Of a DNA stretch of 64,000 bases, positions 1-64,000 are shown one piece after another (within the stretch, counting starts at the first letter, position 1; every line of letters begins with the position of its first letter). The stretch is from an uncultured Gemmatimonadota bacterium. GTDB taxonomy: Bacteria > GCA-2686955. Below the pieces are notes generated by a model. It was not told the DNA's origin, searched no databases, and saw only the letters and a program-made list of their open reading frames with translations. The stretch spans positions 1 to 64,000 of the forward strand of contig CAZBBK010000015.1 in assembly GCA_964490075.1 (NCBI GenBank), written 5' to 3'. The position numbers were made by a program, and so were the translations under genes.

Positions 1-78
1 CGTCCACCGGTCCCCCCGGCTGATGACGCGCATCTTGGACCTACATCCTACCCTAAGCCCGCGCGCCCCGATAGGCGC

Positions 79-2019
79 CTATTTTTTCGAACGCCCGTCC
101 ACTTTTCTCGGCCATGCGCGCAGCCGGCGCAGCAACCCCGCCAGCCGCAGCCGGCGCCGCAGCGAGCGGGCGCCGCGCAGCCCCGGATCGAGGCGCAGCG
201 CCCCCTCCAGCTCGTCACGTGCCTCGGCATCGCGACCGGCGACCAGCAGAGCACTCGCCAGCATGACGCGGATCCGCGCGTCGCGCGGATCGAGCACCAC
301 CGCGCGGCGAAGTGTCTCCACCGCCTCCACCGTCCGGCCGAGCCGCAGCTGCACCTGCCCCAGCCCGCGCACCGGCGCCGCCTGCGCCGGCGCCAGCTCG
401 ACCGCCATCTCGAAAGCCTCGGCCGCCTCCTCCCAGTCGCCCAGACGGCGCAACGCCACCCCCTTCAGGTGCCAGGCCGGCCAGAATCCCGACTCCACGC
501 TGAGCGCCGCGTCGATGCTGCGGATCGCCAGCCGCGGATCGCGCTCGAGCAGAGTGCGCGCCGCCTCCTCGATGCTCGCGCCGCTGCCCGGCGAGCGCGC
601 CTCCAGCAGACTGCGCCGGATGCGCGTCATCAGCGCCTCTCCCGACGCCCGCGCCAGCCCCCTCTCCAGCACCTCGATGGCCCGCGCCCGCAGTCCCACC
701 ACCAGGCAGAGATCGCCCAGCTCCGCCCACCCCAGCGCCGGCACGTCGTCGGTCAGGCTGAGCGCCTCGATCTGCTCCACCACCGCCGGCGGCGCCGGAT
801 GCTCGCTCGCCAGACCGGCCAGGTAGCGAAAAGTATGATGCGGCAGGTCGGCCGCCCGCAAGGCGCCGGCATAGTAGGCCCAGGCCTGGTCGACCGCGCC
901 GCGCTCCTGCGCCGCCCGCCCCAGCTGCGCGAAAAAAGTCCCGTCCCAGGGCGCCAGCTCCGCCCCGCGCCGCCACAGGTCGACCGCCTGCTCCAGCGCC
1001 CCGACGTTGCCCAGCAGCACCGCGACCCGGTCGATCAGCGTCGGATCGTCGGGACAGTCCTCCGCCGCCCGCAGCAGATGCCGGCGCGCCTCGCGCGGCC
1101 GCTCCAGCTCGATCAGACGCTCGCTCACCTCGATCCTCAGCGGCACCGAGTCGCCGCCGTGATCCAGCGCCTCGTTGATCAGCGCCACCGCATGCTCGGC
1201 ATCGGTCGCCCGCCGCGCCGCCAGCAGCCCGCGTGCCGTCCACAGCCGCGGATCGGCATCGACGTTGGCGGTCGCCCGCTCCAGCCCCAGCAGCACCCGC
1301 TCGGCCCGCTCTCCCTCGTCGTCGGCCAGCGCCCGCGCCACCCACGCCAGCAGCAGCTCGACCGCCGGCGCGAAACGCGGCGCCAGCGCCACGGCGCCCC
1401 CGAGCAGCCCCGCCGCGCTCATCCCGGTCCCCGGCTCGACCCCCGAGTCGCGCGCCAGCTCCAGGTCGCGCGCCAGCAGGAAGAGCGTCACCGCGTGGCT
1501 GTCGGCCGCGACGTGCGACTGCGGCAGGTCGATCGGCTCCAGGTCGCGCCCCAGCAGGTCGGCGATGCGCCGCGCCAGCCGCGCCGTCGCCGGAATCACC
1601 GCCCGCAGGTCGCAGGTCTCGGCGAAGGTGTCCAGCACCATCGCGCCCTCGGCCAGGCTGACCCGCACGCTGATCCGCAGCCGCTCCCCCTGGCGGCTGA
1701 TCTCGCCGTCGACGATCACGTCTGCGTCGGGCAGCTCTTCGACCTCTCCCAGCAGCTCGTCGGGGTCGAGGAGTCGCTCCGGCTGCACCCAGGCATGCGC
1801 CCCTTGAGAGTGCGGCAAGGGTGTCGTGAAAACCGCCAGATTGGCGAACATCTCCGAGCCCAGGTCGAGCCAGTCGACCAGCATCGCCGGCACCTGCCGC
1901 GAGTAGGCCGCGCGATGGTCGGGGAACTGCGAGGGCCAGCCCCGCGGAAGGGCGGCGAAGGCCAGCACCGCGACCGAGAGCTCGCCCGGTGGCGGCTCGG
2001 TTTGCCAGTGGTCGCTCAT
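79..2019 (-). CDS. Tetratricopeptide-repeat protein with N-terminal TolB-N/FlgO-like alpha/beta domain
   Basis: 646-aa ORF; N-terminal DVIVDGEISRQGERLRISVRV segment; multiple TPR-like helices (AWHLKGVALRRLGDWEEAAEAFEMAVELAP; LGQVQLRLGRTVEAVETLRRAVVLDP); 31 bp downstream of the deaminase gene. Confidence 0.8.
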   Translation of the reverse strand: MSDHWQTEPPPGELSVAVLAFAALPRGWPSQFPDHRAAYSRQVPAMLVDWLDLGSEMFANLAVFTTPLPHSQGAHAWVQPERLLDPDELLGEVEELPDADVIVDGEISRQGERLRISVRVSLAEGAMVLDTFAETCDLRAVIPATARLARRIADLLGRDLEPIDLPQSHVAADSHAVTLFLLARDLELARDSGVEPGTGMSAAGLLGGAVALAPRFAPAVELLLAWVARALADDEGERAERVLLGLERATANVDADPRLWTARGLLAARRATDAEHAVALINEALDHGGDSVPLRIEVSERLIELERPREARRHLLRAAEDCPDDPTLIDRVAVLLGNVGALEQAVDLWRRGAELAPWDGTFFAQLGRAAQERGAVDQAWAYYAGALRAADLPHHTFRYLAGLASEHPAPPAVVEQIEALSLTDDVPALGWAELGDLCLVVGLRARAIEVLERGLARASGEALMTRIRRSLLEARSPGSGASIEEAARTLLERDPRLAIRSIDAALSVESGFWPAWHLKGVALRRLGDWEEAAEAFEMAVELAPAQAAPVRGLGQVQLRLGRTVEAVETLRRAVVLDPRDARIRVMLASALLVAGRDAEARDELEGALRLDPGLRGARSLRRRLRLAGLLRRLRAWPRKVDGRSKK

Positions 2020-2050
2020 CGTGGGGAGGCTTTCGGGTTCGGCCCTGGGA

Positions 2051-3274
2051 CTACTCCAGGATCCGGTGCTCGCGTTCCAGCCGCTCGTAGAAGTCGAAGC
2101 ACCTTCTCACATACGCGCGCTTGCTCGAGTAGGATCCGGAGTAGAAGGAGCGCTTGAAGCCGTAGACCACGATCTGCTTCAACATCCGCGGATCGATCGG
2201 GAAGGCTTCGATCGCCAAGCCGATCTCCTTCGAGACCGTGGTGTTCGACACGGTGCGGTTGTCGGTGCACAGGGTGGCCGAGAGGTTGGCGTCGAGCATG
2301 TGCCTGAAGTTGTGCCGGGCGATCTCGCCGATCTCCGGGTTGGTCTGCAGGTTCGAAGACAGGCAGACCTCGATGGTGATGCGGCGGTCGGCGATGTACT
2401 GCACCAGCGCGGAGACATAGGCCTCCGGATCGCCGATCTCCGGATCGGAGACCTTGTCGGGGCTGAACAGATAGTAGCCGTGGCCGATGCGGTCGGCATG
2501 CAGATCGGTCAGCGCCTGGAAGATCGACTCCGGCCCGAACGCCTCTCCCGCGTGCACGGTCTTCTGCATGAAGTTCTGATGCGCCAGATTGTAAGCGTCG
2601 GAGTGGGCGTTCGCCGGATAGCCGTCCTCCTGCCCCGCCAGATCGAAGGCCACCACCGGCAGGCCCAGGTCGTCGCGGGCGTGCACCGCCGCGTGCACCA
2701 GGTCGATCGAAGCCTGCGAAATCACCTCGTCCATCTTGCGGAAGCGGTGAATCGCCACGAAACGCCGGTAATAGTCGGAGAAAGCCTGCGTGAACATCCG
2801 CATCGCGCAGACGATGATGCCCGAGCGGTAGGCCGGCTCGTCGCCGCGCTCGATCGCCTCGGAGGCGTTGAACTCGCGCTCGGCCCGCTGCAGCCCGCGC
2901 GCCACCGCCGCGATCGTATCGGGGCCGTCGAAACCCTCGTGGATGTGCAGCTGCGGCGCGAATCGCACCTCGATATAGCGCACCCCTTCGCTGAACGAAT
3001 CGACCGCCAGCTCGTAGGCGACCCGCTCCAGCGTGTCGGCGTCCTGCAGCACCGCACAGGTATAAGCGAAGCCGCGCAGGTACTCGCCGAGGTCGGCGTA
3101 CTGGTCCTTGAAAATCTCCCGGCGCAGCCCCTCCTCGCTGTCGGCCGGCAGCTCGACCCCGCTATGCCGCGCCAGCTCGATCAGCGTCGCCGGCCGAATC
3201 GACCCGTCGAGATGCACGTGCAGATCGGTCTTGGGGACCGCGCGAATGAACTCTTCGGTGAATGGTGCTCTCAT
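2051..3274 (-). CDS. add: Adenosine/adenine deaminase family protein
   Basis: PKTDLHVHLDGS, YIEVRFAPQ, FDLAGQE, TVHAGEAFG, DRIGHG, IEVCLSSN, LCTDN motifs. Confidence 0.9.
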   Translation of the reverse strand: MRAPFTEEFIRAVPKTDLHVHLDGSIRPATLIELARHSGVELPADSEEGLRREIFKDQYADLGEYLRGFAYTCAVLQDADTLERVAYELAVDSFSEGVRYIEVRFAPQLHIHEGFDGPDTIAAVARGLQRAEREFNASEAIERGDEPAYRSGIIVCAMRMFTQAFSDYYRRFVAIHRFRKMDEVISQASIDLVHAAVHARDDLGLPVVAFDLAGQEDGYPANAHSDAYNLAHQNFMQKTVHAGEAFGPESIFQALTDLHADRIGHGYYLFSPDKVSDPEIGDPEAYVSALVQYIADRRITIEVCLSSNLQTNPEIGEIARHNFRHMLDANLSATLCTDNRTVSNTTVSKEIGLAIEAFPIDPRMLKQIVVYGFKRSFYSGSYSSKRAYVRRCFDFYERLEREHRILE

Positions 3275-3424
3275 GGCCGGATCCTACCCTCTCCGCCGGG
3301 CGGCCGCCCGAATTCCGCCGATTCCTGGGATGACAGACCTCGGCCCCTTCCGACGTAGAGCGCGGCATCGAGCCCGGAGAGAGGAAGATCCCCGAGCCCC
3401 TCCCTCCTGGTGGCGCCCGCCCGC

Positions 3425-3610
3425 TCCCTCCCCATCCGCGCCTTCGCTCCTACCCTGCCCAACCCACTCCCCATGCCCACGCCCACGCCCATGCTCGTGC
3501 CCGACCCCAACCGAAAACCCGGCCGAAATCCGCCCCCACAATCCCCATCTCCATCTCCAGCGCCGCGACCCACGACCGGAATCCGGCCGCACCCCGAACT
3601 CCACCTCCAG
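3425..3610. repeat. Intergenic C-rich (G-rich on minus strand) hexamer repeat tract (CCCAYG)n, related to the tract at 17042-17100
   Basis: ccccatgcccacgcccacgcccatgctcgtgcccgacccc at about 3469-3508 and ccccatctccatctcc nearby, inside a ~760-bp gap between divergent genes. Confidence 0.6.
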
Positions 3611-4037
3611 ACCCGCGACTCGCGGACCGAATCGGGCGCGGGTTCGGGCGCGGCGTCGGAGGCGAAGTGGACAGCCGAAGTAGAAACGCCGGGCCGGCGA
3701 GTGGAGCACCAGCGACGCCGGCAGAGAAGCGGAGCACAGATCGCGGAATGAGTAGTTGTCATGCTCCCACAATTCCTGCCGCAAATCGGGCCTGAAACTC
3801 CGCAAGCAGACTCGTAGCCATCAACGGAACGGGCGCCGGATCCAGCCGGCCGCGGGGCCGGCGAGGAGGAGCAACGCAGCCAGCGTGGATGCAGCGGCGG
3901 CCGAATGCCACCGTATTTGCGGAGTGGGCCACCAAGGCCAAGATCCGCACGGCTCGGTCACGAATCGGGTGGCGGATTATGGACGTGTCAGCGCAGCGGC
4001 GGGGCGCCGGCGAAATCCCCGCGCTATCCTCCCCCGC

Positions 4038-5459
4038 ATGCTCAGCCACCGCCGAAACGCGACCCTCGGACTCCTCGTCGCGTTCTTGATCCTGGCCCTG
4101 CTCGAGGGCGGGCTCCGCCTCGCGCAGTGGCCCCCCGAGGGCCCGGAGGGCGATGCCCCGCCGGCCCTGGTCGAAGCGGTGCGGGCCCTGGGCTGGGAGC
4201 CGAACCCAGCCGACCGCCGGCTGCTGCGCGAGGATCCCCACACCCTCTGGTCGCTGGTCGCCGAGCTCGACTTGGAGATCCCCAGCTACGTCCAGGGAGG
4301 CGAGCCGTGGCGCGTGCGCATCGGCCCCCACGGCTACCGCGGAGCGCCACCGGACGCCGCGGCCGGCGTGCCGCGCGTGGTCTGCGCCGGCAACTCCTGC
4401 ACCTTCGGGCTTCTGGTGAGCGAAGGGGAGACCTGGCCCGAGCGCCTGGCCGAAACCCTTGAGCGGAGCGGCGTCGGGCCGGTCGAGGTCCTCAACTACG
4501 CCGTCCCCGGCTTCACGTCGGAGCAGGGGCGGTGGCTGGTGAGCGAGCGGGTGCTGCCCTTGCGCCCCGACCTGGTGGTGCTCTCCTTCGGCTTCAACGA
4601 CACTTGGCCGGCGCCGGAATCGGACCGCTCGCGGATCGCCCGCCAGCAGAGCGCCGCCGGCCGGCTGCGACGGTCGATCGGCGGGGCGTCGATCATCCGC
4701 GCGCTCGATCGCACGCTGCGGCCGCTGCGCGAAGGGCGCCGAGCCGCAGCAGCAGCGCCGCGGGAAGTGGGCGAGCGGGTCTCCGCCGCGCGCCGCGCCG
4801 ACAACCTGCGGCACATGATCCTCAGCTTGCGCGACGCCGGCATCCCCGTCCTGCTGCTCGCGCTCGACTTCCCGCGCGGCGACAGCGTCGCGGGCGTCGC
4901 CGCGGTGGCGGCCGAGCTCGCGCTGCCCTTCGTCGATGCGCGCGCCGCCTTCGCCGAAGACTGGCGCGCCGAGCCCCTGCCGCAGCTGATCGAGCTGCTC
5001 GCCTCCAACCCGGCGGCGCCCGCGATCGCCACCCTCCCGGTCACCCTGATGGTCGCCGCGCCCAGTCACCTGCCGCGCCCGATCACCCTGGTGGGCACCG
5101 CGCCGGCGCTGGGCGGCGGCGTCCCCGGCACGGTGAGCCTGCCCGACGACGGACGCGGCCCCGACCAACACGCCGGCGACGGCATCCACACCATCACCCT
5201 GCGGCTCCCCGGCGACCGGCCCAGCCGCTACCTCTTCCAGAGCGGCGCCGAGCCCGGATCCTGGAACGGCCTCGAGTCGCCGCTCGCCTGCCGCCGCTGG
5301 TCGCCGTGCGACGCCAACGAGCAGCGAATGCGCTTCGGCCGGCTGCCGCTGATGGCCGAGGCGATCCACCCCTCGGCAAGCGGCTGCGAAGCAATCGCCC
5401 TGCTGGTCGCGCGGGCCATCGAGCAGCACCGCCTGCTGCCGCCGGACGCGCGCAGATGA
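4038..5459 (+). CDS. Membrane-anchored SGNH/GDSL hydrolase or O-acyltransferase with an inserted carbohydrate-binding/choice-of-anchor-X-like domain
   Basis: N-terminal TM (LGLLVAFLILALLEGGLRL); SGNH blocks GNSCTFG, NYAVPG, FGFND and terminal EAIHP; insert with LPDDGRGPDQHAGDGIHT; ATG 4038 follows TATCCT by 7 nt. Confidence 0.8.
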   Translation: MLSHRRNATLGLLVAFLILALLEGGLRLAQWPPEGPEGDAPPALVEAVRALGWEPNPADRRLLREDPHTLWSLVAELDLEIPSYVQGGEPWRVRIGPHGYRGAPPDAAAGVPRVVCAGNSCTFGLLVSEGETWPERLAETLERSGVGPVEVLNYAVPGFTSEQGRWLVSERVLPLRPDLVVLSFGFNDTWPAPESDRSRIARQQSAAGRLRRSIGGASIIRALDRTLRPLREGRRAAAAAPREVGERVSAARRADNLRHMILSLRDAGIPVLLLALDFPRGDSVAGVAAVAAELALPFVDARAAFAEDWRAEPLPQLIELLASNPAAPAIATLPVTLMVAAPSHLPRPITLVGTAPALGGGVPGTVSLPDDGRGPDQHAGDGIHTITLRLPGDRPSRYLFQSGAEPGSWNGLESPLACRRWSPCDANEQRMRFGRLPLMAEAIHPSASGCEAIALLVARAIEQHRLLPPDARR

Positions 5460-5986
5460 AGCCCGAGCGGGACTCCGAGCAGAGCGGCGGCGGGCGGATT
5501 CTGCTGCTCCCGGCCCTCGACCAGCCGGTGACAGTCTTTCGCGCCCGCGCCGACGACTCCCTCGAGCGGCTCGCCGCCCCGCATTTGGTGCTGCCCGCCC
5601 TGCGCACCACCTTCGACTCCGCACGCGGACTGCCGGCCACCCAACCGCCGGCCGAGGGCCCTTGGCGGGGGCGGCTCCCCGTGCTTCGAATCCACCCCTC
5701 GCTGCCGCGCCTGCGCGCCACGGGCGAGGGCCTGTGGAGCGCGCAGGATGGCCCGCTGCGGATCGTGCACTTCTACTCCGAGGGGAGGGAGCTGCGCGCC
5801 GTGGAGCTGCGACCGAGCGGCGATGTCCTGCTCACCGACGAGCGGATCACGGTGGAGCTCGATGGCGCCGGAGCAACGATCGAGGCGCGCCTGCAGGCCG
5901 GAACCGAGCCCGGTCGAAGCCTGGCCACCGCGCCCTGGCTCTTCGTCCGTCGCGCCCTGGTCGCGCTGCGCGATTCCCTCTCCTAG
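5456..5986 (+). CDS. Hypothetical protein, translationally coupled to the SGNH gene
   Basis: ATGA overlap with upstream stop; C-terminal part of ORF 4532..5986 (MKPERDSEQSGG...) has natural composition. Confidence 0.55.
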   Translation: MKPERDSEQSGGGRILLLPALDQPVTVFRARADDSLERLAAPHLVLPALRTTFDSARGLPATQPPAEGPWRGRLPVLRIHPSLPRLRATGEGLWSAQDGPLRIVHFYSEGRELRAVELRPSGDVLLTDERITVELDGAGATIEARLQAGTEPGRSLATAPWLFVRRALVALRDSLS

Positions 5987-6216
5987 CACGCCCTCGCCAG
6001 GGGTCGGCACCGGTGCGGGGAGGATGGGGACATCTCCGACATGTCGTACAGCGCTCCACTATGGCCAAAAGAGACCCGCTAACTCCCAATTGTGGCCACA
6101 TTTCGCGAATTTCACGAGAATCTTTTCCATCAAAGTTGCGTTCTTTGTTTGGCGACGTGAAGATGGCAGGGGTAGCGAGTCCCGTGCAGAGGGTCACCCG
6201 CCCGACAGGAGTCCAG

Positions 6217-7914
6217 ATGGGATATTCCCCCCGCCGTCCCACCTCCCGGCCAGCCTCGTTGCTGGTGGCGAGCCTCGGCTTCGTCGCCGGTCCATGGCAG
6301 CAGACGCGCGCCGACACCCTTTATGTCGGCACCAGCCCCGAGGCGTACGAAACGGTCCAGCAGGCGGTGAACGCCGCCCGACACCGCGACGAGGTCGTGA
6401 TCGAGCCCGGTACCTACGTCGAGCAGGTTCATATCTACCCGGCCGCGGAGGACTCGTTCTACGTCACCATCCGGGCGCAAGATGAGCAGAACCGCCCGCG
6501 CATCCGCTTCGGGATCGGCGAGCCGGCCGGCGCTCCAAAGGAGCGCTGGGAAAACTTCGCGGTCATCGAGATCCACAACGACATGAACGACGGCCCCGGC
6601 AAGCGCTGCACCGACATGCGGATCACCCTGGAAGGGCTGGAGGTGATCGGAACCGACGACTACACCGGCGCCCTCGGGGTCTGGACCGCGATGGACGACT
6701 GGGAACAGCGCTACTACACCGGGCTCTTCTTCCGCCGCAACTACTTCCAGACCCAGCGTGCGTTGATGCCGCCACGGGTGCGAGGCGGAGGAGCGCTCTG
6801 GATCGGTCGCCGTCCCGACCTCACCTGTCTGCCCAACTGGCGCAACTGCTTCGAGTACCAGTCCCTCAAGTGGGGCGTGATCGAAGACAACGACGTGGTC
6901 GCCATCAACGGCGGAGAACCCAACCACTACCTTTCGGACGGCATCTCGACCTTCCATTTCGTCGGCGCGGTGCAGAACAACCGGGTCACCAGCACCGCCG
7001 AAGGGATCCACATGAGCTTCGCGCGGGTCACCGGCGAGGCCCCGCCCTTCCTGCAAGAGCCTCCTTTCGACCAGTACACCGACTCGGTGGTGCAGCACAA
7101 CCTGGTCTACTGCAACGAGCAGAGCGGCATCCACTTCACCCACGGCTCGTTCGGCACGGTGCGCAACAACATCGTGCTGCGCACCTGGTACCAGACCAAC
7201 GCCGACGCCTCGGGGATCTCCACCGGCCGCTCGGCGGGCGCCGCAGGATTCGGCGACGACAGTGCGCTCGACATCGAGGCTCAGGGGGGCGGATCGCGCA
7301 TGCCCACCGAGGCCACGATCCACAACAACACGATCGATCGCGTCGAGGGCTGGGGCATCGCCATGGACGACGACAACGATGTGACCCTGCTCGGCAACAT
7401 CGTGGCCCGCACCCGCGATGTGAAGCCCTACTTCCCCGAGGCCCAGACCGTGGGGATCGCCGTGATCCACGGCGACTTCGACCCGGACACCATCTACACC
7501 GACTACAACGTGCTCTGGCACAACCGCAACCGAAGCGGAGTGGCCGATTACGAACCGGGCGGGATCTATCCCAGCGGCCTGCAAGGGGTGAACGACGTCA
7601 CCGAGGCCAGCCCCGACGGCTCCTGTCCGCACTTCATCGGCGGCCCGCTCGGAGAGCACATGCAGAGCTACATGCTCAAGACCTTCGACCCGCCCTTCGG
7701 CTGCTACGCCGCGGCCTCCACCCCCGATTCGGTGTCGCTGGCGATCGACGCGGGTCCCACCAACCCGATCTACAACGACGTGCAGCCCCCCGGGCTGGGC
7801 GGGTTGCGCAACGACGCCGGCGCCTACGGCGGACCGCAGGCCTCGTGGGGCGACTCGGGTTGCCTCGAGTACAAGGTCGCGAGCGACCTGGCGTGCTGTC
7901 ACGAAACTCGCTGA
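6217..7914 (+). CDS. Secreted right-handed parallel beta-helix (pectin-lyase-fold) protein
   Basis: AGGAG RBS at 6207; signal-like N-terminus; TVQQAVNAA...VVIEPGTYVE start motif; repeated NN ladders (VQNNRV, VRNNIV, IHNNTI); C-terminal SLAIDAG...RNDAGAYGG motif. Confidence 0.8.
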   Translation: MGYSPRRPTSRPASLLVASLGFVAGPWQQTRADTLYVGTSPEAYETVQQAVNAARHRDEVVIEPGTYVEQVHIYPAAEDSFYVTIRAQDEQNRPRIRFGIGEPAGAPKERWENFAVIEIHNDMNDGPGKRCTDMRITLEGLEVIGTDDYTGALGVWTAMDDWEQRYYTGLFFRRNYFQTQRALMPPRVRGGGALWIGRRPDLTCLPNWRNCFEYQSLKWGVIEDNDVVAINGGEPNHYLSDGISTFHFVGAVQNNRVTSTAEGIHMSFARVTGEAPPFLQEPPFDQYTDSVVQHNLVYCNEQSGIHFTHGSFGTVRNNIVLRTWYQTNADASGISTGRSAGAAGFGDDSALDIEAQGGGSRMPTEATIHNNTIDRVEGWGIAMDDDNDVTLLGNIVARTRDVKPYFPEAQTVGIAVIHGDFDPDTIYTDYNVLWHNRNRSGVADYEPGGIYPSGLQGVNDVTEASPDGSCPHFIGGPLGEHMQSYMLKTFDPPFGCYAAASTPDSVSLAIDAGPTNPIYNDVQPPGLGGLRNDAGAYGGPQASWGDSGCLEYKVASDLACCHETR

Positions 7915-7931
7915 CGAGACCGCGTCCGCTG

Positions 7932-9752
7932 ATGCGAAACCACGCCTGGCCGGCGCTGCTCTCGGCCGCCACTCTGGCCGCCGCGGCGGCGCCGCCGGTC
8001 ACGGAGAACGAGGGCTGGCCGGTGCGCTGGAAATGGGGCGTCAGCGCGCTGGTGGCCGATCTCGACGGCGACGGCTGGAGCGAGGTCGTCGCCGGCTCCT
8101 TCGACTGGTCGGAGCCGGAGCTGCAGGCCTGGGATCACCGCGGCCGTCCGCTCGCCGGGTGGCCAATTCCCCTGCCGCTCGGCACCGCGCAGGTGCTGGG
8201 CGCCGCCGACCTGGACAACGACGGCGAGGTCGAGGTGCTGGCGCACGTCTGGCACACCACCACCGAGCGCGCCTACCTCTGCGCCTTCCGCCACGACGGC
8301 AGCCAGCCTCCCGGATGGCCGGTTTCGCTGCACCGCAGCGGCGGGCGCGCGCCGACCGTGGCCGACCTGGACGGCGACGGACGGCTCGAGACGGTCGTCG
8401 CCGCCCATCCACGTTGGGGAGGGCCGAGCAACATCGAGGCCTACGACGCGTCCGGCCGGGAGCTGGCCTGGTCGCCCTTCGAGGTCCCGCACACCATCGA
8501 GTCGAGCCCGGCGATCGGCGATCTCGACCTGGACGGTGATCTCGACATCGTCTTCGCAGCCTACGATCGGCCGCGATTCGGCTCGGGGTGGATCTACGCG
8601 CTCGATTGGGACGGCGCGGCCGGCGCCGACTCGGAGCCGCTGGCGCGCATCGACACGCCGGTCTCGACCGCACCGCTCTCGGTGGTCGATCTTGCCGGCG
8701 GTCCGCGCCCGGAACTGGTTCTCTCCGATGACCTGGGACGCATCCATCTGCTCGATCACCGGGGAAGGGCGCTGCCGCCCTGGCCCACCGAGAGAGGCGG
8801 ATTTCGCGCCGAGATGCCGGTGGCGCTCGGCTTCCACCGCGGGCGCGCCTCGGCCCTGTGGTGCGCCGGCGACGATCACCGGGTCGCTCTCTTCGACGCA
8901 GCGGGCCGAACTCTCCCCGGCTGGCCGTGGCGCGGGAGCTGGCTGATCCGCTCGCAGATCCTGGTCGCCGACCTGGACGGCGATCCCGAGCAGGAGGCCT
9001 TCGTCGGCGGCTCCAACCCCCACCTCTGGGCTCTGGAGCAGGACGGCTCGCCGGTAGCGGGCTGGCCGGTGCACACCGGCAGCAACGATTTCGGCACAGG
9101 TCAGCTCGCCGACCTCGATCGCGACGGCGACACCGACATCGTTTTCCAGGGCTACGATGGCAAAATCCACGTCTTCGACACGCCGGGGCTCTACCGCCCG
9201 AGCCGCATCACCTGCCCCGCCTACCAGTACGACCGCCGCCACACCGGGACCTATGAGAAGGACCTCTACCGCGAGGCCGAGTCGGCGAACCGGCGCTCGG
9301 GCTGGAGCGCGCTGCCCGACACCGGCGCCTGGGGGCGGCAGATCTTGACGCCCGCCGCCGGCGACGGAAGAACGCCGCCCCTGCTCTACCGCATCGAGAC
9401 CCCCGAGCTCGGTCGCTACACTTTATGGCTGCGCCTGCGCCGCCCTTCCGTTCCGCTCGCCGGCCCCCTGCCGATGGTGCGCATCGATCGTCAAACGCTG
9501 GGCGGCGGCGGCGAGCGCGCCTCTTCTCCCGGTGGCTGGACCTGGTATCGGGCCGGAGTGTCGCCGCTGGAGGCCGGCGTGCACCAGATCGAGATCGACG
9601 CACGCGCCAACGACCTGCAGATCGACCGCTTGCTGCTGACCAGCCGCGAGGCCTTTCCGATGGTGCGGGAGCGGCCGCATGGATGGGAGGGCTCGATCAC
9701 TTCCGAAGCACCCGCACATCCGGACAGCGCGGGAGCGTCGAATCGTTCGTGA
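7932..9752 (+). CDS. Secreted FG-GAP/VCBS-repeat beta-propeller protein with C-terminal CBM-like beta-sandwich
   Basis: Signal peptide; repeated ADLDGDG..E.V motifs and GWP spacers; C-terminal YREAES...GRYTLWLR...LQIDRLLL. Confidence 0.85.
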   Translation: MRNHAWPALLSAATLAAAAAPPVTENEGWPVRWKWGVSALVADLDGDGWSEVVAGSFDWSEPELQAWDHRGRPLAGWPIPLPLGTAQVLGAADLDNDGEVEVLAHVWHTTTERAYLCAFRHDGSQPPGWPVSLHRSGGRAPTVADLDGDGRLETVVAAHPRWGGPSNIEAYDASGRELAWSPFEVPHTIESSPAIGDLDLDGDLDIVFAAYDRPRFGSGWIYALDWDGAAGADSEPLARIDTPVSTAPLSVVDLAGGPRPELVLSDDLGRIHLLDHRGRALPPWPTERGGFRAEMPVALGFHRGRASALWCAGDDHRVALFDAAGRTLPGWPWRGSWLIRSQILVADLDGDPEQEAFVGGSNPHLWALEQDGSPVAGWPVHTGSNDFGTGQLADLDRDGDTDIVFQGYDGKIHVFDTPGLYRPSRITCPAYQYDRRHTGTYEKDLYREAESANRRSGWSALPDTGAWGRQILTPAAGDGRTPPLLYRIETPELGRYTLWLRLRRPSVPLAGPLPMVRIDRQTLGGGGERASSPGGWTWYRAGVSPLEAGVHQIEIDARANDLQIDRLLLTSREAFPMVRERPHGWEGSITSEAPAHPDSAGASNRS

Positions 9753-9774
9753 GGAAGTCGCAAGACATCCGACT

Positions 9775-10980
9775 TCAAAGATCAGGCCGCGCTCCCGGCA
9801 CCACCGAGGTCGCGGAGCTCTCGTCCAGCAGCCAGCCAAAACCGTATTCGCCGCCGATCAGGATGTGGCGCTCCTTGGCCGCCAGCGCCCAGGTTCCCGC
9901 GAAAAGCTGATGCCTCGCGACCTCGCGCAGGGCGCCGCCGGCGTCGATGCGCAAGACGTGGAGCGAGGGGAGCGGGTCTTCCATCACAACGGGCGCCGTA
10001 TAGAGCCAGTCGCCGTCCACAGTCATCTGCTGATACTGGCCCTCTCCCTCCTCGAGGATCATCTTGTGGACCACGCGCGGCGTCTCCGGCTTCGAGAAGT
10101 CGTCGGTCATGGTTACCACGAAGTTACGCCCTCCTGCCTCCACCTGGGCGTAGGACGGCACACTGACGTACCCTGTGAAGGGCAAGTACGTCAAGGGAGC
10201 TGGACTGGCCGGATTGCTGATGTCGAACGATTGAATCCCCATCCCGGCCGCATGGAGAATAGAACCGTCGATCAGGAGATCGAAGAAAGCCCAGCTCGGC
10301 AAGGCGAAGGACGGGACGTGGGCCAGATCCTGGACCGACTCCTCGACCTCGATCGTTCCGATGACGGCGATCGAGTCGCGGATGGTGGGGTCGATGATCG
10401 CGACCGGGCGGCCGAGGGCGAACAGGAGACCGCCGCTTTCGACGGCCCGGCTTGACGACCCCACGATCGAACCCATGTACGTCGGTTGCGTGGGAGTGCT
10501 GATGTCGAATCGATGGAGGGAGAATGCCCCCTCGAAAAGCCCGGCGTTCACCCAGAGGCTCTGGTCAGTCACGGTCATCGCCGAGACGTCGGAGAACTCC
10601 ACGGGAAGCTCTCCGACCGCCCGAGGCAGACCCGGCCTGCACGACCAGTCCAGTACGCCTACGACCGGCCGTTCCGGATACTGCGGAATCGACACAATGT
10701 AGACGGCATCTCCAGCCGCCGCCGCCGCCCCGCCCGTGGTGGGCATGCGCTGGATCGCCCGGAGGCCGACACGCTTCGAGACGTCTCGTGCGAGCCAAGC
10801 GCGTCCGCGAAGTCACCAGCCGCCGTCGCTCAGGAAGCAGCCGTCGGCGTTGTAAGGGTAGGCGCCGCGGTAGATGTTGCAATCCTGCTCCGCCGTGCTC
10901 GCTGTTGCGCAGGCCAGCATCGAAAGGACCAGAAAGGGACGCAGGCGCTGTCGTCTTCGCTGTTCTCGTCGCATCTTCAT
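9775..10980 (-). pseudogene. LVIVD-like beta-propeller protein interrupted by an in-frame TGA at 10813-10815
   Basis: ORFs 10813..11046 and 9775..10746 are in the same frame (10815-10746=69); signal peptide upstream of the TGA; FDISTPTQPTYMG and FDISNPASPAPL repeats downstream. Confidence 0.6.
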
Positions 10981-11521
10981 CACTTGCACACCTTGAGGAG
11001 CCTGGTTTCCCAGGGCAGGATCTTCGTCCCGAAGTAGTACCAACACATGTACTCATGAGGGTCCTCGCCGCACCACAGGGTATCCCCCGCCGTGGGAACG
11101 CACTCGCAGCTCACTGCGCTGTACTCCGAGCAGTTTCTAGCGGGCTTCCAAGAAGCCGCATACGGCGCCCGCGGTTGCCCCCTCCAAAGATCGTATCCCT
11201 GCACCAGGTACGTGGTATCGACCTGACCGGAGTAGACCTGCAAGCACTGCGACATATTGGCCGGATTCGTTACCGCGAGCCAGGCTTCGTTTCTGTCCGC
11301 GCTGGTCCAGTCTTCGAGGACGTGCAGATCGGCGCCGACCTCGGTCGCGTAGTCGGCGGCCACCTCGAACGACTCCACTTGCGTGCCGCTCTCGCCATCA
11401 GGATAGGAGTGGATCTCGAGATGCGGGTGATGTAGGGCTGCTTCTCCGGAACCCAATCCTCGGTTCCAAACACGGCATGGAACGCATCGACCTGACGGCG
11501 GAAGGATGAGCTCCCGCGCAC
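10980..11521 (-). pseudogene. Probable frameshifted/truncated remnant of a Cys-rich secreted protein gene
   Basis: Protein-like C-terminal segment (HLEIHSYPDG...CSEYSAVSCEC...LLKVCK) ends in a TGATG overlap with the next gene; a protein-like upstream segment (QVDAFHAVFGTEDWVPEKQPYITRI) lies in another frame; no clear start. Confidence 0.4.
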
Positions 11522-11871
11522 CCCGAGCTCGCACCGCGGGGCGCGGAAACGCTATATTTCTAGAGAGAGATATATATCCTATCACTCAGCCATCGACACA
11601 TCGGTGGGCCTCCCCGTGGTTGAACCCGTTTTGTTTCGTCCGCAATGAATCGCGAGCGCCCTGCTCATCATCGCGGGAACGTGGCTCGGCCACTTCCCGC
11701 CTCTCTTATGGTGCCCGGCCGATCCGCGTAGTCGATCGCTCGCTGGTCGGTGGATCCAGGCACGACTCCAAGCCTGGCTCAGCGCACGGCGGCGATGCGA
11801 AGAGAATGCCCGGCGTTTAGACTTGGCCCCGCGCTCACCCCCCGCCATGCGATCAAGGGGAGCACACGCTC

Positions 11872-12552
11872 ATGCCGCGCTCACGACTGGAAGAGACCGT
11901 CCAATCTCTCGAGCCTCCCACGCTGCTGGATGTCGGCTGTGGGTGTGGCCGCCACCTCACCAGCCGACTGCCGCGCCACTGCGCGCGCGTCGTCGCGATC
12001 GATGTGATATCGAGCCGCTCTGCTTGGCGCGAGCTTGCGAGCGCCCATGGAATCGACTTCTCGCGCATGGACGCCACCGCCCTCGCCTTTCCCAGCGACA
12101 CCTTTGGACTGGTTCTGGCACGAGATGCGTTGCACCACATTTCACGTTGGCCTGATGCGTTGGCGGAGATGATCCGAGTATCATCCGGGCACCTCCTGAT
12201 CGAGGAGCCCGTGGATGAGCTCCGCTCTCCCGCGAAGCAACGGACTTACGTGGCCCAGGAGCTCTTCCTGGAGCTCCAGGCCGAAGTGGGTTACTCGCAC
12301 TACCTGCATCTGAACGTCGAGACACTTCTGTCAGATATTCGCCACCGGGCCAGGCTGCTCGATGTGCAGCTCCAAAGAAGCGACGAAGCGATCGCGTTCG
12401 ATCAGTACTTCGATTCCTATGCCGAGCTCGCCTCTCGAAGCGAACGAGAGGACTACTGGCTCCACCGGCTGAAAGAGCTGCGCCTGCGCTTCGCGGGAGC
12501 GGCGCTGTGCGAGGACGATCGGTTGACCGTGTTGGCCGCCAAGTCGCGCTAG
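11872..12552 (+). CDS. Class I SAM-dependent methyltransferase
   Basis: LLDVGCGCG motif I, VVAIDV, MDATALAFPSDTFGLV, ALHHI; GGGGAG RBS; lower GC than neighbours. Confidence 0.85.
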   Translation: MPRSRLEETVQSLEPPTLLDVGCGCGRHLTSRLPRHCARVVAIDVISSRSAWRELASAHGIDFSRMDATALAFPSDTFGLVLARDALHHISRWPDALAEMIRVSSGHLLIEEPVDELRSPAKQRTYVAQELFLELQAEVGYSHYLHLNVETLLSDIRHRARLLDVQLQRSDEAIAFDQYFDSYAELASRSEREDYWLHRLKELRLRFAGAALCEDDRLTVLAAKSR

Positions 12553-12557
12553 ATGCT

Positions 12558-12974
12558 TCAGATTCCGATCGTGGCCAGTCCGCTGGCGCGAGCCGCTCGA
12601 GCAAGCGCACGGTCGTGGGTGGCCAAGACCAGATCGCGCGACACCGCCTCGCGCCACAGCAACGCGGATGCCAGGTGCAGCGCATCGAGAGTGCCCAAAG
12701 GAGAGGAGAAGGGCTGAGCCGCCCGCTCCAGAACCGCCTGGCCGATGGCGACGGTTTCGACGCTCTCGAGCAGCTCGTAGATCGCCGCGCGCAGCTCCGG
12801 GACCTGGCCGGCATCGAGCTTCGCCATCTGTTGCAGGCGATCGATCGTTCTCAAACACTCCACGCGAACCAGGTCGCTCGATACCGCGCGCGTGATCCGA
12901 CTCCACTCCGCGAGCCGATCCGGCTGTGCCAGAACGAAGCGCAGCAACACCGAAGCATCGAGGTAGGCGATCAT
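12558..12974 (-). CDS. vapC: Type II TA toxin, PIN-domain RNase (VapC)
   Basis: AYLDASVLL, VECLRT, LGTLDALHLASA, LATHDRAL PIN acidic motifs; 4-bp overlap with the antitoxin. Confidence 0.9.
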   Translation of the reverse strand: MIAYLDASVLLRFVLAQPDRLAEWSRITRAVSSDLVRVECLRTIDRLQQMAKLDAGQVPELRAAIYELLESVETVAIGQAVLERAAQPFSSPLGTLDALHLASALLWREAVSRDLVLATHDRALARAARASGLATIGI

Positions 12975-13228
12975 CGCCCGCTTTGCCGCTCTTCCGCCAA
13001 CGCTCTGGCCAGGTCATCGGGCGCCACGAGCGACTCGGTCGCGATCGCGAGGGGCGGAAAGGACCGGCGCGCCTCGCGGACCCGAATGGGAGAACCTTCG
13101 GCCGGCTCCGGAACGATCCGGGCCACGGGACGTCTCCGATCGAGCACCCGGACCTCTTCCCCGGCGCGCACCGCACGCAGATAGTGGCTCAGCCGAGCCT
13201 TCAGATCGGTGATCGAAACGGCCAACAT
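12971..13228 (-). CDS. Type II TA antitoxin, Phd/YefM family
   Basis: VSITDLKARLSHYLRAVRAGEEVRVLDRRRPVARIVP is the canonical Phd/YefM N-terminus. Confidence 0.9.
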   Translation of the reverse strand: MLAVSITDLKARLSHYLRAVRAGEEVRVLDRRRPVARIVPEPAEGSPIRVREARRSFPPLAIATESLVAPDDLARALAEERQSGR

Positions 13229-13230
13229 GA

Positions 13231-13258
13231 CTAGAAACTAACCAGTACTAGTCTCTAG
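13231..13258 (-). promoter_or_regulatory. Putative TA operator inverted repeat overlapping a -10 element
   Basis: CTAGAAACTA-accagtac-TAGTCTCTAG (9/10 inverted repeat) immediately upstream of the antitoxin ATG; minus-strand TAGTTT lies 6 nt before the ATG. Confidence 0.65.
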
Positions 13259-13259
13259 G

Positions 13260-13634
13260 TCAAGAACCCGCCCGCGGCATCCGCTCCCGCAGAGCCTCGA
13301 AGAGCCCCAGGTACCTCGCCAGCTCCGCGTACACCCGCCGAGCCAGCTCTTCGTCGTAGGTGTGGGTCGTTCGATTGCGATCATCGAGCATGGCGGACCA
13401 ACCCTCCTCGTCGTCCACCCACCCTTGACGAAACGCTCCCCGCAAGCATCGCTTCGGCGACGCGGCGTCGATCCCCTCCGCGCGCAGCGCTTCCTGCAGT
13501 GCTTTCCAGGCGAGCTCGAATGTGAATTCGAAGCGTTGAATCGAGGCGTCCCGGTTGAGCGGGTTTTCCGGGGCGGCGAGCGCCTCTTCGAGCCTCGTCA
13601 ATGCCGCCACGAAAGCATCAAAACGCTGACTCAC
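13260..13634 (-). CDS. HEPN-domain toxin (HI0074/nucleotidyltransferase substrate-binding family)
   Basis: RDASIQRFEFTFELAWK signature and RNRTTHTY (RX4HXY); GTG start overlaps the MNT stop. Confidence 0.9.
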   Translation of the reverse strand: MSQRFDAFVAALTRLEEALAAPENPLNRDASIQRFEFTFELAWKALQEALRAEGIDAASPKRCLRGAFRQGWVDDEEGWSAMLDDRNRTTHTYDEELARRVYAELARYLGLFEALRERMPRAGS

Positions 13635-13945
13635 AACCGAACTCCTGAACGCAACACCTCGTCTCTCAGCTTCGCCGAAGCCCGATCGAGATCGACGAGA
13701 TCGACGCTGAAAAGAGTCGGCAACGACTCCACCGCTTCGATCGCCCGCAGCCGATCGTCGGCCGACAATCCAGCAGCGGCGCGATAGGCCACGTCGAGGT
13801 CGCTGCGGGGAACCGCGTCGCCGCGCATCCATGAGCCGAACCAGATCACTTCGGTCTTGGAGCCCAGCTCCAGCCGCAGCGCCTCGGCGACCATGCGCGC
13901 GACCTCCGCCGCGCGCGATCGATCGCTTCGTCGGGGCGAGCTCAT
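13631..13945 (-). CDS. Minimal nucleotidyltransferase (MNT) antitoxin
   Basis: FGSWMRGDAVPRSDLD = GSX10DXD; SVDLVDL; directly upstream of the HEPN gene. Confidence 0.88.
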   Translation of the reverse strand: MSSPRRSDRSRAAEVARMVAEALRLELGSKTEVIWFGSWMRGDAVPRSDLDVAYRAAAGLSADDRLRAIEAVESLPTLFSVDLVDLDRASAKLRDEVLRSGVRL

Positions 13946-14145
13946 CGGTGCTGCCGAATCTTGGGCGTCATGGGTTCTTCCTGGAAGCGTTTGTTGGGCC
14001 CAGGGATCCGAGTCTAGCCCAAACCCTTCCTGGACTCCGCCCCCCGAAATGCGCTAAGGATAGATCTCTCACGATGACGGGGATTCGGCCTCCGCACCCA
14101 GACCCCGATCAGCTTCCGAACCCAATCCGCGAACAGGACGAACCC

Positions 14146-15657
14146 GTGAACGATCTACTGGAACGCCTCGGCATCGCCGAGATCAACCCGGCCGGCTGCC
14201 ACACCGAGTGGGTGGGCGGCGGCGAGAAGCTGATCCCCTCGGTCAACCCCACCACCGGCGAGACGATCGCCTCGGTGCGCTCCGCCACCGCCGACGAGTA
14301 CGAAGCAGTGGTCGCGGCGGCCCACGAGCGCTTCAAGAGCTGGCGCATGCTGCCGGCGCCGCAACGCGGCGAGTTCGTGCGCCTGCTCGGTGAGGAGCTG
14401 CGCAAGCACAAGGAAGATCTCGGCGCGCTGGTGGCGCTCGAGATGGGCAAGATCCGCGCCGAGGGCGAGGGCGAGGTGCAGGAGATGATCGACATCTGCG
14501 ACTTCGCGGTCGGCCTGTCGCGCCAGCTCTACGGCAACACCATGCACTCCGAGCGCCCCGGCCACCGGATGTACGAGCAGTGGCATCCCCTGGGCGTGGT
14601 CGGGGTGATCAGCGCCTTCAACTTCCCGGTCGCGGTGTGGGCCTGGAACGCCGCCATCGCCGCCGTCTGCGGCGACACGGTGGTCTGGAAACCCTCTTCG
14701 AAGACCCCGCTCACGGCCATCGCGGTACAGCATATCTGCAACAACTTCACCAGAGGCACCGAGGCCGAGGGGGTGTTCAACCTGATCGTCGGCGACCGCC
14801 ACGCCGTCGGCCAGCCCTTCATCCACGACCGCCGCGTGCCGCTGATCAGCGCCACCGGCTCCTGCTCCATGGGGCGGCGAGTCGGCGAGGCGATCGCCAA
14901 CCGCCTGGCGCGGGCCATCCTGGAGCTGGGCGGCAACAACGGCATCATCGTCACCGAGGACGCCGACCTCGACATGGCGACGCGCGGCATCGTCTTTGGC
15001 GCCGTCGGCACCGCCGGCCAGCGCTGCACCAGCACCCGTCGCATCATCATGCACGAGTCGATCGCCGAAGAGCTCACCGGGCGCATCCTGCGCGCCTACG
15101 AGCAGGTGCGCATCGGCGATCCTCTCGATGCCGACACCCTGATGGGGCCGCTGCTCGACCAGGACGCGGTCGACACCATGATGCAGGCCCTGGAGCAGGT
15201 GCGCGCCGGCGGCGGCGAGATCCTCTTCGGCGGCAAGACCCTCGACCGCCCCGGCTATTTCGTCGAGCCGACCGTTTGCAAAGTGCGCCACGACCTCCCG
15301 ATCGTGCGCGAGGAGACTTTCGCCCCGATCCTCTACCTGATGGAGTACGAGACACTCGACGAAGCGCTCGAGATCCACAACGGAGTAGACCAGGGACTGA
15401 GCTCCTCGATCTTCACCACCAACCTGCTGAGCGCCGAGACCTTCCTCTCGCACCGCGGCTCCGACTGCGGCATCGCCAACGCCAACATCGGCACCTCGGG
15501 CGCCGAGATTGGCGGCGCCTTCGGCGGCGAGAAAGACACCGGCGGCGGCCGCGAGGCCGGCTCCGACTCGTGGAAGTTCTACATGCGGCGCCAGACCTGC
15601 ACCATCAACTGGAGCCGCGAGCTGCCCTTGGCGCAGGGGATCCAGTTCGGGGACTGA
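14146..15657 (+). CDS. Aldehyde dehydrogenase, ALDH7/antiquitin (alpha-aminoadipate semialdehyde / P6C dehydrogenase) family
   Basis: GEGEVQEMIDICDFAVGLSRQLYG, SAFNFPVAVWAWN, LELGGNN, GTAGQRCT, EETFAP, GAEIGGAFGGEK; GTG 14146 after AGGA. Confidence 0.92.
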   Translation: MNDLLERLGIAEINPAGCHTEWVGGGEKLIPSVNPTTGETIASVRSATADEYEAVVAAAHERFKSWRMLPAPQRGEFVRLLGEELRKHKEDLGALVALEMGKIRAEGEGEVQEMIDICDFAVGLSRQLYGNTMHSERPGHRMYEQWHPLGVVGVISAFNFPVAVWAWNAAIAAVCGDTVVWKPSSKTPLTAIAVQHICNNFTRGTEAEGVFNLIVGDRHAVGQPFIHDRRVPLISATGSCSMGRRVGEAIANRLARAILELGGNNGIIVTEDADLDMATRGIVFGAVGTAGQRCTSTRRIIMHESIAEELTGRILRAYEQVRIGDPLDADTLMGPLLDQDAVDTMMQALEQVRAGGGEILFGGKTLDRPGYFVEPTVCKVRHDLPIVREETFAPILYLMEYETLDEALEIHNGVDQGLSSSIFTTNLLSAETFLSHRGSDCGIANANIGTSGAEIGGAFGGEKDTGGGREAGSDSWKFYMRRQTCTINWSRELPLAQGIQFGD

Positions 15658-15687
15658 ACGGGCGCCACGAGACCGAACCAGCCGATC

Positions 15688-16497
15688 ATGCGCAGGGCGC
15701 GACACCAAGACGATCCCTGGACACTGCTCAGCCTCGACCACGAGGGCTTCGAGGACGACGTGCTGCTCTATCGCTCGCTCTTTCGCGGGCGCGCGCGCCG
15801 GATCTTGGTGTTGGCCCACGGCACCGCACGCGTGGTGGTCCCCCTGGCCCGCGACGGCCACCAGGTAACCGGCCTCGAGCTCGCTCCGGCGCTGCTCGGG
15901 GCCACCCGGGAGCAGGTCGCGGGGGAAGGCCCGGAGGTGCGCGCGCGCATCGATCTGCTGGCGAGCGACATGGGCGATTTCGAGCTCTCGACTCGCTTCG
16001 AGGTCGCGCTCTCGCCGCTCAAGTCCTGCCTTCACCTGGAGTCGGACCAGGACTATCGCCGGGCCCTGGAGCGGCTGCACGACCACATCGAGCCCGGAGG
16101 GGAGCTGCTGCTCGACGCCTTCCACCCCCACGCGGCCGTCCTGGCCGGCTTCGACGGCCGCTGGAGGAAGGTCTACGAGCGCCTGCGACCGAGTAGCGGC
16201 GAGCGGGTGGTGCGCAGCCAGCGCCTGGAGCACGATGCATGCGCGCGCACCTTCACCAGCCGCCACCGCTGGCGCATCCTTCGACCCGACGGGCGCGAGC
16301 GCGTGCGCTCCCTCGATCTCCTGCAGCACTACCTCGACCCGGCCGCACTGACCCGGCTGCTCGAATCCGCCGGCTTCGCGATCGAAAAGCGCTGGGGCGG
16401 CTACCGGAGCGAGCCGGCCGGCACCGAGCCGGCGCTCGATCCTCACTACCCGCCCTGGGCTCAGTCGACGGCGCTCTTGCGCTGCCGGCGCCGCTGA
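15688..16497 (+). CDS. Class I SAM methyltransferase-like protein with degenerate motif I
   Basis: ILVLAHGTARV (for the usual VLELGCGTGRV), VTGLELAPALL, SDMGDF, HIEPGGELLLD, LLESAGF. Confidence 0.75.
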   Translation: MRRARHQDDPWTLLSLDHEGFEDDVLLYRSLFRGRARRILVLAHGTARVVVPLARDGHQVTGLELAPALLGATREQVAGEGPEVRARIDLLASDMGDFELSTRFEVALSPLKSCLHLESDQDYRRALERLHDHIEPGGELLLDAFHPHAAVLAGFDGRWRKVYERLRPSSGERVVRSQRLEHDACARTFTSRHRWRILRPDGRERVRSLDLLQHYLDPAALTRLLESAGFAIEKRWGGYRSEPAGTEPALDPHYPPWAQSTALLRCRRR

Positions 16498-16510
16498 CTC
16501 CCTGTACAGA

Positions 16511-16569
16511 GGAGCGGGGGCCCGCTGGGACCCCCGCCCCAGCGCTCGTCCCCCCCGGAACCGAGCGCT
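16511..16569. terminator. Two tandem GC-rich hairpins after the methyltransferase gene (terminator-like or small structured RNA)
   Basis: gcggggg..cccccgc stem followed by agcgctcg-tcccccccggaac-cgagcgct stem with C-rich loop; no poly-U tail. Confidence 0.4.
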
Positions 16570-16736
16570 CAACATTCACCGTTCTGATCAGGCGAATCGG
16601 CCCCCGGCACCGGCGCTGATTCCGCTGGTCGCGCCTCACGGCGGCGCGGATGATCGTGTTCGCCCCCGCGGGTGGTTGGTGAGTCCCCCGCGTTTGGGGG
16701 AGTATAACCCGAATCGCGGCGAGTGGAAGAGGGTTC

Positions 16737-16988
16737 TTGCGCCCTCGTGACGCCCCGCTCTCTGACGCCCGCGACGTGGAGATCGAGCGGCCGCGCACGT
16801 TGGCGCCCGATCTCTACTGGATGACCTGCACGGCCGGCGAGGACGAAGAAGTGGTGGAACTAGAGGTGGAGGAGCCCCTGGAAGCGTTGGTGCGGCGGCT
16901 GCGGGCGCGCCCGCACCAGGGGCCGGGCCAGCCTCGGCGCGGCTATCGAGAGGCCCGAGGCCCTATCGCGGCGGCCTCGCCGCGCTGA
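16737..16988 (+). CDS. Possible small hypothetical protein
   Basis: TATAAC at 16703; acidic core DLYWMTCTAGEDEEVVELEVEEPLEALVRRL looks protein-like; no family recognised. Confidence 0.3.
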   Translation: MRPRDAPLSDARDVEIERPRTLAPDLYWMTCTAGEDEEVVELEVEEPLEALVRRLRARPHQGPGQPRRGYREARGPIAAASPR

Positions 16989-17041
16989 GGTTCCGATATA
17001 GCGAGCCTCTACGCAGGGAGCGGCCGGTATGGGACAGAACC

Positions 17042-17100
17042 TGCCCATGCCAGATTCGGGCAAAGGAGTCGGGCAGGGGCAAGAGCATGGGCATGGGCAC
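17042..17100. repeat. Intergenic (GGGCAY)n repeat forming an inverted repeat
   Basis: tgcccatgcc at 17042 pairs with ggcatgggca at about 17090; shares gtcgggca...gagcatgggcRtgggc with the minus strand of the 3469-3508 tract. Confidence 0.55.
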
Positions 17101-17344
17101 GCGAAGAAGCGCCGTCGAGACCGCCCCCCCCAAGCCGCGCATGGAGCCCCGAAGGCCCGCGAACTCCCGTTGGGCCAGCGGCTCTTCCCGAAGTGCGTCG
17201 CTCGAGAAGCGCTATGTCGTAGCTCCAGCGCCGCGCGCCCCCGGTTGACCCCCGCCGCCACCTCCCGATATGGTGCCCGGCTCGCCCCATTGCGTCCAGG
17301 ACGAAAGCGTCGCATGGTGGCGAGGGCCCCCAACAGGAAGCTCC

Positions 17345-19183
17345 ATGACCGCCAACGTCCAATCGCTCGAATCCGTCACCATCCGCTTCGCCGGAGATTC
17401 CGGCGACGGCATGCAGTTGACCGGCACCCAGTTCACCAACGCCTCGGCCGTCGCCGGCAACGACGTCGCGACCTTCCCCGACTACCCGGCGGAGATCCGC
17501 GCACCGGCCGGCACTCTCGCCGGCGTCTCCGGCTTCCAGCTCCATTTCGCCAGCGTCGACATCCACACCCCGGGCGACGAGCTCGACGCGCTGGTGGCGA
17601 TGAACCCGGCGGGGCTCAAGGCGAACGTCGCCGACCTGCGTCCGGGCGGCGTACTGGTGCTCAACAGCGACGCCTTCAAGGCCGCCAGCCTCGCCAAGGC
17701 CGGCTACTCGGAGGATCCGCGCCGCGACGGCAGCCTCGAGCCCTTCCAGGTGGTCGAGGTGGAGATGAAACGTCTCTCGGCCGCGGCCGTCGTCGACATG
17801 GAACTGAGCCCGACGATCGTCGCCCGCACCAAGAATATGTTCGCCCTGGGACTGGTCTCCTGGCTCTACGAACGCCCGCTGGAGCCGACCATCGAGTGGA
17901 TCTTGAGCAAGTTCGCGCACAAGCAGGAGCTGATAGAGGCCAACGTGCGGGTGCTGAGGGCCGGCCACGTCTACGGTGAGTCGGCGGAGATCTTCCAGTC
18001 TCGCTACCGGGTCGCCCGCGCGGCCCTCGAACCGGGCAGGTATCGCAGCATCACCGGCAATCAGGCGGTGGCGCTGGCAGCGGTGGCCGCGGCGCAGCGC
18101 TCCGGCCGCCCGCTCTTCCTCGGCTCCTATCCGATCACCCCCGCCTCCGACATCCTGCACGAGCTGGCGACCTTCAAGCGCTTCGGCGTGGTCACCTTCC
18201 AGGCCGAGGACGAGATCGCCGGGATCTGCTCCGCCATCGGCGCGGCCTTCGGCGGCTCATTGGCCCTCACCACCACCAGCGGTCCCGGCATGGCTCTGAA
18301 GACCGAGGCGCTGGGGCTCGCCGTCAAGGCGGAGATCCCCTTGGTGGTGGTCAACGTGCAGCGCGGCGGACCTTCGACCGGCCTGCCCACCAAGACCGAG
18401 CAGTCGGATCTCTTTCAGGCCGTGCTGGGGCGCAACGGCGATACCCCTTTGCCGGTGATCGCGGCGAGCAGCCCGGCCGATTGCTTCGATGCCATGTACG
18501 AGGCCTGCAGAATCGCGCTCGAGCACATGACCCCGGTGGTTCTCTTGACCGACGGCTACCTGGCCAACGGCGCCGAACCTTGGTTGATCCCGGACGTCGA
18601 GTCCCTGCCCGCGATCGAAACCCGCGTCTGGGCCGACGCCGCGACCTTCCGCCCCGCGGCCCGCGATGCCGACACCCTGGCCCGGGCCTGGGCGCTGCCC
18701 GGCGAACCGGGCATGGAGCATCGGATCGGAGGGCTGGAGAGCGACATCACCACCGGCAACGTCTCCTACGAGGGCCGCAATCACCAATCGATGACCGATC
18801 TGCGGCACGAGCGTGTGGCCCGCGTCGCCCGCTCCTACCCGGCGCTCGAGCCGCGAGGCCCGAGCTCCGGCGAGCTCCTGATCGTGAGCTGGGGATCGAC
18901 CTACGGATCGATTCGCGCCGCGCTGGAAGAGCTCTCAGGCGACACGATCGAGGTCGCACACCTCCACCTGCGACACCTCTGTCCCCTGCCGGCCGAGCTC
19001 GGCAAGATCCTCGGCCGCTTCGAGCGGATCCTGGTGCCCGAGATCAACATGGGGCAGCTGGCCTTCATCCTCCAGGCCCACTACCCGGTACGGGTCGAGC
19101 GTCTCGACCGCGTCGAAGGCAAACCCTTCAGAAAGAGCGACATCGTGGCCGCGATCCGCAACCTCACCGGAGCAGAGCGATGA
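17345..19183 (+). CDS. korA: 2-oxoacid:ferredoxin oxidoreductase alpha subunit (gamma-alpha fusion)
   Basis: IRFAGDSGDGMQLTG, FPDYPAEIRAPAGT, GSYPITPASD, QAEDEIA, TSGPG, QRGGPSTGLPTKTEQ. Confidence 0.95.
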   Translation: MTANVQSLESVTIRFAGDSGDGMQLTGTQFTNASAVAGNDVATFPDYPAEIRAPAGTLAGVSGFQLHFASVDIHTPGDELDALVAMNPAGLKANVADLRPGGVLVLNSDAFKAASLAKAGYSEDPRRDGSLEPFQVVEVEMKRLSAAAVVDMELSPTIVARTKNMFALGLVSWLYERPLEPTIEWILSKFAHKQELIEANVRVLRAGHVYGESAEIFQSRYRVARAALEPGRYRSITGNQAVALAAVAAAQRSGRPLFLGSYPITPASDILHELATFKRFGVVTFQAEDEIAGICSAIGAAFGGSLALTTTSGPGMALKTEALGLAVKAEIPLVVVNVQRGGPSTGLPTKTEQSDLFQAVLGRNGDTPLPVIAASSPADCFDAMYEACRIALEHMTPVVLLTDGYLANGAEPWLIPDVESLPAIETRVWADAATFRPAARDADTLARAWALPGEPGMEHRIGGLESDITTGNVSYEGRNHQSMTDLRHERVARVARSYPALEPRGPSSGELLIVSWGSTYGSIRAALEELSGDTIEVAHLHLRHLCPLPAELGKILGRFERILVPEINMGQLAFILQAHYPVRVERLDRVEGKPFRKSDIVAAIRNLTGAER

Positions 19184-20217
19184 GCCCCGAAGCCCCCGCG
19201 CAGGCACCGCTGACCAAGAAGGAGTTCGTCTCCGACCAGGAGGTGCGCTGGTGCCCCGGCTGCGGCGACTACTCGATCCTCGCCCAGGTCCAGCGGGTCC
19301 TGCCCGAGCTCGGAATCCCCCGCGAGCGCTTCGTCTTCGTGAGCGGCATCGGCTGCTCCTCGCGCTTTCCCTACTACATGAACACCTATGGATTCCACAC
19401 CATCCACGGGCGCGCCGCGCCGATCGCCACCGGACTGAAGGCGGCCCGCCCCGATCTCTCGGTTTGGGTCGTGACCGGCGACGGCGACGGGCTCTCGATC
19501 GGCGGCAACCACCTGATCCACGCCATCCGCCGCAACATCGACATCAAGATCATCCTCTTCAACAACCGCATCTACGGTCTGACCAAGGGGCAGTTCTCAC
19601 CGACCTCCGAGGTGGGGAAGATCACCAAGTCGACCCCCTTTGGATCGATCGAAGAGCCCTTCAACCCGGTCTTCCTGGCGCTCGCCTGCAACGCCACCTT
19701 CGTCGCCCGCACCGTCGACCGCGAGCCGAAGCACATGCAGGAAGTGCTGCGGCGGGCGGCGGAGCACCGCGGAATCGCCTTCGTCGAGGTGCTCCAGAAC
19801 TGCAGCGTGTTCAACGACGGTGCCTTCGAAGCGATCACCGACAAGGCGGTCAAGAAGGACCAGGAACTGATGCTCGAGCACGGCCAGCCGATGCGCTTCG
19901 GCACGGCTGGCGACAAGGGGATTCGGATGAGCTGCCTGACTCCCGAGGTGGTCCGGGTGGACGACGCGGGCGTGACCGAGGCCGACCTCCTGGTGCACGA
20001 CGAGAAGCTGTCCGAGCCGACCCTGGCGCTGCTGCTCTCGCGCCTGGGCTATCCCGATTTCCCGACGCCGATCGGAGTGCTGCGGGCGATCGACTCGCTC
20101 CCCTACGACCGCGCCGTCCACCAGAAGATCCGCGAGGTCCAGGATGAGCTGGGGCCGCCCGACGCGGCGGCGCTTCAGGATCTGCTCAACGGCAAGGCGA
20201 CTTGGACGGTCGAGTAG
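19180..20217 (+). CDS. korB: 2-oxoacid:ferredoxin oxidoreductase beta subunit
   Basis: WCPGCGDY, SGIGCSSR, HTIHGRA, TPP motif GDGDGLSIGGNH...NNRIYGLTKGQ; ATGA overlap with korA. Confidence 0.95.
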   Translation: MSPEAPAQAPLTKKEFVSDQEVRWCPGCGDYSILAQVQRVLPELGIPRERFVFVSGIGCSSRFPYYMNTYGFHTIHGRAAPIATGLKAARPDLSVWVVTGDGDGLSIGGNHLIHAIRRNIDIKIILFNNRIYGLTKGQFSPTSEVGKITKSTPFGSIEEPFNPVFLALACNATFVARTVDREPKHMQEVLRRAAEHRGIAFVEVLQNCSVFNDGAFEAITDKAVKKDQELMLEHGQPMRFGTAGDKGIRMSCLTPEVVRVDDAGVTEADLLVHDEKLSEPTLALLLSRLGYPDFPTPIGVLRAIDSLPYDRAVHQKIREVQDELGPPDAAALQDLLNGKATWTVE

Positions 20218-20225
20218 AGCGCCCC

Positions 20226-20468
20226 TCAGTCCAGCGCCAGCGCGGCATCGATGCAGCTCTCGCACCAGGTGAACTCGCCGGGACCGTGCAGGATGCGGCC
20301 GCGCCGGTGCTCCCCGCAGCTGACGCAAGCCAGGTCGAAGCTCACCTCTCGGAGCACCAGTTCCGGATCTTCGAACTTCGGCTTCACCTCGGCGGCGCAG
20401 GGGGCACAAATCCTGGGCTCGGCGTGGAGAATCGTCTGGGCGCAACGCAAGCAGTAGTGGGTCTTCAT
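20226..20468 (-). CDS. Small double zinc-finger protein; second finger resembles the ClpX C4 zinc-binding domain
   Basis: 80 aa with four CxxC pairs (CLRC, CAPC, CVSC, CESC); AGGAG RBS and TATTCT -10 upstream. Confidence 0.7.
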   Translation of the reverse strand: MKTHYCLRCAQTILHAEPRICAPCAAEVKPKFEDPELVLREVSFDLACVSCGEHRRGRILHGPGEFTWCESCIDAALALD

Positions 20469-20653
20469 GGCCGGCGGCTCCTTGGATCGCGGGCAGAATA
20501 GTGGCAAACTCAGCACTGCGGGCGAAGTTTTCCCTGGGCCGCGGGGCTCGCACTCGAGCCGCGCCGGCGGAGGACCGATAGAACGGAACTCCGATGAGAC
20601 GTGATGCTCCACCTCCTCGCCGCCGTGGAGGCGGCACAGAACAGGCGCCGAAG

Positions 20654-21718
20654 ATGAACCGAAGCCTCCACCCCGCCGCCATCACCGCGTGCGCCAACAC
20701 CTTTCCCGACCAGGTACGGCCCAATTCGTACTTCTACGACGAGCTCGGACTCGACACCAACGAGGAGTGGATTCGAAACCGCACCGGGATCCACGAACGC
20801 CGCGTGGTCCAGGCCGAGCGCGGCGAGACCTGCGGCACGCTCGCGGCCGACGCGGCCCGGAGCTGCCTGGAGTCGCGCGGCATGAGTCCCGGCGAGGTCG
20901 ACGCGGTCATCCTCGGCACCATCTCCGGCGATCTCGGATTCCCCGCCACGGCGTGTCTGGTGCAGGACCAGATCGGCGCCAAGAACGCCTTCGCCTTCGA
21001 CATCTCCGGAGCGTGCACCGGCTACCTCTACTCGCTGGCCACGGCGGTCTCGATGGTGGAGTGCGGGCGCTTCCGCAGGGTGCTGGCGATCGGCGCCGAG
21101 GCGATGAGCGCGATCCTCGACTACGCCGATCGCGGCACCAGCATCATCTTCGGCGATGGCGCGGGCGCCACCCTGGTCGAGCGGGTGCCGGAATCCCACA
21201 CCGGGAGGGTGCTCGACATCCGCATGGGCTCGGACGGCTCCGGCGCCGAGCATCTCTACCGCACCGGCGGCGGATCGCTGCACCTCCCCGAGGCCGACCG
21301 GCCGCGCTTCCCGAAAGCCGACAAGGTCGTTCAGAACGGCCGTGTGGTGTTTCGCCTGGCGGTGCAGCGCATGACCCAGGTAATTCGGGACATCCTGGAA
21401 GGCAACCAGCTGAAGCTCGACGACATTGCCCTGGTGGTACCCCACCAGGCCAACATCCGCATCATCGATGCCGTCTGCGGGCGGCTCGCCGCCCCGCGCG
21501 AGAAGGTCGCGATCTATGTCGACCGTTTCGCCAACACCACCGCGGCCACGCTGCCGACCTCCCTGCGCATGGCCGCCGATGAGGGCCGAATCCGCGACAG
21601 CGACCTGGTGCTGCTGGCTACCTTCGGCGCCGGGCTCACCTGGGGTGCGGCCCTGATCCGCTGGGGTGGCGCGCCGGATGGTGGCGAAAAACCCGGCTCG
21701 GGCGGCTTCTCTCCATAG
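20654..21718 (+). CDS. fabH: 3-oxoacyl-ACP synthase III
   Basis: EWIRNRTGIHERR, FDISGACTG (Cys), FGDGAGA, VPHQANIRII (His), FANT (Asn), FGAGLTWG. Confidence 0.92.
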   Translation: MNRSLHPAAITACANTFPDQVRPNSYFYDELGLDTNEEWIRNRTGIHERRVVQAERGETCGTLAADAARSCLESRGMSPGEVDAVILGTISGDLGFPATACLVQDQIGAKNAFAFDISGACTGYLYSLATAVSMVECGRFRRVLAIGAEAMSAILDYADRGTSIIFGDGAGATLVERVPESHTGRVLDIRMGSDGSGAEHLYRTGGGSLHLPEADRPRFPKADKVVQNGRVVFRLAVQRMTQVIRDILEGNQLKLDDIALVVPHQANIRIIDAVCGRLAAPREKVAIYVDRFANTTAATLPTSLRMAADEGRIRDSDLVLLATFGAGLTWGAALIRWGGAPDGGEKPGSGGFSP

Positions 21719-21839
21719 CCGCCTCCGGCACACTTCTGGTTATAAGAGAGATGTGCCGGTCCTCCGGCGACGCCCGCACCAGCGCGGCGTCCACCCGCGC
21801 CCGGCCACCGGCCAGGCGCTCTAACCTCTGGCGCCCCAA

Positions 21840-24602
21840 ATGCTACAACCGATCTTCGCCCTCAGCGCCGCGCCCCTCGCGGCGGCGCTCACCCATGTAC
21901 CCCCCCCGCTCGATCTGAACCAGCAGGTACTCTTCTCGGACCAGAGGGTACACGAGATCGAGATCGAGATCCCCTATCCCGACTGGTTCGGCGAGCTCGA
22001 GTCCCACCGCATCGACGAGAGCTACGTCGCCGGCATCGTGCGCATCGACGGCGCCGAGATCGACTCGGTCGGCATCCGCTTCAAGGGCAACTCGTCCTAC
22101 TACCACCCGGGCATCAAGAAGCCCTTCCGCATCAAGTACGACGAGTTCCGCCCCGATCAGACCCTCGACGGTCTGCCGAGCCTGGTCCTCAACAACAACT
22201 TCAAGGACCCCACCCACCTGCGCGAGACGATCGCCTACTCGCTGATGCGGGATATCGGCGGCCAGCGCGCGGCGCGTACCGGATTCGCCAACCTGCGCAT
22301 CAACGGCGAGCTGCTCGGCTTCTACACCGTGGGCGAAACCGTCAACAAGACCTTCATCCAGAGCCACGTCGGCGCCGGCGAGGACGGCAATCTCTGGAAG
22401 GGCGATCCACACGGCCATCTGAACTGGAAAGGCGACGATCCCGCGGCCTACTACAGCGACTACACCCTGGAGACCAACGAGTCGCTCAACGACTGGTCGG
22501 GGCTGGTCGACTTCATCGATGCCCTGAACAACACTCCGCCCGAAGAGCTTCCCGACTCGCTGGCCGAAAGGCTCGACGTCGACCGTTGGCTGCGCCACCA
22601 CGCGGTCAATGTCGCCACCGTCAACCTCGACGCCTACGAAGGCACCGGCCACAACTACTACGTCTATCAGAAGGACTCCGACGGGCGTTTCGTGCACATC
22701 CCCTGGGATCTCAACGAAGCGTTTGGCGTCTTCAGTCTCAACCTGCCGCCCTGGGAGCTGAAATGGATGTCGCCCTTGTGGCGCAACCATGAAGCGCGAC
22801 CACTGGTCGATCGGCTGCTCGATGTCGAGCTCTACCAAGAGATGTACTTGCGCCGCATGCGCGATCTTCTGGCGACATATTTCGAGCGCGACCGAGTGGC
22901 GGATCGGATCGACGAGCTGGCCGATCTGGTGCGCCCTCACGTCTACGCCGATCCCAACAAGATGTACTCCAACGACGATTTCGAGGACAACCTGGAGTAC
23001 GACATCGGCTTCGGCCCCGGACTGGTGTTCGGCCTCAAGTCGTTCCTGGCGGCCCGGCACGGCGCGATCCAGCCGATCCTCGATGCCGAGTTGGGGACAC
23101 AATATCTGTTCATCAACGAGATCCTGGCCGACAACGAAACCACCGTGGCCGATGAGCTGGGGGACTACGACGATTACGTTGAGCTCTACAACGGAGCCGG
23201 CCAAACCGTGTCGCTGGAAGGCTTCGGCCTCAGCGACGATCACCGCGATCCCTTCCGCTGGACGCTGCCGGCGACTGCCTCGGTGGCGCCGGGGGAACGA
23301 TTGATGCTGTGGCTGGACGGCGAGCCCGAGCAGGGGGAGCTGCACGCCCCCTTCTCGCTCTCGGCCGCGGGCGAGGAGCTCTTCCTCTTCGATGCCGGCG
23401 GCGCCCTGGTCGACTTCATGGTCTTCGACGCGCAACAGACCGACATCGCGCATGCCCGCTTTTCCGACGCCAGCTCGTGGGTCGGCGCCCTGCCCCCTAC
23501 CCCCGACGCCGCCAACGCCCATGCGCCGGCGATTCTGTCGCTGATCGCGAGTCGCCCCTTCCCCTGGCCGGATCGAGATCTGAGCATCGAGGCCCAGATC
23601 GAGGAGCGACTGGTGCCTCTGGCCTTCGTCGACCTGATCTACGACACCGGCGGCGGTCCCCAGACGGTCGCCATGACCGAGAGCGGGGGAGTCTGGAGCG
23701 CACAGATTCCCGGGCAGCCGCTCGGTACCCTGATCGAGCTCTACGTGCGCGCCGAGGATCAGCAGGGCAACGTGACCCTGGACCCGGCGACGGCACCCAC
23801 GCGTGGCCACGACCTGCCGGTCTTCGTCGGCACCAGCCCCATTCGCATCAACGAATTCATGGCCGACAACGAGACCACCTATTCCGACGACGCGGGCGAG
23901 TTCGACGACTGGATCGAGTTGGTCAACCTGGCCGGGGTCGATCTCGACCTGAGCGGCTACGGCCTGTCCGACGACCTCGACGATCCCCGGCAGTGGACGC
24001 TCCCCGCGGGCACCATGATCGGCGCCGGAGAGCGGCTGATCGTCTGGGCCGACGACGACCCGGGCGATCTGCACGCTCCCTTCAAGCTGGGCAAGAGCGG
24101 CGAGGAGATCGTGCTCAGCGCCCCGGAGATCAGTGGCAAAGAGGTCGTCGATCATGTGGTCTTCGGCGCTCAGAGCACCGATCTCTCCGAGGCCCGCGGG
24201 CCCGACGGGCTGGGGGACTGGGCGCAGGCGGTAGCGCCGACGCCCGAGACGCGCAACGCCGGCAAAGGCTTCGCGGCGCTGCTGGCGGCGCAGCAGTCGC
24301 CGGTGCGGATCGGGGCTTCTGGCGGATCGTTCGAGGTGCAGCTCACGGTGCTCAACCGCGGCACGGCGAGCGCCTCCACCGAGGCCTGGACCGCCGCCAA
24401 GCTGCCGGGCGGCGGCGAGATCGAGCCGCTCGACGGCCCCTTGCCGCTCACTCTCGCGGGCGATGCCCTGGCCACCGACCGGCTTTCGGTCACCGTGCCC
24501 GGCGGAGCACCCGGCGGAAGGGGCCGCTACGAGCTGCGCGTCGGCGAGCTGGGCGGCGTGCTGGACTCGGCGGACGGTGTCGAGGTCATCAAGTCGCAGT
24601 AG
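21840..24602 (+). CDS. Secreted CotH-family kinase with two lamin-tail domains and a C-terminal Ig-like module
   Basis: VGIRFKGNSS, LNNNFKDPTHLRE, HNYYVY, IPWDLNEAFG (CotH); two INE..ADN...DWIELVN lamin-tail repeats; shared C-terminal module. Confidence 0.88.
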   Translation: MLQPIFALSAAPLAAALTHVPPPLDLNQQVLFSDQRVHEIEIEIPYPDWFGELESHRIDESYVAGIVRIDGAEIDSVGIRFKGNSSYYHPGIKKPFRIKYDEFRPDQTLDGLPSLVLNNNFKDPTHLRETIAYSLMRDIGGQRAARTGFANLRINGELLGFYTVGETVNKTFIQSHVGAGEDGNLWKGDPHGHLNWKGDDPAAYYSDYTLETNESLNDWSGLVDFIDALNNTPPEELPDSLAERLDVDRWLRHHAVNVATVNLDAYEGTGHNYYVYQKDSDGRFVHIPWDLNEAFGVFSLNLPPWELKWMSPLWRNHEARPLVDRLLDVELYQEMYLRRMRDLLATYFERDRVADRIDELADLVRPHVYADPNKMYSNDDFEDNLEYDIGFGPGLVFGLKSFLAARHGAIQPILDAELGTQYLFINEILADNETTVADELGDYDDYVELYNGAGQTVSLEGFGLSDDHRDPFRWTLPATASVAPGERLMLWLDGEPEQGELHAPFSLSAAGEELFLFDAGGALVDFMVFDAQQTDIAHARFSDASSWVGALPPTPDAANAHAPAILSLIASRPFPWPDRDLSIEAQIEERLVPLAFVDLIYDTGGGPQTVAMTESGGVWSAQIPGQPLGTLIELYVRAEDQQGNVTLDPATAPTRGHDLPVFVGTSPIRINEFMADNETTYSDDAGEFDDWIELVNLAGVDLDLSGYGLSDDLDDPRQWTLPAGTMIGAGERLIVWADDDPGDLHAPFKLGKSGEEIVLSAPEISGKEVVDHVVFGAQSTDLSEARGPDGLGDWAQAVAPTPETRNAGKGFAALLAAQQSPVRIGASGGSFEVQLTVLNRGTASASTEAWTAAKLPGGGEIEPLDGPLPLTLAGDALATDRLSVTVPGGAPGGRGRYELRVGELGGVLDSADGVEVIKSQ

Positions 24603-24718
24603 CTGGAGATCCGTGATCGGGTAGAGTGGCGGATTCATCCGCGTCATTCCCGTGCCGCCATTGCCCTTCCGCGGCGGCGCGGGCTTTCACACTACCCCGG
24701 AGCACTTTCGTGACAGCG

Positions 24719-25870
24719 ATGACCCGGTCCGCACTGCTCACCGCCGCCCTGGCGGCGGCCTCCGCCGGCGCCCAGACCATCCCCGACGATAAAGAGATCC
24801 AGACCACCGCCTCCGGTCTGCAGTACTCCGTCCTCCAGGCGGGCTCGGGCGCCACCCGCCCCAAGGGGACCGATACGGTGACGGTCCACTACACCGGCTG
24901 GCTCACCGACGGCACCGTCTTCGACTCCTCGCGGGAGCGCGGCGAACCGGCTCAGTTCAAGCTGATGCAGGTCATCCCGGGTTGGACCGAGGGCCTGGCG
25001 CTGATGACCACCGGCGCCCGCTACAAGCTCACCATCCCCTACGACCTGGCCTACGGCGAAGCCGGCCGGCCGCCCAAGATCCCCCCGAAGTCGACCCTGA
25101 TCTTCGACGTCGAGCTGCTCGTTATCGAGGCGGGACCCGCGCTGCCCGAGTTCGCGCTGCTCGAAGGCGGGGACGACCTGGGCGAGGGCGTGAAGATCCA
25201 GACCCTGAAGCCTGGAACCGGCGACGAGATCGCCTCCGAGACCGCCGTGGCGCTCGAGTTCACGGTCTGGAGCCTCGATGGGCGGGTGATCGAGTCGAGC
25301 GCGGTGGCCGGGCGTGCTCTGAAGGCTCCGGTGGGCCAGCTTCCGCTGCCCTTCATGAAGGCGGCGGCGAGTCGCTACCGCAAGGGGGGCAGCTACCGCT
25401 TCGAGGTACCCGAAGGACAGGGCATCCCACCCCGCGGGGGTGCCGGCGGCGGCACCACCGTCTGGCAGATCGACGTCGACGACGTGATGGAGCCCTTGCC
25501 TCTGCCGGCCTTCGATGCCATGACCGAGGGCAAGATCGAAAAGACCGAGAGCGGTCTCGAAGTGAAGATGCTGGCCGCCGGCACCGGCACCGCTCCCGAG
25601 ATGGGCCAGTCGGTGACCGTGCACTATGCCGGCTGGCTCAGCGACGGAACCTCCTTCGATTCGTCATTCGGGCGCGGCGAGGCCGCGATCTTCCGGCTCG
25701 GCCGCGTCATCAAGGGCTGGAACGAGGGGCTGCAGCTCTTGAAAGAGGGCGGCGAGGCGTATTTGAGGATTCCGGCCGACCTGGCTTACGGCGAGCGCGG
25801 CTCACCGCCCAAGATCGGCCCCAACGAGACGCTGATCTTCTACGTGAAGCTGGAGAAGGTGGAATCCTGA
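24719..25870 (+). CDS. Exported FKBP-type peptidyl-prolyl isomerase with three tandem FKBP domains
   Basis: Two canonical VTVHY.GWL.DGT.FDSS...VI.GW.EGL...AYG domains flank a degenerate middle domain; signal peptide. Confidence 0.92.
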
Positions 25871-25944
25871 TTCGCGGGCGATAACGGCGGTCCGATCTCC
25901 GGTTAGCCTTCTGGCATCCCCCATCCCGACCCCGGAGACGACCC

Positions 25945-27510
25945 ATGAGGATCTCGTTCATCGCCGCGGCTCTGCTCGCGCTTTCGCTCGCTCCACCCGT
26001 TCATCGTCCGGCGATCGGCGCCGGGCACACCGCGCCCCGGCATCAGGAATCGGCCCAGCCCGGCTTCCCGCTCCTGTCCCGGGTCGCGATCGACGCCGCC
26101 AGCGCCGCCCGGCTCGATCTCTTGCTCTCCGGCGGTCTCGACCTGACCGCGTGGAACGCCGAGGGGCGCCTCGAAGGCCTGCTGCGCCCCGCCGACATCG
26201 CCTGGGTGCGCGGGCTCGGCTTCGAGCTCGAGATCGTGACCGGCGATGTCTATGCCGACTTCTACCGCCGCCACGGCGCGATTCTCGGCAACAACCTCTC
26301 CGACTACTCCGACTATCAGCAGAACGTCGACGAGCTGCTGGCGATGGAGGCCGCCCATCCAGCAATCGCCCGCACCGAAGTCGTCGGCGTGTCGCTCGAG
26401 GGACGCGGAATCTATGGCCTGAAGATCTCCGACTCGGTCGACACCGATGAGCCCGAGCCCGAAGTGCTGCTGATGGCGATCCACCACGCCCGCGAGCCGG
26501 TGTCCAACGAGACGGTTCTGGAGCTCGCGCGGCGCCTGCTGGGCGGCTACGGCTCGGATCCCGAACTGACCTTCCTGGTCGATCATCGCGAGATCTGGAT
26601 CATCCCGGTCGTCAATCCCGACGGCTACGTCTACGTGGACGACTACGATCCGATGTGGCGCAAGAACCGGCGCGGCGGCTACGGTGTCGATATCAATCGC
26701 AACTACGGCTTCCAGTGGGGCTACGACAACTGGGGATCGAGCCCCTATACCGGCGACGAGACCTACCGAGGTGCCTACGCCTGGTCGGAGCCCGAGACCC
26801 AGACCATCCACAACTTCATCAACGCCCACCAGGTCAGCTACGCCCTCAGCTTCCATACCTACGGCGATCTCTATCTCTACCCCTGGGGCTACTACTACGG
26901 CACCACGCCCGACAACAGCCATTTCCGCGATATCGCCCAGGTGATGTCACAAGACAATCACTACACCTATGGACCCACCAGCTCGACTCTCTACCTGGTC
27001 AATGGAGAATGCACCGATTGGCTCTATGGCGAGCAGAGCAATAAGGACAAGATATTCGGCTATACCGTCGAGATCGGCGACTGGTTCTGGCCTTCTCAGT
27101 GGCAGATCGCGGGGCTGGTCGAGGAGAACATGGAGCCGACCTTCTACTTCATCGAGCAGGCCGGTGGGCTCCACGACGGCGACATTCCGCTCGAGCTGTT
27201 GAACACGCCGGCAACCATCGATCGCGGCGGGCCGGTATCTTGGGATGCCCATGTCGTCAGCGTCGCGGGTGAGGATCTGCAGGTCGATTCGTGGATCGAT
27301 GTGACTTCACCGGTGCTGCCGCCGCAGGGAGTGCGGCGGGTCCTGGTGCGCGACATGCTGATCCCCGCCGGCTACGACGACACCTTGGTCGTGAGCGGCA
27401 TGATGCCGGGCAACGCGCCGCTCGGTAGCTACACTTTCAGGCAGCGCATCGGCGACCTGACCACGGGCGAGATCTACGGCGAGGATTCGTTCACGGCGAC
27501 GGTGAACTGA
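25945..27510 (+). CDS. Secreted M14 zinc carboxypeptidase (carboxypeptidase T-like) with C-terminal Ig-like module
   Basis: HHAREP, VNPDG, WRKNR, GVDINRNY, SEPET, LSFHTY, YTVEIG; signal peptide and prodomain. Confidence 0.92.
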   Translation: MRISFIAAALLALSLAPPVHRPAIGAGHTAPRHQESAQPGFPLLSRVAIDAASAARLDLLLSGGLDLTAWNAEGRLEGLLRPADIAWVRGLGFELEIVTGDVYADFYRRHGAILGNNLSDYSDYQQNVDELLAMEAAHPAIARTEVVGVSLEGRGIYGLKISDSVDTDEPEPEVLLMAIHHAREPVSNETVLELARRLLGGYGSDPELTFLVDHREIWIIPVVNPDGYVYVDDYDPMWRKNRRGGYGVDINRNYGFQWGYDNWGSSPYTGDETYRGAYAWSEPETQTIHNFINAHQVSYALSFHTYGDLYLYPWGYYYGTTPDNSHFRDIAQVMSQDNHYTYGPTSSTLYLVNGECTDWLYGEQSNKDKIFGYTVEIGDWFWPSQWQIAGLVEENMEPTFYFIEQAGGLHDGDIPLELLNTPATIDRGGPVSWDAHVVSVAGEDLQVDSWIDVTSPVLPPQGVRRVLVRDMLIPAGYDDTLVVSGMMPGNAPLGSYTFRQRIGDLTTGEIYGEDSFTATVN

Positions 27511-27513
27511 CGC

Positions 27514-28269
27514 CTACCGTTTGCCGATCGCCGCGGCTCGCGCCACGATGGCGTGCATGGTCTCGGCCGAGAGCCAGAGCTGGGTCAGCTCGTCGCGCGC
27601 CTCCTGGGTCTCGGCCCGGCAGCGGGCCAGAGCCGGATCGAGCAGATAGCGCTTGTTGTGAGCGTAGCCCGCCGGTGGATAGGCGGCCAGCTTGCGCGCC
27701 AGGGTCAGACAGCGTTCGCTCAGCTCGACCGCCGGGACCACCTCGTGGACGTAGCCGAGCCGGAGGGCCTCGGCGGGGCGGTAGGTCTCGGCCTCGAGAA
27801 TCAGCCGCATCGACTGGCGCTGCGGCAGGCCATGGCGGGCGATCTCCAGCGCTTCGCGCGGCAAAGCGATGCCGAACGAGGTCTCGTTCAAGCCGATGCG
27901 CTGATCGCCGTCCGACGAGATGCGGATATCGCAGGCCAGCGCCAGAATCGCTCCGCCGGCGATGGCGTGTCCGGCCACCTCGGCGATGGTCGGCTTGAGC
28001 AGGGTCCAGAGCGCGAACATCCCGTCGTCCCGGCCGAGCCGCGCCAGCTCGCCGCCGGCTCCCATGGCCAGTTCCTTCAGATCGAGCCCCGCCGAGAAGA
28101 AGCGCTCGTTGCCGCGCACCACCACCGCGTGCACGCCATGATCCTCTTCGGCGTCGACCACGGCCTGCTTGAGGTCGCGCAGGAGCTCCACGCTGATCGC
28201 GTTCGCGGGCGGGCGATCGATGGTCAGGATCCGCACTCCACCGTCTTCGTCTTGTACTCGAATCGCCAT
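27514..28269 (-). CDS. Enoyl-CoA hydratase/isomerase family protein
   Basis: IDRPPANAI, FSAGLDL, KPTIAEVAGHAIAGGAILALACDIR, GLNETSFG. Confidence 0.9.
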   Translation of the reverse strand: MAIRVQDEDGGVRILTIDRPPANAISVELLRDLKQAVVDAEEDHGVHAVVVRGNERFFSAGLDLKELAMGAGGELARLGRDDGMFALWTLLKPTIAEVAGHAIAGGAILALACDIRISSDGDQRIGLNETSFGIALPREALEIARHGLPQRQSMRLILEAETYRPAEALRLGYVHEVVPAVELSERCLTLARKLAAYPPAGYAHNKRYLLDPALARCRAETQEARDELTQLWLSAETMHAIVARAAAIGKR

Positions 28270-28459
28270 GGGATCGCCTCGGGTCGGGGGTGAACAGGGG
28301 GGCCTTCGCAGATGGCCAGTCTACTACCACCGTCGCCGCCTCTGCTCAGGGAGTGAGCAGAGAAGGACGATCCGAGGCACTCTTGATCGAATCGGCCCCA
28401 TCGATGCAACCCGGTGCCCGCGATCTCGTTACGAGGATTACGCGTGTTCTCGCCGGCGC

Positions 28460-28475
28460 TGGCATATGGCGTGCT
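28460..28475 (+). promoter_or_regulatory. Sigma-54 (-24/-12) promoter of the pilin-like operon
   Basis: TGGCATATGGCGTGCT = GG-N10-GC, 37 nt upstream of ATG 28513 with AGGAG RBS. Confidence 0.6.
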
Positions 28476-28512
28476 TTGGTACAGCTCCTCTTCATCTATC
28501 AGGAGCCCCCCC

Positions 28513-28980
28513 ATGCAACCTCTGCTCATTCTCGGCGGTCTGGCCGTCCTCTCGGTCGGGACCGTGGGCGTGAACTACCTCCTGGTCGACGCCCGCAACG
28601 ATCTGCAGGGGTCGCGCATCGCGCTGCCCGCGATCAATTCCGCTCACTCGCTGGTCGGCTGGGGGGCGTCGCTGCGCTTCGACGAGGAGGGCTCCTGGCT
28701 GCCGCTCACCCAGCTCACCGACTGGGATGCGCTCGGCCCCGACGCCGGCGAGACCCAGGATGAGTTCGACGATGTCGATGATCTGCACGGACTGCTGCGG
28801 CAGTTCGTCACCGAGGGCGTGGCGGTCAGCGCCCACTGCACGGTTTACTACGTGGAGGAAGAGGCGCTCACGGTGCCGGTGCAGACCCGCACCTTCCACA
28901 AGCTGCTCACGGTCACGGTCACCGGGGACTACCTCCCCGATCCGGTCATCTATCAGACTGTCTTATCCTCGGGGTTGTGA
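28513..28980 (+). CDS. Pilin-like (PilV-type) protein with N-terminal hydrophobic helix
   Basis: MQPLLILGGLAVLSVGTV N-terminal helix; FDDVDDLHG motif and terminal KLLTVTV beta strand; first of three coupled genes. Confidence 0.6.
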   Translation: MQPLLILGGLAVLSVGTVGVNYLLVDARNDLQGSRIALPAINSAHSLVGWGASLRFDEEGSWLPLTQLTDWDALGPDAGETQDEFDDVDDLHGLLRQFVTEGVAVSAHCTVYYVEEEALTVPVQTRTFHKLLTVTVTGDYLPDPVIYQTVLSSGL

Positions 28981-28981
28981 C

Positions 28982-29542
28982 GTGTACAGCATCACCTTGG
29001 CCAGCTCGTTCATCATCGGCGCCCTGATCATCCTACAGATCGCCCGCATGAACGCCACCGTGACCGACGCCCTCTATCGCGCCGGCACCGAGCGCAACTC
29101 GATCGAAGTCGCCGCCGGTCTCTCCGAGCTGCTGGAGGCCGATCTTCGCCGCATGGGTCTCGGACTCGAGGATCCGCGCGCCTCGATCATCGCCGCCGAC
29201 AGCATTTCGCTGCAGTTCTGGGCCGACATCGACCAGGACGAGCTACCGGAGCAGGTCAGCTACGCCCTCAGCGCACCCGATTCGGCCGCCCACACCAGCA
29301 ACCCGGACGATCGCCTGCTCTATCGCAGCATCGACGGCGCCGAGCTCGATGAGCCGGCCCTGGGCGTGGTCGAGTTCGATCTGCGCTTCTTCGACGGCGC
29401 GGGGGCCGAAACCACGGACTGGGGCACGGTGCGCAGCATTCGCTACACCATTGCCGTTGAGGCGCCCGAGCCGCTCGACCAATTCGATCCGGTGCGCACC
29501 GTGACATCCGGCACCGTCTTCCCGCGCAACCTGGTTCTGTAG
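28982..29542 (+). CDS. Pilin-like (PilW-type) protein
   Basis: GTG start; hydrophobic LASSFIIGALIILQI; LEADLRRMG motif, ADIDQD..EQVSY, terminal VFPRNL typical of PilW/GspJ-like minor pilins. Confidence 0.65.
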   Translation: MYSITLASSFIIGALIILQIARMNATVTDALYRAGTERNSIEVAAGLSELLEADLRRMGLGLEDPRASIIAADSISLQFWADIDQDELPEQVSYALSAPDSAAHTSNPDDRLLYRSIDGAELDEPALGVVEFDLRFFDGAGAETTDWGTVRSIRYTIAVEAPEPLDQFDPVRTVTSGTVFPRNLVL

Positions 29543-29562
29543 GTCCACCGAGGAGACCTCTC

Positions 29563-30762
29563 ATGGGCACCGCCATCCTCTTTCTGGCCATGGGCTTCGT
29601 GGCCTCGGTCGGGGTCACCATGCTGAACATGAATCGGGTGCGATCCGACGTTACCCATACCCACGTGACCGCCTATGAGCATCATGTGGCCCGGGACTGC
29701 GCCCGCAGCGGCGCCCACCTGGCATTGCGGGCAGTGATGGAAGACGCCGATTGGCGCGACGGCTTCGATCAGGCACAGCTAGCCAGCGGCACATTTTCCG
29801 TCACCATCGACGACGCGGGAACCGACGGCACGCTGGCCTACAACGAGATCCGCATCACCTCGCAAGGCGACTACGCGGGCACCGATCAGACCATCGTCGC
29901 CATGCTCGAGCGGCGGGCCTTCTCCCACTACGCCTATTTCACCGACTACGAGCCCCAGATCTGGTTCATCACCGGCGACACGATTCAGGGACCGGTGCAC
30001 ACCAACGGCCGATTTCATATCTGGGGCGGACCGGTGTTCCAGGGGCATGTGACCAGCGTCGCCGAGGACTACGCCACCTGGCACGGCTACCATTTTCCGG
30101 AGTTCCAGGAGGGCGCGGAGTTCGGCGTGCCGCCGATCGAGCTGCCGGTCGACCTGGAGATGACGCGAATCGCGGCCCAGCAAGGAGGACACACTTTCTA
30201 CGAGGAGACCTGGCTGACCTTCACCGAAGAGGGTGACGTGGAGTGGGTCACCGAGGGCGGCGGATCCGGCACCTGGTCGCTCTCGAGCTTCAACGGCGTG
30301 ATCTACGTCGACGGCAGTCATGACGTGCACGTTGAAGGCATGGTCGACGGCGAGGTGACGGTGGCGACCGAAGGCAGCATCGGCATCGACGGCGATCTCA
30401 CCTACAAGGAGGATCCACGCGACAATCCCGAGTCGGACGACTTCGCCGGACTGGTGGCCTGGGAGGATGTGTACGTCGCCGACAACGCGGCCAATCACAA
30501 CAACTGCAACATTCACGCCTCGATCATGGCCGTGGAGGGCAGCTTCTACGTCGAGAACTACAGCCAGGGCTCGCCGCGCGGCACCCTGGGGATTCTCGGT
30601 GGCGTCATTCAGCAGCAGCGCGGACCGGTCGGAACCTTCAACCGCTACGGAATCGTCTCCGGCTATCAGAAGAAGTACATCTACGACGAGCGGCTGATGG
30701 AGTCGGCGCCGCCGGCCTTCCCGATCATCGATCGACCGGTGATGGTGGCCTGGATCGAGTGA
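29563..30762 (+). CDS. PilX-like N-terminal domain protein with DUF4900-like C-terminal domain
   Basis: N-terminal helix then ARDCARSGAHLAL, IRITSQG, FSHYAYFTD, GPVHTNG, G.L.ILGGVIQ, GYQKKYIYDERL...PPAFP. Confidence 0.7.
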   Translation: MGTAILFLAMGFVASVGVTMLNMNRVRSDVTHTHVTAYEHHVARDCARSGAHLALRAVMEDADWRDGFDQAQLASGTFSVTIDDAGTDGTLAYNEIRITSQGDYAGTDQTIVAMLERRAFSHYAYFTDYEPQIWFITGDTIQGPVHTNGRFHIWGGPVFQGHVTSVAEDYATWHGYHFPEFQEGAEFGVPPIELPVDLEMTRIAAQQGGHTFYEETWLTFTEEGDVEWVTEGGGSGTWSLSSFNGVIYVDGSHDVHVEGMVDGEVTVATEGSIGIDGDLTYKEDPRDNPESDDFAGLVAWEDVYVADNAANHNNCNIHASIMAVEGSFYVENYSQGSPRGTLGILGGVIQQQRGPVGTFNRYGIVSGYQKKYIYDERLMESAPPAFPIIDRPVMVAWIE

Positions 30763-31836
30763 CTACTGCGGAAATCTGTCTCGAAAAAGGGGCTCGCGCT
30801 CGATCGGCCGCACCTCGACCCCCTCGATCGAGGCCACGAAATCCGCGCCGAAGGCCTGGGCCGGAGTGTGGGCGCCCGCCCCGATCCCCTCCCGCACGCG
30901 GCGCAGCGCGGCGATCGCCGCGTCGGCGGTGAACAGGTAGGGGTCGGGCAGCAGCATCGCACCGCTGCGGCTCTCCCCCTCCGGCTCCATCGCCTCTCCC
31001 CACACCTCGACCCGCCCGCCGGGCGGGCGGTCGGAGCGTCTGCCGAAGGGCTTGAGCGCGGCGCGGAGCAGGCCCTGTACCGGCCTGGACGCCGCAACCC
31101 CGGGCCAACGGTCCGCGATCCGGGCGGCCGCGACCCCTCCCCGGGGCAGAACGGTGAAGGTGGTGATGTTGGCGATGGCGGTGCTGCGATGGGCGCAGGC
31201 CAGATCCCCGAGCGGCACCGAAAAAGCCATGCGCTTGCCGGAGGGGAAGTCGATCCGGCGGTTTCGCCAACCCGCCGGCACGGCGCGCAGTCGGCCCTCG
31301 ATGCGGGCCCAGCCACCGCGCGGCAGCCCTTCGGCGATCGTCCTCAGGGTGCCGGCGCTGGGCGATCCGAAGACCACGAGGGCGAGATCGAGGTGGGTGG
31401 CCGCGGGCAGCGCGGCGGAGAGCGAGAGCGCCAGGCAATCGGTCGGCACCACATCGAGCCCCACTCCGGGCACCAGGGCCACACCCGCCTCGCGGGCCTC
31501 ACCGTCGCGGGCGAAGATCTGCTCGAAGACCTCGATCTCGCCGGTCACATCGAGATAGTGGACCCCGGCGGCCAGACAGGCGTCGACCATCGGAGCATGG
31601 GTGGCGGAGAAGGGGCCGGCCATGTGCACCACCGCGTCGACGCCTTCGAGGGCGCCGGCGATCGCCCGCCGATCATCGAGCCGAAAGACGCGGTGCTCGA
31701 GGGCCAGCTCCTCAGCGAGCTGCCGCAGCGGCCGCGCGCGGCGGCCGGCCAGGATGGGATTCAGACGCTGCGAGGCCGCGCGCCGGGCGGTGAGCCGGCC
31801 GGTGTAGCCGTTGGCGCCGTAGATCATCCAGCGCAT
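30763..31836 (-). CDS. Saccharopine dehydrogenase-like NADP-binding / trans-acting enoyl reductase family oxidoreductase
   Basis: IYGANGYTG, LAGR, HMAGPF, HYLDVTGE, GVGLDVVPTD, SAGTLRT; GGAGG RBS. Confidence 0.85.
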   Translation of the reverse strand: MRWMIYGANGYTGRLTARRAASQRLNPILAGRRARPLRQLAEELALEHRVFRLDDRRAIAGALEGVDAVVHMAGPFSATHAPMVDACLAAGVHYLDVTGEIEVFEQIFARDGEAREAGVALVPGVGLDVVPTDCLALSLSAALPAATHLDLALVVFGSPSAGTLRTIAEGLPRGGWARIEGRLRAVPAGWRNRRIDFPSGKRMAFSVPLGDLACAHRSTAIANITTFTVLPRGGVAAARIADRWPGVAASRPVQGLLRAALKPFGRRSDRPPGGRVEVWGEAMEPEGESRSGAMLLPDPYLFTADAAIAALRRVREGIGAGAHTPAQAFGADFVASIEGVEVRPIEREPLFRDRFPQ

Positions 31837-32024
31837 CGTTTCCTCCGTTTCGGAGCGGGCTCCATCGTCCAATAATGCGCGCGCTTCCCGCGACGCCCGA
31901 GCGGCCGGATGCTACCCTGACCGGCGCCGTGACGGAACGTGACGTACGATGGCGCAATGGACAACGCACTCGTGCCCCCGGTGCCCGGAGTGCGGAGCAG
32001 ACCGGCATCCCAAGGAGATGCGAG

Positions 32025-32906
32025 ATGACTGAACGAATCGAGATGGAGGAGGCGCTGGTAGAGCTGATTCGCCTGGCCTCGACCAACCTGCCACCCGACC
32101 AGATCGCGGCTCTGGAGCAAGCCGCCCAGCGCGAGCCCGAAGGCAGCATGGCCCGCAAGACCTTCGAGATGATGTTGCGCAACGCGGCCGCGGCGTCGGA
32201 ATCATCGATCCCCACCTGCCAGGATACCGGCACGCTGCTCTTCTACGTCGACGCCGGCCCCGAAGTTCGCCAGCGCGCCCTCACCGAGCAGATCGAGGCC
32301 GCTGTTCGCGAGGCGACCAGCCGTACCTACCTGCGCCCCAACGCGGTCGATTCGCTGACCGGCAAGAACAGCGGCGACAACATCGGCACCGGATCGCCCT
32401 ACGTGCACTTCGAGCAGCGCGACCAGCCGGGCATCGCGGTGCGGCTGATGCTGAAAGGGGGCGGTTCCGAAAACGTCGGCCACCAGTACACCCTGCCCGA
32501 CGGCGAGCTGGGCGCTGGAAGAGACATGGAGGGCGTGCGGCGCTGCGTGGTCGACGCGGTGTTCAAGGCCCAGGGCTTCGGCTGCGCGCCGGGCGTGATC
32601 GGTGTCGGAGTCGGCGGCGATCGAATGTCATCGTTTCTGGCGTCCAAGGTGTCGCTTTTCCGCAAGGTCGACGATCGCCATTCCGACCCCGAGATCGCTG
32701 CCTTCGAGAGCCGGCTGCTGGAGGAGTGCAACGCGCTGGGAATCGGGCCGATGGGATTCGGAGGAGCGACCACCGCGCTCGGCGTCAAAGTGTCGTTTCG
32801 ACACCGCGTGCCGGCCAGCTTCTTCGTGTCGGTGACCTACATGTGCTGGGCCAACCGCAAGGCGATGATGAGCTACCGCGACGGTGTCGCCGAGTTCGAG
32901 CAGTAG
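32025..32906 (+). CDS. Class I Fe-S fumarate hydratase / tartrate dehydratase family, alpha subunit
   Basis: PTCQDTG, YLRPNAVD, LKGGGSEN, GCAPG..GVGVGG, GIGPMGFGG, HRVPAS, MCWANR. Confidence 0.92.
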   Translation: MTERIEMEEALVELIRLASTNLPPDQIAALEQAAQREPEGSMARKTFEMMLRNAAAASESSIPTCQDTGTLLFYVDAGPEVRQRALTEQIEAAVREATSRTYLRPNAVDSLTGKNSGDNIGTGSPYVHFEQRDQPGIAVRLMLKGGGSENVGHQYTLPDGELGAGRDMEGVRRCVVDAVFKAQGFGCAPGVIGVGVGGDRMSSFLASKVSLFRKVDDRHSDPEIAAFESRLLEECNALGIGPMGFGGATTALGVKVSFRHRVPASFFVSVTYMCWANRKAMMSYRDGVAEFEQ

Positions 32907-32918
32907 GAGGACGGAACG

Positions 32919-33503
32919 ATGACGAAGAAGCTCAATCTGCCGGCCAGCGAAGAAGCGATCCGGGCGCTGCGCTGCGGCGACCTGGTCGAGATCAGCGGAA
33001 CCATGGTCACCGGGCGCGACAACGTACACAAATACTTGGTGGAGAACGACGACGCGCGAGCGCGCGAGCTGCTCCAGGGCACGCTGATCTACCACTGCGG
33101 GCCGGTGGTGCAGCAGGATGGCGAGGGCAACTGGCGCTTCGTGGCCGCCGGGCCGACCACGTCGATTCGCGAAGAGCCCTACCAGGCGACCGTTTTCGAG
33201 CGCTACGGCGTGCGCGGCGCGATCGGCAAGGGGGGCATGGGCCCCAACACGCTGGCGGCCTGCGAGCGCCTCGGCGCGGTCTACCTGCACGCCATCGGCG
33301 GCCTGGCGGTGTTGCTCGGCCGCTCGGTGAAGCGCGTGAACGAGGTGCTGTGGCTCGAGGAGTTCGGAACGCCCGAGGCGATGTGGGTGATCGAGGTCGA
33401 GGATTTCCCGGTGATCGTCACCATGGATTCGCACGGCGAAAGCCTGCACGAAAGCGTGCTGGAGGCGTCGACCAAGAGGTACCAGGATCTGATTGGTGGC
33501 TGA
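32919..33503 (+). CDS. Class I fumarate hydratase family, beta subunit
   Basis: TGRD..HK, IYHCGPV, AGPTTSIRE, IGKGGMG, GTPEAMW, MDSHG. Confidence 0.92.
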   Translation: MTKKLNLPASEEAIRALRCGDLVEISGTMVTGRDNVHKYLVENDDARARELLQGTLIYHCGPVVQQDGEGNWRFVAAGPTTSIREEPYQATVFERYGVRGAIGKGGMGPNTLAACERLGAVYLHAIGGLAVLLGRSVKRVNEVLWLEEFGTPEAMWVIEVEDFPVIVTMDSHGESLHESVLEASTKRYQDLIGG

Positions 33504-33512
33504 GACCGGCCC

Positions 33513-34409
33513 TCAGCGCACCGCCGTCGGATCGACCGCGTCCTGCAGGGCGTCGGTGAAGATGTTGAAGGCCAGCACCAGCACGAACATGAACGCGGTC
33601 GCGGCGCCGATTTGCCAGTAGAAATCGATCGCCAGCTCGGCCCGCGACTGGTCGATCATCACGCCCCAGGAAGGCTGGTTCTGCACTCCCAGGTTGAGGA
33701 AGCTCAGAATCACTTCGCTCTTGATCGCGCCGATGAAGGTCAGCGAGAAGTAGACGAAAACCAGGTGCGCCACGTTCGGGATGATGTGACGCAGCAGGAT
33801 CCTGCGGCGGCTCAGCCCCAGTGCGCGGGCCGCCTGCACGTACTCTTCGCCGCGGATCTTCAGCACCTCACCGCGGATCACCCGGCAGGGTCCGACCCAG
33901 AAGGTGGCGCCGAATGCCAGGTAGACGGTGGTGATGCCGGGGCCGAATACCGAGGCGGCGGAGTACGAGAGTACCAGCAGCAGCAACAGATAGGGAATCG
34001 ACTCGATCGTCGAGTAGAGCCAGACTACCGCGTCGTCCACCCGTCCGCCGAAGTAGCCAGCCATGCTGCCGACAATGGTCCCCACGGTCACGGCGATGAT
34101 TCCAGTCACCAGACCGACGCTGATCGCCACGTTGATGCTGTAGATCGCCCGCACCAGGATGCTGCGCCCTTGGCGATCGGTCCCCAGCCAGTGTTGCCAG
34201 CTTTCGGCGGCGGGATCGGTGTAGTAGGCGACCTGCTGCTCCTCGGTGACGATCGGACGGTCGTGATAGGCGCCGATCGCTTCGAAGAAATGCAGCCGCA
34301 CCAAGAGCGCGATCAGTGCGTAGAGCGCGATGACGAAGAAGGAAAACATCGCCATCCGGTCGCGCCGGAGCTTGCGCAGCGCTCGACCGTCGATCCACGA
34401 GCCGGGCAT
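33513..34409 (-). CDS. Peptide/nickel ABC transporter permease (DppC/OppC-like)
   Basis: HWLGTDRQGRS, EYVQAARALG...RHIIPN EAA loop, LSFLNLG, PSWG. Confidence 0.92.
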   Translation of the reverse strand: MPGSWIDGRALRKLRRDRMAMFSFFVIALYALIALLVRLHFFEAIGAYHDRPIVTEEQQVAYYTDPAAESWQHWLGTDRQGRSILVRAIYSINVAISVGLVTGIIAVTVGTIVGSMAGYFGGRVDDAVVWLYSTIESIPYLLLLLVLSYSAASVFGPGITTVYLAFGATFWVGPCRVIRGEVLKIRGEEYVQAARALGLSRRRILLRHIIPNVAHLVFVYFSLTFIGAIKSEVILSFLNLGVQNQPSWGVMIDQSRAELAIDFYWQIGAATAFMFVLVLAFNIFTDALQDAVDPTAVR

Positions 34410-35344
34410 CAGTGCAACCTCACGCGCGGATCGGCCCAGGCATAGAGCACGTCGGTCAAGATATTGGCCAGGATGAACAGGCTCGAGATCAGGAAGGTCA
34501 GCGCCTTGATCACCGGGTAGTCCTGCTCGTTCAGGGCGCTGAGCATCTGCTGGCCGAGCCCTGGTATGCCGAAGAAAGCCTCGATCAAGAGCGATCCGGT
34601 CACCAGGAAGGGCACGGCGATCATGACGCGCGTGATGATCGGGATCATGGCGTTGCGCAGCATGTGCTTCCACATCACCTGGCGGCTCGAGAGCCCCTTC
34701 GCGAAGGCGGTCGTGACATATTGCTTCGAGACTTCGTTGACCATCACCGATCGATAGAAGCGCACGTCGTATCCGACGCCGACCACCACCTGGATCAGAA
34801 TCGGCAGGTAGAGATACTTCCACCGTCCCAGCAGGCTCGAGTCGTAGCCGTAGATCTCGAAGAGTCCGCCGCGAAAGGCCACGAAGTACTGACCGGCGAC
34901 GATGTAGACCAAGAACGACACGCTCATGCCCAGCACCGCGCCCACCACCACGCCGCGATCGAGCAGGCGGCCGCGGTGAAAGGCCGAGATCATGCCCAGC
35001 GTGATGCTCAAGAGCGTCGTCAGGAAGAGCGCCGGTGCCGTGATCGAGAGCGAAGGGCCGACCCGCAGCGCGATCAACTGCATCACCGGTTCGCGGGTGA
35101 CGAACGACGCGCCGAAGTCGAGCGAGGCGATCTCTCGCAGGTAGCGCAAGTACTGTATCGGCAGGCTCTGGTCCAGTCCGAACTCCGCCTGCAGCGCCGC
35201 GATGTCGTCGTGGGTGGCGCTCTTGCCCAGGCGCGCCAACACCGGGTCGCCGCCGAACACATTGAGCAAGAGGAAGGTGATCAGAGTCACGCCGAGCAAG
35301 ATCGGAACCCCCTGGATGAGGCGTCGAACGACATAGGCACCCAT
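34409..35344 (-). CDS. Peptide/nickel ABC transporter permease (DppB/OppB-like)
   Basis: YVVRRL, GGDP, GLDQSLPIQY, DFGASF, YVTTAFAKGL...KHMLRNAMIP, FGIPGLG, DYPVI. Confidence 0.92.
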   Translation of the reverse strand: MGAYVVRRLIQGVPILLGVTLITFLLLNVFGGDPVLARLGKSATHDDIAALQAEFGLDQSLPIQYLRYLREIASLDFGASFVTREPVMQLIALRVGPSLSITAPALFLTTLLSITLGMISAFHRGRLLDRGVVVGAVLGMSVSFLVYIVAGQYFVAFRGGLFEIYGYDSSLLGRWKYLYLPILIQVVVGVGYDVRFYRSVMVNEVSKQYVTTAFAKGLSSRQVMWKHMLRNAMIPIITRVMIAVPFLVTGSLLIEAFFGIPGLGQQMLSALNEQDYPVIKALTFLISSLFILANILTDVLYAWADPRVRLH

Positions 35345-35345
35345 C

Positions 35346-37178
35346 TCAGCTCTCCCCGTCCACCACGTCGAGGTATTGCCACCAAGAGGAGTAGACCTCT
35401 TCCGGCCTGAAGTTGCGCAGCCGGCGTTGCACGAGGTAGTTGCGGGTTCTCGCCATCGATCCGATCATCGGCGCCTGATCGATCACGATCTCGCGCAGGC
35501 GCGTGTAGATCTGTGTCCTTTCGGGCGAAGGCAGCATCGTCTTGGCAGCCTCGAAGAGGGAATCGTACTCGGCATCGGCGAAGTTGAAGTTGTTGCTTCC
35601 AGGAGATGCGTTCGGTCCGTAGAAGAGCTGCAGGAAGTTCTCCGCGTCGGGGTAATCGGCGCCCCAGGCCAGGCCGAAGAACTGCGCCTTGCGCTTCTTC
35701 AGCTTGTCGTTGAGCTCGGGAAAGGAGTTGAAGCTGGCTTCGAGGCGGATGCCGATCTCGGCCAGCTGGCGCTTGAGCATCTGCGCCTGCTCCTGGCTGT
35801 TGCTGCCGCGCGAGGTCTCGTAGCGCAAGGGCGGCAGGCTCTCCACCATACCGGCGCTGCCCTCGGGCAGCATCGGCACCGGGTGCCCGGCGCGCGCCAT
35901 CAGCGCGCGGGCGGCATCGAGATCGCGCGCGCGATGGCCCGGCACGAAGCCCTCGAGCCCGGGCGGGATCGGGCCCTGGTAAAGAGTGTTGCGACCGTTG
36001 TAGAAGGCGTGGTTGCGGGCCTCGAGATCGACCGCGTAGCCGATCGCCCGGCGCACCAGCTTCATTTCCGGCGGCTGCCCCCAAACCGGGTCTTCCATGT
36101 TGAATCCCCAGTAGATCAGGTCGAGCAGCGGCAGCGGATGAGCCCGAATCCCCTTCTCCTCGAGCTCGGGGCGCGCGGTCGCGTCCTTGCGAAAGACGGT
36201 CGGCCAGTACTCCGAGGGCACCTGGGTGAGATCGAGATCGCCGCGCCGGAACTTCAGCCACATCGGCTGGTCCTGCTCGAAGATCTCGAGCACGATGCGG
36301 TCGATGAAGGGCAGGTCACGGCCGGCGTAGTCGCCCATCCCCAGGGCCAGCTCGGTGGAGTCCAGGTCGGTCGGGAAGCTCTCCCCGTGCCAGGTCGGAT
36401 TGCGCTCCAGGATCAGCCAGCTGCCGCGGCGGAACTCCCGAACGCGGTAGGGTCCGGTTCCGACCGGCCGGTTGCCGAACTCCAGATCGTAGTGCTCGAC
36501 CGCCTCGCGCGGCACGATCGAGGCGTAGGGCATCGCCAGTACGTAGAGCAGCTGCGGAAAGGGCTGCGTCAAGACGATCTCGAAGCGCCGGTCGTCGATC
36601 TTCCGCAGGCCCTCGATCGGCCGGTCGTAGTCGAAGCGGAATCGGTCCAGGCGCCCCTCGGCGGCATGCCGCGCCCGCCGCTCGGCCTCCTCCGCCTTGT
36701 AGCGGTCGAGCCCCTCGATTCTCCCCTCGAAGAGCCAGTAGCCGGTGGGGCCCCAATGCGCATCGCACATGCGCCGGATGCTGTAGAAGACATCATCGGT
36801 GGTGAGCTCGGGGCCGCGGCCGCCGGTCGACCGGAAGGCGGGATCGTCCTGGAAACGCACGCCGGGGCGCAGCTCGAAGGAATAGACCCGGCCGTCGGCC
36901 GACACTTCGGGAAGCGCAATCGCCAACGCCGGCCTGAGCTGGAAGGGGCGTCGCGGGTAGCGGTAGTCGACCAGGCGCTCGAAGATCGGGCTCGAGGCCA
37001 GGCTGGAATACTGGGTGCCGCCGCGCACCGGATCGAGGTTGCCGATTCGCGCCCGCAAAGGGACGCGCAGCACCTTGCGCTCGGGCTCCGGCGCTGCGTT
37101 TCCATCGCACGCGCTGAGCAGTCCCGAGAGCAGGACGCCGAGGACGATCAGCGGCAGGATGCTGCGCTGGTGTTGCAT
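35346..37178 (-). CDS. ABC transporter substrate-binding lipoprotein, family 5
   Basis: Lipobox LLSAC; LDP, LRPGVRFQDD, PVGTGPY, WGADYPDAENFL. Confidence 0.92.
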   Translation of the reverse strand: MQHQRSILPLIVLGVLLSGLLSACDGNAAPEPERKVLRVPLRARIGNLDPVRGGTQYSSLASSPIFERLVDYRYPRRPFQLRPALAIALPEVSADGRVYSFELRPGVRFQDDPAFRSTGGRGPELTTDDVFYSIRRMCDAHWGPTGYWLFEGRIEGLDRYKAEEAERRARHAAEGRLDRFRFDYDRPIEGLRKIDDRRFEIVLTQPFPQLLYVLAMPYASIVPREAVEHYDLEFGNRPVGTGPYRVREFRRGSWLILERNPTWHGESFPTDLDSTELALGMGDYAGRDLPFIDRIVLEIFEQDQPMWLKFRRGDLDLTQVPSEYWPTVFRKDATARPELEEKGIRAHPLPLLDLIYWGFNMEDPVWGQPPEMKLVRRAIGYAVDLEARNHAFYNGRNTLYQGPIPPGLEGFVPGHRARDLDAARALMARAGHPVPMLPEGSAGMVESLPPLRYETSRGSNSQEQAQMLKRQLAEIGIRLEASFNSFPELNDKLKKRKAQFFGLAWGADYPDAENFLQLFYGPNASPGSNNFNFADAEYDSLFEAAKTMLPSPERTQIYTRLREIVIDQAPMIGSMARTRNYLVQRRLRNFRPEEVYSSWWQYLDVVDGES

Positions 37179-37254
37179 CGGTAGTGGGGCAGAGTTCCTG
37201 ACGGACGTTGGCGCACCGATTGTATGCTCCCGCGGTCGTTCACCGGAGCCATCC

Positions 37255-38568
37255 ATGGCCAAGGACCCCGAAGAGATCCCGACCTCGAGCCTCGGCCGCT
37301 TGTTGCGCCTGGGGGGAGTGGTGTCGAGCGTCGGCGCCAGCAGTGCGCTGGAGCGCGTCGTCTCGGCCTTCCTCCCTCCCGAGACCCGCGCCCGGCGGCG
37401 CGCGGAAATCTGGGCGCGCAATGGCGAGAAGCTGGCCGCTGCGCTGGGCCGGCTGAAGGGCGGGCCGATGAAGATCGGTCAGATGCTCTCCTTGCAGGAC
37501 GAACTTCTGCCGCCGGAGCTCTCGCACTTCCTGCGCCTGTTGCAGAAGGACGCCCCCCCGGTGCCCTTCGAACGCCTCAAGCGGGTGGTACGAGACGATT
37601 TCCGCCCTTACCGCGAAGTCTTCGCCGAGATCGAGCCCGAGCCCTTGGCGTCGGCGTCGATCGGCCAGGTGCACCGCGGCGCGACCGTCGATGGGCGGGC
37701 GGTGGCGATCAAGATCCAGTACCCCGGGATTCGCCGGATGATCCGCGCCGACCTGAAGAACCTGAAGGGACTTTTCGAGGTCTTGGGGACGATCTACTTC
37801 CGGATAGACATCGAGCCGATCTGGCGCGAGCTCGAGACCCGCTTGCTCGAAGAGCTGGATTACGAGACCGAGCTAGCCAACCAGCAGCTCTTCCGGAGCA
37901 TCTACCAGGACCACCGCGGGATCGCCGTGCCGGAGCCGATCCCCGAGGCGTGCAGCGGGCGCGTACTGACCACCGCTCTGGAGCGGGGGATGTCGATGGA
38001 CGAGATCCTCACCGAGCGGGTCGACCCCGAGGAGCGGGATCAATGGGGCGAGCTGCTCTTCGGCGAGCTGCTGGCGCAGATCTTCGAGCACCGCATCGTT
38101 CATAGCGATCCCAACGCCGCCAACTTCGCCTTCCTGCCGGAAGGCCGCGTGGTGGTGTACGATTTCGGCAGCGTCAAGCGGGTGCCCGACGAGCTTCTAC
38201 ACGGCTACCGAGCGATCGTGCGCGCCGTCCTGGACCGACGCTGGTCCGATCTGCCGGAGCTGATCGCCGCGCTCGGCATCGCCCACCCCGACGGCCGGCC
38301 GGTCGATCCCAAGCTGGTGGAGCCGTATTTCCGCCTCTTCGAGCCGCTGCTCTCGGGGCAGCACCGTCTGGCCGGCGAAGGCGAGCCGCTGCTCGAGGAG
38401 ATGATGCGCAGGGGCCGCCTGATGGCCGGCGAGAGCCGCGACCTCAGCTTTCCGCCCGATGCGGTGTTCATCCACCGCGCGGCGGCCGGGATGTTCGGCA
38501 ATCTCTGTCGGATGCGGGCCAAGGTCGATTGGGGAGATCTGCTCGATCGCGCCACCGGCGATCGCTGA
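37255..38568 (+). CDS. ABC1/AarF/UbiB family atypical kinase
   Basis: LKGGPMKIGQMLS (KxGQ), ASASIGQVH, VAIKIQYPG, EELDY..E, HSDPNAANF, YDFG. Confidence 0.92.
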   Translation: MAKDPEEIPTSSLGRLLRLGGVVSSVGASSALERVVSAFLPPETRARRRAEIWARNGEKLAAALGRLKGGPMKIGQMLSLQDELLPPELSHFLRLLQKDAPPVPFERLKRVVRDDFRPYREVFAEIEPEPLASASIGQVHRGATVDGRAVAIKIQYPGIRRMIRADLKNLKGLFEVLGTIYFRIDIEPIWRELETRLLEELDYETELANQQLFRSIYQDHRGIAVPEPIPEACSGRVLTTALERGMSMDEILTERVDPEERDQWGELLFGELLAQIFEHRIVHSDPNAANFAFLPEGRVVVYDFGSVKRVPDELLHGYRAIVRAVLDRRWSDLPELIAALGIAHPDGRPVDPKLVEPYFRLFEPLLSGQHRLAGEGEPLLEEMMRRGRLMAGESRDLSFPPDAVFIHRAAAGMFGNLCRMRAKVDWGDLLDRATGDR

Positions 38569-38574
38569 TGGTGG

Positions 38575-39387
38575 CTACACTTCGATCTGGGTGCCCAGTG
38601 TCTCGCCCAGCAGCGCACGCTCCACATTGCGCGCACCCATGGCGTCGAAAATCGTCACCCGGATTCCGCCCAGACAGGCACGGATCTCCTGCAGCTTGCG
38701 CGCCATCCCTCCCGTCACGTCGACCGTGGTGGCACCCTGCACCGACTGCATCACCGCGGCGAAGCTCTCGGCGCTGATGCGTTCGATCCGACGGGCCCGC
38801 GGATCGATCTTCGGGTCGCCCGCGAAGACGCCATCGACGTCGGTGCCCATCAGCACCCGCGCGGCGCCCAGCGCGGGCGCCAGGTGGGCTACGATGGCAT
38901 CACCCGATACCACGCTGGCCTGCAACGCATCGTCCAACACCATGTCGCCGTACAGAACCGGCACGATCTCCGCGTCGAGCTCCAGAAGCCCGCGCACGAA
39001 CGCTGTTTCGAAAGAGACGATTTTGCGGTCGCGCTGTCGAATGCAGGCGCTGGGTTGGATCGGGAACCCCAGCAGGCCCTCTGCGCGGAGCTCGCACATC
39101 ACGGCGTAGTTGAGATCCTCCATGGAGTTGTGCGTGCGCACGAAGCCCTCGATCCCGCGCGGCACGCCGAGCCCGCCGGCGATCGAGTAGTCGCTCACCA
39201 TGGTGTGGCCGAAGGGCCCCGCGCCGTGCACCAGAACCAGGCGCAGCGCATGGCGCTCACGCGCGGCAGCGATCTCGCCCGCAATGCGCCGCACTTCGTC
39301 GCGCCGCACCTCGAAGCGGTTGGACTCCTTTTCGGTGATGACGCTGCCACCGATCTTCAGCACCACGGTCTCGATCCGCGCCATCAT
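38575..39387 (-). CDS. ipk: Isopentenyl phosphate kinase (amino-acid-kinase family)
   Basis: LKIGGSVITEK, LVHGAGPFGH (IPK signature His), PVLYGDMV, VSGDAI, TDVDGVF, DVTGGMARK; TAATG coupling to upstream gene. Confidence 0.88.
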   Translation of the reverse strand: MMARIETVVLKIGGSVITEKESNRFEVRRDEVRRIAGEIAAARERHALRLVLVHGAGPFGHTMVSDYSIAGGLGVPRGIEGFVRTHNSMEDLNYAVMCELRAEGLLGFPIQPSACIRQRDRKIVSFETAFVRGLLELDAEIVPVLYGDMVLDDALQASVVSGDAIVAHLAPALGAARVLMGTDVDGVFAGDPKIDPRARRIERISAESFAAVMQSVQGATTVDVTGGMARKLQEIRACLGGIRVTIFDAMGARNVERALLGETLGTQIEV

Positions 39388-39773
39388 TACGCCCTCTCTT
39401 CGATCTCGACCCGCGAGCCGCATACTCGCACCAGGTCGCCGCTCTCGATCTCTTCGATCTCGATCTGGTCGACGCAAGGGATCTCGGAGATGATCGCCCC
39501 CACCGCCACCACGGTCTCGCACTCCCGGTTGAGGATCGCCGCCGGGGCGACCCCGTTGCCGCGCAGCCGATAGAGAGTGTAAGAGCCCACCGTCGACCCC
39601 TTGCCGCGCGGAAACACCAGCACCTTGCCGGCGACACTTTGACCTTCCAGGGGATGGCCGGCCTCCAGCACCTGGCCGCTCTCCGGATCGACGCCACCGT
39701 AGAAACCGATCGGCTCGTGAGAGACCAGCGCTCGTCCCAGCGCCTCTCCTTCGTAGATCGTTCGCCCGCGCAC
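39387..39773 (-). CDS. Aconitase X swiveling small subunit (DUF126); putative phosphomevalonate dehydratase small subunit
   Basis: GRTIYEG...ALVS, GGVDPESG, HPLEGQSVAGKVLVFP.GKGSTVGSY, APAAI, VAVGAII. Confidence 0.9.
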   Translation of the reverse strand: MRGRTIYEGEALGRALVSHEPIGFYGGVDPESGQVLEAGHPLEGQSVAGKVLVFPRGKGSTVGSYTLYRLRGNGVAPAAILNRECETVVAVGAIISEIPCVDQIEIEEIESGDLVRVCGSRVEIEERA

Positions 39774-39776
39774 TGC

Positions 39777-40958
39777 CTACTCCTCCGTCGCCAGGCGGAT
39801 GCACTCCTCGAGCGATCGAAACACGCTCTTGAAGCGGTTCTTCGCTCGTCCGTAGTAGACGCCCTTCGCGGAGTTGGTGGCGAAGCTCTCGAAGCGCCCG
39901 GCCAGCGGTGCCACCACATGGCAAGTGTCGCAGGCGATCCGCGCCCCGGCAGCGCTCAGGATCGCGCTGATACCCGCGGCATCGGCCTCCTCCTTCACGC
40001 CTCGGGCGACCCCGAGCCAGAGCTCCTTCGTCACCGATGTGCCTTCCAGCAACTCGGCGATCCTGCGCAGCTCCTCCAGCGACAGATGCGGGCAGCCCAG
40101 GAACACGAAATCTATGCTCCGAGCATCCGCGTCGTCGAGGGAACGGGCCGCGGCTTCCAGCGCGGCGGGAGCGATGGCCAGTCGCCGCCCGGGGCGCGCG
40201 AATCGTTGCTCGGCGCGCTCCGCCAGGTGAAAGATCGGCGCCCCGCCGTAGGTCGGAAGCGCGGCCGAGAGCGCCTTCAGCAGATCCCAGCGCTCGGTCG
40301 TCACCCCCTCGATCAGAGGCACGGCGTCGCCGATCGATTCGCCGATGAGCTTGCCCAGCGCGCCAAACTCCGTCGCCCTGCGCGGCTCGCTTTCCACCTG
40401 TACCAGAACACCCGGCGCGCGCGGCGCATCGAGGTGCAATCCGTAGGCGGGCGTTCGGCCGGTCAGCGCCGCGGCGATGCTACTGGGGCCCCCTTCTTTG
40501 TTGGTGCGCGCGCCCAGCACCGAGTTGGCGAAGGTGACCGCGGAGCTCTCTCCCCACGCCAGGTGGGCTCCGCGCTCTGGCACGTTGCCGATCAGATAGG
40601 GCGTGCAGGAGCAGGTCGTTTCGACCCCCATCGACGCGAAGAGCGCGACCACCTCGGTCTGCTTCTCGGCAAAGCTCTCGGGAATGCCGAGCTTCCGCCA
40701 GTCCCGCATGTCCATCCCGGCGGGATTCAGCGTGGTCGGCACCCGCACCCGTGCGTCGGCGGCCAGCGAGCGCACGAACTCCAGCCCGGCCTCGCCCAGA
40801 TTGTCGTAGGAAACGCCGGAGATCTGCACCGTCTCGACCGGGATCAGGCGCTCGGCGCCGTAGATTCGGCCCAGCGCGCAGAGGATCTCCATGCTCTTGC
40901 GCAGCGCGGCACCCTGCGCGCCCTCCAGCATCTCCCGTTCTTCCGCCCTCAGCCTCAT
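39777..40958 (-). CDS. Aconitase X catalytic large subunit (DUF521); putative phosphomevalonate dehydratase large subunit
   Basis: QISGVSYDNLG, TTLNPAGMD, SCTPY, AWGESSAV.FANSVLGARTN.EGG, GCPH, DTC, TNSAK. Confidence 0.9.
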   Translation of the reverse strand: MRLRAEEREMLEGAQGAALRKSMEILCALGRIYGAERLIPVETVQISGVSYDNLGEAGLEFVRSLAADARVRVPTTLNPAGMDMRDWRKLGIPESFAEKQTEVVALFASMGVETTCSCTPYLIGNVPERGAHLAWGESSAVTFANSVLGARTNKEGGPSSIAAALTGRTPAYGLHLDAPRAPGVLVQVESEPRRATEFGALGKLIGESIGDAVPLIEGVTTERWDLLKALSAALPTYGGAPIFHLAERAEQRFARPGRRLAIAPAALEAAARSLDDADARSIDFVFLGCPHLSLEELRRIAELLEGTSVTKELWLGVARGVKEEADAAGISAILSAAGARIACDTCHVVAPLAGRFESFATNSAKGVYYGRAKNRFKSVFRSLEECIRLATEE

Positions 40959-40965
40959 CGTCGCC

Positions 40966-42273
40966 TCAGTCCACGAACCGGCCGAGATCGACCCGTGGGA
41001 ATGACACCTTTTCGAACCTGTTGCGCGCCGCGCCGCTGGCCGGAGCCGTGAAATCGAAGCCGACCTTGGCGGTGCGCTTGCTGCCGGGTTCGGCGGAGGG
41101 ATCGAGGCTCGATCCGGGCTCGGTCGCCACCAGGTGCGCATCGGAGCTGAACTGGAAGCGGGTCGCGAACGCCCACTCGACGCTCGCCGGGTCGAGAATG
41201 TCGATATCGTGGTCGACCACGAAACAGTGTTTCAAGCTGCGGTGACCGGCGAAGGCCGCGTCGATCGCCCGGCGCGCGTCGTCGCCACGCGCCTTGCGGA
41301 TCTTGACGATGGCGTGCAGCCACGAGCAGCCGCCGGGACTGATGCTGACGTCGAGACAGTCCACCCCGGCCTCGATGACCTGGCGATAGATGGTCGGCTC
41401 GCGCGGCATTCCCATCAAGAGCTTGTGCTCCATCCCGCCCGGCAGCAGCGCCTGCCAGATCGGAGCGCGGCGCTGGGTGATGCGCTGCACCGTCATGACC
41501 GGCTCGTCGCGAACCCGGTCCGGAGTCTCGGTAAGATCGACGAAGGGACCTTCCGGACAGCGGTCCTCCAGCGCCACCCTTCCCTCCAGTACCACTTCGC
41601 AGTCGGCGGGAATCCACAGCTCCGAGGTGGTGGCACGAACCACCTCCAGGGGCTCCAAAGTGTTCGCGATCTCGATTTCGTCGCTGCCAGGCGCGACGCT
41701 GGTAGCGGCGGCCAGCAGCACGCCCGGCGCGTTGCCGACGCAGATCGCGACGTCGATCTCTCGTCGGTCGCGCAGCAGTCGGTCGAAGTCTCTCCCGCGC
41801 ACGACACGCAACGCAAACCGCTCCTTGTCGAGCTGCATCGCGCGGTGGAAGTCGAGGTTCTGTCCGAGCTCGGGATGGTTGGCGACACAGACGCCCGAGG
41901 TGATATAGCGGCCGCCGTCGGTTTCGCAGTGCAAGAGAATCGGCAACCGATCCAGGTCGACGCCGTCGAGCACGACTTCCTGGCACGGCGCTCTATTCAC
42001 CCGAAGCGGCGCGCTCGGGTTGTCGATGGCGCGGGCCATCCAGCGCACGATGTCGACCACGTCGATGCCGAAGTGGGCGGCGATCCGCCGCTTCGACTGG
42101 AGCAGGTTGCCGACCATGCTGTAGTCGTAGCCGGACAGGTCGAGGAGCCGGACCGGGTCCTCCTCGAACGCCTTCAAAAGGCCCGCGACCTCCAGTTTCG
42201 GGCTGGCCGGCCGGCGGATGGTGCGCAGCTCGCCGGCGTCTTCGAGCTCTTCGAGAAACGACCTCAGCGACAC
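40966..42273 (-). CDS. UbiD-family prFMN-dependent decarboxylase; putative anhydromevalonate phosphate decarboxylase
   Basis: LPILLH...DGGRYITSG, FHR, EVVLEG, EGPFVDLT, EHKLLMGMPREP, GGCSWLHA, VVDHDIDI, WAFATRFQ, SSLDPS, KVGFDFT. Confidence 0.9.
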   Translation of the reverse strand: MSLRSFLEELEDAGELRTIRRPASPKLEVAGLLKAFEEDPVRLLDLSGYDYSMVGNLLQSKRRIAAHFGIDVVDIVRWMARAIDNPSAPLRVNRAPCQEVVLDGVDLDRLPILLHCETDGGRYITSGVCVANHPELGQNLDFHRAMQLDKERFALRVVRGRDFDRLLRDRREIDVAICVGNAPGVLLAAATSVAPGSDEIEIANTLEPLEVVRATTSELWIPADCEVVLEGRVALEDRCPEGPFVDLTETPDRVRDEPVMTVQRITQRRAPIWQALLPGGMEHKLLMGMPREPTIYRQVIEAGVDCLDVSISPGGCSWLHAIVKIRKARGDDARRAIDAAFAGHRSLKHCFVVDHDIDILDPASVEWAFATRFQFSSDAHLVATEPGSSLDPSAEPGSKRTAKVGFDFTAPASGAARNRFEKVSFPRVDLGRFVD

Positions 42274-42282
42274 GTTTTGTCC

Positions 42283-42861
42283 TTACTCGCCCCAGCGGCG
42301 CATCTGCGAGTTGTCGATGCCCAGGAGATCGAGCACCTTGCAGATCATGAAGTCGTTCAGATCGGCGATGCTCTCGGGACGATGATAGAAGCCGGGGCTC
42401 AAAGGGGCGACGATGCCGCCGGCGCTGCTGATGGCGCGCAGGTTGTCCAGGCAGGGCAGGCTCAAGGGGGTTTCGCGAATGCAGACCACCAACTTGCGCC
42501 GGGTCTTGAGCATGTTGTCGGCGGCGCGCGCGATCAGGGTTCCCGCCACGCCGTTGGCGATTTCGGCAACGGTCTTGACCGAGGCGGGAATGACCACCAT
42601 GCCATCGACCAGAAAGCTGGAGCTCGATACACACGCGCCCAGATCGCCGTTGTCATGGCGAAAGTCGGCGTGGCGCGCCAGCTCTTCGGGGTCGAGATCG
42701 GTTTCGGCGCGCAGCACGCGTCCGGCCCAAGGGCTGGCGATCAGGTGGGTCTCCACATCGCAAGCCGCGAGCGCGCGCAGCAGCTCGACGCCGTAGTGCA
42801 CGCCCGATGCGCCGCACAGGCCGACCACGATGCGCCGCCGTCGCGTCTTGGAGGTTGACAT
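42283..42861 (-). CDS. ubiX: Flavin prenyltransferase
   Basis: VGLCGASG, SSSF, PASVKT, LIARAAD..LK.RR.LV..RETPL, PGFYHRP. Confidence 0.93.
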   Translation of the reverse strand: MSTSKTRRRRIVVGLCGASGVHYGVELLRALAACDVETHLIASPWAGRVLRAETDLDPEELARHADFRHDNGDLGACVSSSSFLVDGMVVIPASVKTVAEIANGVAGTLIARAADNMLKTRRKLVVCIRETPLSLPCLDNLRAISSAGGIVAPLSPGFYHRPESIADLNDFMICKVLDLLGIDNSQMRRWGE

Positions 42862-43143
42862 GGAGGGGATCCTGGTGATTCGAAGTGCCGGGGTATGGGG
42901 TGCGCTCCAGGAGTGCCAGTCTTCAGACTAGCGCAGGCACGCCGATGCCGCACGCTCGGCGCCCTGTCCGAATTGTGGGGCGGGCGCCGGCGAGCGTCCA
43001 GATCCCCGCGCCCCCCCGCTGGTGGCCGGACCGATTCCCGACTACTCTGCCGGGGGAGCTCCGGTCGTCTTGCCGGCGCCGCTCCCGGTGCGAGGCTGAC
43101 CCGCGCGGCTCGAGATCTGACCCGCGAACCACCAGGAAATCAG

Positions 43144-43554
43144 TTGGAAAACACGGCGTGCGTGGCGGTCGAAGAGCAGGGGCGCTGGCTCCTGGTGCGG
43201 CGCGGCAATCCGCCCTATCGCGGCTGGTGGTGCTTTCCCGGCGGGCACGCAGAGGAGGACGAGAGCGGCGCCCAGACGGCTGCCCGTGAGGCGCGCGAGG
43301 AGGTGGGCGGCGTGGCGCTCGCGGGCGCCGAGCCGATTCTCGTGTTCGAGCACGAGTGGCCGGCCGACAGCCGCACTCCGGCGCCGCACCGGCATCGCTG
43401 CCAGGCCTTTCGCGGGCGGGTGGACGGCGGAATCGTGGCCGGCGACGACGCCGCCGAGGCGCGCTGGTTCGAGGCGTGCGAGCTGAGTGCCCTCGACCTG
43501 ACGAGCTACACGCGCACCGTTGCCGAGCACCTGGGTCTGGTGCCGGGTTTGTGA
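43144..43554 (+). CDS. Nudix hydrolase (start uncertain)
   Basis: Complete Nudix box G-HAEED-E-SGAQTAA-RE-AR-EE-VG; LLVRRGNPPYRGWWCFPGG; AGDDAAEARWF; TTG 43144 follows AGGA. Confidence 0.85.
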   Translation: MENTACVAVEEQGRWLLVRRGNPPYRGWWCFPGGHAEEDESGAQTAAREAREEVGGVALAGAEPILVFEHEWPADSRTPAPHRHRCQAFRGRVDGGIVAGDDAAEARWFEACELSALDLTSYTRTVAEHLGLVPGL

Positions 43555-44087
43555 GCCCGACCGCCGCGCTGCCCACGAGGATGATCGATCGCCTCGCCGC
43601 CCTGTGGGGGCTCGGCGGCATCGCGCTGCTGCTGGGCAACGCGATCCATCGACTGTCGATCGTCGTCGTCGATGCGGCCTCCTACGATCTCGATGGGCGC
43701 CACTGGCTGGTCTGCGCCGCCCTCACCGCCTTCATGGCGCATGTGAAGGGCTACCTGGTCTTCCAGAAGCGGCTCGCGCCCCGGGTCGCGGCGCGGGCAC
43801 GGGCCCTGGGCGAGATTCGACGCCCGCTCGCCGCCTTCCTGGCGCCTCTCTACTGCATGGGCTACTTCCACACCACCGCGCGGCGCCAGCGCACGACGAT
43901 CGCCATGACCTGCGGCGTCGTGCTGCTGATCGTGCTGGTGCGCTCCCTCGCGCAGCCCTGGCGCGGCATCGTCGACCTGGGCGTGGTCGTGGCCCTCGGC
44001 TGGGGCCTGGTCGCGATCCTCTATCAAGGCATGAAGGCGTTGATGGCCAAGGACTTTCCCCATTCCCCAGAGCTCCCCACGCAGTAG
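43551..44087 (+). CDS. Conserved-looking membrane protein, about 4 TM helices
   Basis: GTGA overlap with Nudix stop; hydrophobic segments; KGY..FQKRLAPRVAARA, LAPLYCMGYFH, QPWRGIVDLGVV. Confidence 0.7.
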   Translation: MSPTAALPTRMIDRLAALWGLGGIALLLGNAIHRLSIVVVDAASYDLDGRHWLVCAALTAFMAHVKGYLVFQKRLAPRVAARARALGEIRRPLAAFLAPLYCMGYFHTTARRQRTTIAMTCGVVLLIVLVRSLAQPWRGIVDLGVVVALGWGLVAILYQGMKALMAKDFPHSPELPTQ

Positions 44088-44198
44088 CGCGCTACGCCTG
44101 CCGGCGCGGTCCGCAAAACGCAGTTACCCTTCTCCTGTCCCGTGACAAGGGTTCGTGAGCCGCCCCTTCGAAAGCCGGCCGCCTGCACTGGAGCCCCG

Positions 44199-46346
44199 AT
44201 GAGATCTCTCGCTCTGTTCCTCTTCACGCTGCCCCTGGCCGCAGCCACGGCCTGGGCCGAAGGGGACTACCACTACACATCCGGATTCAACGGCAAGCAG
44301 TTCACGATGGCCGAGGTGCCCGGCAAGATCCAGGTCTCGCTGCGCTCGGGGGTGGACGCCCAAGAGCTGAAATCGACCTTGCACGCGCTCGGAGTCCGTA
44401 TCGAGCGGGAGGCGAGCTGGGTCGCTCCTTACCTGCTGCTAGACGCCGGCGACCGGCCCGCGACCACTCTGCAGCACGTCGCGGCTCTGCCCGGAGTGGC
44501 GAAGGCGATGCCCCTGCTGCGCGACCAGGAGGGGTTCCTGAAGACCTTCGCCCCGAGCCAGCTCAGCGCGCAGTTCAAGAAGGGCGTGTCGAAGGCCCGG
44601 CAGCTCGCGGTGATCGAGGAGCTCGGGGCCTCGGTGGCGCGCGAGCAGCGCACCCCCGGCTACTACACCCTCTCGGCGCCGGCCGATCGCAGCCTCTTCC
44701 AGGCCATTCGCGACTTCAACGCCCACGAGGAAGTGTGGTTCGCCGAGCTGAGCGCATTCAGCTTCGAGGATCGGCTCTTCGTGCCCAACGACACCCGCTA
44801 CGACGAGCAGTGGCCGCTGCACAACGTCGGGCAGTCGGGCGGCACCCCGGGGGCCGACATCCACGCCGAAGAGGCCTGGGACCTGGAGCAGGGCGACGGC
44901 GACGTGATCGTCTCGGTGATCGACACCGGGATCGACTGGGATCACCCCGATCTGGCCTCGAAGGTGGTGCCGATCGGCTCCGAGGACTGGGACTTCTCGA
45001 ACGGTCCCAACAAGATCCCGCACGATTCGGGCAGCCACGGCACCGCCACCAACGGCATCGCCGGAGCGGCGACCAGCAACTCGACCGGCATGGCCGGCGT
45101 GGCGCCAAACTGCGGCCTGATGCCGCTCAAGGTCGACCTCACCAGCGGCGCCAACCAGAACCGCGCCGACGCCATCAACTACGTGGTCACGCGCAAGAAC
45201 GACTTCACCCAGATCGTGATCTCCTGCTCCTGGCGCATGTCGAGCGGCGACTTCACGGGGGTCGAGGCGGCCTGTCAGAACGCCCGCGACAACGGCATCC
45301 TGCTCTGCTTCTCCAGCGGCAACGACAACGGAGCCGTCAACTACCCGGCGAAGTACAGCACCACCATCTGCGTCGGCGCCACCAGCCAGTGCGACGAGCG
45401 CAAGAACCCCAGCTCCTGCGACAGCGAGTACTGGTGGGGATCGAACTACGGCAACGAGATGGACATCGCCGCCCCGGGCGTCGACGTGCTCACCACCTAC
45501 CCGGGTGGAGGCTATACCACCGGCTTCAACGGAACCTCGGCCGCCTGCCCACACGCCGCCGGCGCACTGGCGCTGATCTGGTCGGCCGGTCCTTCGCTCA
45601 GCGCCACCGAGGCGCAGGCGGTCCTGGAGTCGACCGCCGACGACGAGGTCGGCATCCCCGGCGAGGACACCCCGGGCTGGGACCGCTACATGGGCTGGGG
45701 ACGCATCAACCTGTACGAAGCGGTGCTGGCCGCCGGGATCGGAGGCCCCTGTGATCTCACGGTCGCTTTGAGCAACTACCCCAGCGAGGCGGAGCCCGGC
45801 ACCTCCCTGACCTTCGACGCCGCCGCCGACAACGACTGCGACGAGACTCTTGCCTTCGACCAAGCTCTCATGGTGATCGACGGACCGGCCAGCCTCACCA
45901 AGACGCTCTACGCCGGACCCGACATCCCGGTCGCGGCTGGCAGCTCGATCGGCACCACCGTTGCGTTGGACGTGCCCCTCGGTGCTCCGACCGGAACCTA
46001 CACGGTCACGGTCGAGCTCTATCTCGACGGCGCCTTCATCGACGACGCCTCGTTCCAGACCGTGGTCTCCGAGCCCGGTTCCTGCCCCGACCTGACCGGA
46101 ACCTGGGACGTGACCTACATCTGGTCGGGCGTGGTGACCAAGTGGTTCTATGCCGACGGCACCTGGGACGACTCGGAAGGCTACGACGGCACCTGGATCC
46201 AGGACCGCTGCGAGGTCGACTGGTGGTACACCAGCGGCACGCATTACTGGGGGACCATGGAGGAGGACGGCCAGACGATGGCCGGCGAAATGCTGAGCTA
46301 CCTCGGCAGACCCGGCACCTGGACCGGGCTGCGACTGGCCGACTGA
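44199..46346 (+). CDS. Secreted S8 (subtilisin-like) serine peptidase with Ig-like module and terminal small beta-barrel domain
   Basis: Signal peptide; VIDTGID (Asp), SHGT (His), SGND, FNGTSAACP (Ser); GWGRIN; C-terminal LTGTW...GTWTG domain. Confidence 0.93.
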   Translation: MRSLALFLFTLPLAAATAWAEGDYHYTSGFNGKQFTMAEVPGKIQVSLRSGVDAQELKSTLHALGVRIEREASWVAPYLLLDAGDRPATTLQHVAALPGVAKAMPLLRDQEGFLKTFAPSQLSAQFKKGVSKARQLAVIEELGASVAREQRTPGYYTLSAPADRSLFQAIRDFNAHEEVWFAELSAFSFEDRLFVPNDTRYDEQWPLHNVGQSGGTPGADIHAEEAWDLEQGDGDVIVSVIDTGIDWDHPDLASKVVPIGSEDWDFSNGPNKIPHDSGSHGTATNGIAGAATSNSTGMAGVAPNCGLMPLKVDLTSGANQNRADAINYVVTRKNDFTQIVISCSWRMSSGDFTGVEAACQNARDNGILLCFSSGNDNGAVNYPAKYSTTICVGATSQCDERKNPSSCDSEYWWGSNYGNEMDIAAPGVDVLTTYPGGGYTTGFNGTSAACPHAAGALALIWSAGPSLSATEAQAVLESTADDEVGIPGEDTPGWDRYMGWGRINLYEAVLAAGIGGPCDLTVALSNYPSEAEPGTSLTFDAAADNDCDETLAFDQALMVIDGPASLTKTLYAGPDIPVAAGSSIGTTVALDVPLGAPTGTYTVTVELYLDGAFIDDASFQTVVSEPGSCPDLTGTWDVTYIWSGVVTKWFYADGTWDDSEGYDGTWIQDRCEVDWWYTSGTHYWGTMEEDGQTMAGEMLSYLGRPGTWTGLRLAD

Positions 46347-46374
46347 TCACCGGCCAGCGATCCCGAAGGAGCCC

Positions 46375-46413
46375 GGGCTCCCCGACCGAGAGGCGGTCGC
46401 GTACGGGGAGCCC
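46375..46413 (+). terminator. Hairpin downstream of the S8 gene (probable terminator)
   Basis: gggctcccc...ggggagccc stem enclosing gaccg-agagg-cggtc, about 30 nt after the stop. Confidence 0.5.
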
Positions 46414-46567
46414 TGTCGGATCGTTCCCAGTCGACTGGGAAGAAACGCCCAATCGATCGCGCATCCGCCATCTCGCTCCAGGATCAAGTTTATAATACAA
46501 CCCTGCCCTGCCAGAGCGGCGCGCGCCATTCCCGCCCGTCCGGTGTTTCGCGTCGTGATGGAAGCGA

Positions 46568-46584
46568 AGGCACGCGCCTTGCAT
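46568..46584 (+). promoter_or_regulatory. Sigma-54 (-24/-12) promoter
   Basis: AGGCACGCGCCTTGCAT, near-consensus TGGCACG-N4-TTGCW, 43 nt before ATG 46628 with GGAGGAG RBS. Confidence 0.8.
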
Positions 46585-46627
46585 AGCAAACGGGCGTCCA
46601 CCGTCTCCTACTCCCCCCCGGAGGAGC

Positions 46628-47089
46628 ATGCGCCTCGAGAAGAACTGGATCATCGCGGGCACGACCGCGTGTCACATCTGGATCGGCGGCATCGCGCTGG
46701 CGGCGTCGCCCACGGTCACCGGCGATCAGTCCGGCGCCCCGCAGGTCACGACCCGCCCGGCGATGCGCACCCGCGCGATGATCAGTCCGGTCTACGCCGA
46801 GACCTCGGGCACCGTGCTGTGCAGTGATGGCGACGGCTCGATCATGCTCTTCGCCAAGCATCTGCCTCCCGTATCGCGGCGCCGGGCCTACTTCGGTTGG
46901 ATCGTAGGCGCGGAAGGGAAGATCGAGGCGCTCGGCCGTCTGACCCTTCGCAAGGGGGGCAGGGGCTTTGTCTCCAAGAGCAAGGGCATGCCCAGGGGAG
47001 CGGCACGGGTGTTCGTCACCGAGCAGCGGAATCTGCCCGAAGTCGGCTTCCCCGGCTCCAAGGTGGTGCTCGAAGCCGCCCTGGATTGA
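46628..47089 (+). CDS. Exported protein resembling the C-terminal domain of anti-sigma-K factor RskA
   Basis: Signal-like N-terminus; HLPPVS...AYFGWIV...ALGRL...VFVTEQ...PG..VVLEA pattern like RskA C-terminal domains. Confidence 0.6.
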   Translation: MRLEKNWIIAGTTACHIWIGGIALAASPTVTGDQSGAPQVTTRPAMRTRAMISPVYAETSGTVLCSDGDGSIMLFAKHLPPVSRRRAYFGWIVGAEGKIEALGRLTLRKGGRGFVSKSKGMPRGAARVFVTEQRNLPEVGFPGSKVVLEAALD

Positions 47090-47121
47090 CCTGATCGCTC
47101 TCAGCGTCTAAGGGTCGTCTC

Positions 47122-48561
47122 ATGCCGCAGCCGACCGAGATCCCCCTGCACGGCCAGGACCCGAGCACGCTGCTCGCGCAGATGGCCCGATTCGCCGATG
47201 ACGACGCCCGCTGGCGAGAGGGGCGCACCTGGAGCCTGGTCTACCACGTGGACGACGCCCACGCGGAGCTCCTGAAGCAGGCCTACCAGCTCTTCGCCAG
47301 CACCAACGGTCTCAATCCTTTTGCCTTCAAAAGCCTGAAGCGGATGGAGGCCGAGGTGGTGGCGATGACGGCGCAGATGCTGAAGGGCGACGGCGCGGTG
47401 GTCGGCACCATGACCTCAGGCGGCACCGAGTCGATCCTGCTGGCGGTCAAGGCGGCGCGCGACCGGGCGCGGCGGCGACGGCCCTGGCTGCGGCGTCCCG
47501 AGATGGTGGTGCCGGCGACGATCCACGCGGCCTTCGACAAGGCGGCGCACTACTTCGGCGTGAAGATTCGGCGCGTCGCGGTGACGCGCGACTACCGCGC
47601 CGATGTCGCGGCGATGCGCAGGGCCATCGGGCGCCGGACGGTGCTGGTGGCCGCCTCGGCGCCCCAGTATCCGCACGGCGTGATCGATCCGATCGAAGAG
47701 CTCGGCGAGCTGGCGGCGGCGCGCGGCATCCCTTTCCACGTCGACGCCTGCATCGGCGGCTTCATGCTGCCCTGGCTGGAGAGGCTGGGACGGGCGTTGC
47801 CGCCCTGGGATTTTCGCGTTCGAGGGGTGACCTCCATCTCGGCGGACGCCCACAAGTACGGCTATGCCGCCAAAGGTGCTTCGGTGATCCTCTACCGCGA
47901 CATGGAACACCTCAAGCACCAGTTCTTCGTCGAGACCGACTGGTGCGGGGGAATCTATGCGTCACCTACGATTCCCGGCACCCGCCCGGGCGGCAGCATC
48001 GCCGCGGCCTGGGCGGCGATGCGCACCCTGGGGCAGGACGGCTACCAGCGCCTGGCGGCCCAGGCACTGCAGTGCAGCGACACTCTGATCCGCGGCATCG
48101 GCGCGATCGAGGGGCTGGCGGTGGTGGGCAAGCCGCAAAGCACCCTGGTCGCCTTCGAGTCGTGTGAGAAGGGGATCGATATCTTCAGCGTCGCGGATCG
48201 ACTCGAAAAACGGGGTTGGCTCGTCGACCGCCAACAGCACCCCAGCTCGATCCACTGCACCGTCACCGCCCACCATCGATCGATCGTCGACCGCTACCTG
48301 GCCGACCTGGCGGAATGCGTGGCATTCGCGCGGGCCCATCCCGAGCTGCGTGCTTCGGGCAACGCGGCGATGTACGGAATGATGGCCAAGATCCCCGCCC
48401 GGGGCCTGGTCCGGCAGAGCGTGGGCAAGGTCATGGAGCGGATGTACCGCCCCGGTGGCGGCGTGCCGGATCTGACCGAGCTCGGCAGCGAAGAGAGCGA
48501 CGGTTTCGTCCTGCGCGCCATGCACCGCTGGGGAGAGCGGCTCGCCGGGCTGCTGAAATGA
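47122..48561 (+). CDS. PLP-dependent group II enzyme, sphingosine-1-phosphate lyase-like
   Basis: WREGRTWSLVY, NGLNP..F..L..ME, MTSGGTESILLA, HAAFDKAAHY, SAPQYPHG..DPI, HVDACIGGF, SISADAHKYG (PLP Lys), GTRPGG. Confidence 0.85.
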   Translation: MPQPTEIPLHGQDPSTLLAQMARFADDDARWREGRTWSLVYHVDDAHAELLKQAYQLFASTNGLNPFAFKSLKRMEAEVVAMTAQMLKGDGAVVGTMTSGGTESILLAVKAARDRARRRRPWLRRPEMVVPATIHAAFDKAAHYFGVKIRRVAVTRDYRADVAAMRRAIGRRTVLVAASAPQYPHGVIDPIEELGELAAARGIPFHVDACIGGFMLPWLERLGRALPPWDFRVRGVTSISADAHKYGYAAKGASVILYRDMEHLKHQFFVETDWCGGIYASPTIPGTRPGGSIAAAWAAMRTLGQDGYQRLAAQALQCSDTLIRGIGAIEGLAVVGKPQSTLVAFESCEKGIDIFSVADRLEKRGWLVDRQQHPSSIHCTVTAHHRSIVDRYLADLAECVAFARAHPELRASGNAAMYGMMAKIPARGLVRQSVGKVMERMYRPGGGVPDLTELGSEESDGFVLRAMHRWGERLAGLLK

Positions 48562-48589
48562 GGGGCTGCCGGCGTTTTGGTGTATCGCC

Positions 48590-50860
48590 TCAGCTCTCTG
48601 ATTCGTGCGCCAGGATCTTCTCCGGAGTGATCGGCAGGTCACGGCAGCAGTAGCCGATTGCATCGAAGACCGCGTCCGCGACCGCCGGGGCGGTGGGACA
48701 GGCCAGACCCTCGCCGGCCTCTTTGGCGCCGAAGGGTCCGGCCTTCTCGAAGGTCTCGACGGTTTTCGAGATCGACGGCGGCATGTCTTCGGCGGCGGGG
48801 ATCTTGTAGTCGAGGAATGTGGTGTTGAGGGTGCGGCCCTGCTCCATGACCAGAGACTCCGACAGCGCATAGCCCAGGCTCATCTGGATCGACCCTTCCA
48901 GCTGGCCCTCGACCGCCATCGGGTTGAGCTCCACGCCGCAGTCGTGCACGGTGTACATCTGGTCGACCGACACCTTGCCGGTCTCGCGGTCGACACTTGC
49001 CTCGGCCACCTGGGCGCCGAAGGAGAAGGCCGGCGAGACCAGGCCGCAATCGCGCGGAGTGTAGTAGCCGGTCGCCTTGAGCGGCTCGCCGCGCCCGGCC
49101 CGTTGCGCCATCGCCACCACCTCGCCGAAGGGGATGCGGCGCGAGGGCTTGCTCTTGCTGTAGATATGGCCGTCGCCGCACTCCATCTCGTGGATGACGT
49201 TGAGATCGAACTTCAGCGACACGATTTCGAAGAGGCGCTGCTTGATTTGGGCGGCGGCGCTGCGCACCGCGTTGCCGGCCATCAGGGTGACGCGGCTGCC
49301 CCAGGTGCCCAGGTCGGACTGCGGGCAGGCCGCGGTGTCGCCGGTGACCAGGCGGATGTCGGCGACCGAGAGCCCCAGCTCCTCGGCCAGAATCTGCGGC
49401 AGAATCAGATCCGAGCCCTGGCCGATGTCGGCCGCCAGCGTGGTGAGCTGAGCGCTGCCGTCGTCGAATACCCGCACCTCGGCGGAGGAGAAGGGGTACT
49501 TGGTATCGAACCAGTTGAAGACCCCGCCGGAGATGAAGCTGTAGCAAGCGATGCCGATCCCCTTGCCGGGCGCACCCGCCGCACGTTTGTCGCGCCAGCC
49601 GCTGAGATCGCGAACCTCCTCCAGACACCTCTCGAAGCCGCAGCTCCCGACTGTCGCCACCCCGGGAATCTCGTCGCCCTCCTGCATGGCGTTCTTGAGG
49701 CGCAGCTCGATCGGGTCGATGTCCAGCGCCGCGGCCGCCTGATTGATCTGCGTCTCGCCCGCGAACAGCGCCTGCGGCGCTCCGAAGCCGCGCATCGCGC
49801 CGGCCGGCGGGGTGTTGGTATAGACATAAACGCCGCGATAGCGGTAGGCCGGGAAGCGATAGAGCATGGCGCCGAAGTTGCCGATCAGGAAGGTGGCGGT
49901 CGGCCCCATGCCGTTGTAGGCCCCGCCGTCGAGCCAGGCGTGCACCTCCTTGCCGGTGATCGTGCCGTCTTTCTTGAAGGCGATCCGCGACTCGATCTTC
50001 ACGGCGTGGCGGCGGCGCCCGGTGGCCAGCTCCTCGGAGCGACTGAGCGTGAACTTCACCGGCCGTCCGGTCTGGCGCGCCAGCCAGGCGGCGCAGACGT
50101 CCCAGGGGCGCAGCTCCATCTTGCCGCCGAATCCGCCGCCCACGTAAGGCTTGATCACCCGCACGTCGTTCTCGCGCAGTCCCAGGGTGCGGGCCAGCAG
50201 GCACTGGATATAGTAGGGCGTCTGGGTCGAGGTCCAAATAGTGATGCGACCGTCGGACTCGGCGCGGGCCACGGCGGAGCAGGGCTCCATGTAGGCGTGG
50301 TTGACGGCGTGGGTGGTGAAGACATCTCGCTGGATATGGTCGGCCTCGGCGAAGGCGCGGTCCAGGTCGCCGTAGTCGATGTCGCGCTTCAGACTGATGT
50401 TGTCGGAGTGCTCGTCGTGCAAGACCGGAGCGCCCTCGGCGAGCGCCTGCTCGACGTCGAAGGCGGCCGGCAGCTCGGCGTAGTCGACGTCGATCAAGTC
50501 CAGGGCCTCGAGAGCGGTGTCGCGGTCGATGGCGGCCACCGCCGCCACCTCGTCGCCCACGAAGCGTACCTTGTCCGCGGCGAGCGCGGTTTCGTCCTGG
50601 AGCCGCGGCACCAGGCGCCAGTTGCCGTAGCGCACCGCCGGGAGGTCGCGCCCGGTGATGACCGCCTTGACCCCGGGCAGGCGCCGCGCCCGGCTGGTGT
50701 CGATGCGCTCGATCGTGGCGTGCGGCAGTGGGCTGCGCAGCAGCGCACCGTGCAGCATCCCCGGCAGCTGAATATCGCCCGTGTAGTGCGCGGCGCCGGT
50801 GACCTTGGCCCTGGCGTCGGGACGCGGGATGCGCTTTCCGATCAGCGTTTCTCGGCTCAT
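48590..50860 (-). CDS. Xanthine dehydrogenase family molybdopterin-binding large subunit
   Basis: KVTGAAHY, LRSPLPHA, HAYMEP, STQTPY, VGGGFGGK, AMRGFGAPQ, DIGQGS, GSRVT, VEGQLEG, GAKEAGEG. Confidence 0.93.
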   Translation of the reverse strand: MSRETLIGKRIPRPDARAKVTGAAHYTGDIQLPGMLHGALLRSPLPHATIERIDTSRARRLPGVKAVITGRDLPAVRYGNWRLVPRLQDETALAADKVRFVGDEVAAVAAIDRDTALEALDLIDVDYAELPAAFDVEQALAEGAPVLHDEHSDNISLKRDIDYGDLDRAFAEADHIQRDVFTTHAVNHAYMEPCSAVARAESDGRITIWTSTQTPYYIQCLLARTLGLRENDVRVIKPYVGGGFGGKMELRPWDVCAAWLARQTGRPVKFTLSRSEELATGRRRHAVKIESRIAFKKDGTITGKEVHAWLDGGAYNGMGPTATFLIGNFGAMLYRFPAYRYRGVYVYTNTPPAGAMRGFGAPQALFAGETQINQAAAALDIDPIELRLKNAMQEGDEIPGVATVGSCGFERCLEEVRDLSGWRDKRAAGAPGKGIGIACYSFISGGVFNWFDTKYPFSSAEVRVFDDGSAQLTTLAADIGQGSDLILPQILAEELGLSVADIRLVTGDTAACPQSDLGTWGSRVTLMAGNAVRSAAAQIKQRLFEIVSLKFDLNVIHEMECGDGHIYSKSKPSRRIPFGEVVAMAQRAGRGEPLKATGYYTPRDCGLVSPAFSFGAQVAEASVDRETGKVSVDQMYTVHDCGVELNPMAVEGQLEGSIQMSLGYALSESLVMEQGRTLNTTFLDYKIPAAEDMPPSISKTVETFEKAGPFGAKEAGEGLACPTAPAVADAVFDAIGYCCRDLPITPEKILAHESES

Positions 50861-51726
50861 GCTCCGGCCTCCGTGCAATGCCGCAGCGCCCGCCGGGTCA
50901 AGACCCGGACCAGGTGTCGCTTGTAGTCCGCGTGGGCGCGGAAATCGGTGATCGGACGACACTCTTCGGCGGCGGCGGCCGCCGCCGCGTCGAGGAGATC
51001 CGCGGAGGGTCGCGCGCTGCGCAGTAGCGCTTCCGCCCTCTCGGCGCGAATCGGCGTCGGCGCGACGGTTCCCAGCACGATTCTCACCTGGTCGATGCAC
51101 CCGTCGGCGAGGGTGAGGGTGCAGGCCAGGTTGACCGCCGCGATGTCGACCCGGGAGCGGGGCGAGAACTTGAAGTAGATCGAGCGCGCCCCGGCGGCGG
51201 GCGGCGGCACGAGGATGCGCTCGAGCACCTCTCCCGGCCGCAGCGCGGTGCTGCCCGGTCCGGTCATGAGCTCCTGGAGCGGCAGGGTGCGTGTTCCAGC
51301 GCGGCTCGTGAGCTCGACCCTCGCTCCGCAGGCCATCAGCGGCGGCGCGGTGTCGGCGCAGGGAGAGGCGTTGCACAGATTGCCGGCGGCGGTCGCCTTG
51401 TTGCGCACCTGCACGGTGGCCAGATCGGCGATCGCGGCGGCCAGCATCGGGTAGCGCTCCTGAACGGCGTCGAACGCCGCCAGGTCGGCAAGGAGGGCAC
51501 CGGCACCGATCTCCAGTCCCCGCTCCGAGTCGAAGCCCAGCCGATCGAACTCTGGAATTCGCCCCAGCCAGATCACGTCGGCGCAGCTGCGCTTGCCGAG
51601 CTTGAGCCCGGGCAGCAGATCGGTTCCCCCGGCCATCAGCCGGGCCTGCTCGCCCAGCGAGGCCTGGAGCTCGAAGAGCTGCTCCAGGCTCTCGGGCGCG
51701 TGGAAGGCGAAACGCGGGAGTCTCAT
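50857..51726 (-). CDS. Xanthine dehydrogenase family FAD-binding medium subunit
   Basis: MAGGTDL, IGA, QVRNKATAAGNLCNASPCAD, TDFRAHADYK; ATGA overlaps at both ends. Confidence 0.92.
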   Translation of the reverse strand: MRLPRFAFHAPESLEQLFELQASLGEQARLMAGGTDLLPGLKLGKRSCADVIWLGRIPEFDRLGFDSERGLEIGAGALLADLAAFDAVQERYPMLAAAIADLATVQVRNKATAAGNLCNASPCADTAPPLMACGARVELTSRAGTRTLPLQELMTGPGSTALRPGEVLERILVPPPAAGARSIYFKFSPRSRVDIAAVNLACTLTLADGCIDQVRIVLGTVAPTPIRAERAEALLRSARPSADLLDAAAAAAAEECRPITDFRAHADYKRHLVRVLTRRALRHCTEAGA

Positions 51727-52208
51727 TCCTGCGTCCCCCCTTGCGCACCGGCCGCCGCCTCGACCGCCTCGACGATCTTGGTGTAGCCGGTGCAGCGACA
51801 GAGGTTGCCCGCCAGAGCGTGACGGATCTCGGGCTCGGTCGGCGCGGGATCGGTCGCCAGCAGCTGCACCGAGGAGACGATCATGCCCGGGGTGCAGAAG
51901 CCGCACTGGGTGGCGCCGTGCTCGATGAAGGCGTCCTGCAGGGGATGCAGCGCCTCGCCGGAGGGCGCGATTCCCTCGATGGTGGTGACCTGGCGGCCGT
52001 CGACTTCGCACGCCAGGGTCAGGCAGGAGTTGACCGAGCGGCCGTCGAGCAGCACGGTGCAGGCGCCGCAATCGCCGGTGCCGCAGCCGATCTTGGTGCC
52101 GGTGAGGCCGAGCTGCTCGCGCAAGGTCTCGGCCAGGGTCCAGTGGGGCTGCACGGCCACGGAGCGCCGATCTCCGTTGACCGAGAAGCGGATGAGCTGG
52201 CTTTTCAT
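51723..52208 (-). CDS. Xanthine dehydrogenase family [2Fe-2S] small subunit
   Basis: GTKIGCGTGDCGACTV...NSCL; QCGFCTPG...GNLCRCTGY. Confidence 0.93.
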   Translation of the reverse strand: MKSQLIRFSVNGDRRSVAVQPHWTLAETLREQLGLTGTKIGCGTGDCGACTVLLDGRSVNSCLTLACEVDGRQVTTIEGIAPSGEALHPLQDAFIEHGATQCGFCTPGMIVSSVQLLATDPAPTEPEIRHALAGNLCRCTGYTKIVEAVEAAAGAQGGTQE

Positions 52209-52379
52209 CGTCTTCGCGGATCCCGTGGTGGGTGAAGTGGGGGACGGAAGTGCCGATTCTACGCCAGCGCGGCGCTGAGTTGGCCGCCGGGACGCGGAGG
52301 TCCTCCCCGCTCGCAGAAGGTCCGGGAAGCCAGGCGGCCAGGGCTTATCATTGATCGAGCCCCGACCAGGAGATTGCTC

Positions 52380-53612
52380 ATGCCCCGCTTCCGCCTGCTC
52401 CGCGCCGGCCTCTGCGCATCCGCGCTCAACCTCGGCTGCGCCTCCTCGGCCGCGGCCGCGGTGATCGCCCAGACCTTCAGCTTCGAGCGCACCGCGCCCT
52501 GGACCCGCATGGAGGCGTTGATGCCCGCGGCCGCCAACCTCGGCCTCGACGCCATCTGGATCCCGCCCCCGACCAAGGCCTGTACCGGCGCCTGGTCGGT
52601 CGGCTACGACCCCTACGACCGCTGGGATCTGGGCGACAAGTTCCAGCAGGGCACCACCGAGACCCTGTGGGGCAGCCGCGCGGAGCTGGAGAGCCTGGTC
52701 GAAGCCGCCCACAACGTCGGAATCGAGGTCTACGCCGACGCCGTGCTGAACCACAACGGCGCGGGCATGAACTACACCTACCCCGACTTCAGCTACACCG
52801 ATTTCCACCACTACGGCGGCATCCAGGACTGGAACGACCAGTGGTGGTTGGAGAACGGCGATCTCTTCGGCCTGGAGGATCTGAGGCAGGAGAAGGGTTA
52901 CGTGCGCGACCACCTGCTGGAGTGGATCGAGTGGATTCAGACCGAGGTGGGAATCGACGGATTCCGCTACGACGCGGTGAAGCACGTGCCGTACTGGTTC
53001 TGGGAGGACGTGGGCGACGTCGATCAGGGCTACACCTTCGGCGAGGCGCTCTCCGGAGATGTCGGCTACGTGTCGTGGTACGCCAACACCGGCATGGACA
53101 TGGCCGACTTCCCGCTCTACTACGTGCTGCGCGACGTGTTCGCGGCCGACGCCTCGCGCTGGATGAGCGATTTGCAGGGCGCGGGACTGAGCAGCGACAT
53201 CACGGTGATGTTCATCGAGAACCATGATGTCAGCGGACCGGCGAAGAAGAACCTGGCCTACGCCTATGTCCTCACGCGCGGCGGCAACGTGCACGTCTTC
53301 GTCGAGGACCTGCTCGACCCCTGGCTGCGCAACCAGCTCCAGAACCAGATCTGGGTCCACCACAATCTGGCTTGGGGCGACCAGGACTGGAAGGTGTCGG
53401 CGCGCAACCAGGTGGTCTACGAGCGGCGCGGCAACCTGCTGGTGGGGATCAACCGCGCCTACGGCGACAACACCCGCACCGTGACCACCAGCTTCCGCAA
53501 TACCTGGCTGCACGATCACTCGGGGCACAACCCGAACGATGTGTGGGTCAACGGCTCCGGAAGCGTCACCATTACCATTCCGGCCGACAACTACGTGTTC
53601 TACGCTCCGTAG
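52380..53612 (+). CDS. Secreted GH13 alpha-amylase
   Basis: Signal peptide; AIWIPP, GYDPYD, DAVLNH, GFRYDAVKH (nucleophile), FGEA (acid/base), FIENHD; AGGAG RBS. Confidence 0.92.
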   Translation: MPRFRLLRAGLCASALNLGCASSAAAAVIAQTFSFERTAPWTRMEALMPAAANLGLDAIWIPPPTKACTGAWSVGYDPYDRWDLGDKFQQGTTETLWGSRAELESLVEAAHNVGIEVYADAVLNHNGAGMNYTYPDFSYTDFHHYGGIQDWNDQWWLENGDLFGLEDLRQEKGYVRDHLLEWIEWIQTEVGIDGFRYDAVKHVPYWFWEDVGDVDQGYTFGEALSGDVGYVSWYANTGMDMADFPLYYVLRDVFAADASRWMSDLQGAGLSSDITVMFIENHDVSGPAKKNLAYAYVLTRGGNVHVFVEDLLDPWLRNQLQNQIWVHHNLAWGDQDWKVSARNQVVYERRGNLLVGINRAYGDNTRTVTTSFRNTWLHDHSGHNPNDVWVNGSGSVTITIPADNYVFYAP

Positions 53613-53647
53613 CCGCAGGCCCCTCTCTCCCAACCGAGGAAACGACA

Positions 53648-56542
53648 ATGCGCATCGCCGTCCGCGCCTCCCTCCTTGCGTCCGCCCTCTTGGTATCTCT
53701 CTGCTCGCTCTCGCCGAGGGGCGGGGCCGAAGCGGGAGAGATCCAGATCGAGCTGCGCGAGCGGCTGCGCTCGTTGCCCCCAGGGGAGAGCCTCTCGGTG
53801 ATCGTACACCTGGCCGAACAGGCGAGGATCGAGGCCTTGCAGTCCGACCTCAGGCTCCGGGCGGCGACCCGGCGCGAGAAGCACGAATCGGTGGTGCGGG
53901 CATTGCGCGAGGTCTCGGCCAGGACCCAGGGTCCGCTGCTGCGCTACCTGGCGGAGGCCCGCGCCTCCGGGCGGGTCGGCGGATTCAGCCCCCACTGGAT
54001 CAGCAACCTGGTGGTGGTGCGGGCCACCGGCAGCGAGATCCTGCGCCTCGCCGAGCGCACCGATGTCGGGTTCATCGAGCCGAACTTCACGGTCAGTCTG
54101 ATCGAGCCGCTGCGGGCCGAGGGCGGCGGCCCGCCCCACACCGAAGGCATCGGCGTCACGCCCGGACTGAAGGCGATCAACGCCGACCGGGTGTGGCACG
54201 AGCTCGGAATCACCGGGGCCGGGCGCTTGGTGGCCGATCTGGACACCGGCGTCGACGGCACGCATCCGGCTCTGGCGAGCCGCTGGCGCGGCACTCTGCC
54301 CGACGTCGACTGGTCGGAGGCCTGGCTCGACGTGGTCTACGGCGGCTCCAGCTTCCCGGTCGACTACTACGGCCACGGCACGCACGTGATGGGGACCATG
54401 GCCGGTCTGGGCGAGGCCTCCGGCGACACCGTCGGCGTCGCCTTCGGCGCCCACTGGATCGCCTGCAACGCCATCGACCAGAGCGCCGGCTCGGAGTTCG
54501 ACAACGACGTGGTGGTCGCCTTCGAGTGGCTGGCCGACCCCGATGGAGATCCGGGCACCGTCGACGACGTTCCCGACGTGGTGCAGAACTCCTGGGGGAT
54601 CAACGAGCTCTTCTCCAGCGATCCTCCCTACACCGATTGCGACAGCCGCTGGTGGGCGGTGATCGACAACTGCGAGGCGGCCGGCTGCATGGTGACCTTC
54701 TCGGCCGGCAACGAAGGCCCGGGGTCGACCTCGCTGCGTTCCCCCGCCGATCGCGCGACCACACCCTACAACTGCTACTCGATCGGTGCGGTCGACGCCA
54801 CCAACTACGGCTACCCCTATCCGATCGCCAGCTTCTCCAGCCGCGGTCCTTCCGGTTGCGACGATATTTCGATCAAGCCGGAGGTATCGGCGCCCGGCGT
54901 CGACGTCTACTCCTGCGTCCCCGGCGGTGGCTACTCGGGAAGCTGGAGCGGCACCTCCATGGCCGGACCCCACGTGGCGGGAGTGGTGGCGCTGATGCGC
55001 GAGGCCAACCCCGACCTCGACGTCGACCAGATCAAAGAGGTGCTGATGGCCAGCGCCCACGATTTCGGATCGCCCGGAGAGGACAACACTTTCGGGGCCG
55101 GGTTCATCGACGCCTACCAGGCGGTGACGATGGTCATGAGCGGAGTCGGCTACCTGGTCGGCAACGTCACCGACGCGACCAGCGGTGATCCGATTCCGGC
55201 CGATCTGGAGATCGTCGGCACACCGCGCAAGAAGAGCGCCGATCCCCTCACCGGCGAGTACTTCTTCATCCTTCCGGGCGACTCGACCTACACCCTCCAG
55301 GCCAGCTACTTCGGCTACCAGACCGGCGCGGAGGCGATCTACGTCGCCGCCGACGACTCGACCACGCACGACATCGAGATGACGGCATCGCCGGCGGGTG
55401 TGCTGGCCGGAATGGTGTTCGACGCCGACGACGGACTGCCGATTCCCGGCGCCCAGGTCGAGGTGGTTGATACGCCGCTTGCGACGGTCCTGAGCAGCGC
55501 CCGAGGCGCCTACATCGTGGGCGACGTTCCGGGCGGAGGTCCCTACACGGTTCAGGCGACGGCTTCCGGCTTCGGAACCAAGAGCGCGCAGAAGTCGATC
55601 GACGTCGGGGAGCTCAATCTGCTCGCGCTGCCGCTGAAGAGCGGCCTCTCCGACGACATGGAGGCGGGTCCCAAGGGCTGGAGCCACTACGTCGTGACAC
55701 AGTACTACCTGGACCAGTGGCATCAGAGCACGCAACGCAACCACACGCTCGGCGGCTCCACGTCGTGGAAATGTGGCTCCGCCAGCGGCGGCGACTACGC
55801 CGACCTGGTAGATGCCGCGCTGGAAACCCCCGCGGCGCCGCTGCGCCCCGGCACCAAGCTACAGTTCTGGCACTGGATGGACGCCGAGATCTACTCGCCG
55901 AGCGAGGCGTGGGACGGAGGCATCGTCGAGATCTCGATCGACGGCGGCGCCTTCCAGCAGATCAGCCCGCAGGGCGGCTACCCCTACACCATCGTCGACA
56001 ACCCGGACAGCCCCTTCGACGGCGGCACGCCGTGTTTCTCGGGCAGCCACGACTGGCGGCTCGAGGTGTTCGACCTGAGCGCCTTCGCGGGTCAGGCGCG
56101 GATCCGCTTCCGCTTCGGCACCGACGGCTACGTGACCGAGGAGGGCTGGTACATCGACGATGTGATCGCCGCACCCGAGGGGGCAACGCAGCCGGTGTCG
56201 ATCATGATGCTGGCGGCCGAGACCGGCATCGAGATCGGCCCGGCGGGCGGCAGCTTCGATTACCATCTGGCGCTGGTCAACAACACCGCCGCCGAGCAGA
56301 TCTTCGATTGGTGGCTCGATGTGTCGCGGGCCGGGGGACCGGTGGTCATCGGACCCGTCGAGAGCCACACCGACACTCTGCAAGCGGGCGAGACCCGCAC
56401 CCTGACCTCACGCAGCCAGGATGTGCCTCCGGCTTCGACGCCGGGCGACTACCACTTCAACGGAAAGGTCGGATCGCTTCCCGATGCGGTCGATGCAATC
56501 TCGAGCTTCGCGTTCACCGTCACGGCGAGCGCACCGCGGTAG
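53648..56542 (+). CDS. Secreted S8 peptidase (bacillopeptidase F-like) with prodomain, two carboxypeptidase-regulatory-like domains, jelly-roll domain and C-terminal Ig-like module
   Basis: LDTGVD, GHGTHVMG, FSAGNEG, FSSRGP, IKPEVSAPG, SGTSMAGPHV; GNVTDA..G.PI repeats; WDGG.VEIS...GWYIDDV. Confidence 0.93.
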   Translation: MRIAVRASLLASALLVSLCSLSPRGGAEAGEIQIELRERLRSLPPGESLSVIVHLAEQARIEALQSDLRLRAATRREKHESVVRALREVSARTQGPLLRYLAEARASGRVGGFSPHWISNLVVVRATGSEILRLAERTDVGFIEPNFTVSLIEPLRAEGGGPPHTEGIGVTPGLKAINADRVWHELGITGAGRLVADLDTGVDGTHPALASRWRGTLPDVDWSEAWLDVVYGGSSFPVDYYGHGTHVMGTMAGLGEASGDTVGVAFGAHWIACNAIDQSAGSEFDNDVVVAFEWLADPDGDPGTVDDVPDVVQNSWGINELFSSDPPYTDCDSRWWAVIDNCEAAGCMVTFSAGNEGPGSTSLRSPADRATTPYNCYSIGAVDATNYGYPYPIASFSSRGPSGCDDISIKPEVSAPGVDVYSCVPGGGYSGSWSGTSMAGPHVAGVVALMREANPDLDVDQIKEVLMASAHDFGSPGEDNTFGAGFIDAYQAVTMVMSGVGYLVGNVTDATSGDPIPADLEIVGTPRKKSADPLTGEYFFILPGDSTYTLQASYFGYQTGAEAIYVAADDSTTHDIEMTASPAGVLAGMVFDADDGLPIPGAQVEVVDTPLATVLSSARGAYIVGDVPGGGPYTVQATASGFGTKSAQKSIDVGELNLLALPLKSGLSDDMEAGPKGWSHYVVTQYYLDQWHQSTQRNHTLGGSTSWKCGSASGGDYADLVDAALETPAAPLRPGTKLQFWHWMDAEIYSPSEAWDGGIVEISIDGGAFQQISPQGGYPYTIVDNPDSPFDGGTPCFSGSHDWRLEVFDLSAFAGQARIRFRFGTDGYVTEEGWYIDDVIAAPEGATQPVSIMMLAAETGIEIGPAGGSFDYHLALVNNTAAEQIFDWWLDVSRAGGPVVIGPVESHTDTLQAGETRTLTSRSQDVPPASTPGDYHFNGKVGSLPDAVDAISSFAFTVTASAPR

Positions 56543-56564
56543 AATCGGGCCGGTTGCGACGGCG

Positions 56565-57221
56565 TTGCTGGCGCTCTGCGTGGCGATGCCCACCGCCTCC
56601 GCCGCCAGCGACGGCACACCGCGCGGCCGGCACCGCGACTCCGACGAAGCGCGCGCTTCAGAGAGCCCGCGTCGTTATTGGGTGCTGGTCGACGCTGGGA
56701 TCGGCGCGAGCGCCACGGCCGGATCGTGGTTCGAGAGCTACACCCAAGGTCGAAGCTGGCAGGCGGGCGTGCGTCTGGCCGCCAATTCTCACACCACTCT
56801 GGGCCTGCGCCATCGGCGCCAGTGGCTCGGCATCGCCGACCGCTTCACGACCCGGAGCGATGCCCCGCAAGAAAGAGTCGAAGAGTGGTTCCTGGTCCTC
56901 GGTCTCACATCCGCCCCGCGCTCGGAGCGGACGCCGCAGTGGAGCGTGCAGATCGGGATCGGATCGATCAGCGGCATCCTGGTCGGACTGCGAGAGCCCA
57001 GCTTCCCCTTCATGCCGACGCTGATCTCGGAAGTCGACCGCCTGGCCCTGCGCACCGGCGCCGGCGTGGTGGTCCCGCTCGGGAGACGGCTCGGGATCGA
57101 GATCGAGGGCAACCTACGGGTCGTGGGCCAGGGCGTCTCCGATCCCCAGGACCCGAGCTCCACCGCCACCGGCATGCTCTTCGGCCTCGACCTGCGGGCG
57201 CTGTGGATGATCGGGACCTGA
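56565..57221 (+). CDS. Putative small outer-membrane beta-barrel protein (start uncertain, may lie upstream)
   Basis: Signal-like ALLALCVAMPTASAA; alternating amphipathic strands (WVLVDAGIG, WQAGVRL, LRTGAGVVVPL, LGIEIEGNL, LFGLDLRALW near the C-terminus). Confidence 0.6.
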   Translation: MLALCVAMPTASAASDGTPRGRHRDSDEARASESPRRYWVLVDAGIGASATAGSWFESYTQGRSWQAGVRLAANSHTTLGLRHRRQWLGIADRFTTRSDAPQERVEEWFLVLGLTSAPRSERTPQWSVQIGIGSISGILVGLREPSFPFMPTLISEVDRLALRTGAGVVVPLGRRLGIEIEGNLRVVGQGVSDPQDPSSTATGMLFGLDLRALWMIGT

Positions 57222-57233
57222 TCGTCGCGATGC

Positions 57234-60200
57234 CTACGCGCCGTTGTCGGCCAGGGGGAAGACCAGGGTGAAAGAGGTGCCCTGGCCCGGCTCGCTCTCG
57301 ACCTGCACCCGCCCGCCGTGTGATTCGACCAGGGTGCGCACGATCGAGAGCCCCAGGCCGGTGCCTCGATCCTCCTCCTTGGTGGTGTAGAAGGCCGAGA
57401 AGACCCGGTCGCGGTTCTCGGCGGAAATCCCACAACCGCTGTCGACGACCTGGATCCGGTAGCCACCCTCGCCCTCGGCCAGGCCGGCGCGGACGACCAG
57501 ACGCTTCGTCTCGCGATCCTCCATCGCGTCGAGGGCGTTGGTCAGAAGATTGACCAGGATCTGCTGGAGCTGCGATTCGTCGGCCAAAATCGTGACCTGC
57601 GCGGCGTCGATCTCGACGCTCAGATCGACGTAGAGCAGACGATTGCGAACCAGGGCCAGGGCCTCGTGAATCGGCCCCTCGGGGTCGATCGACCGCGTCT
57701 GTCCGGCGGAACGACGGGCGTAGCGGTTGATCGATCGAACCAGCTTCTCCATGCGCCGCGCCTGGCGCTCGATCTCCTGCAGCGCCGCGCCGAGCTTCTC
57801 GTCCTCGGCGGGATCGAGCAGCTCCAGGCGACCGATCATGACCGTGAGCGGTTGCCGCAGCTCGTGAGCGATGCCGGCCGCCATCTGCCCCATGGCCGCC
57901 ATCTTGTCGGCCTGAAAGAGCTCCTCGTGGGCCTCGTTCAGGCGACAGAACGCCGCCTCGAGCTTCTGCTTGGAGCGCGCCAGCGCGCGGCTGCCCACCA
58001 GCAGCTCGTCGTAGAGGCGTGCCTTGTCGAGGGAGGTCGCGGCGATCGAGGCCAGGGACTCGAGCAGCGCCAGATCTTCGGGGCCGAAGGTCTGCGCAGG
58101 CGCGCAGCCGCTGTCGACGTAGATGGCGCCGATGACGCGGGTTTCGACCCGCAGCGGCACGCACATGATCGACTTCAGCTCCAGGCGCCGCATGCTGGGC
58201 GTGGTCTGGTCGGGATGCGACGCGGCCACGTCGCGAACGATCGAGGGCTGCCCTCGATCGAGCGCCTCCTCGAGCGCGGAGCGCGAAAGATCGAAGGGAG
58301 GGCCTTCCAGGGTGCGGCCGCTGCGGTCGCGGGCCAGCTCGAAGCGAGCCTCGGCCTCGGAATCGACCGTGACCAGGAAGCCCCGCTCGGCCTCGGTGAC
58401 GACAAAGATGCCGTCCATCACCGTGTTCAGCACATCGGGCGCCGCCACCGGCGCGGTGATGCCGCGGGCGGCCTCGATCAGAGCCTGCATCTTGCGGAGC
58501 CTGGCCGCCGAGAGCCCCGAGCCGTTGCCCAGGCGCCGGCGATCCTCCCAGAGGGCCGCGATCGCCGCGCGCATCCCCAGGCTGCGATAGGCCTCTTCGG
58601 CCTCGCGGATCGCGTCGAGGCCCGCCTCCTGGTCCCCCTGCAGCGCCAGGGCGACACCGAGGCGATGGCGAATCCGCGCACCGAGCAGCTTCCCTCCCGC
58701 CGACCCCAGGAGCTTGAGACCACGCCGGTAGGCCCGCACCGCCGCCTCCGGGCGCTCCTGCCGCTCGTGGTGGCGCCCCACCAGGCGGCAGAGCTGGGCG
58801 AGCTCCACGCGATCGCCGGCGCGCCGGGCCAGGCGCAGCGCTTCGCGTCCCTGCTCCCATGCATCGGCCACCGCTCCGAGCTCGAGCTGGGCCTCGGCGA
58901 GCCGCCGCCGAGCTTCGCAGGCTTCTTCCACGAGCTCGTGACGGACACCCAGCTCCCACGCCTCCTGGTAGCGCAGCAGCGCGTCGGCCGCCGCGCCCCG
59001 CGCCAGCGCACAGTCGCCGAGGTTGCCGACCGCCACCGCCAAGCCCTGCTGCGAAGCGGCCTGGCGGGAGAGCTCGACCGCGCGACCGAGCTCGGCCTCG
59101 GCCTCGGCCAGGTCGCCTCGGCCGGTGTGGATCAGGGCCGAGTTCACCAGGAAATGGGTGACGTGGGTCGGCTCGTCGAGGTGCTCGGCGAGGGCCATCC
59201 CCTTGCGATTGGAGTGCAGGGCCTGGTCCCACTGACCGGCCTCGAAGAGCGCGTAGGCCAGGTTCCCCAGACAGCGCATGATCGCCGCGAGATTGCCCCT
59301 TTCCTCGGTCAGAGTGAGCGCCTCTCGGAAATGGCGCGCCATCTGGCCGTGCTCGCCGCGCACGTTGGCGAGGATGCCGCAGAGGGTCTCGCAGGCCGCC
59401 GCCCGGGCGTGGTCGCCGCGGCGCCGAAAGTGCTCCAGGGCGGTTCCGTTGTGGCGCAGCGCAGCTTCCGCGTCGCCGGCCAGGCGCAGCACCTGGGCGA
59501 GGGTGGCGGCCAGCCGCGCGGCCTCGTCGTCGGGGTCGGGGGCGCCGGCCGCCGCCGCCAGCGCCGGGCCGGTGAGGATCTCGCGCGCCTGGTCCAGAGC
59601 GCGGCGCTTCATCAGCTGCAGGGCGTGGAGATGCAGCAGCTGGGCCCGCTCCCTGGCGTGGAGGGGGGTGTCGTGCTTGGCCGGTGTCTCGCCCCCCAGC
59701 GCCTCGAGCCCGCTGCGCAGCGCATCGAGGCAAGGTTCGGAGACCCCCTTGGCGTTCAGGGCGTCGGCCTGCCAGCGCCAGGCCCGGGCCGCCATCAGGC
59801 GGCGTTCGGCGCCGGCCGGCAGGTCGGGGGCCAGCGCCCCGAGCTGCTGCGCGCGCTCCCGAACGGTGTCGGGCGCACCGGCGCCGTCGGCGATCTCGAT
59901 CAGCTCGCAGAGGGTCGCCGCGAGCTCGCCGGGTGGGCGCGCCGTGCGGCGCTCGAGATCGAGCAGGTCGCCGAGCAGCGACCCGGCCGCGGCGCTCGCG
60001 GCGCCGGCCCGCAGTGTCGCCACGGCGCGGCCGACCCATTCGCGAGCCTCGGCGGGCGCTTCGGCGCTGATCGTCAGGCGGGCCACGCGCAGCTCCAGCT
60101 CGGCGCGCTGCGCAGCCGGGCAGCGCAGGGCCCGGGCGGCCAGGGCAGCGGCCGCGGCCAGCGCCCGCGCGCGCAGCTCGGTCGGGTCGGCCGCGTCGAG

Positions 60201-62195
60201 CACGGCGCGCGCAGCCTCCGCCGAGCCGATCGAGAAGCACTCGCCCGCCGGGGCCAGCTCCGTGCTCGTCGACAATGCGCCGTGATGCCGCACCAGGTCG
60301 AGGGCGGCGAGCCGCCGCAATGCGACCCGCACCGCGTCGGTCGGCTGGTCCGCCGCCTCGGCCAGCAGATCGGCGCCGCCTTTGCCGATCAGCGCGGCCG
60401 CCACCAGGACCGAACGCTGGCCAATCTCCAACCCGGCGATCAAGGCCTCGAGGCGCTCCATCACCGACTCGTCGAGCAAGAGACCCCGCTCGTCGAAGGC
60501 GACGCCCGCGATCTCGGCGTTCCAGACCCCTTCGCGGCGGGTCAGCCGGCCGGTCGCCCGCAGCGCCGCCAGCAGTGCCGCGACGCGACCCGGCACCCCT
60601 TCGCTCTCATCGCGCAGCAAGGCGCGGAACGAACCGCTGAGCTCCGCCACGCCGAGCATCGATCGGGCGAGCTGCTCGCTTTCGGCCTCCGGCAGCGCCG
60701 CCAGGGCGAGGCGCTCGACGCGATCGCCGGGGGTTCGAGGCTGCAGCGGGTGGTCTTCGCCGGCGCCCGCGCGGCCGGCCGCCACCAGCAGCACCGGGGC
60801 GGCCGCGGCTGCGTCGATCAGGATCTCCAGGGCGTGTCGCGCCGCGGCGGGAGCCTCTTCGAGGCGATCGACCAGGAGCGCGAGGGGCCGCGCCCCGCGG
60901 CGTCCGGCCAGCAGCTCGCCGAGGGCCTCGGCCACCTGTATCGGAGCCGGCTCCGAGCCCCGGCCGGCGGCGACGGAGCGAGGGTCGAGGAAGGGGGAGG
61001 CCGCGGGGTGAGTGTCGCGCCAGCTTTCCAGCTCGGCGGCCCCGAGCGCGCGCAGCAGGGGCGCGATCAGCTTCGCGAGGGCAGCGCAGGGGCGTGGGTC
61101 CTCGGCGTCGAAGGCGACACGGCAGACGGTGGCATCGTCGAGCTGCGCGCGCCACGCGAGCTCCTCGAGCAGCCGGGTCTTCCCGATCCCTCGCCCGCCC
61201 GCCAGCAGCACCGCTTGCAGGGATCCGGTGTCGGCGGCGCGCGCCAGAGCCCGCCGCAGGCGCGCCAGGTCGGCGTCGCGACCGAGAAAGGCGCCCGCGA
61301 TCGGCTCCGCGCCGCGCAGCTCCTGTTCGACCCCGAGCTCCTCGGCGGCGGCGACCAGCGAGTCGATCACCTGCAGTCCGTGCCGGGGACGGGCCTGGGG
61401 GTCTTTCTCGAGCAGGGTCGCGATCAGTTCGTCGAGCACCTTCGGCAGACCCTCGCGCAGCTCCGAAGCGCGCGGCGGCAGGGTCTCGATGTGGTGTCGG
61501 ACGACCTCGGCCACGTTGTCTTGCGGGAAGGGCAGACGGCCGGTGGCGAGCTGAAAGAGACAGACTCCGAGACTGTAGAGATCGGCGCGGGCGTCGGCGG
61601 GGCGCAGCAGCACCACTTCGGGGGCGACATAGGCCGGCGCGCCGGCGGCGGCGGAGAGCGGATCGCCGGCCGGATGGGCGCCGGCGGGGTCGCCCGAGCG
61701 CGGGCCGATCGAGCGCGCGAAACCGAGATCGGCGAGCACCACGCGCCGCGCCGGGGAATCGAGGAGGACTGCGTTCTGCGGCTTCAGATCGCCGTGGCGT
61801 AGACCGCGCAGGTGCAGGGCATGCAGGGCGCCGGCGAGCTGGATCGCGACCTCGAGCAATCGCGGAAGGTCGGTGCTCAGGTCGACCGAGTCGAGGCGCT
61901 GCCCCTCGAGGAGCTCCATGGTGAAGTAGGGGCGACCGTCGGCCGAGAAACCGAAGTCGTGGACCGCGCAGATTCCGGGATGATCGATCCCCGCCAGCCG
62001 GCGAAACTCGCTCTTGGCGTCGGCGATCGCCGCCGGCGTTCCCTCGTGGGCACGCTTGAGCGCGACCTCGGAGCCCAGGATCTCGTCGGATGCGCGATAG
62101 ACGACCCCCTCCGCGCCCGCCCCGAGCATCTCCACCAGCCGGTAGCGGCCGACCTTTCCGCCCTCGTTCTTCGACCCTCTTGCCACCACGGCCAT
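57234..62195 (-). CDS. Hybrid Ser/Thr kinase - AAA/STAND ATPase - TPR - GAF - histidine kinase
   Basis: LGAGAEGVVY, VALK, HGDLKPQN, DLG, YVAPE, DLYSLG; FLGRD...GGRGIGKT Walker A; TPR helices; GAF (SIMCVPL...GAIYVD); AHELRQPL H-box, NLLTNALDA, DSGCGI, GTGLGL. Confidence 0.92.
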   Translation of the reverse strand: MAVVARGSKNEGGKVGRYRLVEMLGAGAEGVVYRASDEILGSEVALKRAHEGTPAAIADAKSEFRRLAGIDHPGICAVHDFGFSADGRPYFTMELLEGQRLDSVDLSTDLPRLLEVAIQLAGALHALHLRGLRHGDLKPQNAVLLDSPARRVVLADLGFARSIGPRSGDPAGAHPAGDPLSAAAGAPAYVAPEVVLLRPADARADLYSLGVCLFQLATGRLPFPQDNVAEVVRHHIETLPPRASELREGLPKVLDELIATLLEKDPQARPRHGLQVIDSLVAAAEELGVEQELRGAEPIAGAFLGRDADLARLRRALARAADTGSLQAVLLAGGRGIGKTRLLEELAWRAQLDDATVCRVAFDAEDPRPCAALAKLIAPLLRALGAAELESWRDTHPAASPFLDPRSVAAGRGSEPAPIQVAEALGELLAGRRGARPLALLVDRLEEAPAAARHALEILIDAAAAAPVLLVAAGRAGAGEDHPLQPRTPGDRVERLALAALPEAESEQLARSMLGVAELSGSFRALLRDESEGVPGRVAALLAALRATGRLTRREGVWNAEIAGVAFDERGLLLDESVMERLEALIAGLEIGQRSVLVAAALIGKGGADLLAEAADQPTDAVRVALRRLAALDLVRHHGALSTSTELAPAGECFSIGSAEAARAVLDAADPTELRARALAAAAALAARALRCPAAQRAELELRVARLTISAEAPAEAREWVGRAVATLRAGAASAAAGSLLGDLLDLERRTARPPGELAATLCELIEIADGAGAPDTVRERAQQLGALAPDLPAGAERRLMAARAWRWQADALNAKGVSEPCLDALRSGLEALGGETPAKHDTPLHARERAQLLHLHALQLMKRRALDQAREILTGPALAAAAGAPDPDDEAARLAATLAQVLRLAGDAEAALRHNGTALEHFRRRGDHARAAACETLCGILANVRGEHGQMARHFREALTLTEERGNLAAIMRCLGNLAYALFEAGQWDQALHSNRKGMALAEHLDEPTHVTHFLVNSALIHTGRGDLAEAEAELGRAVELSRQAASQQGLAVAVGNLGDCALARGAAADALLRYQEAWELGVRHELVEEACEARRRLAEAQLELGAVADAWEQGREALRLARRAGDRVELAQLCRLVGRHHERQERPEAAVRAYRRGLKLLGSAGGKLLGARIRHRLGVALALQGDQEAGLDAIREAEEAYRSLGMRAAIAALWEDRRRLGNGSGLSAARLRKMQALIEAARGITAPVAAPDVLNTVMDGIFVVTEAERGFLVTVDSEAEARFELARDRSGRTLEGPPFDLSRSALEEALDRGQPSIVRDVAASHPDQTTPSMRRLELKSIMCVPLRVETRVIGAIYVDSGCAPAQTFGPEDLALLESLASIAATSLDKARLYDELLVGSRALARSKQKLEAAFCRLNEAHEELFQADKMAAMGQMAAGIAHELRQPLTVMIGRLELLDPAEDEKLGAALQEIERQARRMEKLVRSINRYARRSAGQTRSIDPEGPIHEALALVRNRLLYVDLSVEIDAAQVTILADESQLQQILVNLLTNALDAMEDRETKRLVVRAGLAEGEGGYRIQVVDSGCGISAENRDRVFSAFYTTKEEDRGTGLGLSIVRTLVESHGGRVQVESEPGQGTSFTLVFPLADNGA

Positions 62196-62397
62196 GCACT
62201 CTCCGCGATCGGTTTCGGAACCAGCCCGCAGCAGGAACCGAGCCCTAGAACGGGAGACGACCCGCCATGGCCCACACCCGGGATGCGAATGCCCGGAGAG
62301 GCATCTCGAAGGCCGGCGGCCCTCGCCATCCAGGGGCGGCCGCGCCGGGGGGCGGGGATGCGGGATCGCAGCGCGCCGGACTGCTGGACGGGTCGGG

Positions 62398-64000
62398 TCA
62401 GTCCGCCGGGTCGCCGTCCGCCAGGAACGACATGGCCCAGTTCTGAAGCGACGAGCAACCGTCGAGGGATTCACCCTCGATGGTCATGCAGTCGATGATA
62501 GCGCCTTCGGCGTCGAGTCGCGCCAGCATCCCACCGTTGGCGTCGAGCATCGCCAGCAAACCGCCGTTGGCGTCCAGCATGGCCAGGAAGCCGCCGTTGG
62601 CGTCCAGCATCGCGAGCAGTCCGCCGTTGGCATCGAGCATGGCCAGGAAGCCGCCGTTGGCATCGATCATCGCCAGCAGTCCGCCGTTGGCGTCCAACAT
62701 GGCCAGCAGACCGCCGTTGGCGTCGAGCATGGCCAGCAGACCGCCGTTGGCGTCGAGGGTCGCCAGCAAGCCACCGTTGGCGTCGAGCATCGCCAGCAGA
62801 CCGCCGGCGTCGGCGATGGCCTGGATCAACCCGCCGTCGGCGTCCATCAAGGTGCTCAGGTCGGTCTCGGTCAGGAGCCACGCTTCGACCAGGTCGGGGC
62901 CGGCGTCGCGGAAGCAGAAGAGTCCCTCGTCGGTTTCGAGGAAGAGCACCAACCCTTCCGGCAGCATGGCGATCACGCCCACCATGGTGGGTGGGTAGTG
63001 GCGCGGAACCGCGGCGTAGTCGGTGACGTAGCCGCCCAGCTGGTGGGCCCGCTCGATCTCGACCGAGGCCCAGCTGTCGAGCGCCTGCGAGGCGCTGACC
63101 AGCCCGTAGCCGGTGATCGGATCCCAGCCGGCATCGCCCAGATTGCGAGCGGTCTTGAGCACGATGTTGCGCACCTCGAGGGGGGTCAGGACGCGACCGT
63201 CCTCGGTGCGGTGGCAGTCGGAGAGGACCATGCCGGCCACCCCCGCCACGTGCGGCGCGGCGTGCGAGGTGCCGACCGCGAACCAGTAGCCGGGGTCGTC
63301 GGGGGTCTGGTAGGCGAAGGTCGCCCCGAGGATTCCATCGGGGTAGCCGTCGGCGTCGGCGTCTTCTTCCACGCCGCCGGGGGCGACCAGGTCGAGCGCG
63401 GCGCCGTAGTTGGAGTAGGGCGCACGGTTGCCGTAACGATCGGCCGCCCCCACCGCGATGACCTCGTTGTAGGCCGCCGGATAGGGCACCACCGGCAACC
63501 CCTCGTTGCCCGTCGACGCCACCAGGATCACGCCCGCCGAATCGGCGCGGGCGATCGCTTGCGCCAGGTAGGCGCCGGGCTCGTAGCCGGAGGGGAAGGC
63601 GAGGCTCATGTTGATCACCTTGCCGTTGGCGTCGCAGTCGATGATCCACTCGATCCCGTCGACCAGGTGCTCCAGCGTGCCGTTGCCGTTCTCATCCAGG
63701 ATGCGCACCGGGCAGAGGTTGAGCTTGTGGCAGATCGCGGCGATCCCACGCCCATTGTCGGTCTTGGCGAAGACGGTCGACGCGACGTGGGTGCCGTGGG
63801 CGTTGGAGTCGGCGGGAACGCCGTCGTCGTCGACGAAGTCGTAGCCGGGCACGTCGCGCAGCGCACGCTTGGAGAGGTCGCGATGCCCCGGCTCGGTCGG
63901 GTCGCCGTTCTTGAGGCTGAAGCCGGTATCGAGCACGCCGATGACGATTCCCTGGTTGCGGCGGATGCGATGGGTCCAGGCCTCCTCCATGCCGATCTGG
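62398..64000 (-). CDS. S8 serine peptidase (5' end beyond window) with C-terminal decapeptide tandem repeats
   Basis: VLDTG, AHGTHVAS, STGNEG, DLVAPGG, GTSHAAPHVAG, GYGLV; frame open to the window edge. Confidence 0.9.
   Translation of the reverse strand, partial: QIGMEEAWTHRIRRNQGIVIGVLDTGFSLKNGDPTEPGHRDLSKRALRDVPGYDFVDDDGVPADSNAHGTHVASTVFAKTDNGRGIAAICHKLNLCPVRILDENGNGTLEHLVDGIEWIIDCDANGKVINMSLAFPSGYEPGAYLAQAIARADSAGVILVASTGNEGLPVVPYPAAYNEVIAVGAADRYGNRAPYSNYGAALDLVAPGGVEEDADADGYPDGILGATFAYQTPDDPGYWFAVGTSHAAPHVAGVAGMVLSDCHRTEDGRVLTPLEVRNIVLKTARNLGDAGWDPITGYGLVSASQALDSWASVEIERAHQLGGYVTDYAAVPRHYPPTMVGVIAMLPEGLVLFLETDEGLFCFRDAGPDLVEAWLLTETDLSTLMDADGGLIQAIADAGGLLAMLDANGGLLATLDANGGLLAMLDANGGLLAMLDANGGLLAMIDANGGFLAMLDANGGLLAMLDANGGFLAMLDANGGLLAMLDANGGMLARLDAEGAIIDCMTIEGESLDGCSSLQNWAMSFLADGDPAD
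62485..62844 (-). repeat. 30-bp coding tandem repeat, 12 units encoding D-A-N-G-G-[LFM]-L-A-[MTR]-[LI]
   Basis: Nine DANGG units plus three degenerate ones (DADGG, ADAGG, DAEGA); units differ mostly at synonymous positions. Confidence 0.92.

Follow-up and report, generated by a model that had tools for sequence, protein, structure and literature searches.

An operon predicted to encode the lower half of the archaeal mevalonate pathway in a deep-branching bacterial lineage outside the Chloroflexota

Does a compact group of five bacterial genes encode an archaeal route to IPP, and if so, where did it come from? The question is raised by a 64,000-nucleotide stretch of DNA (hereafter, the window) in which genes of the UbiX, UbiD, aconitase-X (AcnX), and isopentenyl phosphate kinase (IPK) families lie side by side. 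In Aeropyrum pernix and Methanosarcina mazei, according to the available portions of PMC10040528 and PMC12547664, the archaeal mevalonate pathway comprises MVK, phosphomevalonate dehydratase (PMDh), AMPD with UbiX, and IPK. An earlier note on the window had proposed that this bacterium makes IPP by such an archaeal-type route, and the protein families, residues, trees, and genome complement analyzed here support that proposal. Our findings make it very likely that the five genes constitute a single operon encoding the lower half of the archaeal mevalonate pathway (the trans-anhydromevalonate phosphate type), for which Hayakawa et al. (2018) is reportedly the source study.

All five genes are located on the minus strand. 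The first gene of the operon is ubiX, encoding a flavin prenyltransferase (42,283–42,861; 192 aa), followed by a UbiD-family decarboxylase gene with a GTG start (40,966–42,273; 435 aa), the AcnX large subunit, a predicted PMDh-L of AcnX type IIb (39,777–40,958; 393 aa), the AcnX small or swivel subunit, a predicted PMDh-S with a GTG start (39,387–39,773; 128 aa), and IPK (38,575–39,387; 270 aa). In operon order, the intergenic gaps are 9, 7, and 3 nt, and the AcnX small-subunit stop codon and the IPK start codon share a 1-nt overlap (TAATG). The coordinates and spacing are therefore as the earlier note had given them (five co-oriented genes, gaps of 9 bp or less, one overlap); the motifs it quoted (HGAGPFGH, CTPY, GCPH, DTC, GSTVGS, and EGPFVD) are all present in the translations, and its family names for the five proteins were matched by Pfam and NCBIfam profile searches. 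The description of the operon as compositionally native also stands, with both measures fitting the genome: at 67.1%, its GC content lies close to the genome mean (68.4%, sd 2.5, 4.3-kb windows), and in tetranucleotide usage it is no outlier, 68% of 300 random windows being at least as distant from the genome.

The two AcnX proteins are predicted to form a phosphomevalonate dehydratase. The large subunit matched PF04412 (456 bits) and the small subunit PF01989 (112.9 bits), and the two-subunit architecture is present as separate ORFs 3 nt apart. Among PDB matches of the large subunit, PMDh of Thermococcus kodakarensis (TkPMDh, 7cnr) scored 316 bits versus 187 bits for the C3LHyp dehydratase, and the best PDB match of the small subunit was 7cnr_B (133.5 bits); against NF003046, the small subunit reached 161 bits, just below the equivalog cut-off of 163. 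A hydroxyproline dehydratase identity for the large subunit was considered and rejected, given a score of 276 bits against an NF051439 cut-off of 700 and the absence of a site-C cysteine.

Cysteines at sites A, 1, and B, with none at site C, were taken as the ligand pattern of a PMDh, following the definitions in the available text of PMC10040528 and PMC8184944, where Tk Cys110, Cys283, and Cys342 correspond to A. pernix Cys122, Cys297, and Cys356. The three candidate Fe-S cysteines highlighted in the earlier note (Cys118, Cys289, and Cys346) all align with these cluster ligands (3/3), and the site-C position is occupied by the valine of DTCHV. For the Tk enzyme, the accessible part of PMC8184944 lists MVA5P contacts at G48, V49, S50, N53, N79, E129, S130, S131, K361, and Y365 of the large subunit and at S62 and T63 of the small subunit. 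In HMMER alignments to the Tk proteins, the contacts are identical at 10/10 and 2/2 positions, respectively, those of the large subunit falling on G48, V49, S50, N53, the Asn of TTLNP, E137, S138, S139, and the Lys and Tyr of NSAKGVYY. The GKGSTVGS loop of the small subunit, with the catalytic Ser-Thr-Val, is likewise identical to that of the Thermococcus enzyme. For both subunits, the top-scoring structural relative is this type IIb AcnX (7CNR, 7CNS; PMC8184944, as far as the available text goes), from which the host proteins differ by Ser in place of Tk Ala47 in the large subunit, Tyr in place of Tk Leu27 in the small subunit, and a 9-residue insertion after TTLNPAG in the large subunit.

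The trees point in the same direction. In a 36-row AcnX large-subunit tree, the PMDh clade was split from four other bacterial AcnX with support of 95/86, on long outgroup branches, and a 76-row tree that included six outgroup rows recovered the same split with 91% support, its outgroup branches also being long. The outgroup is formed by the six AcnX genes present in 396 other bacteria, which are 28–36% identical to the query and of which none (0/6) has a UbiD gene within 1.5 kb. Hydroxyproline dehydratases share PF04412, PF01989, and the fold with the host AcnX, whereas the host protein lacks the Cys-x-Cys of site C, has the site-1 cysteine (GCPH) instead, and lies in a mevalonate rather than a hydroxyproline gene context. 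Between the two groupings that the earlier note had set against each other, the PDB scores, NF051439, and the trees thus place the host protein with the archaeal MVA5P dehydratases and not with the hydroxyproline dehydratases.

UbiX matched PF02441 (136.7 bits) and exceeded the cut-off of NF004685 (207.9 bits; cut-off 188), and tblastn located the operon copy as the only homologue in the genome. Its product is predicted by homology to make prenylated FMN, the cofactor of the UbiD-type decarboxylase. It is 59–61% identical to proteins of the archaeal contigs L012, L015, and L067, but just 34–44% identical to Chloroflexota UbiX.

The UbiD-family protein, encoded 9 nt downstream of ubiX, contains the three domains PF20695, PF01977, and PF20696 and scored 329.8 bits against TIGR00148 (cut-off 244.85). 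Two other identities were rejected: that of an aromatic-acid or quinone decarboxylase (VdcC, 192 bits against a cut-off of 650; UbiD model, 141 against 788) and that of an MqnL-type enzyme (menaquinone decarboxylase model, 142 bits against 496). The PDB search returned no AMPD structure among its entries, and the nearest solved UbiD is the furandicarboxylate decarboxylase HmfF (6h6v, 236 bits). Named relatives are archaea and Anaerolineae (53–62% identity), and within the motif EGPF(V/I)DLTE, the residues E, G, P, F, and D are invariant across 29 aligned relatives. The AcnX large-subunit gene follows UbiD on the same contig piece in 66 of the 80 loci examined. In the tree, the query adjoins the Aenigmatarchaeota contig L012, and the Chloroflexota form a separate clade (support 100); the clade as a whole, whose archaeal and Chloroflexota proteins are 52–62% identical to the query and share the motif, is encoded next to both AcnX subunits and in many cases also next to MVK, IPK, and HMGR. 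Because of this clade, the synteny, and the motif, we assign the protein to the putative AMPDs; for UbiD too, the grouping questioned in the earlier note falls on the side of these archaeal and Chloroflexota genes, the aromatic-acid decarboxylase models having failed.

The kinase exceeded the cut-off of the archaeal equivalog NF040647 (IPPK_Arch; 216.5 bits, cut-off 120). Its best PDB match is the Methanothermobacter IPK 3ll9 (159 bits), in which VHGAGSFGH aligns with VHGAGPFGH of the query; we take the conserved His of the HGxGxFGH motif to be an IPK hallmark. In the IPK tree, the query groups with the IPK of the archaeal contigs L067, L088, and L069.

The remaining steps are encoded outside the window. 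Profile searches of the host genome (95.31% complete, 0.53% contamination) found HMGS, HMGR, MVK, and IDI, the genes that the earlier note had proposed to look for. IDI2 (371 bits, cut-off 281), MVK (217 bits, cut-off 163), and HMGR (324 bits; class II by TIGR00532, 359 bits) are clustered on contig C86, and an archaeal-type HMGS (526 bits, cut-off 353), followed by thiolase and DUF35 genes, is on contig C26. As for the competing routes named in the same note, profile searches for dxr, ispG, ispH, and the MVD family gave zero matches in this 95.3%-complete genome, the MEP search covering these three genes. PMK (TIGR01220) had no match above the cut-off, a weak negative because the model passed its cut-off in none of the 14 control genomes.

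From these assignments, we infer the following activities and flux. The thiolase/HMGS/DUF35 cluster and the class II HMGR would supply the upper half of the pathway, and MVK would form mevalonate 5-phosphate. The two-subunit [4Fe-4S] AcnX would then dehydrate mevalonate 5-phosphate to trans-anhydromevalonate 5-phosphate, which the UbiD-family enzyme, using UbiX-supplied prenylated FMN, would decarboxylate to isopentenyl phosphate. IPK would convert isopentenyl phosphate to IPP, and the type 2 isomerase would provide DMAPP. As judged from gene content, the archaeal-type mevalonate pathway is probably the sole IPP route in the host and its five-species lineage.

The classification of the host, a point raised in the earlier note, was addressed with RpoB, which branches deep among Gemmatimonadota, Eisenbacteria, Latescibacteria, and Zixibacteria (62–65% identity). 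By this marker, the host is placed outside the Chloroflexota, in a small deep-branching bacterial lineage. It is a marine, high-GC (68%) bacterium whose genome contains bacterial genes for fatty-acid synthesis as well as two heme-copper oxidase genes. Across the five species genomes of this phylum-level group, the AMPD-like UbiD, AcnX, and HMGR are each present in 5/5, and dxr, ispH, ispG, and MVD are each found in 0/5; four of the five genomes are 83–95% complete, and MEP absence is to be read as "not found." The four other genomes carry the cassette at 61–80% or 30–57% identity, with host-like GC in each. G002, G003, and G004 share the operon order (61–80% identity), and in G001, a single cluster reads IDI2-HMGR-MVK-UbiX-UbiD-AcnXL-AcnXS-IPK.

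Comparison with known systems indicates what is shared and what is distinctive. The pathway of A. pernix and M. mazei has the same two-subunit type IIb AcnX with corresponding Fe-S ligands, UbiD-family decarboxylase, UbiX, and IPK, as well as MVK, HMGR, archaeal HMGS/thiolase/DUF35, and IDI2. Unlike these archaea, the host is a high-GC marine bacterium whose predicted lower-pathway genes form one tight operon. A 2024 AEM paper by Kanno et al. is said to deal with the archaeal mevalonate pathway in Chloroflexota. An example is Candidatus Promineifilum breve, as cited in the available portions of PMC13001223 and PMC12547664. These are bacteria in which, as is predicted for the host, PMDh, AMPD, and IPK replace PMK and MVD; unlike the host, they belong to a different phylum and probably represent a separate acquisition. 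They form their own clade in every tree that includes them (support of 99 for AcnX large, 100 for UbiD, and 99 for UbiX), and their loci read UbiD-AcnXL-AcnXS, with UbiX after or absent and no adjacent IPK, in contrast to the host order UbiX-UbiD-AcnXL-AcnXS-IPK.

The host order recurs in DPANN-type contigs, namely L012 (labeled Aenigmatarchaeota), L015, L067, L088, and L069 (labeled Iainarchaeum), as (MVK-)UbiX-UbiD-AcnXL-AcnXS(-IPK). These contigs also give the highest identities outside the lineage (58–64% for L012, 42–48% for IPK, and the UbiX values above). They differ from the host in GC content (32–54%), and a gene for an archaeal presenilin-type peptidase is present on L012. Archaeal clusters usually include MVK, HMGR, HMGS, and IDI2, which in the host genome sit on other contigs.

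The closest relatives outside the lineage are archaeal for all five proteins. In the 36-row AcnX large-subunit tree, the clade of family f1 has support of 100/100 and its union with L012 100/98; L012 is sister to the bacterial clade in both the AcnX large-subunit and UbiD trees, and the UbiD, IPK, and UbiX trees agree with that of AcnX. A single clade of f1 and Chloroflexota, a grouping chosen for the AU test once the first trees were known, was rejected (p = 0.0001). The G001 copies lie on long branches, and a single origin within the lineage was not rejected (AU p = 0.12). Since the trees either lack a root or take it from very long outgroups, we infer the direction of transfer from the wide archaeal distribution of the genes, and its timing from their composition: a transfer long ago is consistent with genes that now have host composition. 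The most likely source of the cassette, judging by the trees and gene order, is a DPANN/Aenigmatarchaeota-like archaeon in which the genes stood in the same order, and the transfer was probably independent of the Chloroflexota acquisition and long-established.

Could the genes serve other chemistry? AcnX, UbiD, and UbiX might act on another substrate, such as hydroxyproline or, in some catabolic or secondary-metabolite route, an aromatic or unsaturated acid, with IPP made otherwise. In the available text of PMC8184944, AcnX types I and IIa are hydroxyproline dehydratases and no function is known for the other type II subclasses of bacteria, and both HmfF as the best solved UbiD match and the NF051439 hit of the AcnX large subunit fit this reading. 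It nevertheless appears highly improbable: the NF051439, VdcC, and UbiD cut-offs lie far above the scores obtained, the cluster ligands and all listed MVA5P contacts are PMDh-type, and an equivalog-passing IPK is translationally coupled to the AcnX genes. Moreover, the G001 cassette lies directly behind IDI2-HMGR-MVK, the genome searches for dxr, ispG, ispH, and MVD revealed no second route to IPP, and the AcnX of other bacteria are distant outgroup sequences without a nearby UbiD.

Two further readings concern the assemblies themselves. The pathway could be real but accessory, with MEP genes hidden in unassembled parts of drafts that comprise 136 to about 900 contigs, are 83–95% complete, and were searched for three MEP genes. 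We consider this very improbable, given that dxr, ispG, and ispH had no match at E ≤ 0.001 in 15/15 gene-genome pairs, whereas the dxr model matched 34 of 36 bacteria of other phyla and all three models matched 9/9 MEP-using control genomes; independent chance loss from five assemblies is itself unlikely. The contig could also be an archaeal or chimeric piece misbinned into a bacterial genome, as the archaeal affinity of all five proteins might suggest; a bacterial-labeled match elsewhere, L035, looks like such a binning error. For the host contig, an origin of this kind is exceedingly improbable. The operon sits inside a 93.7-kb contig, surrounded by genes typical of bacteria (FabH, a family-5 solute-binding protein (SBP_bac_5) and permease, CotH, FKBP, and subtilases), so that the contig, whose origin the earlier note had left to be checked, is bacterial by gene content and native by composition, unlike the archaeal relatives with their 32–54% GC. 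Four other lineage genomes carry the same cassette at host-like GC, and the contamination estimate is low. An archaeal-type mevalonate operon resident in a bacterial genome is the reading we retain.

With this operon, a known pathway gains a new bacterial host lineage. The sole bacterial exception named in the available text of PMC13001223 and PMC10040528 is the Chloroflexota, and a second, unrelated bacterial lineage provides a data point for the debate on how isoprenoid pathways move between domains. We give about even chances to a broader scenario, in which a whole phylum-level lineage swapped MEP for the complete archaeal mevalonate pathway, acquired as a ready-made DPANN-type cassette independently of the Chloroflexota. 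A more daring and less well-supported idea is that the GGGPS-family gene of the lineage may draw on this isoprenoid supply for ether-type lipids. According to the accessible portions of PMC12547664, the archaeal pathway costs two ATP per IPP instead of three, and its dehydratase is oxygen-sensitive in E. coli; PMDh versions from a marine bacterium with heme-copper oxidase genes are candidates for better behavior in air. If the broader scenario is true, domain-level swaps of an essential pathway would have happened at least twice, since this swap would be separate from that in Chloroflexota; an oxygen-sensitive Fe-S dehydratase would lie on the sole IPP route of a bacterium equipped for aerobic respiration, and the lineage would be a natural place to look for a mesophilic PMDh, possibly one that tolerates oxygen better, for use in the ATP-saving engineered pathway.

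The five co-oriented open reading frames that the earlier note had described at 38575-42861 were recovered on the minus strand, where both Pfam and NCBIfam assign them to the named families and every motif quoted from the sequence is found in the translations. They comprise ubiX (42283-42861), a UbiD-family gene (40966-42273), the genes for the large and small AcnX subunits (39777-40958 and 39387-39773) and an amino-acid-kinase-family gene (38575-39387), the product of which passes the archaeal isopentenyl phosphate kinase (IPK) equivalog model (216.5 bits; cut-off 120). The gaps from ubiX to AcnX small measure 9, 7 and 3 nt, and AcnX small meets IPK in a 1-nt TAATG overlap; this close spacing and the stop/start overlap suggest a single transcript with translational coupling. 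A scan of 38000-43600, uninformative for such organisms, returned no sigma-70 promoter or intrinsic terminator. A sigma-54-like -24/-12 element with GG/GC spacing, TGGCACTCCTGGAGC, is located at 42904-42918 on the minus strand, 43 nt 5' of the ubiX ATG; because the TGGCAC-N7-GC pattern occurs at chance frequency in the window (2 observed against 3.8 expected, with no enrichment), this candidate may mean nothing. Four DNA runs, all from a single study with the label marine metagenome, contain the operon, and the sequencing-run search listed no RNA run that contains it.

Two genes flank the operon. A NUDIX hydrolase gene (42895-43554, plus strand) points away from ubiX, its divergent neighbor, and on the other side a gene for an atypical kinase of ABC1/UbiB type (37015-38568, plus strand) converges on IPK, the two stop codons lying 7 nt apart. 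A NUDIX gene is also found near the cassette in the archaeal contig L012. A functional link of either neighbor to the operon was rejected because neither adjoins it in three other genomes of the lineage (G002, G003 and G004).

AcnX proteins include both phosphomevalonate dehydratases (PMDh) and hydroxyproline dehydratases, and the evidence favors the former, as the earlier note had proposed. Among solved structures, the large subunit matched the type IIb AcnX of Thermococcus kodakarensis (7cnr) at 316 bits and the small subunit matched 7cnr_B at 133.5 bits. We compared the alignments with the residue lists in PMC8184944 and PMC10040528. According to these lists, Cys118, Cys289 and Cys346 of the query align with the T. 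kodakarensis cluster ligands Cys110, Cys283 and Cys342, and all 10 of the large-subunit residues that contact mevalonate 5-phosphate (listed in PMC8184944) are identical; in the small subunit, the Ser-Thr-Val catalytic loop is identical too. The Cys-x-Cys site that the same papers give as the mark of hydroxyproline dehydratases lacks its second cysteine in the query, and the hydroxyproline dehydratase model NF051439 scored 276 bits on the large subunit, below its cut-off of 700.

A comparable distinction applies to the UbiD protein, which the earlier note had set apart from aromatic-acid decarboxylases. Only the general family model of NCBIfam passed, and those for VdcC, UbiD proper and menaquinone decarboxylase all failed. 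Among named proteins, its closest relatives (53-62% identity) come from Aenigmatarchaeota, Bathyarchaeota, Aigarchaeota, Asgard groups and Anaerolineae, and in an alignment of 29 of them the E, G, P, F and D of the EGPF[VI]D motif are invariant. By its clade, motif and gene neighborhood it is a putative anhydromevalonate phosphate decarboxylase (AMPD). A PDB search yielded no AMPD structure, the closest solved relative being the furandicarboxylate decarboxylase 6h6v. The source genome, G000, carries a single copy of UbiX. It also encodes a second, distant UbiD paralogue on another contig (C66:7952-8896, plus strand; 28% identity over 327 residues, in a 670-codon open frame), which is possibly a quinone-pathway decarboxylase sharing that UbiX.

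The upstream enzymes, which the earlier note had not seen in the window, are present elsewhere in the genome. Contig C86 carries adjacent genes for a type 2 IPP isomerase (IDI2), mevalonate kinase (MVK) and an HMG-CoA reductase (HMGR) of class II (NCBIfam TIGR00532, 359 bits). Contig C26 encodes an archaeal-type HMG-CoA synthase (HMGS; 526 bits, cut-off 353); behind it lie genes for a thiolase and for an OB/zinc-ribbon protein of the DUF35 type, an order like that of the archaeal thiolase/HMGS complex. The archaeal HMGS model matched in G000, and the bacterial/eukaryotic model PF08540 had no match there. The absence of dxr, ispG, ispH and mvd, anticipated under the proposed route, also held for this 95.31% complete draft, since profile searches returned zero matches for Dxr, IspG, IspH and the diphosphomevalonate decarboxylase (MVD) family. 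The MEP search covered three of the seven genes, with each of the three models matching 9/9 MEP-using control genomes; the PMK model performed weakly in its controls.

Taken from the gene content, the predicted route would begin with condensation of acetyl-CoA by the thiolase/HMGS/DUF35 proteins, followed by reduction of the product to mevalonate by class II HMGR and phosphorylation to mevalonate 5-phosphate by MVK. The [4Fe-4S] AcnX heterodimer would then remove water to give trans-anhydromevalonate 5-phosphate, from which the UbiD enzyme, using prenylated FMN made by UbiX, would release CO2 to form isopentenyl phosphate. IPK would add the second phosphate to yield IPP, and IDI2 would equilibrate IPP with DMAPP. 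We infer every one of these catalytic steps from homology. Downstream of mevalonate, such a route is described in PMC12547664 as costing just two ATP per IPP.

The contig is not archaeal. The operon is surrounded by a bacterial gene set that includes FabH, subtilases, a CotH kinase and an FKBP isomerase, as well as a solute-binding protein of family 5 together with its permease. The window belongs to contig C15 of a 5.70-Mb draft in 136 contigs with 95.31% completeness and 0.53% contamination. The operon has a GC content of 67.1%; neither its GC nor its tetranucleotide composition departs from what is usual in the genome, which agrees with its earlier description as compositionally native. The CotH kinase domain lies in a 925-aa protein (21825-24599, plus strand) immediately 3' of FabH, where it is followed by lamin-tail (LTD) domains. 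Elsewhere in the window, a 1749-aa open reading frame (57237-62483, minus strand) combines a Ser/Thr protein kinase, an AAA_16 ATPase and TPR/MalT-like repeats with a GAF domain and a histidine kinase module of the HisKA-HATPase type. The genome has two genes for haem-copper oxidase subunit I. Its RpoB relatives comprise five at 83-88% identity, three at 67% and then a plateau at 62-65%, the named members of which are labelled Latescibacteria, Eisenbacteria, Zixibacteria, Gemmatimonadota and Handelsmanbacteria. This RpoB pattern suggests that the host is a separate deep branch near Gemmatimonadota. Its phylum-level group in the genome collection has five species genomes in total; four belong to a single family, and the fifth to another family within that class.

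Across these five genomes, drafts that are 83-95% complete, AMPD-like UbiD, AcnX and HMGR were each found in 5/5, and Dxr, IspH, IspG and the MVD family in 0/5; the same search detected Dxr in 34 of 36 genomes of other bacterial phyla. Any form of AcnX was rare in other phyla (6/396 bacterial genomes); these six share only 28-36% identity with the query, and no UbiD gene lies within 1.5 kb of any of them. The order UbiX-UbiD-AcnXL-AcnXS-IPK is kept in the three family-mates at 61-80% identity, with different flanking genes. In the most distant genome, G001, the complete pathway from HMG-CoA onward is encoded by a single cluster of eight genes, IDI2-HMGR-MVK-UbiX-UbiD-AcnXL-AcnXS-IPK (L110:4683-12857, equivalent to about 35680-43860 of its contig C7, plus strand; local GC 55%). 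Its first gene is an IDI2-like FMN_dh, and its proteins are 30-57% identical to those of the window.

A scan that took a single genome for each prokaryotic species identified 598 stretches with UbiD relatives, of which the best 80 were analyzed. Within this set, the top match was a sister genome (69% identity), and the others were 23 Chloroflexota and archaea, namely Asgard groups, Aenigmatarchaeota, Bathyarchaeota, Nitrososphaeria and Iainarchaeum. Gene order distinguishes these groups: Asgard contigs mostly show HMGS-HMGR-UbiD-AcnXL-AcnXS-MVK-IPK-IDI2, and Chloroflexota show UbiD-AcnXL-AcnXS, in some followed by UbiX. The DPANN-type contigs L012, L015, L067, L069 and L088 present (MVK-)UbiX-UbiD-AcnXL-AcnXS(-IPK), as in the window, and among the best 80 of 598 they are also the most similar in UbiX (59-61% identity) and IPK (42-48%). 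One contig labelled 'Candidatus Nanopelagicaceae bacterium' (L035:1-13296; 34% GC) carries the Asgard-type HMGS-HMGR-UbiD-AcnXL-AcnXS-MVK-IPK-IDI2 order and nests within the Promethearchaeota clade, adjoining contig L074; most probably, archaeal sequence was here placed in the bin of a bacterial genome.

The trees bear on whether the cassette shares an origin with that of Chloroflexota. In a quick AcnX-L tree of 76 rows, the four family-mates, G000 included, formed one clade (support 100), and the Aenigmatarchaeota contig L012 was its sister (98), with a separate Chloroflexota clade (99); a careful tree of 36 rows again recovered the family-mate clade (100/100) and its union with L012 (100/98). 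The UbiD tree showed the same neighbors and a Chloroflexota clade (100). Its rooting on the distant paralogue of G000 was discarded, as that branch, of length 10, drew the root to the query branch. The bacterial IPK genes group with L067, L088 and L069, and the UbiX genes with L067, L012, L015 and L069. An AU test rejected the lineage and Chloroflexota as one clade (delta lnL 66.7, p = 0.0001). Joining G001, whose genes sit on long branches, with the four family-mates was not rejected (p = 0.12), so the lineage may have acquired the cassette just once, at its base. The outgroups are very distant and the trees leave the direction of transfer unrooted; transfer from an archaeon to the bacterium is suggested by how widely the genes occur among archaea, and by L012 having a short branch where the stem of the bacterial clade is long. 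L012 itself has 41% GC and encodes a presenilin-type signal-peptide peptidase (PF06550), a mainly archaeal family.

A GGGPS-family gene outside the window (C49:10370-11164, equivalent to L118:1420-2214, plus strand), adjoining alaS, raises the question of archaeal ether lipids. It scored 247.1 bits with NF003198 (cut-off 247) and 158.6 with TIGR01768 (cut-off 113), and the PcrB/GGGPS family occurs in 4/5 lineage genomes. A glycerol-1-phosphate dehydrogenase was not found in G000, where the best match was AroB (33.6 bits, cut-off 413), and CarS exceeded its cut-off in only 1/5 genomes. On these two grounds the ether-lipid reading was rejected, surviving as a weak extension of the isoprenoid pathway.

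The mevalonate pathway of the archaeal type is already known, and in bacteria PMC13001223 and PMC12547664 report it for Chloroflexota, citing experimental support in Ca. Promineifilum breve. Our literature search found no relevant report of the pathway in Gemmatimonadota. Nor is a bacterial host outside Chloroflexota named in the portions available of PMC13001223, PMC11052028, PMC12547664, PMC8237579, PMC10663253, PMC10040528, PMC8184944, PMC12279757 and PMC11192765; other papers could report one. The cassette appears to have been transferred independently, with a DPANN-like donor as its source. Its occurrence in all five species genomes adds interest as a lineage-wide trait, and the archaeal mevalonate route has probably replaced the MEP pathway in this lineage.
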